DNA of 60,978 nucleotides, counting the filler, from Sphacelaria rigidula (Eukaryota): NCBI GenBank assembly GCA_964200075.2. It is 8 parts of 8 records of this genome, joined end to end, with 100 filler letters (N's around TTAATTAATTAA, not from the genome) between each part and the next. Parts side by side here need not be neighbours in the genome. Positions count along the whole stretch, not along the records: positions 1 to 7,536 come from CAXNAA020014455.1; 7 more parts are not named here. One strand, 5' to 3'. The number at the start of each line of letters is the position of its first letter. The first letter of the stretch is position 1. The notes beneath the pieces are model-generated. The model worked only from the letters and a program-made list of their open reading frames with translations, did no database searches and was not told the DNA's origin. Below are positions 1 to 60,978 of this stretch, in pieces. Position numbers and translations under genes: made by a program.

Positions 1-49
<49 letters not shown>

Positions 50-67
50 GGTTGTTGTTGTTGTGGT

Positions 68-124
<57 letters not shown>

Positions 125-160
125 CGTTGTTGTCGTCGTCGTCGTCGTCGTCGTCGTTGT
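1..160. repeat. (TTG)n/(TCG)n microsatellite at contig start
   Basis: Direct trinucleotide repeat; explains the poly-Leu/Ser ORF 1..360. Confidence 0.97.
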
Positions 161-846
161 TTTACTTCAAAAACCGTTCCGATATCTGCGCGGTACATCC
201 GTACTGGGCATCTGATGCGGACGTCGTCCGGAGTCACAGTCTAGCTTCCTATAATAAGGTAATAAAAAATCAAACAAGAAACAATGTAGACCGAGAGAAT
301 ACACACCACAAACGCGAAACACGTGAAACAAGAGTGAATAATAAAGAAGAAAGAGAATAAATAGAGGTAACCTCAAAGGATCCGGTGCCATAGGTGGCTT
401 ATCAGACCGGAAATGAATGTGCTACGACGTGAACATGAGCAACAAGCCTGAAGGGGGTAGTATAGCCAACCTTTCCACATACCTCCTTGTTTGCGGCGTA
501 GATAACAACCGCGGTCTTACGGGACATAAATTGGCCGTATGTTTCCGCCCAGTAGTCCGATCAGGAGAGCACTAACTCTCGCTTCGGAGCCATATCCTCT
601 TCTTTGTCCCTGTCCCTGCAGTTGGATCGTGGCACGTGCGCGCGTATATGGGTGAGCACATGAAATATGCGCGATGAGGGCTGCGCAATGGGAATGGTCG
701 GCTGGCGTAACTGTGTAATCGCCAACAGAAAGGGCTCTTGGCTCTTCCAGCTCGTACAGCATTCCGGCTACAACTTTTGAATGATGGCGAACCATGAAGC
801 GAAACCTCCACGAGAAACAATCGCTTGGGCAGATTTAGAATGAATA

Positions 847-1262
847 CCAGATTCTCAAAAATGGGTCTGAACTAAAAACTGAAGTTCAACTCATCAGCAG
901 TGCTTTCCCTGACCTGAAGTCAAGACAAATTAATTTCATATGGAAGACCTCATCCCTCCCGGCCTCACTGAAACTATTTCGGGGGATTTCTAGCCTTCCG
1001 TTCCCCCAAAGGGTATGTGCGAAAGCACATTTTTGCCCCGATTTCGGGGTGATAAAACGGACGATTTTTGGCCCAAAAATCGTGCTTTCGCACATACCCT
1101 TTGGGGGAACGGACGGCTGGAAATCCCCCGAAATAGTCGTAAGGGGGTCGGGAGGGATGAGGTTACCATATGAAAGTCATTGATAATGACTTTGGGTCAG
1201 GGAAAGCACTGGTTTTGAGTAGAACCTCATTTTTTTGTCCAACCCCATTTTTGAGAATCTGC
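847..1262. mobile_element. Foldback/MITE with ~185-bp inverted arms, flanked by TA
   Basis: The left arm CCAGATTCTCAAAAATGGG...CCCCCAAAGGGTATGTGCGAAAGCAC is the reverse complement of the right arm GTGCTTTCGCACATACCCTTTGGGGG...CCCATTTTTGAGAATCTGC. TA at 845-846 and 1263-1264. A similar terminus occurs at ~60614-60640. Confidence 0.85.
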
Positions 1263-1539
1263 TATTACTGTTTATTTGTCAACATGTACGAAATTCTAAC
1301 TACGGGAACCTTGCAAGGTATAGGGGGACGTTTCCTCTTGATTTCGAGCACCCATTTTTTGTTCGTTCCCATAAATATTTGTTCCCATTTTTCAGAACCC
1401 CCTGATCTCTGTTCCCACGGCTTTTTTGTCTTCTTCTGGGTATGAGTGCACGTGTGAAAAAGTGATTCCTAGACAGACACCTGTGGGAATTTGTCCATTC
1501 TATGTGCTGGTTCCAACATCACCCCCCCCTTCCAGAGCA

Positions 1540-1783
1540 ATGCTACGGTAGGGGTTGCACTTTTTGTTTCTGGGTCTCGTTTTTGTAGGAGCCCAAATAT
1601 ATGGGGCTTACTGTGCAACCCAAATCTCCGGGGACAAGACATGGAGATGCACACAGGGGCCTTTTCGTGAATCGGCATCATTTTTAGTATTTTTCGAGTG
1701 AAAGTGATGCCGATTTTTCAAAATGATCCGTGCAACACCCCGAGAAACATTTTCGCTCAAAAAGTGCAACCCTACCGTAGCAT
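1540..1783. mobile_element. MITE with ~25-bp TIRs
   Basis: ATGCTACGGTAGGGGTTGCACTTTTT ... AAAAAGTGCAACCCTACCGTAGCAT. The same terminus CCCTACCGTAGCATC recurs at ~60469-60484. Confidence 0.75.
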
Positions 1784-1951
1784 CACTTTCCATGAACCTC
1801 TTGGAGGTTTTATAGGAGGAACCCTATACGCCGGCTAGCGGTTGAAACCTAGCCTTTTAATCTACATATCTTCCACGTGTGTCGGGTCTCTCAACCAACT
1901 ATTGCCGCAGGAGATTTTCTGTGGGTTTTGAACTCGGCTTCAGAGGATATC

Positions 1952-2532
1952 TGTCATGAGGACGCATATTAGCCTGTTATCATGCCACCTCAGACCCGTT
2001 GATGAGTCCAGCTTTATATTTGAATTTTTGGTATTCTAAGACCTCAGACTGCAGGTCTGTTCAGAGTTGGTCAGATACGAGTGTGAATTTGTATACGGCA
2101 GAGATGATGATGGCTCGGGTGAGCCTTTGCGCAAGCCGAGCCACCCTCCTATTCACTGCCATCTGCACCCTCTTCCAGCAAAGAAGTCTAACAATGATGA
2201 GACTGGTTGACTGAGCGTGAGATTGGATTGATTGATTGGATACTGGAAGGTCGAGACCAAGCAAAGAGATATAGCCTACGCGTGAGATTCTCCTATTTCC
2301 CGGACACGTCTGTGTGAGACCGTGCCCATCATCCTGCTTGGCCGTTGAGTCTGAGGACCGACCCCCTTGCCTTGCCTTGCCTAGTGAGCCTGTGCTTGCC
2401 TATATAGCACCGTATCCCCATGACAATTGGCGTCTGACTGAGGAGCTTCTTCGTTTGCAATTGCGCTTCTCTTCCTAACACCAATTGCACCCCTGCTTGT
2501 CGAGCTGCGCTCACGCGGGCTTTCTGCTGACA
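1952..2532. mobile_element. Candidate solo LTR
   Basis: TGTCA...TGACA inverted termini and a TATA-like CTATATAG at ~2400. Flanks ATATC/ATTTT are not a perfect TSD. Confidence 0.4.
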
Positions 2533-4011
2533 ATTTTCTCCAGATTTTCGATTAGGTAGTCAAACCTATTTTATTTAGCCCCTTTTGGCTTGCTAGATAG
2601 TCAGTCGTCAGCTAGTGCGAAGCTTTCAACCCGTGTGTTACACCGTACACAGTACTTGTGTCTTGCTCTCGCTGCTCGCTGCTTGCTGCAGCGTTTGATT
2701 GCACGCCTTGTGCACGTTAGGCCAACGCGCGTCGACGCTCCAACCTCGCCTTGCCGTGTTCCTGTGTATTTTGTGACATACACGCCTGCACATTGCACTT
2801 GTGGTACGTGCTACCTGCACAACGCAACCACCCCTGATCGTTGAGTACAGCACGGTCACACGCCCAGCCATCCCTGGCTCGCGTACTTGGCCTTGTTGCC
2901 CCCTCTTTTCCGACAGGTCGAGTTTTCTACTACAGGTTTGTTACAGAACAGCGCTGCACAGGGTGCATAGTTGCCAACAGCCAGCTGCTGTTTCTGACTT
3001 GGGCCTTTGCCAAGCCAGCAACGTGTCGCTTTCACATTTCAGTTTCGATTTTACACGGCCCATTGCATCATTTTTGTTCACGGGTCGTTTCGTAACACAA
3101 CCCGTGCTTCCTCAACGGGTGACTACGGACATCTGTACACGAGATTCGTACCCGTTCTGGCACTTTCGCTGCGTCGCGATATACGTCACTCGTAGCTAGT
3201 TTGTTGTTGTTGTTCTCTTGTAGTGTGCTTCGCACAACTGTAAAGTGGCGCCGTACATCACCGCGATAATTAACAATACACAGCTTAACCGACTGTGAGA
3301 TTTTATCATTGAACCTCTCTCGGCCACAAACAATTAGTTGTTCCGAGACACGTTCCATTCGCGATAATACGTGCCTGTGACATTCCAACCTACCAGTCGC
3401 TAGTTGTCCTTACCCATAATTCAGTTGTTGTGGCGATTTCCAAAACTACGCTCTATTTGACACGCCGTATTGATAAACTCCAGACTTACGTTACCCGCTC
3501 ACTTGGAGCACACGGCACTCAAAACCAGTGCCCCTTTGGTGTGTAACTCTTTTTCGGGACACGCCCTCAGCGCTGCCCCTGCTGCGCACTACTTCAACTT
3601 TGTTACCACGCCGTTGTGTGGCAAGCCTTCGTGCTGCACTACGCCGCCCGATCCTACGGTCTCCATCTCAAGCTTTTGCTGAAGCTTTTGTACTGCCCTA
3701 CGCTGCACGACCCTTTGGTGCTCATTTACTCTTTTTTCTGAGCACCGCCAGTCGTTTCCCAGTTTGAGTCGGGATGATACAGTCGTGGTCGGCCCCTGAC
3801 GCCGACACCGTAAACACGTATGAGTTGTACTACTTTCAGGTACCAACGCCGCTACAGTCAATTGGAGTTGTGAATTTTTCGACGCCTGTCTGTTCTGCGC
3901 GCGATCCCAGACTCCCGTTGCTAGCTTTTACCGCCGCACCTTCGATAGTTGTATTGGAAAGAGTTTTGACGTTGCTGTTACATACAGCGATTAGCTTGAA
4001 AAACAATTCCC

Positions 4012-4183
4012 GGAGTTCATCAGGTCCCAAACGAGAGTCCCTCAAGGTGCTATTATACTTCACTGTATAATATTTCTGGATTCAAGCTTCGATAATAATA
4101 CAGGAGTTCATCTGGCTCCAAACGAAGGTCTCTCCAGGCGCTGTTAGGCTTAATTACTCCGTATTTCTGGGTACAAGCTTCGA
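4012..4183 (+). repeat. Two diverged ~91-bp direct repeats
   Basis: GGAGTTCATC..CCAAACGA...TATTTCTGG..CAAGCTTCGA at 4012 and 4103. Confidence 0.8.
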
Positions 4184-4274
4184 CCGTTTCATCTAGCACT
4201 TCTTGGTGTCACGCTCCTTTGACTAGAGCCCGACAACCACAACCACACTGCCCCTATTTTTCTGAGTACACCAG

Positions 4275-7256
4275 TTGCGTACGACTAGCTCCATATCGCA
4301 CAAAAATAGCGCCGAGTCGTACCCTCAGTTGGGAGACCGACCTCTTCGCCGGACACGGAGCCAAACTACTGGCGGTTTGAAATATTTTGATATCAGTAGC
4401 GCGTCACATTCGACTACTCGACGAACGTACGCGAGCGCTGCTCGATCTCCGGGATTGGAAGACCAACTTTCAAGCGCTGCTCATCCTTCGGGACTTGGAA
4501 AAGAGACTATGACGCCGCGACCTATTCTCTCCAGTACCGATTCGGACTCAGAGAACAGGGCTGTGCCACTGGCTGAGTCATTGGCTCCTGACAGATATGT
4601 CAGCGAAGCCATAACGGTGGATTCCGTAGCAACCCCCTGGCTGCGGCCTGTTCTTCCGGATCCCGATATGGAACCCGAAGACAGGAATGTGCCCCCAGCT
4701 AAGTCGTTGTCCCTGGACACACGTGTCCAGTATGGCCCCGTAACCGTTGCTTCAACCGTGGCACCCCGTCGAGTGACGGTTGACAAATTTCGAGACGACC
4801 CAACTCGCGTGACAATATCTCGCCCTTCTTCCGCGTCAGCGGGCACGCCAGTCCCAGCTCTAATCTAGATATTTACGGCTTTTTGCCACGCCGCGTTCCA
4901 AGACTAATCGGCCTCCGCTCACGTGCAGTTCAATGATGACTCTGCACCTACCCCGCCCAAACCCGTACGTTTGGCGCCCCGATCGGCGACACCGCCGCGT
5001 TCTCCGTTCGTATCTCATGAGAGTTTCGACGAAGACCAGTTCAGCCCCTCCTCCACTTCACACCAAAGTTCTGCTCGCGTTTCTGGACTACGCCGCACAC
5101 AGACAGCTGGTCACGGCCACGTCACCCGTGCGGGCAGCCCCAGGGACAACTCCCGGCACAGCTTCAATTCCTCGTGCGTTCTCACACGCCCGAAGAATGT
5201 CGCTCATGGCCGGACATACGAAAGTAGTTCACGGCACAGCTCTGATTCATCGCGCGCCCCCACGCGTCCGATGAATACCATCCGTGACCGTACTCACGAG
5301 GGTAGTTCGCGGCACAGATCGAATTAATCGCGCGCCCCATTCCGCTCCAATAATGCCGATCATACAACCGCACGCATCCCTCCCGCTTCACCTCGGTCAC
5401 GCCGCCGTCATTTACGCAATGATAATACCATACATGCTGCCGACATTCAGAATATATTTTCGGACATGTCACCAGCTCTTGAATCTCAATGGAGGGATCC
5501 AGGTGTATAATTCATCGCGCAACCGACGACCCAGCACTGATCGCGAACCTCCGTCCCGTTCTGATGCTGCGATCATTTGCTCTCTGCAACAACAACTCGC
5601 AGATCTCAAACGAAGACTCGCCAAGACAAATATGGACAACAAAGGAGTACCCGCCGCCGCTGCTGTCTCGGCCGCTGCGCCTGCCGTCACGGCTGCTACT
5701 GTCACGGCTCACACCACAGTTGCCGCCCCGTCTGACGTCGACGCTGATAGTGGGCCCACAACTGATCCCGTCACGGATGTCCCCGTGCCCCCAACTCTGT
5801 CTGTGGAAGCTCTCCCTCCGCTCGGTGAAGAGCTGTAATGCGTGAGAGGACTGCGTGCTTAGAGGATCGCATCGAAATCTGAACATCCCTATGGTTAGGG
5901 TTAGGGTTAGGGTTAGGGTCAGGATTATGATCTGAGGCGTGGTGCCTCCAGGGACTGACCCGATTGGTTTTGAAAAACGTCGATCCTGAGATGTTTTGAA
6001 CTACGACACGGTCCTCTAAGCACGCGGTCCTCTCACGCATTACAGAGCACTGTCCGACTGGCCTCCTCTTGAGGCTCTTCAGGAACCGTTCCCGCGCGGA
6101 ACAATTGGTGCTGATCGAGGATTACGCCTCGAAAGCGCCGGCGCTCGCCGGGGTTATCTTCGATCAACAACGCGCGGCTGACTCCGCCGCTGCACGCCTC
6201 CTCGCCGAGGAACATGCTGACAGGCAACGGGATCTTCAGCGACAGGCCTCACTCGCCCACACGACGAACATGGCTTCGCAACGCTCCCTTCAGGAAGGTC
6301 GCACGGCTGCCATGGCGGCCCAGAAACGGGTGCGAGACCTGGAGGACCATATCCGACGGACCGCTCACGACGTGGCTACATCGGTGGCCCACCTGATCAA
6401 CCATCAGGCCTTTCCGCCGTCCGCCGGCAACCTGCTTAGTGATCGCCCTCCTCAGCCAACTTCGACCCACACGGCCCAGCCCAAGACCGGCCAGTCGACT
6501 TACAAAATCCCACGTAAGTCCGACCAAACGTCTTATGCTGCGACCACCGCCGTCCCCGAAACGGTCCCAACACCCCCGCTCCGAGCAGATATCTCGGCTG
6601 CCAATGCCGGTCCAACACCAGGCCTGCAATTCACTCACCACGAACGACTGTGGCTTACTCGTTCCGCAGCCGACTTTACCAGCCCGTTTCACAAGACAAA
6701 CCACGTACACTGCTCCCGCCAGGCTTGGAACTTGGTGTCCCAATGTCCACACCGCGTTGTTGGCCTTTACGTAGACCAGGGCGGATTCTTCCCCGACGAC
6801 GGCATGCCGTCCCTCACCCTGGGCCAACTGGTACTTCATTTGGCCATTGGCGCCGGCTCTGATCAGTCTCATTACGTGGAAACTGTCATAGGTCTTTTTG
6901 CGGCGCTACGCGCCGCTCACAACTCTGTCCCTGACGCCACCATTGCCGACGATGACCAGGATGACCATGGTTGGACTCCCACGAGTGCCAACTGCAGGGA
7001 AAAGAAGAAATACCACCGGCGCGGTGACGATGGCAACAATGGAGGAGGCTCACGCCGCCGCCATGGCGGCGGAGGATCCTCCTCGGGCGGTTCCGTACCG
7101 AACCGCCCGCTCCGCAATAACCGCGGCCCGACTCGGAAGAAAACAGGAGGCAAATCCTCCGGATCTTCCGCGACAGGCTGGAACCGATCTAGCACAAACC
7201 TCCCCCCCTCGGGTTCGGTGACATCCAGGCAAGTAACAGAGGGCTCTATAAAATGA
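4275..7256 (+). pseudogene. Decayed long ORF of unknown family (possibly a retroelement ORF1/Gag-like protein), interrupted by a MITE
   Basis: Consecutive Ser/Pro/Arg-rich ORFs 4275, 4923, 5284 and 6069 are broken by stops and a frameshift. It has coiled-coil-like segments (SLQQQLADLKRRL; AAQKRVRDLEDHI) and a basic Gly/Arg tail. Removing 5834-6048 joins the 5284 and 6069 ORFs in frame. Confidence 0.55.
5834..6044. mobile_element. 211-bp MITE with TGT...ACA termini, 4-bp TSD and internal (TTAGGG)4
   Basis: 36-bp TIRs TGTAATGCGTGAGAGGACYGCGTGCTTAGAGGAYCG with 2 mismatches; TSD GAGC at 5830-5833 and 6045-6048; TTAGGG x4 at 5895-5918. Confidence 0.93.
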
Positions 7257-7284
7257 GGTTGATCAGTGAAATGAGGTTTGAGGA

Positions 7285-7536
7285 GGCTAGCCAGTATGCG
7301 ACAAAAACCCGAGGGAAGTACCGTCCGCAAGTGCCTTCGATCATTTTCGGGGGGGTGGAGCGTAGTAATTTGTTGCTTGCCTTAGTCGTTTGACCATCGA
7401 CCACGGCCCGTCTCGAAAGGTCAATAGTCAAACGACTAAGGCAAGCAACAAATGAGTACGTCCCCCCCCCCCGAAAATGATCGAAGGCACGTGCGGACGG
7501 TACGTACCACAGGTGGTTGGGGCGTACTGGCTCGCC
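7285..7536. mobile_element. Foldback element (arms >=110 bp), truncated by contig end
   Basis: GTACCGTCCGCAAGTGCCTTCGATCATTTTCGGGG...ATTTGTTGCTTGCCTTAGTCGTTTGAC pairs with GTCAAACGACTAAGGCAAGCAACAAAT...CCCCGAAAATGATCGAAGGCACGTGCGGACGGTAC. Confidence 0.85.
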
Positions 7537-7636
7537 NNNNNNNNNNNNNNNNNNNNNNNNNNNNNNNNNNNNNNNNNNNNTTAATTAATTAANNNNNNNN
7601 NNNNNNNNNNNNNNNNNNNNNNNNNNNNNNNNNNNN
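7537..7636. other. Artificial contig linker (also 15172-15271, 22807-22906, 30442-30541, 38077-38176, 45711-45810, 53345-53444)
   Basis: Each is 44 N + TTAATTAATTAA (stops in all six frames) + 44 N, recurring every 7634-7635 bp. Confidence 0.99.
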
Positions 7637-10600
7637 TGGCGCTGATACGTTCGGCACTGCTGCCACGCGCGTCAGCCGTGGCTTACCACTAGTTATTATT
7701 ATTATCATCATCATCATCATCATCATTATTTCCGCACATTAGTCCGATCCCGCGAACCCGTGGTCACAGACGTAGGCTCGCCTTTCCAATACCGTTTCCT
7801 GCTATTTCTTACGAAACACCTTAACAAAAAATTGACATAAGAAGAGAGACGCCACGAAATCCGGGTTGACTAGCCCGGGGCTATTAGTGAGCGGGTCATG
7901 TAGAGGTCATGATAACATATGCATCATTTTTTATTGTGCAGTTCTCGGTCGCCGCTTCAGGCAGTCACGTGAAACGTGATTCACCAGTCGGACACATCAC
8001 AGCCAGTATATGCACCGGAGCACAGCTTCTTTCCGTCTGCCAGCAAAATAAACGACGCGAATTCCGATTTTCGGCGATACCGCCTGTATGCTCTCAAAAC
8101 TACTATCTCGCGGTCGAAATTCTGTGCGTGAGTGGATTCATGTGTGGACATGGCACCTCAATCACTTCCGCATCACGACCACCTGGGAGGCTGCAGTGCT
8201 GGCGCCATCTCTGGATTATGACAATCTGTAGAAAATCCATTCCGGTATCGACTATAGAGATGCTCAGGGCAGGTGGCACGGTGGTGCGCGCGCTGTCGTC
8301 GCTTCTATGCGCTGAAACTTCGGGAACATCTCATGTACCCCAAAGTCAACAAGCACACGAGTCTGCATCTGGGGTTGGGCGTTGCAGCAGTACCCGAGGG
8401 GATAAAATGTGCTTCAATTCTGTTCCGAGACAATTCTTTGTTTGTTTTTTGGCACAGACTTGCAGCAGCTGCCCGGCACAACGATAAGAAGAGTGCTTGA
8501 TGGCCCATGAGGAAAGCGCGGGGTAACTTTAGCGCTTCTGCCGTTGCACATCGATCATCAATTTCGATACTTCCCGTGTTTCGGGTGGTCGGTCGCCCAC
8601 ATGTTGTTTCGTAGTTTGCTGGTGTGATGGAAGGCAATACCCGTACGTCACAACCAGTAAATTTGGCTTTTGTATGCATCTGTACACCAACTTAGGTCTG
8701 CGCACTCGCTACACTCAGTGTCATATGCATGCATGATCAGCTTTGGAGGACTCCGTGCCTACGGGGAGCTGTCGGGCGTAGATCGTGAGCAAGATACGGA
8801 AGAGAAGCTACACTACGAAATCATGTTGAAACAAGTATCAATAATCACATCAGATAACAGGACATTACCATGTACTGGCGCAGCCACGTCCCGGGGGATA
8901 ACATGCAGAGGTTTAACGGCGCAAGAGCAAAGCACGGACAATTTCGCAACTTCTGGCATGGCGCATGGATCGTGTTGGCTATGTTGGTGCGGCTTGGTAT
9001 ACAATAACAGGATTGCATACCCCGTCAGCTTCGTGTGACGGGGTATAACACCCGTCTTACCCGGAGGCAAACCACCAACTTTCTCAAACAGGATACGACT
9101 CCTTCAGCAACGGATCTGCGAGTGCTCGGCGCGTATGGCTCGTTTGATCTTGCTGCATGATTTATGTTTTGCGACCTGGGGTTCGTGCTTCAACTCCACA
9201 GCACTATTCGGTACCGAGTGGCTGTCGTTTAGGAAGGATACTCGAATTTTGACTACACTATACCGTCGGTTGAGAGCTACAGCACAGACGGCACAGAAAC
9301 AATACAGTACATTAACCGTCTAAGTAAAAACACTGCAAGCATCAACACCACCAAGCAACAACACAGCTCAGGGAAGAAAAGTACTCGACAGGGCAAAGAC
9401 ACACAGCGCTTGACCCTGTACATGATTTATTGCACGGTGCAGCGACAGGCAGTAGTTGTTCGTGTACAGTAGACACAACTCGTACGAGTACAAGGCTCGA
9501 TGAACAGCGGCACACTCGTAAAAGAGAACTGACACGAAAGCAGAACTACGCACCTCGGACTCAATTCAACATTTCTGTACAAATCTCTCCACGAATAATG
9601 GTCTCTGATTTCGTCTCCGTCCTCGCCGGCGTCCCTGTATTCGTGTCCTTCGGGATGCCATCCAGTAGCAAGCTGAGGGAGGGAGAAGGTACGAGGTGCT
9701 ACACCAAACTGTTCCGAAATTCTGATTGGTCCAGTGTTTTTTGTGTTGGGGAGGCGTGTTTTGCTATGAGGTTCGGCCCTAGAGATGGGGGAGGCTTGGG
9801 TATCGCGAGGGATGTGCTCACAGACATGAATTTGAGGCTGGTAGCGGTGTAGAGAGCTCGAGGAAGGTGCTGGTGTAACAGCTGGTAGTATTGCTGCAGC
9901 AGCCCTTTCGTTTTGGTAGATCCGAGATTTCAACTAAAAAAAAAAAATCGGCCCTACAAAACATACTGGTATTTTACGGAGTCACCATCAGTGGGGTGCT
10001 TGACTTGAGCCAAGGAGGGAGGGGGTGATACACGGGAAGGCTGCGTTCAAGCGTGTGAGTTGAGATGCTTGCAAGGCGATTGGACTAGCTTATCAGGTAT
10101 GTTTTTTTGTTGTTGTCGGTGCTGGATTTATTGGTTGCGGTTGCCCTGACAGTGCTATTCAAGAGAGACGACCAACAAACGCGCGAAAAGGAGCTCCTCC
10201 CCCTCTCTTCCAGCTAGAATTTAATCTTGGTTTCAGTATCTGTTGTTTTGTTGAGGCGATTTCATCTTGGTTTTACTCTGAACATTCTTTTGTACTGACT
10301 ACACTATGTACGTGACGGTACAGTACGGTACTGTACTGTTATGTGTGCAGGCACAGCAACAACCAAACAGCCGCCGCAGCGGGCGGTCACCCTGGGCAGA
10401 TCTCGCCCCAACTAGTGTGCTACTGTACTGTTTGTACGAGCACAAATGATTTGAGCACTAACAACACGCGCAAGCATGCAGTTTCGGCAACAACTGACGA
10501 GGTCATAGTGGCGATGCAACGATCTCTAGTTGTTGTACTGCTCGTCGTTCTCCCTTTGTTGCTGTTGCCAAACCTACCGCACGTATCAGGCTTCTTTCTC

Positions 10601-12435
10601 ATGGCCCCCCACATTGAGTTTTTGAATTGTTTGCCGTGCTGCGCATGTTCCCCCAACCGTAGTTACGCTACTCCCTACAACGTGTTCATCAACTAGGGAT
10701 TGCGCGATGAAGCTTGTCTCCGGGCTCCATTGCACCTCGGGAGTCGTCGCGTAGTATTGCAATCGGCCACTGCTCTTTCGTGCAGCTATGGTACTACGCA
10801 GCTACTGTTTCACGGTACTGTACTGTGGATGGTCTGTACAAGCAAAGCCCTACAGCAGTACAGTCAGTTTATCGGCGTAAGGCACTGTACCTCCTGTACT
10901 GTTCTGTGTTGTACCACTGCTGTGCGCAGTACGGCGAGGACAACAGGCATATATGCTCTCTGCTGTTTGGAGCCATTTGTCGGGGGCGTGACACAGCGTC
11001 CATTTTATTGGGACGGGTAACAGCTCATGTCTTGTCCCGTGCCTAGCCCGAAGGTATTCATGCTTGCGAAGGTCTCCTGACTTCATTCAGAGACTTGCCT
11101 TACTCCACTACGATGTAAGGCCTGAAGGTTAAAAACCGATGCAAATAGGAAGATACTGAGATCCATCATTGTACTCCAGTCCAGCATATTTGATGGAGGT
11201 CCACCTAACGGCTGTACTGTTGTACACCGCATTCTACCTCGTAAAAAAACGGTGCGAAATAGGAGGGCTGGCAGACATATGTGCCCTGTGCTGGGAAACG
11301 AGAAGCTCATGCATCGCCAAGCGTGTACAACGTATATGCCCTGTATGAGAGACTGACGAAAGAGTACAATGCAGTGAGTACGTGCTGGATTGATGTATCT
11401 GAGTAGTGTGAAATTGACAGCTACGGTAGTTGTCGTACTGTCAACTGCCGACAACCCTTGGTCTTAACCTTTCACGGCGTCTAATGCCTTTGAATGCCAA
11501 CTTTTCTTTAATCCACTCAGCATAAACCAACGCTTCTGCTACCGAGACTCGTTCGTCAATGCCTTGCAATAAAAGGATCAACCCTGTGATCATCCAGCCC
11601 CCTGGTTGTACGCCGGTTGGTTGGGCTTTCGGGGAGGGGTTCGGCGTATAATAGTTGCTCTTGATAAAAAGAGATCGCCTAAAACAGACCGTCGCCACGC
11701 ATATGCGCTGTCATTATTATTTGTGCGAAGTCCACGATCAGCACAGCGGCACATTGGCCGTCGTGGTACATGAGACAATTCGTGATACTGACTATATCAC
11801 TAATAACGGTGATCTCGGGAGCAGTCCGATTGTTTTGTCCATGTGCGAAGATTCCAGTGCACCCCGAGTGCTTCCATTTCATCCCTTGGGTTCGTTCTCT
11901 ATCTTCTGCCCATCGCTTGGATCCCTGGCGGGTCAGTTAATGTACGACGAGTCAATCCATCGCACTCATGATTCAACCACACGATCAACAGCAAAACGAT
12001 GCACGGGAGGAAACAGAAGTGTGGACCTGCCTCCCTCGACCATTGCAAAAGACTCCCCCACGTCCCGCGGCCACAATTGCTTGTTTTAGGTAAACCTTGC
12101 GAACAAAACGTCCCATCAAATATTCGCGGGACTGTGATTAAATGATCATTCGGAACATTTAGCACGAGTGCCAAGGGGTGAAATATCTCTCAGTTCCTGG
12201 ACACACACCTACCCCCTCCCCGCGCCCGGTCCCCGGTGCTCCGTCTCGAAAAGGATGCATGGTGAACAGTCAAATGATCAAGGCAAGCAACAAATGAGTA
12301 CCCCCCCCCCCCCCCTCTCGACCTCACTAAACTCCCTGTATGGTTGTGCTCGTTTTGTCCGCATCTATACAACCCNNNNNNNNNNAAAAGATGAAAGGTA
12401 AAAATTCAAAAGACCGAAGAAACCAAACAAGATCG

Positions 12436-12522
12436 CCCCCCCCCCCCCCCCCCCTCTCCCGTCCCAATTGACCCCCTACGGGGTTGGCATCGGTTGACGA
12501 TGAGGCTGTAAAACACGCCACT
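12436..12522. repeat. Dispersed repeat; inverted copy at 53445-53511
   Basis: GGGGTTGGCATCGGTTGACGATGAGGCTGTAAAACACGCCACT vs AGTGGCGTGTTTTACAGCGTCATCGCCAAGCGACGCCAACCCC. Confidence 0.75.
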
Positions 12523-12693
12523 CACTGCGGAAGCTAGCCAACCAGTTTACCGATTTTTTTGCAAGCTCGTGTTTTCTTTCGGTAACCATGATGGTGGTCG
12601 AGCTAGATCATATTGTGCGGGGTGGACGAGCCTCAACTCCGCGCAAAGGGGATAGTCGTACTACGTAGTGTTTGGATGGTGAGTGAGACACCC

Positions 12694-13310
12694 ATGAGGC
12701 AGTGTGTAAGCTCTCTGGAAGTTGCGATACCGAAGAAAAAAGCAACTCAATGGAGGCTGTCATCCAAATGCAAGATAATCAATGGGCTTTGGGCCGAACA
12801 ATCGTAGCAGGATGCAGCTCAGCCTTCATGCGACTCGCCGACCACACCACGGTGGTTCGCGCTTGGTGATTGATTGCGAGCCTGGTCCTACGAAAATCCG
12901 GCGTGCTCCGTCCTTGCTTGGTGGGGATGCGAGGCCACTGGTTATATGATTATGGCGTGCCAGATCATGAGTACATCCCCCCTCCCGTCCTGATTATGAG
13001 GCCGTGTGTAAGCCACGACTGTCTATCGAAGTGGCGATACCAGAGAATAAAGCAACTCGTTGTAGGCTGTCATTCATATGCAAGATAATCAGTCCGCTTC
13101 AGGCCGAACTGTTTTGAGCAGGATGCAGCTTAGCTTTTCACGCGACTCGCTAAACACATCACGGCGCTTCGCGCTTGGTGATTGGTTGCGAGCCTGGTCC
13201 AGCGAAAACCCGGCGTGCTCCGTCCCGGCTTTGTAGAGATGCGAGGTCAATGGTCATACATAAGTACGGCATGCAATATCATGAGTACTTCCCCCCCCCC
13301 TCCCCCGCCC
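12694..13310 (+). repeat. Tandem pair of ~300-bp repeat units, each ending in CATGAGTAC + C-run
   Basis: Units 12694-12987 and 12996-13310 align throughout (ATGAGGC.GTGTGTAAGC...ATGCAAGATAATCA...GCAGGATGCAGCT...TTCGCGCTTGGTGATTG.TTGCGAGCCTGGTCC...CATGAGTAC). Confidence 0.9.
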
Positions 13311-15076
13311 ATTCAGACGACGGCCGAAAATGACGGAAACAGTATGATTGCCTCTGTAGGCAGCTGCGTTAGCTGCAAGGGTGATTGTCGAGATGTACAG
13401 TAAGTACACAGATAACTGGTTAGGTGGAGTGATCTTTTCCCGCACACGCTCCCCCATGGGATGCCGCGCGGTCTCCAGGCGACTCCAAAACTCGATCGCT
13501 TCAATAGTGTTGTCCGACCCTTTGATCTCCAACATCATTTCGGAACAGTATCACCCTTTCATCGCGAGCATCGTTTCGGAGCAGTTTCACCGGCTTGTAG
13601 TCTATGGGTGTCGATATTATCGATGGGACGGGGTGTGTGTGCAGATTTTCTGACCGCCAGCGAGTGCTTCCCAGATTGTCCATGCGTATTTACGGGAAAT
13701 TTCTCAGTCGGGAAGCAGGCCCTAAGAGGGTTGGGGTGACAAGTTTGATGGTTTTGATTGGTGAAATGAACCCATTAAGCTCTCCTACAAGTCGTCCAGT
13801 ATCGCCCACCCGGAGGTGAAGCTGTATTTTGCAATTCTACCATCAACTTTAAACGTCCACGTAAACGATGGTGTAGATTGCTCTCTGCACAATAATTGTC
13901 CCATACCCGACCTACGTCTCTTGTATCAAGAGCTGCGCGTCGTTGTCTGTGTAACATTGACTAAAAATAGAACCAGAGTATGCTGTATTGTGTGCAGTGA
14001 AGAGCGAGTGCGCTTTCTGTACTACTTCACTTCTCGTCATATCCAGCCGTTAATGGAAACGGTCAGCCTGTACGGTACAGCAGTAGCGCGGTACCATAAG
14101 AGTACGCAGTTGAGATGTGGCATGCACTGGATAATCCAAACATGCGGGAAAGTGCGTTGAAAGCGCCAAGACTGCTATAGCAACGCGGAGAGTATGCTGC
14201 CCGAGTATGCCATTGCAGAGGTGGTAGCCAGCGTACACCACTTTTGTTTGCGCATGACAACATGTACCGCCTACTCAGCATACCAAAATGTACACCCACG
14301 TGACTTGGCCGGGACAAACAGTCACGGGTCCTCATGTACTAAATTCCATACAACACTCAACATACGCCTGTTGAGATAAGCTGACATATTTTCACACCCT
14401 GGACAGGGGCAATGGACTGCGTGGTCAAAAAGTGTACGGCATATAGCATCGGCTACTGCGTCTATCGCAATAGACGATGGATTCTATACTCTACGTAGCA
14501 CACTTCTAGACAATGTAATATTCGTCAGGGTGTACATATCGTGCCACTTGAAAAACAAGGTATTCCGAAGCCAGCTTTCACCCTGGATGATCTCGGTGGC
14601 GCTGGATGTCAAAGAGTCGATCCTCGCATCACTTCGACGTATCTGACTCGCGATCAATAGGGTCAATTTCTTGAATACAGGATCTTGCCTCGCTCCGAGT
14701 CCCGTAACATGCTCTCGACACGTGAACCAACTTCAGTATCACGGGACACTACGTCTGGCAATCAAATCACTAGGATTCAGAGTATCATTTCTACGAGAGT
14801 AGTGGGAAGAAACCGGGTTCGAATCACAGCCTCCCCCCGCCCCCCCCTCCCCTCCTCTCCTCCAATGTTGGACTTGAAATAAAATATTGGATGTGGCGCA
14901 GAGAGTGGGAAACATGCCACCCCTGTTGGCACCCAAAGGACGATATCTCCGTTGTACTGTATCTGGTCACTGCGCATCACTTCGTTTTTCATGGATCAAT
15001 CTTACACTGTAGATATTTCACAATGCGTCCCCAGCGAGGAGTTCGGTCCTTCAGCGATTCATGAGGTGGACGTCAG

Positions 15077-15171
15077 ACACTTTCTACGATGGCCCCCCCC
15101 AAAACCAGCTAAAAGTGTCACGAAAAAATAGCCATACAGCGCCTGATGTTCGGGTTCAGGCTGCATGAAGC
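15077..15171 (+). mobile_element. Terminus of a repeat family starting GACACTTTCTRCGAT (also 22514-22740, 45637-45710, inverted ~25790-25965)
   Basis: Shared GACACTTTCTRCGATRGCCCCC..CCAAAACCAGCYAAAA.TGTCAC with different 5' flanks. The 45637 copy interrupts a Gypsy pol. Confidence 0.8.
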
Positions 15172-16112
15172 NNNNNNNNNNNNNNNNNNNNNNNNNNNNN
15201 NNNNNNNNNNNNNNNTTAATTAATTAANNNNNNNNNNNNNNNNNNNNNNNNNNNNNNNNNNNNNNNNNNNNGAATGTTCTGGGGTATGGGGGAAGGGTGA
15301 GGGCGTGGGGAGGGCGGGGGGGTGGGGGGGGGGGGGGGGGGGGGGGGGGGAGAGGGAGGGGCTCCGTGTCCGAAAATATTATCTCGACAGACCCTTGGTG
15401 TACATGCAAATTGAACCACGTGCGTACGGAGTGAAGTGGAGTTTTGAACTTATGCATGGGCGGCCTGATTCCGCGTTGCGTGTCACCGTTAACCATGAAC
15501 TGTTGATAGGCCCTCCCACATGCTCTCGTTTTGCAACTTGTTTCACGCAGTGCAGAGGGCACGGATGGGATGATGAATGATACAATGTGCCATACAGTTC
15601 GACTCCACTCAGTACCATGTGTCCAACTTGTACGTTGTCTGTGTAGGAAAACAAACCGGGAACATGATTGAAATGATGATGTACAGAGAGGACGCCACAG
15701 CGACCGCCTTTCGCATCATAATGACTGCTACTACATATGCAGAATATCTACACGAAGTATTGTTGTATTGAACACTCTCATCCATGTTCGTGACCACTGC
15801 TACCAGCATCCCGCGCAGCATTCAAAAACAAGATTGGTACAACGACCTGGCTGTATCTTTGCAGAGGTCGTATCAAGATTTTTCTTTTTCTTTTTTACAT
15901 TCGAAACTGATCTCACCCGATTGACGCACATGAAGTTCCAGGAGGGTACTATCTGTTCCAGCACAGAAAATACAAAGCTAGGGTACAGTCAGTGCAGAGT
16001 GAAACAGTATACAGACAGATGGTAGAGTACACCTGCTCCGCACACAGCTGAATACTACATACCGATATCTCCTCATCAGCGCATCAACACCCAAATGTTG
16101 GTACCATTGCAG

Positions 16113-19100
16113 GCGCATACCAACGTCCGCGACGTGTTGGCACCGCTGTTCTGCAATGGCCGTTCTTTCGCCAACCTCATAGACGAACTGAGTCGGCACT
16201 TCAAACTTGAGCCGCACGGGAGGCTTCACATGGGGGGTCACGGCGGCGGGTATCACAGCCCGGGGGCACACCACGATGCCGACGACGACATGGTCATGGA
16301 GGCCAGCAGTGAGAGTCAGAGCACAGACAGCGAAGCCGAGGTGGGTGCCGTGGGTCTGGATGGCGGAAGAGACAGGGGAGGGGAGAAGAAAGCCCGTGGA
16401 CGTAGTCAGTATTGGTTTGTTTTCCTTTTCGGATTTTGTTGCGGCAACACTCTTGTTTGTATCGGTTGTACTATACTCTGTACCACCCTCCTAAATCGGC
16501 GTTTTCGAATTACCGTACTGTCCTCTTGTGTTGTAGTCCTCGAACCAGAGCGGGCAACAAATCGCAAATTTGCGACGCACTGCCGCTCAATAAGTGCAAA
16601 GGCAAGATAGTACGGTAACCCATAGTGCAACACACCCGTCACGATGACGAGTGGAGAACAGCACGGTGCCGCGCATAGTACAGTGCGGCGCTGGGTGTGA
16701 CGGGACAGGACCCCTGCTCGTGGGTATGGTATGGTGAGAATATATCAGTACAAGTAAACTGAAGACAGTACAAAACAGCACCGTGCATGTGGGGTGATGC
16801 TCGGTGTCCGCGACAGCACATGTCTCCTTGCCAGCACCCGGCGTGTCGCTCATCTTGTGGTTAGTATCAGGCCTTGCTGTTCGATGAGTTGGCGACAAAT
16901 GCACATGCCTGGATTGCGTACACTGTCTCACCAGGGGTGTTGTGTTTATGTCACCGAAATTGGGGATGGAGAGTGAAATCAATGACAGGTTTTCGTCTTG
17001 TAGGGACATTTGAATTGGAGAATTTGCACCAATTTGAATTTTTGTTGCCGACACAACTGGAACTCCCCCCTGGATAATGATCGATCCTTCCGACAAACCC
17101 GTTTTCGCACCCACCATATCCACCCCGTACCGGGCAGTGCGTGTAAGATACCGCTTCACTCATCCCATTTTTTTGTCCTGTGTGTAGAGGGTGTGATACT
17201 TTTCGAGAAGCTGAACTGCAGGTCTCTCATCCCGCACCATCGCCGTTCGGATTCTGCACATAGCACTTTCGCTGTTCGAAAAAGCTGCTATTTCACCACA
17301 GTACACCACGTACAGTTTACCCGAACAGCGCAACAGGCCATCGTTTGCTATTTCGTTGTGCGCTTGTCGGCTCATTTGTATCCCACCACTAGGGCAACAT
17401 CAGCGACGAGGCGGACGACCGCCTTGTCCAGGCGCGTCTGACCGCCCAGGCTCGCTCTACGCGCACTCATCAACGAATAGCAACACCGACAACACCCACA
17501 GAATCACAAGGAAACAGCGAGGGCAACGCGGCAATGACCACCGAAAATGCCGGGTACGCCCAAGAAAAATCTCGGGGGCGGCAACAACACCCGCCGCCGC
17601 CATTAGACGCCCACGCCTCCTCCGCCTCCTCTTACGCCGGGGACGATGACGATGAGTGCATCCCCCCTCCGATATCGTCAACAACACCAGCAATGCCGTC
17701 TTGCATGCCGCCGCGTCGTCGTGGGCTGGGGCGGACGAAGAGACCTGACTCGGCCGTGGCCGACTGTAGCACACGAGCAGCAGCGGAAACAGCAGCGACG
17801 GCGCAGACATCGCCTACAGCCTCTACCAAACACCATCATCGCCAAGGCCGTCACGGCTCCCCCCACCAACACCTACACCAAAATGCGACGACTCTTGGCA
17901 CCGCCGTTCCCCCGGTGAACAACATACCCTCGTGCTTCCTTCCTCCCAGGGGAAAAGGCGCTGGCCGTGGAGGAAGCAAGGGCGGAAAGCCTAGTGCTGC
18001 TGGTGGTACCACTCCCTCGATGCTCAGCGCAGGCGACGGTGGTGTTGGCGAGGATGTGGCGCCGGCCGGAGCAGGGGCGGGAGGGGGGGGCGGGCTTAGT
18101 GGTCGTAGTAGTAGTAGCAGCAAGGCGACGGTCCGCGGGGACGCCTTGACGGTGATGTCTGTCGCGGCCAATTCAGATGGGTGGAGTGAGGCCGTGGGGG
18201 CAGCGTTGGCCACGAGGGCGCGGGCGGGGTATGTATCCGCGCAGGAGGTTGACCCGGACAGCCCACTGAGCACGGAGTTCGTGAGGGAAGAATTTACGGA
18301 CGAGAGATCGGGAACTCGAAAAGTGAGTTAAAAAGGGGAGCGTGTCCTCATTTGTATGGTGAAGGCCTGTGTTCGGGAACACACGGGAGTGCGTGCGGTC
18401 GCTGACCATTTTTGTGTCGATTGCACATCCTCTTGTCGATTGTTCCCAGCTCTCTTGTCACTCTTTGTTTTTCGCTGTGCCCTGTCCCACTCACCAGGCT
18501 CTCGAGGTTCGCCTGCGCCTCATCCCCGCCTCCCAGAAGGTTCTGCTTTGCAGCGCATGGGTGGACTCTGGCGAATATTTGGCTGCGGCGGCGAAACTTG
18601 TAGCGCGGTGCCAGGCCGAAGTGTTCGGGATAGCATGTGTGCGTTTCGAGCAAAATCCCAGGTGTGCCCCGCTACTTATAGTGTCAACACTTTGTTGCTG
18701 GCATGAAATAGTTTCGAATGACCCATTTTGGTACCGTCTTCTCTATGTAGGGTGTCCCGCGCTGCTTCCTTCTCCCAAGACATGTATCCTACTATTCGTC
18801 ACCTCTCTTATCTCCTACTCCGTTTGTTACCGTGAAATATTGTACTTTTTTTCTTCTCCAACTCCAAATCTGACCCCAACCGTTTTGTGCTACTGCGCTT
18901 TCCTGCCTGCCAGCACCCAGGGCCTTGTCGACCGCTTCAACCTCTTTGCAAAGTCGATGCCCAAGGGGTCTGTCCCCAGTCTGAACATGGGCATGAAGAG
19001 CTGCATACCCGCTTCCCTCACCAAGGGGTGTCACGGTTATACGTACAGGTGAGTACACGACATGCGTGTGCCCCGAATACTCGTACCCAGCTTGATTTCC

Positions 19101-22100
19101 TCGCTGCCCTGCTTAGTGGTGAACTCCGACAACTATAGTATGTGACCGGAAGTACTGCTGCCTGCTCTGGCGGCTTGCTTTGATCATCCGTCGAGCACGC
19201 ACCATGCGCGAGATGCGGCGGGCCGAAGCACTCATGTTTCGCGCCTCGTCGTTGAACGTTCTACATCGTCGGCTACAGCGTCCATGGGTAGAACCCCCCG
19301 TGACTTCGTTGTTGATGATGACAATGCTATCGTTGTTTGCCACTTGTCGCGAACTGAGAAGACGATTTTGTCTCCTTCGATGTAGGATCCGTGAGCGTGA
19401 GGCGTATCTGTGTTCCCAAGGAAAAATTTAAACCTGATTCAAGCGTGCACAAGCTGTGTCATATTCACCGAAATACCCCCCCCCCTATGCATCTCTTGGT
19501 TTGTTGAACATGGAATAAACAATGTGGTAACAAGTCGCTTTCCCTTGGCGCGGTTTTGTTATTTTGCGCGTGGTGCGACCCCGCTCGACAACCGACCGTT
19601 CTCGTTCACAGCCGTGGGGGTACTACGGCCATCAGCGCGCAGGTCTTCGATGGAAGTCACGGGAACGGACAAGGCGCAGGCGCCCACGCAGCCACCGGCA
19701 GTATCACCGCGAACTACGCCGGCAGGGTTGCCGACCCGAGGCAAGAGCGCTCAAGGAAACGAAGGCGAAGCAGAGAAAGCGCCATCGACAGCTGTGGGTC
19801 TCAATCTCCCGATCGCTCGCCCCCGCCAGAAGAACCGGAAACAGATGAGGCGAAAGGCGGGTTGCCCGCGGGAGCGGCAGCCGATGAAGCTTCTGCCGGG
19901 GAAGAGTTGACGGGTCCCGGAAGCGGTGGCTCGCCCGCGGGGAAGCGTTTCGGGGGGGAGGGAGGGAGCGGGCTGGCTGGCAGCGGCGGTGGCGGTAGCA
20001 GTGGGGGTGTAGATATTGGGGGAGCGCCGCTGATGGACGGGGTGCTGTTCAGCGTGGAGGAGGGAGACTACGCCGCGGACTCTGAGCGGAGCACCGACCA
20101 CGAACCGACGCAAAGGTACGGCAACAGTGGCGGCGATGCCCGGGAGAGCGATGAGCAAGAACAGTCGGAAAGGGAGAGAGAGATAGCCCGGCGAGGGAGG
20201 GGTCGACGGCGAGGGAACGGAAACAAAAGTAGCACTGGCGATGACACAACCGGGGCCTCCGGGTCTGGGGTTGAAAGCAGCGGGCGTCGTACACGGGGGA
20301 GAAACGCACCACGCAGCGCTCGCGGAGGCGGAGGCGTCAGTACGTCTGGCGGCCGAGCCTCCACTTCCGAGGGTACCCTGTACCGAGGCGGTCGGAGTAG
20401 ATCCAGGCAAAACAGTGACGACGAAGAGCTGGTAACATCACGACGCGGCGGTTCAACGCCCAAGCGCCGTCGGGTCAGCGGTGCTAGCGGTGGTGGCCGA
20501 CGAGTGGGAAGCCGGGGGGGCGCTTCTGGGGGAGAGGAAGACACGCCGGCGGGTCGCCAGTCGAGATCGAAACATGAGGTCATCCGATCCAGCCGGGACA
20601 CCACGTTCGTGTCTACTGGTGGTGGTAGTAGTAGGGGAGGTTTACGCGATGACAGCCACATGGATGTTACTATCGCCCTTGGTGGCGCGGAGGACGAGCC
20701 CGAGATTCCTCAGGACGAGAGAGGGTGTGTCAAAGCGGACGAGGTTGAATGCAAGCCCAAGCGAATAGGACAGCTCAGCATGATGTCGCGCGGACAGCAG
20801 CAGGAGAAGCACCACAACCACCACCATCACCACCACAATTCCCCGCCGCAAGGCAACAGCGGTGGGGGCGATCATGCGGCCGCTGTCCCCGGCGGTGGTC
20901 AGCAGGGAATGTTCAATGTCGGCGTGTCGAGCCTCTCTGCGCAGTCGCCAAAGAAGCACGAAGATGGCCGCGATAACGCGAACAGCTGCACTAGCTATGC
21001 TTCTGCCGTTGCTGGTTGCGAGCCAGAAACAATTGCCGACCCAGGAGGGGCACGAGCGAAACCGAGAGGTGAATTGAAAGGCGCAAGCCACGGCGTCATG
21101 ACCAATAGTGATGTTGACGACAGCAGTTGTGCAAGGGTGGGCGGCGGTCACGATGGTAGCGGCACGAGCAGCAGCGTCACCGGGAACGACTCAACTCTCG
21201 CTGTGGCGGCGCCCAACACTCCGGGGGGAGTGGTACCTTGGCATCACACAAGCGTGTACGAGGCAAACGATCCGACGGAGGACCGGCACGTGGAGCTTGT
21301 CGATGAGGCCCTCGGGGTGCGGATATACTGCGTGTGCGACGGCCACGGCGGCAGCCGGGCGGCGCAGTTCGTGTGCGACAACCTTGCGAAGGACGTCTTG
21401 GCGCAGGTTGAGGAGATGGCGGGGGTAGCAACACCTCCTCGTCGAGGTCGGCGCGCCACCGCGAGCGCGAGCGCCGGCACCGGTACCGGCAGCAGTGGCG
21501 ATATTTGGGCCAAGGGTGTAGACGACGAGGCAGTTCGGCGGTTGCTGAGTGACGCGTTCTCGTCTTGTGACCAGCGGTTCATCGCACAGCTGGACCCGAA
21601 GAAGAACCGAGGTTACATTAACGCTGGCTGCTGTGTTGTCCTCGCGCTTCTCATCCGCTCGAGACTATTCGTGGCTCACGTCGGTGACTGCCGGGCCGTA
21701 CTCGGCACTACTGATGCCACGCGGTTTCCTGCGGAGATCACTTCGCTGGCGGGCACGAAGCATGAGCGCGGGGTGTCTCAGGGACGTAAGGGTGGCAGCG
21801 CCGCGCAGAGCAAGGCAGGGGCTCCCGCAACCTCTCCCCCGTCCTCCCCCTGCCCTGGATCCGGTTCTAGCGGGGCCGAGATGGGAGAACTGGTGGCGGT
21901 CGCTCTATCGCGGGACCACAACTGCAACGATGAGGATGAGGTGTCTCTGGTGAGGGCCCGAAGCGCGGATGATAACGCCATCCGCGTCAGTCGAAATGAT
22001 GAGTGGAGAGGTGCGAGGGCCATCAAGCGCGTCGCCGGGTCGCTCGCCGTGACGAGAGCGATCGGAGACGCGTACCTCAAGGAGGCCGTGTTCAGCTTCA

Positions 22101-22111
22101 GTCCTTACAAG
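16113..22111 (+). CDS. Large PP2C/PPM-family protein phosphatase, partial; exons 16113-16340, 17393-18322, 18498-18661, 18914-19048, 19612-22111 (1319 codons)
   Basis: All four GT-AG introns have matching phases (0,0,2,2) and give an open frame. PP2C motifs in the last exon: ANDPTEDRH, VCDGHGG, GCCVVLALL, VAHVGDCRAVLG, LSRDHN, GSLAVTRAIGDAYLK. It ends at donor AAG|GTAAGG; the SDG and DN/DD motifs are not in this contig. Confidence 0.88.
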
Positions 22112-23091
22112 GTAAGGTGACTGAGCGCATGTTGCCGTAAAACCTTATGCCATTACCCTGTGGGGGAGGAAACGTATATCACTTGCCTCGTGGTGAAGTC
22201 GTGTTTGTCGTATCGTTCATAGTCTTGTTTTTTCGCTGCTGATGGATGAAAAAAAAACGGTTTTTATGGGGTATTCTATGTATATTTTTTTTGTCATCAA
22301 GAACGGAATACTTGGCGTTTCCACGCTCTCGACCAAGCCATAACGTTTCCGCAGTCGGCTCGATTGTGTCCTCCCAAGTACCCACCTCCGCCTACCACAA
22401 TTTCCAATACCCTCTCAGGACCGAAGGCCGAATGGGTAGGGCGACTTGGGTACAGAGTCAAGCCACAGGATGCCAAACGGAAGTTTACTGGGCGCAATTC
22501 CGAGACAGTCTAGGACACTTTCTGCGATAGCCCCCTCACCCCCCAAAACCAGCCAAAAACTGTCACAAACAGAGGGGTCATCCGGCGCCTGGTGTTTGGT
22601 TTCAGGCTGCATGAAGCGCCTCATATGGGCGACATTGGCGAAAACGAACCCAAGCGTGGGAATTCCCAGCTGCTCGTTGAGCTCGTTTTTTTCATTACGA
22701 TTTACGGGTAAATTTTGCCTCCCCAAACCAGGCACTTTTCTGGGGGGGGGGGGGGGGGGGGGGGGCGCGAAAGAGTGCCGGGGGGGGGGGGGGAAAACAC
22801 CCTCACNNNNNNNNNNNNNNNNNNNNNNNNNNNNNNNNNNNNNNNNNNNNTTAATTAATTAANNNNNNNNNNNNNNNNNNNNNNNNNNNNNNNNNNNNNN
22901 NNNNNNACTCACTTAAAGCGAATGATCAAAGCCACTCTCAATCGTATCATCTACTCTCAATCTCACGAAAACACTGTTATACACCGTCGTTCTCGCGTTC
23001 GGCGCAGCAACGCGCACACCACATTTCGGGACAGTCGGACAAGAAACTCGGCTTTCGTGTCGATTTTTGTTTCCACTTCCGAAAGCCGGTC

Positions 23092-23477
23092 GCTCCGGTG
23101 GCTCAGTTGGTAACTTCGGAACCTTCTAAACGGTCGAGGCGTGGGTTCGAAATCTCGGAGAAATAATACGATCCGGGATTTCTGCTCACATCACACCCAA
23201 CAGTGTGGAAAGCGACGATGTCGTGGGTACACAGAGTTCGACTTCACGATCGGTGAGGGAAAGGGACCGCTGACTCCTTCTCGAGATAACAAAAGGAAGG
23301 CAAGCTCCGCAGAAGGAAGGTGGAGGGCTTGAATAAAATAAAAAAGGTAAAAGTCCTGTGTTGACCCTCCCTCCTGTGTGACCCCGGCCGATGCACCCAT
23401 GTATACTGACATGTATAGACTGGCGTCCAGAATGGATGGCACGACAACACACGTACACACGTACACACACATACACA
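23092..23477 (+). mobile_element. tRNA-derived SINE (or tRNA pseudogene plus body)
   Basis: A box TGGCTCAGTTGG (23099), B box GGTTCGAAATC (23144), imperfect acceptor stem GCTCCGG/TCGGAGA, degenerate D and anticodon arms, and a CA-rich tail at ~23445-23477. Confidence 0.65.
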
Positions 23478-23794
23478 GTCCCCGAACTACAACCAGCAGC
23501 CCGTACTGGGGTGTGCCAACACAACGTAAAATGTAAAAGTGCTACAATAGCATGACCGATCAAAGGCCGTGGCGTACTCTTGATATATCTTCACGACGGT
23601 TGCAAAGAAACACATGTTTCGTGGCAGGTTTTGCTCGTCACGTAGACGCTGTTTCGTGTGTTTCGCTGGGATCAGCACGTAAAGTAATCTGTACTATGTA
23701 GGGTGAGAGCGCCGTCTGGGATAATGGTCCGAAATGAAATTCTGGGTCCAAAGGGTAAACACGATATCAAAATTCTGGTTGATCTGTTGTTCGA

Positions 23795-23905
23795 TCGATT
23801 GATTGATACATTGATTGCGGATCCCCCCAGGGGTTCAGCCGTGGTCACATGACAGACGTTACCGAGACAAGACAAAACTGAAACAATCGCTGAAAAAAAC
23901 TGGAA
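23795..23905 (-). repeat. LINE/SINE-like 3' end with (CAAT)n tail; related copies at ~50490-50610 (+), ~37905-38010 (+) and ~11915-11960 (+)
   Basis: Shared CATGTGACCAYGGCTG.A.CCCTGGGGGG...CAATCAATCAATC. Confidence 0.6.
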
Positions 23906-24019
23906 AACACACGAACGGTAGAACAAACGAGCAGAGTAGACTCAAAAAAATTGTCCGGGGGGTGTTTTTATTAATCGGTAGTGAAACTGGCGATAACTGA
24001 TAGCTCAGTGGTTCTTTTA

Positions 24020-24222
24020 GAGAGTTTCGGAAAACGCTTTTTGTTCATCTCAGAATACAAATATCTCAGGATCAGAGTGTAACGGAAAAATAGTTCCCCC
24101 TCCGTTAAATGTGGTTTCCCCTTGAATTTTTTTTCCGATGAGCTGTTCTTTTTCTGCTACTGCACTCTAATCCTGAGATATTTGCGTTCTGAAATGACAA
24201 AAATGCGTTCTCCGAAGCTCTC
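24020..24222. mobile_element. MITE with ~60-bp TIRs and GAGAG...CTCTC termini
   Basis: GAGAGTTTCGGAAAACGCTTTTTGTTCATCTCAGAATACAAATATCTCAGGATCAGAGTG pairs with CACTCTAATCCTGAGATATTTGCGTTCTGAAATGACAAAAATGCGTTCTCCGAAGCTCTC. Confidence 0.8.
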
Positions 24223-27200
24223 CATTGCGCATTTGAACAAGTGAATCACGAGGCTCATTTAGCTGTTGAGTAGACTACAGTACCGACACTTCGCTCCGGG
24301 GTTGTTACCCCTGAATCCAACGCTGCTCTCGGACCTGGACGGTGCTGCCATGTGACAAGCAGAGTTTGTTGTGCTTATTCTTGCCGAAATTGTGTACGTC
24401 GGTCTTTCAGGTGCGTACCCCTGCGTATCTTTTGCTCGCCGAGAGACCGGCCAAGAATGAAGATTGGGAGCAAATGAACCCTGATATGATTTTTTGTGGG
24501 TTTGAAGGCTTCATAGTCCGTCGTTCAGTTCGAGACACCAGCTATCCAGAAAATAGACTATCTCCATGGACACCTCGTTTGGTATTTGTGCCGTTTTTTC
24601 GTTTTTGTTTTTGTTTTTGTGACTGTGCTCTTTCGATTGCGGAGCTGCATGAAAATTAAAATGGATTCCAGTTGACGTTCACCTCGAGATACCCAGGGTT
24701 TGGCTGTGCAGTAGTCGAGAAACTTTTTCATTACCACGAGCATGACTTGCCTCCTTCAGGAAATAAAACAAAGAGAACATTGTATCGTCGTCGCCCAGCT
24801 CTGATAGGTGGTTCATTGACGGCTACATTTTACTTTACCGAACTATCTGTGTCTGCATCTCAGCGATTACCTGGGCATCTGCCGCTTGCTCAGCCGATGA
24901 TGTGGAGCCCGAGAGCGCTCGCCTGACCCTTTCGCGGAGAGTGCTCAGGAGTGATCCTCTCTTGGTCTTTCCACGCGAAACAGGTAGCGTGGGCATCGAA
25001 CCCCACGGCGATTCCACGAGCACGAAGTCAGGAGGTGACGTCAATCTAGCCTGCAGAGCAAAAGTGCGACACGTTAACGGAGGTTGGTGCTTGTTGTGCA
25101 TTGCAGTATGATGGAGCATTTCATTTGAACATTGAGCGGACAGAGCAAGACTGGGAGCAGTAATGCACCAAAAGAGCAAAAGCTCTCCGTGGGAACAAAC
25201 ATAAAATAATAACAATATATATATATATATATATATATAAGGAGCCTATGTTCGCTTTTTTGCGGCGTTTTCCGCGGAGAGAAACGGCCAGAGGCCACCT
25301 CGGAATGACGTTCTCTACTGGTCAAGAGGCGCTAGAACGCTTCAACGATTTTGTTGCGAGCAGTTCGACTTCGGGGGCTGAAGCCACAATGCGTGCAAAC
25401 CTGCGAGGATCATGCAATAAACTGGCGGACCCCAACGGCTCCCGTGTCGTCCAGTACAGAATTCGGCGAAGGCCGCTGCCTGAGGCTATAGGTTTCACCC
25501 GTAATGTGAGAAGGCTTGCACAAGAAGGTGCACGCATTGACACAGCAAATATGCCAAATATGTCGATCTAGAGACATGGCACATATATGGAAAGGTGATG
25601 AACCCTCGACAGATACATGTGGTGATTTCTTCTTCTATAGAGTAGTATCTACATCACCCACTAACGCCTCTGTGGGCGTCTCTCGGCGGTTTTGTGCCGA
25701 GAAGAGAGTTGTAGAGAAGTGATGCCGCGATAGTCCCCCGAGAATAATGGTTGATTCGAGGAGGCATGATCTACATGCAAACTAAAACGACAAAAGCCGA
25801 GTACATCGAACAGCTGGCAACTCCCATGCTTGAGATCGTTTTCGCCAATGTCGCGCATATGAGGGGCTTCATGGAGTCTGAAACCAGCTACCATCCGTCG
25901 TGACGCCATTATATTCGTGACAGTTATGGGGCTGGTTTGGGAGGGGGCTATCGGGACGTCACTCATTGGAGAAAATCTTCGCCGATTATTGGTGAGGTTT
26001 TTCAGACAATTTTTTCGCGAACATGGAAACAGTTTGCTCGGAGGGGGACATGAACAGAGCGACTGCAGGGGCGCACGCAAAGATATAACACACAATCCAG
26101 CACAATCACACCTGAACCTGAGATTCCCACTGCCTCCAGCTACACATAGGCATATAGCTCGAGTCATAGCTGTTGGTCCGCTGGTTATATTGTGCTTGGC
26201 GTTTGGCCCAATCTACTTGAAATTCGATGATAAATGATCGCTTGTATCAGACGCGCGCGGGTAACACCCACAAAAACGGTCAGCGACGGCAGGATTTCTG
26301 TTGTGAAATGACACGCACACGGCCGCCCTTGATCCAGTACTGATCAATTTTTCGCCAAACAACCACTGCTTATTGTAGGCGAACAAGGGCTAGCGCTGGA
26401 GCTACTGTGTGTGTGTGTGTGTGTGTGTGTGCAGTGAGTGTCACAGGCGCTGAAAATGGAACATATCGTGTGATTATGCCCCGTACGTAGGCATTTCTAC
26501 AAGATGATATTTGGCGGGGGGTCGAGGGGGGATTCTACATTAAAGTGATTAGGCCCCAGACGTGGTCAGACTTCTGAAAATAAAGTTGGCTCGCGTCTCG
26601 AGAGCATGGTCCTGGAGTCGGAGGAAGGTCCCTTTTTCAACTAGACTTCGGTGCGAGTTTACCGCGAGTCAGAAAAATCGAACTGATGCGGTGATGGAAA
26701 AACCACCGTGACATGGCTGAGTTTTGGAGTTTCGTAGATACCGCGCTGCACCCCATAGGGGAGTTGTAGAGAAAGGTGAGCTCACAGCACCAGCTGTTCG
26801 TGTGCGTTGGGGGACTCCTGCAGCTAATAAGCGGCTTGCAGAGGCCTTCATACTACTTTCTTAGTGCTTTCATTTTGTCAACATGTACAATTTTCTGCAA
26901 GGGCAACAAATGGAGGGGCGGGGGGGCGGGGGTTGTGGTGCGAGAACTGGGATATATCTCTCCTCCTGGCACCGAAGTAAATCACGACGTAGATATTTCT
27001 CATAATGGGTTTGAAATTCAAGATGTTGGGTTTATTTATGTTCAGACTTGTGACGACGGGCGGCGGATGATGGTGGGTTGATAAATTGAGGACACAAGGA
27101 AGGGGTTCTGACTCGAAAGCCATCGTGAATAAGTCGAACGTGCGACTTCTGCGCTAGAATCAAACGACTACCATTAACCACATGTCTGGTGCGTGTGCGC

Positions 27201-30200
27201 ATCAAGTATGCGGACGTCCCTTGCATGCAACTCGCGAACTTGGGAGACCGTCAACACATCTGAAATGAAGGGAAAATCACGCAATATGGCGTATTACCCT
27301 CATATGTTTCTCCCTCTGGGACCTCCTGAGCCTTCCGGAGGGGGCCTTCGGTGTCCCTCGCGGGGGACTTGTTGCTGCCTCAGCACCGATTCGGCTGGCG
27401 GCTAGCTTTTTCATTGGTACGTACCGACAATCGTTTGGCACGCCATCAGTCCTCAACCGTACACTTAGCGGGTGTATACGGTCAAATACCGGGGTGGGCA
27501 AGGCTACGCACGCACAGCTGCACGGACAAATTCTCCGAAAGACAAAGCTGTGCCGCTGCTTCCAGCAAGGCGGTGAGCACAGCAATTTCTGCTGCATATG
27601 CCCACTGAAGGCAGGATTTGCGGATCTGACCATAAGAGAATATGATGTCTACGAACGCTTGTTTTACACGTCTACGAACGCTTGTTTTACACGTCGTTGA
27701 TACGCTGGTGGCGAGTTATGAAACAAGCCAAGTCCAACATCAGAACGCGCCAGTATCCCAGACTACTGTAGTCCTCAGATCAGTAATGCGCCCCTGCTAA
27801 TGAACCTACAGCTATCCAATAGTAGCCCACAAATCAGCAATTTGTCCCCCCTAGTGACCCTGCAGTCATAACTCCCAATCCATTCACATAACTTATGATC
27901 AGCATATCCATTGAGCAGCGACCCCGTACGCGTGGTGCTTTACACTGTCGACTCGTCTACACAAAAACAGCGGACGAGTATCGTCCGCTGACACAACATA
28001 TTCCATTATGACGCAGTAGTTTCTTCGTTACAATGCAGGAGTACAGCGTGTAACATGATACATCTTAGATACATACCTTGCAATAACTGCCACATAGAGC
28101 AGGGGGCAGTCAGACGCGTACGTACCGGCATAGTAAATCTCATGGGTAACCCAGGTTGCCTAGCAGCCGTGTCAGGGTGCCTCACTCCTGTGAAACTTAC
28201 ACCTTCGACGCTGTGCCCGTTCTTGTCCGCATTCGGCACATCAACCACCTGCTGGGACGTGAGACATTGGAAGCTGGATTTGATCGGTCGTCGATGACAA
28301 GAACTTGACGCCGATCTGTACAAAGTCCAGATCTTGGCGTCAACCAGCACCCAGCCTCGAACTGGGCGAAACCTGGTTGGTACATCTCCAACATTAGTGA
28401 CAGCTTCCAACCTAGTGCTGAACACTGAGTGTTGTGCCGAAAAAAAGAATAGTCAGATGTGTGCCGGTTTTCACATACAAGAGTCATTGTATAAATTATC
28501 AGCCGGGGCCATCCGCAAAGTAGGTGTAGTCCGCACGAGCAAGGTGCCCCAGAGGGAAGACCTACGGCCCAACACGCGGCATATCTGAAAAGCTATGTTC
28601 GAGGCTGGATCGTCGGCACAAGTCGCAGGCTGAAAAAGTGATTATGTCCCGCGTTCGGTGGTGTGCATGGTGTTGCTCGGTACGGGTGCCATGCGGACCC
28701 CATGGTACGACGATCGGTGGCGACCACGCTTCGCGTTCCAGCGCATCACCACACCTAGAGCGTGTGGAGTGTGCAATCCACCTGAAAAAGAAGCATCTCA
28801 ATTGCTTTCCAAGAAAACGAGAACGGCACGATCGTTTGCATCTACGTCTGGCGGTGCAACTGATGGCTTCGAAATTTGAAAACTCCGCCATGACCACTAT
28901 AAATTGCAGTATAATACGCTGATGTAATGCATGGTCTACAGGTAGTACCCGTACCGTGATACTGCGTAACCGCATCTGATATGCGGCATAACCAGGGCGT
29001 AACCCCATCTCATGGTTATTTGGATACTTTCCTACGGTAAAGTCTTAACTTCCAGTGCAACTTTGCTTGTGGATTTCTCGCCTGTGACTGCGAGTTTTAT
29101 TACGAAACTTTGCTCACTAGCCGGACACAACACAAACAGCGTATGCGCGAAGTATCCGCGCGATAAGGCCAGAGACTTTCTTACAACATGGCCGCAAGCG
29201 ATTTCGGGGAATGCCGTCCATGGGCCTTCAAATCGGCTATACAGCAGCTCAGACTTTGCACACTACCGGCGAATGCATATATGCACGCGCAGATACACAA
29301 ACTTAGACATGTTGAGTAGCTGGGCGGCCGATGTGGCAGCAAACTGACGTCGGTCTGTACTGCGACCCTTCCTGGATCATGACCTTCTGTAGTGTACTAA
29401 TCGGCATGCGGTCTGTAGAGCTGCGTAGTTCATGACGCACGCCCTACGCGCGCTGTAGCTGCTGCGAGGCGCTGAAACTCCGCTCGTATGCTGTGCGAAG
29501 CACAATCAACACTTCCACGTCGCTATATCTGGTGCTGTGCGCTGCAGCAGTGCGCACTAGAGGGAAAAGCGGTCAGATTCTGTCCCGAAAAATGTGTATT
29601 CCATCTTTCTTCTGGTGCAACACTGTGAATGCTGGCTCGTACTTTAGTTGGGAGTTCGGTTACTCAAACTCATGGATATATATGTATATATATGCCGGTA
29701 TCGAAAACGCAGCATTTTGAGAAAGGGTTATTGGTACCTTTCCATCCACTTGATGACAACTCCTTGTTGTGCCTAATAGACCATCTGTATCTTCGCCAGC
29801 TGCGGACGAAGCCCCTTCAGCGTCCAATGAGCTGATCATTGCACACATGTGAAGGCAGTAATCCAAGGTCGTGATATTCTCCTAACTAAACGCGGGGGTA
29901 CTCCAGCGCCTACAGTGTTGGCAATTATCTCTGCATCCAATCTTGTACTCCGCTATCTGGCAGCCCCCCCTCCCCCCCAGCCAGCCCTTCCAAGGTACAG
30001 CGTCAAGTGTCGACGGCTGCTTGTATTCCTGCTGGACGAAGTGTTGCAGTTCTTCCGCATATTTTTGCGAAAAGGTACTTGATCCCCCGCATCTTTGCGT
30101 CTGGGAATTATCACCTGCACCCGACTGCAGAAGTTCTCCATTTATTGTACTGACAACACGCTGTTGAGTGGGTCGATGAGCCCTACCTCCAGTAGCCCGA

Positions 30201-30785
30201 ATGGTCGCATATGACATCGGAACTTAGAGGGCTGGCAGTAGTCCTTTTTCTTTCCTATTTTTTCTCCCTTTTTTGATACTTTTATTTCATTTGTGTTTTA
30301 GACCCACTTTTATGGCAACGAGTCCCGATTTTTACAAATATGAGGATTTCAGCCCATCTACAGGCAATTTTCTCCCGTGGATTGATTTTTGGCACCCCAA
30401 TCCGTTGGGCAATGTTTTTCGACTAGCTGTGAGCAAACCAANNNNNNNNNNNNNNNNNNNNNNNNNNNNNNNNNNNNNNNNNNNNTTAATTAATTAANNN
30501 NNNNNNNNNNNNNNNNNNNNNNNNNNNNNNNNNNNNNNNNNGGGTTTTCCCGCGGCAGTGTTGAGAGTGTGATATTATCGTCCGGACATCTTTCTGACCA
30601 CCCGCCCGATGCTTTCGACGGAGGAAGTGGCGCAGAAAACGGTGTTCGATGGCAGGGTCCAGCAGGCGTGTGATATGTGATGGGTAAGGCCTGCCCCCTG
30701 CGGTGGACTGTTCGTTTTCCCTTTATTTCTGGGAAGCGGACACGGAGGGGATCGTGAGCACGCGATCGTGAGGGGATTCATCCCC

Positions 30786-31012
30786 AGCTCATTCAGGGCA
30801 AACATGCGTAGCTCATGTAGCTCTCATAGCTCATTCAGGGCAAACATGCGCGGCTCATGTAGCTCTCATCGCTCACCCAGCGTGAATATGCACCGATGAG
30901 CTGCGACTTGGTAGCTCATCTAGAGCAAACCTGTGTAGCTCATGTAGCTATCATAGCTCAGTAGGGAGCTACGCTAGAAAAGAGCTATTAAGAGCTCGAG
31001 CTACAGGGAGCC
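30786..31012 (+). repeat. AGCT-rich 42-bp tandem repeat (3 copies) plus AGCT motifs
   Basis: AGCTCATTCAGGGCAAACATGCGTAGCTCATGTAGCTCTCAT at ~30786 and ~30828, with a diverged copy at ~30913. Confidence 0.85.
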
Positions 31013-32426
31013 GATATATCCGACGTGTGTTACGTTCTTCTTTACAAAAGCTACAATATTTATCTGCGTCCTCCGATGACGGGGAAACATGGGGAGGGGG
31101 GGGGTATGTGAGGCCTCTCTTTGCAAGGTCATACTCTACTACTGTAGTCGCGCTCCAGACCGTACTCTACGATGGAATACAACAACAACCCACAACAGGA
31201 CCACCAACAGCTACAATCAACAGACCGCTATTGAGGCATCAGAATCCTGCACCATGACCATCCCCAGAAGACAACATAAACACTGTAGACTGGGGTAGTC
31301 TGAGCTATGTGACGTACCATTTGAACACGAAACACGTGAAACGTCGAACACGCTATCTTAGGTGTCGGGAAGCCCAGCCCCGGGCGCCACTCTGGCGCCT
31401 ACTGTAGATACTGTGGATGGGAACCATGGACAGTACATGTAGGTGATCCAGGTATCGGGTAGGCAGCTGCTTCTGCAATACAAACAACTACTGTATGAGT
31501 GACGCGCGATGTGCCTACATGATATAGCGCTTCCTATACATTGAGATCCGCGTACATCGGTATATTGCAACAGCCACGACTGCAAAGGCAACCTCCTCCT
31601 CCCTCTCCCCGCCAAGCGGGGATCGGGATAGGGGTGTTAAACACCGTCACCTACAACATTGTCAATTTTGTACATCTACGTGTCTAGTTCCACACGGAAC
31701 AGTAGGCAACTGACATGGGGCGCGATTCACGCCACAAGAACGAGACTATGTCACAAAAGGTATGGGAAGATCTGATTGTAGCAATATTATCTCACCGTCC
31801 TATCCTTTGGCCCGGGTCAGTGGACATCCTTGGCTAGCTGCTCCGTCCTCACGAGGTGCGGCGCAGAGAGCACAGGCGTAACTATCACAGATAGAAGCAG
31901 AGACTCCACTGCAGTGGATTCAGTGAGTATGGACTACCTCTGCAGTGAATGAATGTAGTAAAAATGCAGCAGAGCACTTTTGCATCCACGATAGACCTTT
32001 GCACCGTGGTGTTACGCCGTACTGCGGACGGTTTGTCCCCCGTCCCGGTTGATATTGGTCGCCGCAGCAGAGAATGACCAGAAATATGTTCTTTGCGTGA
32101 GGTGACGTTGTATAACACCACCACATGATACGATACTAAGATTATCGACTTTGTCGGGGATGGACACTGTTCCCCCCATACACAAACCTTCTACAGATCA
32201 CGAAAATATCAATCATTCCCCTCTCCCCCACCAATAAAGTAGGTAAAGGTATCGCAGAGGTGCGGTATGAGGAAAACTTGAGTTGAAAACGTTGTGTCCT
32301 GGGGGTGGTATATCCCGTCACCCGTTACATTGTACCTCGATCAATTGCTGAAAACTCAAGCTGCAGCCACCCTGCACCGGCATTAGCCGGACCTACAATC
32401 AATCCCTCACTATTTATGTACTCTGC

Positions 32427-33775
32427 ATGATGTGGCGCTGCGGGCGAATCTTTTTCGTCGCAGAGGCTGCCTGCGCTTGCTGTTGTGCAGTGAAAAGCTT
32501 GGCAGCAGCTTCGGCCATCACCATGATGGTTCACCAGCAACAACAGCTAAATCCGACCGGACTTACTGACTTCAACGAGTCACGCAGACTGCGGCCTCGG
32601 GCAGCAGCGGCAACAGCAGCTGCTGTGCCACTTTTCCAATTACACCCCGGGGTTGCTGAGATAGGTCGGGGGAGGATTTGGCGAAAAAGGAAGCAACTTC
32701 GAAAGTGTCGCAGTGCTGCTACAGATGTTGCACGGATGCGGGGCGGGCAGCCCGCAAAAGTCGCTCAACGGGTGCGCAGAGGAACATCCGTTGCTCCAGC
32801 TGTCGGTGCTCCTCGCAACAGGTGAGCCAGGTCATGGCACGCACGCCAAGTACCACCGTATACCCCGATTCTTTGTGTAACCCGGCTCTCAGCAAAGCCC
32901 ACAAAAGTCGATGTGACTGCATTGAAGACGGCTCACGTAACCAACAACAGGATCTGCATGGTGCAGTAATTCGAAGTACAACGGATCGATCGACTTAAAG
33001 CGTTCAAACTTTAAACTTCATGTCAGAATCGGGCGTTACACCTACGCACCGCCTGGTTACGCAGAAGGCATACCCTATAGAGTACGGTGCATACCACCCG
33101 CGCCCAGTGACAGATTCCTGGGATCGGCATGTATTTGCACCCGGCGTGGTGTTGAGGAGCGTGTGTTATCTTGCCCGTTATAGTACGGTAGGTATCGGCA
33201 TTGTTGCAAACATTGCTCCTGTTAATAACCTTCCTGGGGTATAATCCAGGGAGGGGGGCTACTGCGTCCCATTGAGATCAAAAAGAGAAGCGGGAATAGG
33301 AACAAGCGTCCAAAAGCGGCATGCCAATTGATCACCGACAGGTCTTTGGTTGCAGCGGCGAATCAACATGCTGCTTTTGGACGCTTGTTCCTTATCCCGC
33401 TTTTTCTTTTCTTTTCTTTTCGTGTCTCGAAAAGGCACAACCTTACAGGCACAGACAATCTACAATCGACGATACTGTTGTACCGTGGCACTGATGCTAC
33501 TGTCATTGTTGCGACTCAGGGAGTTCAGCCGTGCTGTGAAGCGAGCCCTGCGCGATGTCGTCTGACCACGCGTCCGTACCCGATAATAGCAATCGTCCGT
33601 TCATTGACGCAGATGGCTGGCTGCGCCGTGGGTATTGCGAGCTGCGGCGGCCGATAATGAAGCACCACCGTCCGAGGGTGCGGAGCTGGCCACCAGGGGC
33701 GGAGGGCAATATCGACTCATGCTAGTAGATGATGAGGAGCCACTGCTGAAAGCGGTTTCGGAGTACCTCCAACAG
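32427..33775 (+). CDS. Response regulator (receiver domain start), 5' part; exons 32427-32821 and 33613-33775; probable signal + transit peptide
   Basis: Phase-2 intron AG|GTGAGC...GACGCAG|A joins the frames. Exon 2 ends RLMLVDDEEPLLKAVSEYLQQ, the beta1-DD-alpha1 start of a receiver domain. The N-terminus is hydrophobic up to AAASA-I, then Arg/Ala-rich. Apparent GC donor CAG|GCAAGC. Confidence 0.72.
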
Positions 33776-35149
33776 GCAAGCGTGCAGTCTGCTACCTTTG
33801 TACCGTACAGTGTATAGTGACTGCTGTCTGACGACGTTCTCGATGACAGCACCTTTTTCGGAACCGTTTCAAGTTTTTTTTGGCGTTCGGTACATTCACC
33901 GGCAGATTCACACCTTCGAGACATTCGCCTTTTCCCGTATTTCATGACACTAGCATGGATGTTCCCTTGATATATGTATACACTCAGCCTGGAGCGCTCC
34001 CGTTTTGATATTTCGAGGACTTTAATTCCCACGACACTCTGCCGGGACACGGCGCTGTGGCAACAAATGCGACAAGAAAGTTATTGTTACGCCGGCTGCT
34101 GATGCTGCTGCAGGTCGGTGGTGTGCCAAGCAGCGACCCCCATGGTTGGACTTAGCGTACGATAGCTTCGAAGCCCCCATAACGTGGTATGCGGTCTCCA
34201 CGATCCACCGATTTCGGAACCATATGGCATCACACCAAGCGCAAGTGCAATATCGCAGTCGTGGTCACAGTCGACATATCGATATCTTCCGAGATATCGA
34301 AGTTAGTCTACGGCATAGTAGTGCAGTACCAATAGTGCAGTACCATGGCCTAGCTACCAATCAATCAACCCAGTTTGAGTCAACGGGGCCTCAACGTTAG
34401 AGCACCAGGCACGTGAAGCCTCGTGGGTGTTCCCGGGTTACACCATCTCCCGTACCCGAGTTTTGCGACACTGCCGACCCCATGCGAAGCAGCACATGCC
34501 CATCTCTTACTCATCAGCACGTTTCGATCGTTGTATCTGAATATTTTCCGGTCAAAGCGAAGCTGTAGGCTGGGAGAGAGGTGGGGGGGAGAACATGCAC
34601 GTAATGCTCGAACTACCGACCCGTCTATCGCTCAATCTTAATCGCGTGAATAACTAATGTTGTGTGAGTGTCACGGTCGTGGTCCATGTTGTATCGCTTG
34701 ATCAGTAGGTGTGTAAGCAGTTCTGCGAAGTGCTCCGGCGGCCAAACTGGTACATGAACCCTTTGGTGGGTGGAACGCGGGTTGTCATCCCGACGATAAA
34801 GCGTTTTACCAGGTGTCCGTCGCCCGACACGTGAAAATGGGAATTTGTGAAAAACATTTCGATGCAAATAGAGTTGAGAGCCTGTTGCGGAGAGCGCGTG
34901 GGTAGAAGTGAGGCGCGAATTAGTATGTACACGATTCGGTGGGCTGGGGCTGGCGGCCGCCGCGGGCTGAATCGGTTGCACCCGTCCTGTGAGAACAAGG
35001 TTCACAGTGTGTGCCTAGACTGATGGGCCAAGAAAAAAGCCGGGACAGGGAGAAAACTTATCATGGGAGATTACGCGAAGGGCAAGATCAGGATGGAGGA
35101 CAGAGCAAGGAGTAGAGTATGTCGCCCTATATAAGAGGTGGAGCGAGAT

Positions 35150-38076
35150 CCTGAAGTCGGGAGGTCAAAGTGGCGACCGACAACGCTAGTACATCATTGC
35201 CTCTTACGGAACAGAATGAGTGTGGCCATGTCGACGTGGTCTTGCAAAGCTACAGCTTGCGACGTCATCGGACTGCATCATTACGTTCTCTGCCGTGGAA
35301 AACTACGTCTTCTTCTGCCGGGCGGAAGGGGGTAACGGAAGGGCCAGACAACATGGGGTTGGGCTGGCGGTCGAGGAGTCAATCATCAACCAGGCTACAT
35401 GGATATACAAACCTTCTTCGGCGAGCCTCTCATATCGACAATCTTGAACTTCCGAAGAGAGTCGAACGCTGGCATGTGTGTAGCTGCTTGTCCCCCCGAA
35501 GCGCCTCGAAGTCAACGAGAGCGAGGGGCATATTGTGGACTGGTTAGGCCGCACCGTGATCCGAGTTTTTAACAGGGATCACAACTCTTTTTAGGTGAAG
35601 CTAATACTAGGATTGGGGTAAAAACAGGAGAGGAGGATGGTCAAATTGTAGGGGTATATGGGAGGAACTCTCTCTGGCTGGCAACAGAAACGGAACTGCG
35701 TTGCTACACCTTGCAGGTGAAAACGGGTTTGTCCTGGCCAATACGGTTGATTCTATCCCCAGTGGAGTCGCGGTGGGCATCTTCAACGGTATTGCGAGCT
35801 GTCCCGCAGACAAGGAGACAGAAACGTGTTGAGCACATCATTACACTGCAAGCGTGAGGCCGGCTTGTTCAAATGTCACCGTCCACCTTCAACCACACAA
35901 CGCGCCCGACTAGGACCACAACATGGTGTGCGCCACAGCAACTCCTTTGGCAGCTTTGCACCTCAACATATCTCAGCGAACCCCAATGGGTGCGAATGTG
36001 AATGTACCAACAGACGAGCAAGAACATCTGGCATCCACAGACATGAACATCCCATACAGCTCATCATGAAGCAGGCCACATCCGGAGACATCGTTGGTGA
36101 AGCGGATGCAAGCTTTGCCGACATACTCCTGAGATCCTCCGGGAAGATGATAACATATCCGACCCGACAACCTCGTGTACAGAGGCGTTTCGAGGGTGCT
36201 GCTATCCAAGTCCAGTCTGAATAGCACTGGAATGAGCGGGAGAGGGGGAGGTTGGCAATGGGCGTAGGACCGAGAGGCAGCCCCGTTTAGCACACCTCGT
36301 GAGTAGAGTGCACGAGGCTCGAAGAACTGATCCAAGCTGGTGTAGACAATTACCGGGATATGCATGCAAATGAGCTGGAGGAGTACACTGAAAGGGGGGA
36401 CATGTTGGTAAAAAGATGTCTTCAAAATCGCAGCCAACAGACCGAGTGGTTTCTGTGAGGCGGACAGCATCTTCATGGTAGAAGCAGTGCAGATTCCGGC
36501 GCAAGCGATTGACAACGGAATTATGATATTAGTAATACGCCACCTGCGGAGTTGGGGCGGGCGAGTAATATCTTGCTGCACATGTGCTTCATCGACCTGC
36601 GTAAGGCGGACGAATTCAGAGGCCGCACGCACTTGTCAGAATACATGCCCATTTGGGCATCCCCCGCCCCCCCCGGGCGATCAACATCATCCGTATATGT
36701 TTGACGATGCCATGCGAGCTCGGGTTTCCTCTGGACGATGGCGAACCATCGGAGTTGTTTGGCGTCCACCGGGGATCCAGAATAAGGATGCATTTCGACC
36801 TCGCTACTATTCTACGTCTTTGGCGCGGCATCGGTCGATGTGTGATGTTGCAGCATTTCTCGGTAGGCGCGGCCATCATCCCAGTTTTGATTTTATCTTG
36901 GTATTTCTCAACAAGGTGAGGGTTGATTTATCTTGGTTTTGCTCAAAAAGATGAGGGAGGTAATCCCCGACAAGGGACGCCGCTGGGAAGGGTGCGGCGC
37001 CCGGTGCGGGATGTGCCGTACGCGCATGACACAAGCACAGCCTCGAGGTCTCGATATGATTGATGGCTTGACGGTTGTTTCCTGCAAGGAGTTCGGAACG
37101 GTGGTCTCGTAGAACAAGACAGATGCTATGCGCCTGTGCTCAGTACCGAGGTCGCCATAGACCGCACTGCACGTCAATGCGGCAGGCTGAACGGTTGAAG
37201 CCGCCGACCGAGTATGCTTACTGTTCCGTAGAGGATGCCGTTGGCGCAGACCCGGATGTCTGTCTCCGCGGAAGTCGAGCCCCGCATCAATGCCGCGAAA
37301 CAGCGAAACGGTTGGGGGAGTGCTTTTAAGAGAGCCTATGCGTCTTGAGGGCCTGTCCCACGCGAGGGGAACGAGAGGAATGGTTCGTCCTCTGCGTGGA
37401 GGTCAAAGAGTCGGAAGCTTTGGTCACTGCCACTACTAACGTGGGCAAGTGATGCCTGGGAGTCGAGAGAGCAACAGAGCTGGTGCGAGGAGGTATGGCC
37501 GTGCGAAGACCGACGACAGTCCGACCTACGTTCCAAGCAAGAGGCCATTGCGTTGAGAGCCGGCCATGGCGGAGCTTTTATCGCTGGCGCATCGACAGTA
37601 GCAACAGCCCCGGAGGAATCCAGTATGAAAATGGGCGAGAGAGTGACCCGCTTTGCTCTATTCTAGGGGTAAAGAGGGAGGGGAAGGGGGGGGGGGAGGG
37701 GGGTACCAAGAAATTCCTCCCGCCACCGACACTGGACTTTCACCTGGCGCTTTCCCCTGTTTTTATCCTTCCCCGTCTTTCCCTTTCCATACCTTTCCTT
37801 CCCATTCCTATTATTCTGCTCTTTTAGTTCTGTCCCCCTTACCTTTCTTCTCTCAGTTCCCTCTGCTTTCTCTCCTCTTGTTTTTCATCTTTTGCCTTCC
37901 TCAAGTGTCGTTCAGCGAGTTTTTTGGTGTACAATACACGTGTATCTCGTGACCACGGCTGTATTGGCAGCGGATAAATCAACCAATGTGACAATCAACG
38001 AATCAAGTCAATGTATGTATGTATGTATGTATGTATGTATGTATGTATGTATGTATGTATGTATGTATGTATGTAT
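35150..38076 (+). mobile_element. Degenerate LINE (APE endonuclease + RT remnants, RTE-like)
   Basis: Frameshifted APE-like motifs in order: VATDNAST, DVIGL, YVFFC...QHGVGLAV, GEANTRIG, NRNGTALL...VLANT, DHNMV. EFGTVVS*NKTDAM resembles the end of RT (~37090). Pyrimidine-rich 3' UTR and CAAT/(TATG)n tail. Confidence 0.62.
38012..38076. repeat. (TATG)n microsatellite at contig end
   Basis: Direct repeat. Confidence 0.97.
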
Positions 38077-39438
38077 NNNNNNNNNNNNNNNNNNNNNNNN
38101 NNNNNNNNNNNNNNNNNNNNTTAATTAATTAANNNNNNNNNNNNNNNNNNNNNNNNNNNNNNNNNNNNNNNNNNNNATACCCAACTACTTTCGTGTATCT
38201 ATTCCTGTGCTCAACTCGTGCTCTATGCCGCAGGGTTGCGGTGGTAGCTGATAATTAGTTGGATGGACTTTGCATCTTCCTGTGAACGGGTGTTATTTGG
38301 CGTGGTGGTCTGTAAGATAAGAGTCAAGTGCCGCTTCGTGCCTTTCGACTGTATGTTTTCGATCGTTTTTTTTTTTTCACTCGTTGCATTCTTCTCCGCG
38401 CGCCGCTAATTATAATTTTGAGTTGAAGCCTTCGTGGAACACAAATGCGGTGAACCTATCAGATAGGCAAAAAAAGACGATCGCACTTTTTCGATCGAAA
38501 ACAAAAGTGCTAAGACACGCCCTTAGTGGGGGTCCGGTCCCAAAAGCGTTAAAGTGGGGTCGACTGTAAACCAAGGTCCTGCAATCAGACCAATGCAGCG
38601 ATATAAACACAATGACGAAACTTCAAATCAATTACGATACTTGCCAACGATGCGCTACGCTGTACAGCACAACCGATCAATTTCTCCTTGAAAATAATTT
38701 TCTCGGAAAATTCCTGGTACTGCGTACAGTCAACAATAAAATATGTACGTACCATAATACCATGTTTTACTGCGCTACGTCAAGCATTCAGTAGTAAAAG
38801 GTGAGTAGTGACGTTCGTTGATGTCGCTGGGTCCGTACTCGATAATAGCGCTGTAGTTGTAGTGGCGTTCGTTCATCTTGTTCGGTTCGTTCGCGGCGGT
38901 GTTGTAGTATAGCTACTCGCCTCATTCCGTACTCTCACCCGATCGTGGTTGCCGCAGTGGTATGTTTTCGTGGTGTCGAAAATTCCAAACAGTGAAGTAC
39001 GCCTGATCGCACGGGCAAGTGTTCCGTTTCAAATGAAACGCAGGAAGTTCAAGTGTCATGATGGTGTAATGCGTCCTGTGCTGCTTCGAGAAGAACGATG
39101 TCACCGGTGGTGCTCGAGTGCTCTGAAGATGTGCTCCTGGATGCTGGCCTTTCGATAGTGGATACTTCCCTCGGGCTTGCTGGTGGAGTCGCTTGGGGTG
39201 GTTGCTTCTTGAAAAAGCAGGTGATGATTTTCGTTTGTTGTGCTGATTACCCTAGCTGATGATATTCTTTACCGCGTCTCCTGCGCTGGATTTTTCTGGG
39301 GTGTTGAATCGCCCCGCTTTTCTCGTAGGCAGGTGAGGTAGCTAGCCCTCGCTGCAGTACTGAAGGGCCTCCTTTCTTGATGTCAAGCACTTCTCTGATG
39401 TACCCTTTCTCCTCTCGTGTCTTTGTGACTTCGATATC

Positions 39439-39718
39439 TGTAGAGTAGTCCACCTCCAGTACACGTACGTGCAGGTTCATGATGATCTACAAGTGGAACA
39501 ATCTGCTGTAGGCGTTTTTTATTGGTTGACGGACTTGCGGGTCTGATCGGCAGACTATGTGGATTTGAACATCACATGCTTCACGCATGTGGTTACTTCC
39601 GATAACGAAGGCTGTGTGTTTATGAACAACAATTGCCTTGAAGTCTCCAGGCCCTAGTGAGGGAGGAAGCCCTTGGAGCTATCTTGTGACCTTGTTCTGA
39701 GTCCAGGAGGGCTCTATA
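39439..39718 (+). repeat. 5' LTR of element A
   Basis: TGTAGAG...CTCTATA; ~95% identical to 43711-43990. Confidence 0.9.
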
Positions 39719-42700
39719 ATAAACGTTTATTAAGAGGAACCCGCTGGTTTCTGGAAGAGGTTTTTCAGCTGTGAGCAGCTGCGGAGAAATTATCTAAAAC
39801 TTTGTACACAGGAGTGTACACTCTGTAACGTGAGGGAGCTCGCTGACAACGGAGAGACGGCTAGGTTGGCTGGAACTGTTGCGTGCAGCTATGGCAACGC
39901 GAAAGAAAGTGGGTGATGGCGATGCAGGTGAAGAGGTGAAGTTTAAGTTGACTGAGCTTATGCCTGCAGGATCGCTGAAAGCCCCAGAGTACGGACGGCA
40001 TTCTAGCGAAAATGCGTCCCGACGTTTTTATCAGAAACACGTCGAGTGTGAAGAGGCGGTCGAAATGAACAACAAAGGACGTAGCATGCAGGCCGTCTTA
40101 CTGACTGTTACTGAACTGGTGCCGAAGCACATCCGTGCGTGTTTGTCACGCGCGATTTTGACGGATCCGTGCTTGACAAAGATGATCTCAAGGAGGCACT
40201 AGGCCGACACGCGAAATTTTGGGAGGATGAAGAGATTGATTCTTCAGTTGCTGCTGCTGGTGTGCGGAAAGCGTTGGCGGCCCGCAACGAGCAGACTGCA
40301 ATGGGAAGAGTAGAAGGGCAGTGGGGTGCCCTGGAGGATTTTTTTGCGGAGAATACTAACGCTGAGCGTGCGTTCCGCGATGATGCAGATTTCAAACCAG
40401 GATCCGCTCAAATCATAACTCGGGAAATGTTGAATGGACTGACCTCCCCCCGAATTCAAAACTAAAGTCCTCAACATGTTGAACATGAAGGGAGGGTGGA
40501 AGGAGGACCCTGGGCTTATGTTCAACACGGCTCGGGAAGCAGCGGAGACATGAAAGACGGTGGACACGGCGGATAAGCAGCGCCGTCAGCAGCCGCAGCT
40601 GAAACAAAGGAGTGGTAGCGGGACTTCCGGAAGCAAGCGCCAACCAAATGGTGGAAAAACGGCGAGCAGTGGAAATGGGACTGCCAGTTTCGGGAAAACC
40701 CGCAAACCAGGCCCAAATTATGCAGGATGTTTCATATGTGGAAACAAGGGCCATTTCCGGAAGAATTGCAAGCAGCGAGGCCAGGCTGGATCTACACAAC
40801 GTAGTGACGGTGAGCAGACGAAGGCTGGCGACAAGCAGCAGCAACAACAGCAGCTGTCGCAGGGCCCTGCACAGGTGCCTCGCGGAGGGGGCACGAGTCC
40901 CGCTCCTACAAGGGCTGTCTTTTCAGCCGATGGACAAAGTGCTCCCAGCGGGGGGGCGACGGTGCCACCAGAACCGGTCGCTTCTACTGGTGGCGTGCAG
41001 CAGACCATCTCATCGCACTCGTTCCCGGATTCGAACTCTGCGGCGGTGCCAGCATGGAGGTCGCTCAAAGCGGGTGAGGTGTCAGGTTTTCAATCTGAGG
41101 GTCTGCAAGTAGATCACAAGGAAAGATGGTGTCTTGCCGACTTGTCTGCCCTGAGTGCAGGGGAAAAGGGTGTTTGTCCGGCCACGGCTATTTTAGATTC
41201 AGGATCTGGACTTACGACCATGTCAGCTGGTGTGGCGGCGAAATTGCAAGCCATGGTTCCAGATGTCCAAGTGGTGAGATCGATGACTGGTGAACCGCTG
41301 GTGAAATTGGCAAATGGCAATGTTGAGGCGTGAAGCAGAAATCTTGCCCTGTCCGCATCGCTTTACACACCAGCTGGGGACCGGTTATGCTGGACCCATG
41401 TTCATATGTGGTCATACCGGGTACAGATGATGTGATCATCATGGGGAGTCCTACGCTGAAGGCGCTAGGCATTGACGTGTACAGTAGCTAAGGTGCCTGT
41501 GCACGTGCAAGAAACACTTCGGTGCGAGGTGTGAACACGCCTGATTTTACGAACTGTCGGCGTGTCAGTACCGCGGTTGACGGTTTACAGCAACCAGGAG
41601 GTCGGGCGGAGCCCGTTTATTCCTCAGTCGAGCGGTTGTTGTCGAGGAGTCCGGCGATGAGCATATCCCCGAAACAAGAGCTTGCTGAGCTTGATGTTGC
41701 GCCGGAGGAGGCAGTACAAGCCGCCGCGGGTAAGGGCATATCGGATAGCGACGTGAGCCAAATTCGTGAGCCTGTACGGAACAGAGCGAGCATTTTTAGG
41801 CGAGTGCTGCATGGTTATCCGCCTGATCGCGTCGAGCCCTTGAAGGTGAAATTCAAACCTGCTGCTGTGGAGGTAAAGGCTCGGCCGAGGGCGTACTTTC
41901 CGGTCAGGATAGCGTGGTTGGCACGCTGCATCGCAACATCGGTGGCGCTCGGGCTCGTATACTGCAGTTTGCAGGTAGAGTGGGCTAGAGCGGCGATTGC
42001 AACGCCCGAGAAGTCCAGTTTCCGCTGAATGAATGCATACAAGGCGGGGGAGGGAGTTTCCCGTCACCACAAGGAGGTGGTGCATGGTGTTCGCCCAGGG
42101 AAGATTTTTCATTTCAATTTTCTCAGTGTTGGCGAGGGTAGTCCGCTGGGAGATAATGGCTCGGACAAAGGAGATCGGTTCAAGTACATATTGGTAAGGA
42201 TGGATGACCCGGGCGACTTCGTGTGGTTGGAGCCCGCGGAGTCTTGTACAGCGTCAACGACGGTGAAGCATCTGTTGACGTGGTGCAAAGCGCAGGGGCC
42301 GCAGGAGGGATGGGTCAGCGATACGGTATCGCAATAGGAGAATCGTGTGGTGAGAGTGCTCAAGAAGATGCTGATGGATCGCAGATTCGTGGTGGCCAAC
42401 TCGCAGGTATCACATCGTGAATATGAGTGAATGGTGCGTGACATTGTTCGTACCTTGAAGGTCACAATGCAGAGAGGAAGACGCGATGTCAACGCCTGGG
42501 TGGGTTTGGTACCTGCCGTGCAGTGGGCATTGCACACTGGTTTCCGGGACAGCTGTGAGAGCTGTAGCTGCATCCATGATGCGAGGAGCGACTGTTGGAG
42601 TGGAGATGCCACTGTACGGTGTGGACGAGATTGTAGCTGGAGAACTGCTGTTTTTCAGGAGGAGCGCAGGAGAATTACGAGGCAGGCATTGCCTGAGGTG

Positions 42701-43710
42701 CTCGATGTTGCGGTGAGCGCCGGATTGGGTGATGTTAAGAAGCGAGTACTAGTGGAATTGCTTGTTGAAAATGAGGAAGCACATTGTGACTTGTATACCT
42801 GAATCGTTTTGTGGACGATTGTAGGTGGTGGTGATGTGGTTCCTGGACTTGTCTGTAGTGTCGCGCTGGTTGGCACGCATGATACACGGTGGTTTCTGCA
42901 AAGAAGCTGCTGAGTGAAATATAAGCATGCAGCTGTGACTGATGTGCATGGTGTCTCATGAAGAGTCAGAGTGACGTAGTTTCCAATACACTGCTGTGTG
43001 CTGAATGAAATAAAGCTCGTATATCATTTTTCGCGCAAACATTCGGATCATCTTTGTGCGGTTTGCAGATACTGCCTGTAGGAGATGGTGATTGCTGCTG
43101 CTGGCGTGAAAATGAGCGGAAACTACGAGATGCGTAGGCTTGTATGTGAACAAGTATAACGGGAGTATTTCCAGAGGTTGACGATAAAAGAAATCGTACG
43201 CGAATACAGTGGTCTTTTACTTTGGTACATCTTTGAGTGTTTGGATAAGCGCATACATGGTGCTTCGCATCTGCAAAACGGAGAATGTGGATGGTGTGCC
43301 CATTTTTCTGGAAGAAGCACCGCCTATTTGTTCTGAGCTGCGTCAGTTGGAACTGAGTCAAAAGGTGCGGGCACGGTTGTAGGCAAAGTACGGTGTCAAG
43401 CTTGAGTGCATGGTATGATCGAATGCTACGGTTTGAAATGGTATTATCCTCGGCGCGTTTGCTTTGTGTGAGCATGTCACGACTGGAAATTGCCGTTGAA
43501 TGAATTATTGACTTCACTAAATTCAATTGAGACGCTGTGTTCAAGTGTCGTTGTTCAGCGTTTTGCGAATGATCATTTTCATTGTGAACATGACATAGCA
43601 TGGTCATGTGTCACCAACAGGCGGACGAAGGTAGCATGAACGTGTTTGTCGGTGTCTACTGTTTGTCAAACTCGCTTTCTACTTCGAGTAGTGCGGAGTT
43701 TTGGGGGTGC

Positions 43711-43990
43711 TGTAGAGTAGGTCACCTCCAGTACACGTACGAGCAGGTTCATGATGATATACAAGTGGAACAATCTGCTGTAGGCGTTTTCTATTGGTTG
43801 ACGGACTTGCGGGTCTGATCGGCAGACTATTTGGATTTGAACATTACATGCTTCACGCATGTGGTTACTTCCGATAACAAAGGCTGTGTGTTTATGAATA
43901 ACAACTGTCTTGAAGTCTCCAGGCCCTAGTGAGGGAGGAAGCCCTTGGAGCAATCTTGTGATCTTGTTCTGAGTCCAGGAGGGCTCTATA
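43711..43990 (+). repeat. 3' LTR of element A
   Basis: TGTAGAG...CTCTATA, preceded by GGGGGTGC at the PPT position. Confidence 0.9.
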
Positions 43991-45636
43991 GTACTCAGCA
44001 GCAGCCGCAGCAGCAGAACCAGCAGCATCAAGGGCAGCGGCGTCAGTATGAGCCTGGCTCTGGGTCCGACGCCGCCGTAGGTGCTGCTGCTCCGTAACGG
44101 GCGGTGCAGGTGGGACCGACTTCTGCAGAGTCGAACACTGCGCCGGCGCCGGTGGTGGCGCCGGTGGCGACACCGGCAGCAGCGCCAGGCGCGACGCCTG
44201 TTGAAGCGCTGGTCGGAAGTTCGCCAAATTCTTGGCCTGCTGGCTGGGAGGCGTACCCGCCGGCGGTGCCACTTGAAGCCGCCGGGGTGTCTTCGCCTGC
44301 GCAGCTTGCGCAGCCGTGGCGTCAAGTGGGACTAGCGGCGCATCTGTCAGCGGAAGAAGTGCCAGTGGAGCTTGCCGACAGATACATTCCGGCGGAGTTG
44401 TGTCTTCCGAATCCACGGCAGCGTGGAGCCATCGTGGTCCGGTCTGTGTTGGATCATCGCGCCCATTTCACTAGTCTGCCGGTGCAGATGGTTGAGATGC
44501 TGGAGCATCTTCTCCCGGGTGTGCCGCTGCGTATCCCGTTTCCGCTCGGGGCGCGGCAGGCAGTCACCACGTCGGGTCAGCATGTTTCCGTCACGGAGCG
44601 CACTGTTCCACTGCAGCTGGCTTTCAAGACTGCTTGGGGGCCGGCGCCGTTGCCTCCGATCTTGTTTGCGATTATCCCAAGGTCGGATGGCGTTGTTCTT
44701 CTGGGGCTGCAGACGCTACAGGATCTTGGAGTCGATCCGTATGAGCGGTTCGAGGACTCCATCAAGACGCGGGTGTCTCCGCCTGGTCCGCACGTGGAGA
44801 CGGCCGCCTTTTTGGGCAGTCGTCGCGTGAGCTTGTCGGTGAATGCGTTTCGGGAGACTGGGAGGCAGGTGACCGAAGAATGGGATGCGGCGATGGAACG
44901 CTTAATAGAGCGCGGCCCGGATATGTTCATGGACCGGGCGGGAAAGGAGTCCACTCAGAAGGTCGCGCTGGAGGAGAGCGTGACGGATGTTATGGCGAAA
45001 GGCCCTAGCGTTTCAAAAGCGGAGCGCCTGCGCGGGATATGGCATCGCCGCGTCAACGCGTTTCGTCGTGCGCTGCGGGATGATCCCCCTACGCACGTGG
45101 AGCCCATACGTGTTTAGCTAAAACCTGGGGCGTCCGCGGTGAAGGCGAAGCCGCGGCGGTACTATCCGGTGAAGTCGAGCTGGTTGGCGTTGTGCATGGC
45201 GGCGGTTTTGGCGCCCGGGTTGGTAGTTCGGAACCTGCAGGCAGGATGGTCCAGTCCAGATATGACGTTTCCAAAGAAGGCTCCATCGTGGACGGAGGGC
45301 AGGCTGCAGGTGTGGGCGGTAGCGAAGGATCTGTTGGCTCATGCCGTCACGCTGCTCCATACTCGTCCTGGTTGTCAGGTGTCAGTGTTTCCGGATGTAT
45401 ATGAGTGTCATTGGGGTAGTTTGGTCATGCAGGTGCCTACAGTTGAAATTCAAATGCCTGTGCGTGCTGTGGCTGTGTATGGTCCATGTGAACCTGATGA
45501 TTCGATGCTCTCCAAATCTTTTGTCCGCCAAGCGCAACGGAAAAACCTTGGGGCCGAAGATGCGGATGTGCAACCTTTCGAGTCGGACGTTGGTACTGCC
45601 ATCTTGGATAATGAAGGTATGTTCCGCGTGCATGTG
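43991..45636 (+). mobile_element. Ty3/Gypsy element B fragment (gag end, protease, deleted RT/RNase H); same family as C
   Basis: Colinear with the minus-strand copy 57185-58860: VQVGPTS, YIPAEL, protease site VLDHRAH (DSGAH in C), VKAKPRRYYP, WSSPDMTFPKK, VSVFPDVYECHWG. Confidence 0.88.
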
Positions 45637-48026
45637 ACACTTTCTACGATAGCCCCCCCCCCAAAACCAGCTAAAAGTGTCACGAAAACAATGGCCATGC
45701 AGCGCATGATNNNNNNNNNNNNNNNNNNNNNNNNNNNNNNNNNNNNNNNNNNNNTTAATTAATTAANNNNNNNNNNNNNNNNNNNNNNNNNNNNNNNNNN
45801 NNNNNNNNNNCCCCCCCCCCCCCCAACTAACCGGAAGACTTTTTCATTCTCCCACCCCACCCCCCCCCCCGCCCCCCCCCCCTCCCCTCCATATGTGAAA
45901 TGCGAGGTTCATTCACCATTCAAAACACGCACACGCAGACACACATCTATCGAAAGGACACGCAGGGTACACAAAATATAAGACCAGTAAGTAGTATCGA
46001 AAACAACAACTACATAAGATACAAAATGAACACAGGAGGGGGGAGGGGGAGGAAGGGGGGGGAGAGGAGAGGGGAGGGTCATTTCCCACATCAATGCAGT
46101 CCACCAAAAAACATGGTCACATCACAGTCGACTCCATGGTACATCATCATCGAGGCTGCACAGTCCCCAGTATATTACTGCTACTGCCACTACTACGCGA
46201 TCATACATGCAAAATTGTGACCGAAACCACCTCTCCATGGCACACACCACACCAAACCACACCTCACAAACATAATACATACACACACACAAGGTCTTCA
46301 CCCGACATGTCAGTATGACATTCCGTCACGTAAATGTGCGCATATGTGTAAATATATACGATATCATCGGGTAAGCCTTCTCTCTGTTTTTTCTTCTCTG
46401 TCGAAAATTCGATCCAAGAAACAACAAACCGGAGCCGCCGCTTTCTTCCCTCCGTCCTTCCTGTCTGCCGTCACGAGTGACCAGCTGTGCTGCAAAACCA
46501 TACTTACTTTCGTTCATCTTTTGAAACGCACACCTCCCCTCCCACCCCGGAGTGCCCCGTCTCGAGATGAAGGCGTGGTCAATGGGCAAACGACTAAGGC
46601 AAGCAACAAATGAGTACGCCTCCCTCCCCCCCTCCCACCGGAAATAGGGTACGGTTCGGACGAATCATCGCCAGTTCGAATCACCAAATCCGCGGTATTT
46701 CAGGCTTGATTCCTTGAAAGAGAGGAAAAAGTCGATCGCAGGTGAAAAAGGTCTCCACGCAAATTTTGCGTCATTCCACGCCCCTGGGCCGCGCGTACCT
46801 GGGTTGCAACGCTGAAAACAAAGCCCAAGGATTGATTCGTACGGTACGAATCAACCTCACTAAAATCAATTAATTTCCAGACAAATCGTCAATTCATCCG
46901 ACCCTTGAAATAGAGCAACACATAAAACGCGTGTCATATATTTCGGATTCAAACGGTCCTTCCAGGAACAGGAATGGGCCTGACACGCACACCGAACACT
47001 AACAAAAAGGTTTCCCCCATGTCTATGCTGTCAAGTCAAGCGCCTAGAATTTGCACTTGCGCCCTTTGCCTTCCTTACCGCTCCCAAGATCCAACGCTGC
47101 AGGCGGTTGGCTAACGGTAGAGAACGAACTCTATTTCCTCCTCCTATATACCCCACAACAGAAAGTACGCAGGCGAGAGATACCCCTCCCTCCTGCAGTA
47201 CATGTAGCTATATCTAGCGTCGTAATCGGTGTGTTGAGAAAGTATGACGTTCACTAAATATCAAATGGGCTTCCAGCTCGCGCACACATCTTTTTTACTC
47301 GATGGGGGAAAAAAACAGCGGGAAACTGACTCGAAACGTTGTACTAGTACCACCACTACCTCGACTACGACCAGACCTGTCTCATCATCTCTGCTGGAGC
47401 ATGACACTCTCAAACACCACCACAACAACTGCATCTACGACGAAGCACGAGGGAAGAACACGCACACATGTACACTAATACCCACACCCACACACTCGAA
47501 GAAACAGACAGGAACGGAAAATAAAAAGCAAAAGCAGAAGCAAAAGCGAAAGCAAAACAGAGGAAGATAAGCAAAGTAAAAACAAGGCAAAACGCACCGC
47601 TTGCAAGGCGGAGAAAAGACAAAACAAAACAAAACAAAACAAAACAAAAAAACAGGAGAGAAGCGGGACAACATCAACACAATAAAAGGAGTGCCGCACT
47701 ACGATGGGACCTCACACGCCACATGTCCCGCATCGGCGCACGCTCAACAATCACGGCTGAACCATGACCGCGATAAGCGGCGAGTAACTTTCCCCCCCTA
47801 CGGCATACGAGATCGTGAACACCCCCCCCTCCGCTTCTCCCTCCTGGCCGCCCTCAAAGGTCAATGGTCTTATGACTACAGCACGCAAGATCATGACCAC
47901 ACCCCCTCCCCCCCTCCCCCCCTCTGCCTCCCTCCCGCTTGTGTGGGGCAACCCGTTTAAACCAGCGGGAAAAGACGCAAACTTTTTCAACCGTAGAACC
48001 GCCAAATAAGAAAAATACTTGGCATG

Positions 48027-48218
48027 AAAAAAAAAAAAAGCTACCGATACCTGTCCCCAATCGATCGTGCCACAGGCATCCATCGCAGCCGTCCCCAACC
48101 CTCCAACGGGCGAACAAAAAACACCCTACCAACAAAAAAAAAAAAAAGCTACCGATACCTGTCCCCAATCGATCGTGCCACAGGCATCGATCGCAGCAGT
48201 TCCCGACCCTCCAGCGGG
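48027..48218 (+). repeat. Two tandem ~108-bp units, each starting with an A-run
   Basis: A(n)GCTACCGATACCTGTCCCCAATCGATCGTGCCACAGGCATC.ATCGCAGC... x2. Confidence 0.9.
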
Positions 48219-49102
48219 TGATCTAACACCCGCCTTCCCACAAAATATCACAAGACTCAAAAATAGAAACCACAATGAAGCGAATAAAAAAAAAGTCAAA
48301 CAACGACAACGGATAATGAGGCTTTTTTTCTTCATTTTTTCTAGCAGTTTTTTTTCCCAACCCACGTTCATCGGCAGCGTCACGGAAAACACACGACGGG
48401 AACGACAAAACGTGTCTCCTTGCACGAACAAAAGAAAAAAATATATATATATATATTTACTTGGGGGAAAACACCTACTCCTTCTCCCCTCCTCTCGCTG
48501 CACCACTGTCGTTTTTTTGGGATATAACAATGGGGAAAATACCGCCTCAAATTAACTAAGCCGCCTAGAAGACCGCGATTTTTTCTGGTTGCTCCGAATC
48601 TGGAGGGCACGTTGAAGGAACTGTTGAGCCTCAGCCGGCCTGAGTTATCATGAGATCGAGAGCGAGCGGTAACGGGGTAGGGAATAGGTGGGGATTTTCA
48701 TTCTCCATGTTGGCGCTTCAGTCGTCCTCTTGCTCCTTTGTACAACTTCCTCGCCATGTGGCATTCATCACAATCTTCAATGCAGATTTCTTCCGTATAT
48801 CGTGTGGGCAATAACTACGATTGGATATTTCGCGAGTCAGTTGGTACTCAAATCATCACTCAAAAAAAATATATATATATAGGAGCGCGACCTTTCATTT
48901 TTTTTTCAGACAAAAACATGAGAAAAAAGAGAGTCCAGCAGCTCAGTGCACAACGTTTCGACACGCCTACACACACACGCACATTTTTTTGTCGCACAAA
49001 CTCTACCGTGAATTCGCCTCGCCCCCCTCCCCCCAGCAATGAAAAGTGGAACCCATTAAGCGACGGATTGTGGACTATACAGGGATGAAAGGGATTTGTG
49101 TC

Positions 49103-49537
49103 AGAAACACGAGATTTTACAAATTGGGAGTGAATATTGTATTGAGGATGAAAACCCGGAGAATTAAAACCTTCGTATCCACACCAAATCTTCGAAGTAT
49201 GCTTCCATTTCTTCACTTGCTGGTAGCTTTTGACAACTACTAGACGCCATACAAATTTGGATTTCGATAACCGAAATGTCGGGGTCCTAGGTGAAAAAAC
49301 TTTTTTGGGTTCGATCGGATCACCTAAATACCCCAAAATTCGTTCTTCACCTGGGACCCCGACATTTCGATTATCGAAATCAAAATAAGTATGGCATGCA
49401 GTAGTTGTCAATAGCTACCAGCAAGTAAAGAAATGGAACAATATTTCGAAGATTTGGTGAGGGTACGAAGATTTTGTTTCTCCGGGTTCTCATCCCCAAG
49501 ACATAATCCATCCACAATTAGTGAAATCCCGTGTTCA
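49103..49537. mobile_element. ~435-bp imperfect palindrome (foldback element)
   Basis: Arms pair along ~200 bp, e.g. GATTTCGATAACCGAAATGTCGGGGTCCTAGGTGAA with TTCACCTGGGACCCCGACATTTCGATTATCGAAATC, and CTTGCTGGTAGCTTTTGACAACTACT with AGTAGTTGTCAATAGCTACCAGCAAG. Confidence 0.88.
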
Positions 49538-49985
49538 GAAGGGGAAATGTGGGTAGTAAATGAGGTGACATGAAAATCGTACGGTACATCAGACAGTAGC
49601 GAGAAAGCCATCGCTTTATGAGGGGATGGATGATGGTATTTTGAAGGCGAATCAGGAAGGGGATAAGGCATGTAAAAAGGTCCCTGTGTAACGTACGGAA
49701 GAAACGTAATGAGCGTCCAAATGTTGGAGGTGCTTCTATTACGGCTAGGAACGGCACCCGGTCTAGAAAGGGGTACTGGTGGATTGTCTTATGACTACGG
49801 CATGCATGATCATGAGTACACCTCCCACCCCCCCCCGTACGGTTGTTTCATTATTCTCACACCCTCACACCTACGCTGAAGTAAGGGCGGGAAGTACTAC
49901 GAAGTATTAATATTCATGTTGCTTGATGGACAAAAGTGAGTATATGCAGCAAAGTGGTGCTATGGTAGGATTGCAAGGGCAGGTC

Positions 49986-50166
49986 GAGTAGAGTATACTC
50001 AATTGCGGGGTATTTTAAAAGTCGTACTTGAAGTGCACAAATTGGGGGTAGGGTTTTAGGGATTGCTCTCCAATTATTTCTTGGGTACGATTTTCAACAC
50101 TGTACCCGAATTCGAGTACCTCAAGTGCGTCTTTCGAAATACCCCCCAATTGGATATACTCTACTC
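49986..50166. mobile_element. MITE with ~50-bp TIRs, GAG...CTC termini and near-TSD GGTC/GATC
   Basis: GAGTAGAGTATACTCAATTGCGGGGTATTT pairs with AAATACCCCCCAATTGGATATACTCTACTC. Confidence 0.8.
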
Positions 50167-50932
50167 GATCTGCTTTTGTAGGATTACACAAACATTGTCT
50201 GAGGTTTGAATTGTTGGGAACCATTAATGTCATCCCAAAAATGATCCATGAGTCATGCTACGATATGGGGGGGGGGGGTATTTTGGACAATTTTCTTCCA
50301 CGAAGCTCCACCTTCAATCATAGTTGAATACCAGCAACTGTTGTTCGAACTTGCTTGTTGACGATAAATAACGCTCATCCATAGTGTCTGGCATCATTTC
50401 TGCCCAATTCCAGTGCAAGTGATCTTGGGGGTGGAAAAAAATCGTAGTATCCTCTCTCGTTCTGTTAAACCTTCTCTGCTTACTCATTTTTCTTCAGCGA
50501 GTGGATATTTCAGATTTGTTTTGTCTTGGATGCGTCCATCATGTGACCATGGCTGGATCCCTGGGGGGTCAGTTATAGTGCCCCAATCATTTGATCAATC
50601 AATCAATCAAGCGCGAGTGGCTAGGTCCTCCAACAATCCCATGAGCCTTTTTTTCGTGGAATCCCCCCCCCCCGCTCCCCCTATCATGGCATGACTCCAT
50701 GAAATATGTAAAAACGCGCGACGATGGCCGTTACAATGAGCCCGATATATCCCAAATGAATTTTGAGAGCGGGAATGTCCTGACCCCTTGTACATGTGAA
50801 GCTCCTACATTCACGAGCAAGTGAACGAGGAAGATCTGGGCCCAAACGTGCATCCCATACCGTACCATGACTTAAGCACTCAAAGGTTCAAATAATTCGG
50901 TCACTCAACCTGTATTTTTATCCCGTTTAATT

Positions 50933-51237
50933 TGTGTGTATGTGTGTGTTTCCTCGGGATGAGTCCGTGGTCTCAAGGGACCAACCCATCTCTCTTCGGT
51001 ACAGTACACGCCTTGCATTTTTGGTCTCGCGGATTGGGTCAGCACTCCCGCACCGCTTCAACAAACGTCAAACGAACTCAGTCGACCGAAGTCGACTACT
51101 TCTTGTTTACTCGTGTTCTCACGCTATCCACGGTGGAAGTCAGATATTACGAAGGAAAAACCCAAACGCATCGGGAATCGAACATTCGTTCTCTCCACCC
51201 TATTGGCGACAGCCGGACCACTACACCACCGGGGCGC
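50933..51237 (-). mobile_element. tRNA-derived SINE with CA-repeat tail
   Basis: Minus strand reads GCGCCCCGGTGGTGTAGTGG (A box)...GTTCGATTCCC (B box), then a body colinear with 54734-55020, then a (CA)n tail. Confidence 0.8.
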
Positions 51238-54094
51238 GGCGGCAACCCGCACCACTTGAAAATCCACGGTTGTGCTCTGTGGGGTACGGGTGTGTTCGGC
51301 ACGGTATGCCATGTCGTGGAGATCTTGCAGGACTGCCGGGTATGGGTATGGGAGTCTTGCAAAACTTGAAGAACCTATCGGGTGCGTAATTAAGGTTGTA
51401 GAGAAACCCTTACCCGCTACCGAGTATTTCTACAAAGGGTATAATCACCCAGAACCGGTTGAGCCTCAACATTTCTTCGAGATCTTCAGGAGCTGTCGGG
51501 TAACTAACTGTATGCGAGGCTTACAGAACTCACCTTCCGGCCTCCATGACGGATTGTCCAAGCTCGTACAAAGTGCCTGGTGAATTTTGAGACGCGCAGC
51601 AATCGATAGAAGAAAGCAATCACGCACGCACGCACGGGGGAGGGAGGGGAAACAAACCACGGGTGTAAAGAGGCGCAAGAGGTTGGTTGGGCCCCACGAA
51701 GGAAAATGAAATATTACATACGCACTCAAGGATACTACGTTCTACCACTCCACTCCCACCAATCCAGCCCCGTGTTGCGTACAGCAAGTATCAGGTTGCG
51801 ACGGCATGGCCCAAGGGAATAACAGCCTCCAAAAGTGTCCAACCTCTGGCACATGACATATACTCGTGTGGACCCGGTGCTGAGAAAATTTCCCCGGTTT
51901 CTTACATATCATAGCTAGGGCTCGCCGCATGAAGTAAGCACAACCATACGGGTGCCCTACAATCTAGTGCATGGTGCCAGTAGTGCTGGCACGTCCCATC
52001 TGCACCTGCCCAGGTCCCACACTTCCTCCAAACCTAATCGCAACACTGCCCCTAATCCCAATCCCAACAATATCCCCTAATCGCTACCCCAATATGCCCT
52101 CTGAACCCAACACTTCCCCGAATCGCTACCGCAATATGCTCCCCAACACTACACTACACCCAATCCCAATATCACCACCCTCATTCCTAATACCAACAAC
52201 ACCCTTCACCCTATTTGACTTCAAACTTCAACACTTCGCACTGCCAGGCGAGTTCTAGAAGCTAACTCAACCGCTTTTTTGGCTACATTTTTCCGACTGA
52301 CGAGGTGCCAGCGACCGGCATGTCCCACTTGCACCCTCCAGACAGCAAGCCCTGTGAACACCATGCACTAAACAGGACGGGTACCAAGTACCCTGCACTA
52401 AAAGGATTGATTCGCTTGAAATACAGAAGAGTAGAACGGGGAGAGATGGGTTGATCCTTTGAGACCACGGACTCGTCCCGAGGAGGGGAGGGGTTCATAG
52501 TGCGACATAAAAAAAAAAGATGAAAAAACATGATATCCGTTGTGAACAAAGTGCACATGCACAGATGTACACACTTACACCTGTGAACAAGGACTGTAGA
52601 CATCGGGCTAATGTGCAAAAAAATAAAAATGAAGATGAAGTGAAAAATGTATAAGCTAATATAAATAGTAATAATATATATACAGTGAAATGAAACGCGC
52701 ACACAACACCATACCCTGGACAAAAGAATACACTGTAATAGACAATATATTCCATACTGTACGCACTACATTTTTTCACCATTTATCATATTGTCCAGGG
52801 TATCCACAACACCGCGTCTGAAAACAAAAGACATCGCGCTACACACATACAGTACATGGCAGTATCGCAGACGAGTGTACACAACTAGGACCCAAGTTCA
52901 TGAGAGTACGGCGGCGCGCGCACTTCACCAAGTTGACGGGAGGTTCTGGTGGGTCGGACCCCCACACTGCCTCGCGTAAAGCTTGCGAATGCTCGAGGCG
53001 CCTACCCTACATGACTACCACGAGGCAGTCTAGCCGAGACTCCCGGAAATCGGCACACGAGCCCGCTTGCGGGGTAAGTGTTGGGGTCAGTTTTCCTCCT
53101 TTTTTCAAGAAAAAAAAGGCATCATAGACACAGACACAAACGCGCGCACACACACAGACACTCACCTGCCACTTGCATACTGTTGGGCCCCAGCTTGGCT
53201 TCCTCGATATCCAAAGCCCTTCGGAAGTACGCCTCTGAGTGGGTCGGAGAAGGTTCCACAGCAATAAAAAGAAAAACGAATAATGAAAAAAAAGGGGGGG
53301 GGGGGGGGGGGGAAAAAAAAACAAAGGCAGACCCACACTTTTTTNNNNNNNNNNNNNNNNNNNNNNNNNNNNNNNNNNNNNNNNNNNNTTAATTAATTAA
53401 NNNNNNNNNNNNNNNNNNNNNNNNNNNNNNNNNNNNNNNNNNNNAGTGGCGTGTTTTACAGCGTCATCGCCAAGCGACGCCAACCCCATCGGGGAAATGG
53501 GGGGGGGGGGGGATATCACGTAAACATCGTAGTTGATGTTCGGTGCACCCACTCCATCGTAGGACAAAAGGGGGTATTCTGCGAGGTCCATGTGCCCCGT
53601 GGTGCTGTTTGGCCCTAAATCGCGATCTTTTTCTTCAAAGTTGGTGGACGAGATCTGCATAGGTTGTGGGTGTGTCACCCCTACGTCGGGGATCATGTTT
53701 GAGTGGCTTGGGCCTAGCATGGGCAGCTCCAACCTTTGCGTTCACCTGCACCCAGTGTTTGACTGAAAAAGGGGGTGGATGTACCCACTCTTGTCTACTT
53801 CCCTATTTTGTGTGTTCGCTACGTGTCGCTCGCTCCAACAACGAGCCAGCCATATGCCTGTTCAGGAACAGCGCTCTACTTTGTCTGACGTCGATGATAA
53901 ATGGATCAATTGATCATTTTTTTCTCAGTGTCATGAAGTCCACGTGATCTGTCTAGCATGTACCTACACACCCTTGAATCCGGTGAAAAAATGTTGATTT
54001 ACACGCTTACATTGCCGGCATGAGCTACATCACTTTATATATGAGGGATTCGCAGACGACGGGTGTGGCGTGCTATCTAACCGAGGACGGAGGG

Positions 54095-54350
54095 TGTGAA
54101 GACACGACAAGGATTTGGACTCGGTAAGCCTTGAGGAGTACGACTTATGACGATGTTCGGACTGGCCGACGGTGGGGCGTCTGACTTAACAGTCCGTGTG
54201 AGGAGCATAACCGTAGCGCGGACTAGTCATTGGAATATGACAGTTCCCAGGTTTACAGGCCCGGGACGATGGTCCGGGTTGACGGGCCTGGGTCATTAGT
54301 AAGCGGGTCGGGACACATACAGGTGGTAACCCCAGCACTCCCCAGTCACA
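54095..54350 (+). mobile_element. Candidate solo/3' LTR
   Basis: TGTGA...TCACA termini, 256 bp, preceded by purine-rich GAGGACGGAGGG; flanks GAGGG/GCGGT are imperfect. Confidence 0.45.
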
Positions 54351-54733
54351 GCGGTGATAGCCGGCTACTCAGCTGAAGCAAGAAGATAGGGGATTTCAAC
54401 CTCAGGGACAAGACCTGGTAACTTTATAAGTAATAGTTCAATCAGTACATGCGGAATAGGTTTAAGACAGTTTATCATACAACTTGTCTTGATATATGCA
54501 CACTGGGCGACATTGGCAATCGCTTGGACGAGCATGATACCGTGACTTTTTCAGAACAGAGATATTTGACTGAGGGGCAAATACATAACGTAAACAGTGC
54601 GCCGCGTTACCTGCAGGGTTTGAGTGACATAAAATACGCCGACGTGTACGCGCGTGTGGGTGACAAATATCATTTGCCTGGCTGTGGTGCGACCCGTGAC
54701 AAGAATGTCACATTCCGAAAAAACCGAGGATGC

Positions 54734-55020
54734 GCGCCCCGGTGGCGCAATGGTCCGACTGTCTCTATTTATTAGAGTAGAGAGAGCGTGGGTTCGACTC
54801 CCGATGCCTTGGGTTTTTTTCGAAATACCTGGTTTTCATCGTCTAAAGCGTGAGTACGCGAGTGAACAAAAAACAATGGTTGACTGAGTATGTTTGACGA
54901 GAACTGACGCGATGCGGGAGTGCTGACCCAATCCGTGACACCAAAATGCAAGGCGTTTATCAGGGGGAAATGAGTTGATCCCTGGAGACCACGGACTTGT
55001 CCCGAGGAAGGGAAGAACAC
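54734..55020 (+). mobile_element. tRNA-derived SINE (same family as 50933-51237)
   Basis: GCGCCCCGGTGGCGCAATGG (A box), GGTTCGACTCCC (B box), shared body GCGGGAGTGCTGACCCAATCCG...GAGACCACGGAC. Confidence 0.8.
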
Positions 55021-55026
55021 GGGATT

Positions 55027-58000
55027 TGTGACGACAGCAGGTTGCTAGTACTGCAGTGTCTAATGCTGTTGCGGGACTCCCCAGTTCCACTGGCCTCAGG
55101 TTTCAGTTGTCAGCCTTTACAACACCTCATCATTCAGGAGTGCCTCCCAGGCGGCTCCATAATCACATCAGGGTATCACCCCTGTGTCCATGTCATCACC
55201 CATGTCAACACTACAGATCCCAAGTCATCATCCAATCATCACTATGTACTCAACGTGACGGTGTGATTTCGTCACAGCACCCTCAAAGCGCGTTGGACGA
55301 GAATCGAGCTACAAGCTTGACACTCAGAAAACGCCAAACCGATGAGTAATTCACAATTGAAGACCAAACTCACTCGTAATGCGAGCAGCAACGGCACGAG
55401 TCACGCGCAATTTACGCAGTTTCTTCGTAAGAAATTCCGGAGCGACCTCAAAAATGTCTTTGAAAGGCTCCCACTTACGCTCCTCGACTTCGAAACCAAC
55501 CCAGTAGACAAACACAGTCAACAAATGATCATCTGCTTCTGCCACTCGGACAATACCAGCCATCTGAAATTGCCCCTGATTGAAAGCATGCTGGAACACG
55601 TCCTTAACGTCAGCTGTAACATTAAGCTGCGAGTCTGCATAAAAACGCAAACGAGCTACATGGGCGGACTAAACACGACCCAAAATAATGTTTTGAATCT
55701 CAAACACGTCCGGGTGGTGAGCACCAACCACTCTCCATGGACCAGTCCACGTCGCCATCAACTTTGGCGTAACTCCCGGGCGACGCACGCGTGCATACAA
55801 GACATAGTCGCCTACCTCAAAATTCGGCAATTCCAGCCCCGACGAGAACCCCTCACGTCTACGCGCACGTTCAGCGGCAACACGCTCCTGCACTTGAACG
55901 TGGAAACTTTCCTGCAACTCCAAAACTCCTTGCAACGCACGCTTCTGTTGCACACCGTCTAAGGCATCAAAGTTTCACTCCCCCGCCGATGAGGACGCCA
56001 ACACCGAGAAAGACGTCCGAGGTGGACGACCAAACAACACGTGATACGGCGTACTATCGTACCGACGGCGATATGCTGTATTCAGCGCCCATTGCACAGC
56101 GGGCAACACGTCCATCCACTCGGTCACCTCTCGACGCTGCTCGAGAAGAATAGAGCGAAGAGCACGAACTACTTCCTTAACCATGCGTTTGCACGTACCG
56201 TTAGACCATGGAGAATACGCTACCGCAAACCGGTGATCAACGCGCAAAGCCTCTCGCAATCAGACCAAGATCGCATTCTTGAAATGCGTGGCGGTATCAC
56301 TCACCCACACACGTGATGATAGAAAGCCTCATGCACCGGGTGCATTGTCGCGGGAAGTTGTAGGCCTGCCGTGGCCAGTTGAGACCAGGTATCGTTTATG
56401 TAATTAATTCACCCATTTTTGCCCACTCACACACACACATATACCGAAAACACACCTCTCACTTACACACAACTGAAAGAAGTGGGGTACTCATTCCTGG
56501 GAAAAATGCTCATACAAAATGACATGTCATAATCCTAGATTTTCGGCACGCGAAAAGGCGTGTGCCGCCCCAGCAGATATGCATTGCAACCACTACATAG
56601 GGTATACCTTAAATAATAGAATGATCTCTTATTCGTATTTCCTTTGCATGTCATGATCCAATCTCCATATCTATTTCCCTCGTATCCAGGCAGATCCTGG
56701 AGCGTAAGTATAATCGACTACGTGACACCCCCAAAGTTTTGCACCAATTCAGCAAAGACGCCGCAGTCGATTCAGCAGTACACACGGCTACTGGTTCCAG
56801 AGCCACAACATTGCTCAAATCATCCATGATTACCAAAATTTATCGGAACCCAGCATCCTCCGACAAACCTTGGGAAGCTAGCGGGCCACTCTTGCCCACG
56901 TGCAAGAAGTCAAAATGAACGACTTCATTCGGCGTGGTCCCATGGACCGTTTCACCGAGCGGGCGGGGAACAACATCGCCCGCCCTCGAGTCGGCACAAA
57001 CACACTGGCGAACAAATTCGCGCACATTAGTATCTATCCCCTGCCAGACACAAAACTCTTGCAAGCGCACGAGCATCGCAGCCACACCACGATGCCCGGC
57101 GTCGCGCATGTGCGCGCAAATCATCAGACGTACCTGCAACTGCTTGTCAGAGCTCGGAATCCACCAAACGTTTCGGCCACGCACATGTACACGAAACAGA
57201 CGTTCATTGTCCGAAATAGCAGTACCAACGTCCGACTCGAAAGATTGCACATCCGCATCTTCAGCCTCAAGATCTTTTCGTTGCGCTTGGCGGACAACAT
57301 AATTGGACGGCATCGAGTCATCAGGTTCACACGGACCATACACAGCCACAGCGCGCAGGCATTTGAATTGCAACTGTAGGCACCTGCATGGCCAAACTAC
57401 CCCGATGACACTCAAATGCATCCGGAAGATTGACACCTAACAATCAGGACGAGGATGGAGCAGCGTCACGGCATCAGCCACCAGATCCTTCGCTGCCGCC
57501 CACGCCTGCAGCCTGCCCTCCGTCAATGATGCAGCCTTCTTCGGAAACGCCATATTATCTGGACTGGACCACCCCGCCTGCAAATTCCGTAACACCAACC
57601 CGAGCGCCAAAAGAGCCGCCATGTACAATACCAACCAACTCGGGTTCACTGGATTGTACCGCCGCGGCTTCGTCTTCACTGCGGACGCCCCAGGTTTTGG
57701 CTGAACACGCATGGGCTCCACGCGCGCAGGGGGATCACCCCGCAGCGCACGACCAAACGCGTTGACGTGACAATGCAATATGCCGCGCAGGCGCTCCGCT
57801 TTTGAGACGCTGAGGCTTTTCGCCCCAGCATCCGTCACGCTCTCCTCCAGCGCGACTTTCCGAGCGGGCTCCTCATCCGCCGGATCAATAAATATCTTTG
57901 GGCCGCGCTCTACCAAGCGTTCCACCGCCGCATCCCGCTCCTCGGTCACCTGCCCTCCATCCTCCTGGAGAGCATCCACCGACAAGCTCACGTGACGACT

Positions 58001-58806
58001 GCCCAAAACGGCGGGGATCTCCAAGCATGGACCAGGCGGAGACATCCGGGTCTTCATGGAGTCCCACAACCGGCGAGCGTTGACTCCAATATCCTGAACC
58101 ATCGGCAGCCCAGAAGAATAACGCCATTCGACCCCGGAATGATCGCAGACAAGATCGGAGGCAACTGCGCCGGCCCTCAGGAAATCATCAAAGTCAGCTG
58201 CAGCGGAACAGTACGCTCTGTGACGTAAATATGCTGACCCGACGCGGTGACGGCCTGCCGCGCGAAAACGGAGTGCGCAGCGGCACACCCGGAGAAGACG
58301 CTCCAACATCTCTACAATCTGTACCGACAGACTCACATGACCCGTCCAGTGGGCGCCAGAATCCCACTTAGCCTCTACCGCAATGGCTCCCCGCGCCCGT
58401 TCATGTGGGAGATATAACTCTGCAGGAATATATTTGCCTTGATACTCGACCGGCACCTGCTCCGCCGACTGATTGTTCGTGATCCCCACTTGGCACCACG
58501 GCTGCGCGTGCGGCACAGGCATAGACGCCCCCGCTGGGGTCACCGGCGCCGCCGGCGGGTACGAAGCCTCGCCCGCAGAACCAAATTGCAGCGGTACTCC
58601 GGCCGACGCACCAGCGGGTCCAAATTTCAGCTGAAATCCGACCGGCTCAGCAGCAGGCGTCTCGCCTTGCTCTGCTGCCGGCGGCGCCGGCACTGAGCCC
58701 AACACTAGAGAGGTCGGTCCCACCTGCACCGCCCGTTGCAGAGCAGCAGCCCCTGCGGCTGAGCCGGACCCAGAACCGGACCCCTGCTGACGCCGCTGCC
58801 CCTGCC

Positions 58807-58856
<50 letters not shown>

Positions 58857-59240
58857 GAACTCGACTGTGCACCTCCACCGCTGGAGGATCCGCCGCCGCC
58901 GCCACCATGATTACCTTGTCTTTTGCCCTTGTGCTGACGATGCTAGTGGCGCGCGGCATGAGACTGCCCAGACTTTCCACCGGAAGACGTTAGGCAATCG
59001 CGTGCGTAGCGGCCGACCTGGCCACAACAGTGGCAAGTGCCTGCCGCATGCCCAGCATGCTTTCTGATCGCCGCAACCAATTGCGGCGGCGTTACTGTGT
59101 GCTTCACATGGAATCTCCTCGCAAAAACGCGTTGGAGGGGGGTAGGCACGAGTTGCGCCATGGAAACCACCTGATGCCTTACCGCACCCTCCGCATTCGC
59201 ATGCTCCACCCGCTTCTTGTATTCCACGTATCGTTCCAAA
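55027..59240 (-). mobile_element. Chromodomain-bearing Ty3/Gypsy element C, non-autonomous (gag remnant, protease, deleted RT/RNase H, integrase, chromodomain, 3' LTR)
   Basis: Gag with degenerate knuckle CHCCGQVGRYARDC; poly-CAG; protease WDSGAH; HHCC (AHMRDAGH...CVC); integrase VHFDFL/IMDD/WVSD/SPWSNG; GPF/Y-like WTGPWRV; chromodomain VYWVGFEVEERKWEP. LTR 55027-55276 has TGTGACGA...TCGTCACA termini. Confidence 0.92.
56317..56720. mobile_element. ~404-bp insertion (candidate solo LTR) in the integrase of element C
   Basis: Flanked by direct repeats (A)CGTGA at 56311-56316 and 56720-56725; removal restores ...WCKTLGVSRVWVSDTATHF. Confidence 0.8.
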
Positions 59241-60978
59241 TTTTAAATCAGTTGTTGTCTCAAGCTATTCCAGATTCGGCATTGGATTTTTGTGACAGAA
59301 AAAAAAGCAGAACTTTTCGAGAACTTTTAAAAAAACAAAGAGAACTTTTCAAGAACCGCTCAAAACATGACCTCATTATCTGCAGTACAGGGTAGTACAC
59401 TTAACATAAGACAATTCTGCAGTGGAATGTGGAGTGCAGAGTACTACACTGAACACAAGACAACCTGAAGACGGACTGCATACAGTATGACACCGTCACT
59501 ACTGTACTCTCTGTGCTTGCAAAGTACAGCCTGTACTCGGACAGGGGAGGTGAACAGCACGCTATCAATTGTGGATAGATACACTGCAGTAGCTGGGTAT
59601 ACTCTGTTATTTTCTGTTGGTGAAAACTTGCACGTCTTCTCTCATGGTGGGCATCAGCGACAGAACTGCGTGGTAGGGTGGGCAACCGAGTTGCGTGCAC
59701 GCTCATGGATAGTGCAGTCTGTACAACGCTGCACATTGCTGAAGTCCTTTTCACGTCGCACTCTAAGCAGGGAGAACTGATAGTCCTGGGCTGTCTGCAT
59801 TACATGTTGCCCGCTTCTCCTTCATATCCTCCTGAACGAAACACGCATACACGCACTCAAGACACCCTGCTTGCAAGCGGTGCAGACAGTACAGACCATG
59901 TGTATTGTACACAAGTGACCATGTGCCGTGTCATGAATTTCAGGCACAGGACACATACATGGAGATAATGTAATTTACAATTATTTGCGCGAAGGGCGAT
60001 CATGTCCGAGCGTTCAAGATCGGCACCCTGCAAACAGGGAGGGCCCGTTTAAAATCAGCCGAAGAACTCAAACATGGGACATGTCTTGTCTCACTGTACT
60101 GCAGCATAAACAGACCCACTTCCGCTCTCATGTGCTGTAGCTATCACTGTTGTGGGGTGTGTTTAGACCTTGCGAAGACGGTTTGGTCTCCGCTGAGATT
60201 GCTTGATGTGCTGTATTATTGTGTTCGTCTCTCTGTAACATGTAGTATCAGTCAGTCTGGACCCAACTGCATCAAAACGAGTTTTTTTTCGCTCAGATCG
60301 ATTCCACCGCTCCATTTTTTCGACCGAAAAGACAGGCCCTAACCACCAGTCTCAAGTCCTACAACATTGGAATAGTAATCCTGGCGTGCTCTCGCATATT
60401 TCCATAAGTCGTGTTTGGGGTGAGATAAAAGGCTCCCAACAATTTCGGCCTCAGAAAATATCTGTGTGTCCCTACCGTAGCATCCCTTTGCTAGCCCTTG
60501 CTAATCTACACACACCGGTCTTTGTTCGACAGCAAATCGAGTTGTAGCTGCTCATCAGCTTCGCACGTTGTGCGTGACCTTGCTCACATGTGTTCGGGAT
60601 TCATTGAGAAACAATAGTAGATCCTAGAAAATGGGGTTCATACAAAATATGGGGTTGGAGTGGCATTTCTCTTTTGCAGGGAAGACGCGAAACACTTGCG
60701 ACCGAGCGAAGCCATCTCTTCCCCCAAATGTCCGCAGGAGTTGAGCAGCTGTGGCTAGGTGCACCTAACGAGTGCGGTATACACGCGTGTCGATGGCGAT
60801 ATCACCAGAGAGAGAAGCAACGACAGAGAGGAAGCTCCTCGCCCGTGTCCTTGGTGTGTCCCCGCTCGGCGATCACCAGACTCTCGAGAGACTGGCCTCA
60901 TCGATCTTACCAGCATGTGCCAAATTGTTCATGTGCCAGAACATCGACGTGCGGAGAGCTTCCGCCGTCTCTTCTTGC

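Follow-up and report, generated by a model that had tools for sequence, protein, structure and literature searches.

The element at positions 5834-6044 of the window, by which we mean the whole 60,978-nt (61-kb) stretch of DNA analysed here, is a real and abundant miniature transposon. It is a member of a large, very abundant family of non-autonomous transposons. We consider the whole best explained, with a probability of about 0.6, as a Ginger1-type cut-and-paste MITE family in which a telomere array of the founder would have been copied passively with each insertion.

The earlier note had described an element of 211 bp with TGT...ACA ends and a perfect GAGC target site duplication. Direct reading of the sequence agrees: the element runs TGTAATGCG...CGCATTACA and is bracketed by two copies of GAGC (Table 1). 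An inverted-repeat search recovered two arms of 42 nt each (5833-5874 and 6004-6045) that are 90% complementary, and counting inward from the TGT and ACA ends 18/18, 34/36 and 37/41 positions match. The terminal inverted repeats of 36 bp claimed previously are thus real as inverted ends but, given 34/36 matching positions, contain two mismatches. Between 5001 and 7000 the best inverted repeat has 36 matches, compared with a maximum of 17 and a mean of 12.1 in 200 shuffles. Moreover, the terminal 18-mer occurs in the window solely at the two ends of the element (0.04 occurrences expected), and the single-stranded DNA fold of the element reaches -60.9 kcal/mol (z = -11.1), a value that 0 of 200 shuffles equal. 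Each arm holds two AGAGGAYYG sub-repeats spaced 16 nt apart, in line with the previous description, and these are probably binding sites for a transposase. The element is non-coding and comprises two inverted ends of ~36-41 nt and an interior of ~130 nt that opens with a short TTAGGG array, in which (TTAGGG)4 is followed, just as had been reported, by the decayed units TCAGGA and TTATGA; this is the sole such run in the window. A BLAST search found no second copy of the element in the window, which therefore holds one copy only.

Table 1. The element and the reading frame that it interrupts, in window coordinates.
Feature	Position	Strand	Basis
Upstream half of interrupted host frame, ending ...PPLGEE	5275-5833	+	P0079 residues 44-76; P0086 residues 43-74
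Left target site duplication GAGC	5830-5833	.	Direct reading; joint 5829 to 6045, 4 letters fit either side
Left terminal inverted repeat, starting TGTAA; sub-repeats 5845-5853 and 5861-5869	5834-5874	+	Family contigs diverge before 5834
(TTAGGG)4 at 5895-5918 and decayed units TCAGGA, TTATGA; G-quadruplex motif 5898-5918	5895-5930	+	
Internal non-coding part	5931-6003	+	Contig depth
Right terminal inverted repeat, ending TTACA, with two sub-repeats	6004-6044	+	Family contigs diverge after 6044-6046
Right target site duplication GAGC	6045-6048	.	Direct reading; contig joint
Downstream half of interrupted host frame, HCPTG first when read from 6048	6049-7256	+	P0079 from residue 77; P0086 from residue 75

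The empty site is real, and the element sits within a repeated open reading frame. Excision of the element together with one duplication had been proposed to fuse the two halves in frame, and it does so. Removal of 215 nt gives a frame of 588 aa, while removal of 213, 214, 216 or 217 nt gives frames of 193-230 aa only. Contigs that join 5829 to 6045, skipping 215 nt, number 8, 6, 2 and 11 in public runs X2, X4, X5 and X1, these joins being flagged 'between: not known', with four letters that fit both sides. Moreover, two database proteins, P0079 and P0086, retrieved with the downstream half alone as the query, are unbroken over the junction (...PLG[D/E]E-HCPTG...). In P0079 the last part of the upstream half aligns with residues 44-76 and the first part of the downstream half with residues 77-157; in P0086 the corresponding residues are 43-74 and 75-129, and neither protein has a gap at the junction. 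For the downstream half an exhaustive homologue search returned 12 short relatives and a word-based search returned no match. The host frame is itself repeated, and its relatives are fragmentary only. With the inverted ends (34/36, 37/41), the target site duplication of GAGC and the matching empty site seen in the contig joins and in P0079 and P0086, the element shows the structure of a MITE, being small (211 bp), non-coding and multi-copy with differing flanks.

Algae and dinoflagellates are known to have repeated introns that resemble transposons and contain both inverted and direct repeats (PMC7789003), and the element could be such an introner, spliced out of transcripts so that the interrupted frame still makes protein. 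Its ends, GTAATG... and the pyrimidine-rich TTACAG (flanking G included), resemble splice sites in both orientations, and the frame is restored if the AG at 6044-6045 is joined with a GT of the host at 5825. However, only one of six nearby GT-AG pairs does so, which is chance level, and this pair was discarded as a frame-restoring intron. The element's own pairs, from the GT at 5835 to the AG at 6045 or 6047, remove 211 or 213 nt and leave the frame broken, at 231 or 194 aa. The AG moreover requires the flanking G, which 61% of the family junction contigs lack, and the host frame is a repeat with fragmentary relatives. We therefore regard an introner as extremely improbable.

The evidence for the family comes from assembled contigs of four public runs (X1, X2, X4 and X5) belonging to two studies, one of them possibly the window's own source. 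On a stretch of 1.1 kb, 8069, 8279, 3326 and 9108 contigs were found in the four runs at a likeness of at least 80%. Summed contig depth in X2, which is not equivalent to copy number, lies between 1.6e5 and 1.55e6 on the element as compared with ~300-1000 on most flank bins, and the right part of the interior (from ~5955) is much deeper than the left third, the right third of the element being 5-10 times deeper than the left. The contigs part from the window copy at its ends: 70, 67, 35 and 72 contigs diverge before 5834 in X2, X4, X5 and X1, and 371, 191 and 51 contigs in X2 diverge after 6044, 6045 and 6046. Beyond these ends the flanks are unrelated among contigs, with a consensus agreement of 0.31-0.38. 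The suggestion of a non-autonomous family is thus borne out by hundreds of contigs per run. An alternative boundary, in which CTGT...ACAG ends would be flanked by a 2-bp duplication, was rejected, as the majority of family contigs part immediately past ACA. Of the two arms, the right one lies closer to the sequence of the family majority. The terminal 18-mer had 0 matches in each of the two collections metagenome_contigs and viral_contigs.

The same contigs bear on whether the element is a solo LTR or a miniature LTR element, reverse-transcribed and inserted by a Ty3/Gypsy integrase with TG...CA ends and 4-6-bp duplications. Gypsy elements do occur in this genome, and LTR elements yield 3-6-bp duplications and TG...CA ends (PMC10045372). 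Consistent with this, a few contigs, 5, 2, 3 and 4 in the four runs, pass from the end of one copy into the beginning of another (6044 to 5834). However, the one such contig with a listed spacer has ~5 letters between the copies, which resembles adjacent insertions rather than an internal domain, and hundreds of contigs have no shared primer-binding or polypurine sequence past the ends (agreement 0.31-0.38). Inverted repeats matching at 34/36 positions and a strong hairpin are typical of MITEs, not of LTRs, and an LTR origin is very unlikely.

Assignment to Ginger1 rests on the ends, the duplication and the flanks. Ginger1 elements are described as having TGTNR termini, with inverted ends of 40-270 bp, and as inserting at CCGG or CCGT with a duplication of 4 bp, and in Hydra 75% of targets are CCGG and 24% CCGT/ACGG (Bao, Kapitonov and Jurka 2010, PMC2836005). 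The passages of that account on Ginger1 describe it from animals and contain no stramenopile Ginger1. The window family resembles Ginger1 in its TGTAA at both ends, with family contigs ending at TGT and ACA, in a 4-bp duplication whose length is known from the window copy alone, in inverted ends near the minimum of the length range (42 nt, 90%) and in a GC-rich target, the flank consensus of the family leaning towards CCGG or CCGT. It differs in that the target of the window copy is GAGC, neither CCGG nor CCGT, in a family target choice much looser than that in Hydra, and in the transposase, which was not found in the window. In all four runs the left flank consensus ends in (C/T)CGG or CAGG and the right one begins with CCG(G/C/T), these being majority strings of low overall agreement. 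G is the first base past ACA in 242/613 (X2), 234/590 (X4) and 264/682 (X1) of the listed junction contigs; at ~39% starting with G, a strict CCGG target does not fit, and the family flanks do no more than lean towards CCG(G). Ten flank letters are common to X2 and X1, so that this signal may stem from those copies that lie within a single larger repeat.

An autonomous Ginger1 partner would be expected to encode a YPYY-H2C2-DDE-GPY/F transposase together with a protease domain of OTU or Ulp1 type. Comparison of 195 ORF translations of the window with Pfam, in scans of 17, 51, 96 and 31 translations with a few ORFs sent twice, returned no integrase core, other DDE domain or reverse transcriptase. 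The Ginger assignment proposed beforehand therefore holds for the TGTAA ends and the 4-bp duplication, but not for the GAGC target or for a DDE transposase within the window, and membership of Ginger1 is plausible but unproven on these sequence features. Ginger-derived MITEs occur in insects, where Ginger2_NA of Bombyx mori and Rhodnius prolixus is likewise short and non-autonomous, with TGT... inverted ends and 4-bp duplications (PMC3845634). Those elements are 531-651 bp long with tens to hundreds of copies at AT-rich, TATA-like sites, and telomere repeats are unreported in the passages describing them (PMC3845634); the window family, by contrast, has 211-bp elements, a GC-rich site preference and far greater abundance.

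Other classes of transposon were compared with the element. The AT-rich target of Ginger2/TDD (RTATAY) does not agree with GAGC or with the GC-rich consensus flanks, and the 6-bp duplications and TA...TA termini of GingerRoot and IS3EU do not agree with 4 bp and TGT...ACA. It is possible, though rather unlikely, that the MITE belongs to another or undescribed superfamily with 4-bp duplications, such as a Sola-like or IS481EU-like one, its TGT...ACA ends being convergent with those of Ginger. The missing transposase in the window, the non-CCGG target of the window copy and the weak preference for CCGG in the family are all consistent with this, and IS481EU shows TGT...ACA ends and 4-bp duplications (PMC10045372), the latter being found also in Sola1 MITEs (PMC3845634). 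However, IS481EU, whose ends and duplication fit the element, is described from parabasalids only and has an IS481-like transposase and discrete duplications of ~4, 15 and 25 bp (PMC10045372), whereas the present host looks brown-algal. The ends of Sola1 and its AWWT target are unlike those of the element (PMC3845634), and the GC-rich flank consensus suits Ginger1 better than either.

The TGTAA...TTACA ends, the duplication of 4 bp and flanks that are rich in GC and lean towards CCGG lead us to infer an integrase-like DDE transposase of Ginger1 type, an enzyme not found in the window. Supplied in trans, it would bind the ends and cut at TGT and ACA, and the element would move by cut and paste. 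Insertion at staggered nicks 4 nt apart would have duplicated GAGC and split the repeated reading frame. The telomere array would already have been present in the family founder, and may derive from telomerase-mediated break repair or from capture. Copied passively at each transposition, it would have been scattered over the genome as hundreds or more short interstitial telomere tracts.

That the array belongs to the family is seen in contigs with loose ends. Those sharing a consensus (agreement 0.72-0.92) number 127, 129, 61 and 134 at 6009 and 30, 13 and 42 at 6004, and this consensus, in which two CCCTAA units occur, reads as the left inner part reverse-complemented. The family has conserved this inner part, which adjoins one inverted end and holds two or more telomere units. 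Since other copies hold the telomere repeat beside an inverted end, a one-off telomerase repair insertion in the window copy, which a lack of TTAGGG in other copies would have indicated according to the earlier note, was rejected. In the brown alga Ectocarpus the telomeres consist of (TTAGGG)n (PMC11541908), and by analogy with such relatives TTAGGG is probably the telomere of the window's organism.

By default we read the tract as a passenger spread by transposition. Alternatively, it may be functional and kept by selection, through recruitment of telomere proteins (for targeting or silencing), as a seed for break healing or as a regulatory box, a proposal we find unlikely. The junction of tract and inverted end is conserved in >100 family contigs per run, and TTAGGG motifs in a subtelomeric satellite of Ectocarpus are proposed as healing seeds (PMC11541908). 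However, a recent burst of copies predicts equal conservation, and two flanking units have decayed in the window copy. The four GGG runs form a G-quadruplex motif, as suggested previously, but such motifs are commonplace: this one is among 14 on the + strand, 12 more lie on the other strand, and the 61-kb window holds 26. It is similarly doubtful that a telomerase-templated TTAGGG tract has been retained, because of its usefulness, by an integrase-type (Ginger-like) MITE family in a brown-alga-like genome, each of the hundreds to thousands of copies being a putative telomere-protein site and healing seed. If true, ongoing transposition would keep supplying sites from which new chromosome ends might form, or at which telomere proteins might impose silencing.

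Returning to the passively copied array, partial parallels exist. The Ectocarpus satellite, with a unit of ~98 bp and three TTAGGG motifs, comes from a related lineage and likewise holds TTAGGG inside a repeat unit that is not at the chromosome tip itself; it is, however, tandem and confined to the subtelomere, whereas the window element is dispersed and mobile, with inverted ends and a target duplication (PMC11541908). Endonuclease-lacking Penelope-like elements are likewise mobile and bear the host telomere repeat, but these reverse-transcriptase elements have it at the 3′ end and occupy chromosome ends, while the window element is DNA-type, with an internal repeat, and interstitial (PMC4522978). 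In the full-text literature searched we found no abundant MITE family with a conserved interior of host-type telomere repeat, and the supplementary tables of brown-algal genome papers may list the family. MITEs themselves are ordinary. Elsewhere, interstitial telomere tracts are known to be fragile, to bind proteins and possibly to seed healing. If abundance matches contig depth, transposition would be the main source of such tracts here, over chromosome fusion or break repair, and if the enzyme is confirmed, integrase-type cut-and-paste transposons would reach a stramenopile lineage.

Lastly, other repeats and genes of the window were considered. Further hairpin-like repeats lie at 843-1266, 7285-7536, 24020-24222, 33280-33410, 49106-49535 and 49974-50178, and at their reported arm coordinates none of the six begins with the terminal sequence TGTAATGCG. 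Direct repeats of 284 bp at 39438 and 43710 start with TGTAGAG, unlike the element ends, and were dismissed as relatives. Rfam and tRNA scans of the window returned nothing. Pfam matches above or just under the cut-offs comprised PP2C, Integrase_H2C2 and a marginal zinc knuckle; all others were weak and below the cut-offs. The sole H2C2 ORF in the window is Ty3/Gypsy pol. Relatives of this integrase zinc-finger ORF at 71-80% identity carry a reverse transcriptase, RNase H and an integrase core, and the Gypsy copies of the window are therefore simply truncated. This goes against the speculation that Gypsy elements without a reverse transcriptase act as helpers, as the fragments are truncated ordinary Ty3/Gypsy pol genes. 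Haptophyte or plant clusters suggested for the PP2C part by the Protein Atlas were overruled by matches to named brown-algal sequences. The named relatives of the PP2C and Gypsy ORFs of the window are brown algae, and the conserved genes of this genome appear brown-algal.

Direct reading of the window bore out the element of the earlier note, with its TGT...ACA ends, sub-repeats, GAGC flanks and TTAGGG tract, in everything save the identity of its arms. The 36-bp terminal inverted repeats claimed there are inverted ends but are not perfect, with two mismatches per 36 nt. Pairing inwards from TGT and ACA holds at 18/18, 34/36 and 37/41 positions, and a repeat search returned arms of 42 nt (5833-5874 and 6004-6045) that are 90% complementary. 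The top inverted repeat of 5001-7000 had 36 matches, against a maximum of 17 among 200 shuffles. Each arm holds two AGAGGAYYG sub-repeats at a spacing of 16 nt. The terminal 18-mer occurs in the window at the two element ends only (0.04 expected), no second (TTAGGG)4-like run is present elsewhere in the window, and BLAST found no second copy of the element in these 61 kb. A G-quadruplex motif is present in the element, though with 26 such motifs across the window it is not distinctive here.

Coordinates of the element and of other features in the window
Feature	Position	Strand	Remark
Left GAGC	5830-5833		read directly
Element, 211 bp, start TGTAATGCG, end CGCATTACA	5834-6044		read directly
(TTAGGG)4, then TCAGGA and TTATGA	5895-5918 (the (TTAGGG)4)
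Right GAGC	6045-6048		read directly
Interrupted host frame	4864-7256
PP2C frame	19508-22120
Integrase zinc-finger ORF	56840-57436	minus	H2C2; sole one in window
Ty3/Gypsy pol fragment	43996-45762	plus	inverted copy of next
Ty3/Gypsy pol fragment	57182-58837	minus	81-92% alike to previous
Direct repeats, 284 bp	39438-39721; 43710-43993		95% alike
Zinc-knuckle ORF	40554-41333
Hairpin-like inverted repeats, 130-430 bp	843-1266; 7285-7536; 24020-24222; 33280-33410; 49106-49535; 49974-50178
Long homopolymer G or C runs	15307-15361; 22742-22765; 53294-53312; 12300-12315		several at repeat edges
Paired 44-N blocks	7537-7636; 15172-15271; 22807-22906; 30442-30541; 38077-38176; 45711-45810; 53345-53444		non-biological, every ~7.6 kb
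10-N block	12376-12385
(GTT)n / (GTC)n array, ~150 bp	1-157		window start

To characterise the family, contigs from four public sequencing runs (X1, X2, X4 and X5; they represent two studies, and the window itself may derive from one of these) were aligned to 5400-6500 at 80% likeness, and each run placed 3326 to 9108 contigs on this 1.1-kb stretch. Summed word depth in X2, which is not a copy number, was ~300-1000 in most flank bins, 1.6e5 at 5844-5880 and up to 1.55e6 at 5992-6028; junction contigs are the more robust evidence for a family. Among the contigs listed, 70, 67, 35 and 72 (X2, X4, X5 and X1, respectively) diverged before 5834, 371, 356, 147 and 418 after 6044, and 191, 185, 69 and 204 after 6045, with a further 51, 49 and 60 (X2, X4 and X1) after 6046. 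Past those junctions there was no common consensus (agreement 0.31-0.38). This divergence into unrelated flanks indicates that the family is bounded by TGT and ACA and occupies no fewer than several hundred separate insertion sites. LTR elements, which make 3-6 bp duplications (PMC10045372), are a very unlikely identity, whether as a solo LTR or in miniature form, given the long inverted ends, the folding of the single-stranded DNA into one long hairpin (-60.9 kcal/mol, z = -11.1) and the absence of common sequence outside either element end.

A second class of loose ends was found at 6009 (at least 127, 129, 61 and 134 contigs in X2, X4, X5 and X1) and at 6004 (at least 30, 13 and 42 in X4, X5 and X1). 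These do share a consensus (agreement 0.72-0.92), which is the reverse complement of the left inner part of the element. They are left ends of other family copies that find their better match in the right arm, as the left arm of the window copy has drifted; the family majority differs from the window copy at 5867, 5875, 5879, 5944, 5991, 6006 and 6008. In a comparison that covered the element on either side of 5883-5933, which was skipped as repeat, the consensus includes at least two CCCTAA units, and hence a telomere tract beside one inverted end is ancestral to the family. The earlier note had reasoned that copies lacking TTAGGG would signal a one-off telomerase repair, and the family passes that test. 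That the tract has been retained for a selected function is quite doubtful.

Contig depth at about 5955-6065, the right third of the element, was 5- to 10-fold that of the left third. X2 and X1 each had one contig that joined 6045 back to 5961 (a step back of 85, which repeats the final ~85 bp in head-to-tail order), further joints ran from 6044 to 5964 and to 5970 with 28-34 letters between, and there were a few opposite-strand joints. These joints hint that there may be subfamilies, or tandem arrays or a satellite built from the right end.

The earlier note also claimed that excising the element with one GAGC fuses two reading frames. Removal of these 215 nt yields a 588-aa frame from 5275, against 193-230 aa on removal of 213, 214, 216 or 217 nt. 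Frame restoration by itself is a one-in-three event and we therefore sought independent evidence of the empty site. Contigs joining 5829 to 6045 (skipping 215, with 4 letters that fit either side) numbered 8, 6, 2 and 11 in X2, X4, X5 and X1, in rows flagged as 'between: not known'. Moreover, an exhaustive protein search of 1.84 billion representatives, queried with the downstream half of the host frame only (P0003), returned just 12 short relatives, two of which reach upstream of the junction. In P0079, residues 44-76 match the end of the upstream half and 77-157 the start of the downstream half; in P0086 these are residues 43-74 and 75-129, and both read gap-free through the junction (...PL(S/G)DE-HCPTG...). 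Contig joints and proteins alike show that element-free relatives of the host frame exist, precisely as excision plus one duplication predicts, and the 215-nt difference combined with TGT/ACA family ends gives a 4-bp duplication at this locus. An introner, spliced out of transcripts, is extremely improbable: splicing at the GT...AG pairs of the element itself would yield short frames, only one of six nearby GT-AG pairs restores the frame, and the AG would need a flanking G that most copies lack.

The host frame is itself repeated, with tens of contigs in its flank bins and 10-40 contigs per site in difference tables. It had no Pfam domain and no homologue by word-based search, and is a member of a lineage-restricted family of repeated ORFs. 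Bin 5400-5473 was about five times deeper in contigs than the remaining flank.

Our observations comprise inverted ends that each hold a pair of sub-repeats, a 4-bp duplication, an empty site of exact fit, numerous copies whose flanks are unrelated, and an internal telomere tract that is conserved. We propose that a transposase acting in trans would bind the sub-repeats and cut at TGT/ACA, with integration at nicks staggered by 4 nt. A founder may have picked up its telomere tract in a single event, either through telomerase acting on a break or through capture, after which transposition would have copied it and the copies could serve as interstitial telomere tracts.

Ginger1, according to PMC2836005, has TGTNR ends, inverted ends of 40-270 bp and 4-bp duplications of CCGG (75%) or CCGT/ACGG (24%), while Ginger2 prefers AT-rich RTATAY. 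By these criteria the Ginger assignment of the earlier note holds for the ends, arm length and duplication size, whereas the element's own target, GAGC, departs from it, and a Pfam scan of 195 ORF translations from the window turned up neither a reverse transcriptase nor a DDE domain of any kind, integrase core included. In all four runs the consensus of the left family flank ends in (C/T)CGG or CAGG and that of the right flank starts CCG(G/C/T), which leans towards CCGG, albeit as majority strings of low overall agreement. Ten flank letters are common to X2 and X1, so one embedded subset of copies may drive this signal. Among the listed junction contigs, G was the first flank base in 242/613 (X2), 234/590 (X4) and 264/682 (X1), which is not expected of a strict CCGG target. 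GingerRoot and IS3EU have 6-bp duplications and TA...TA ends, parabasalid IS481EU has TGT...ACA ends with duplications of ~4, 15 or 25 bp (PMC10045372), and Ginger2-derived MITEs are known from two insects (PMC3845634). A MITE of another superfamily making 4-bp duplications is an unlikely alternative in our view; if one reading is to be preferred it is mobilisation by a Ginger1-like integrase-type transposase, with odds only slightly above even.

The integrase zinc-finger ORF has 11 longer relatives, and RT, RNase H, H2C2 and integrase core are all present in five (the closest three, at 71-80% identity, and two more distant). Because these five relatives carry such domains, we rejected this ORF as a Ginger transposase and, with it, the RT-less Gypsy class that had been suggested; it is a truncated Ty3/Gypsy pol. 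One of the two inverted pol fragment copies retains the H2C2 zinc finger.

Named relatives of the Gypsy fragment come from Scytosiphon (83%) and Sphacelaria (77%), and the nearest of the PP2C frame from Ectocarpus, Scytosiphon, Pylaiella and Hapterophycus (56-61% identity); on this basis we regard the host as brown-algal or closely related to brown algae. The PP2C frame is long and 63% GC, with a C-terminal phosphatase domain and a low-complexity N-terminal part, and a 100% identical 752-aa protein exists. According to PMC11541908, the Ectocarpus telomere is (TTAGGG)n and a subtelomeric satellite bears TTAGGG motifs, proposed as healing seeds. By analogy, we infer that TTAGGG is the telomere repeat of this organism.

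Among the papers examined from a full-text literature search, none described a MITE or DNA-transposon family with telomere repeats; they dealt with telomeric retroelements, satellites and unrelated word uses. The element is an ordinary MITE by mechanism, and its cargo and abundance are unusual.

Elsewhere in the window, the 284-bp direct repeats enclose ~4 kb with the zinc-knuckle ORF and no detectable reverse transcriptase, which suggests an LTR element that is decayed or non-autonomous. The six hairpin-like repeats are probably other MITE families; the element's terminal sequence is absent from their starts at the reported arm coordinates, which may not be true boundaries, and the one ending at 7536 is interrupted there by an N block. 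The longest homopolymer run is ~28 G, within a 55-nt G-rich block.
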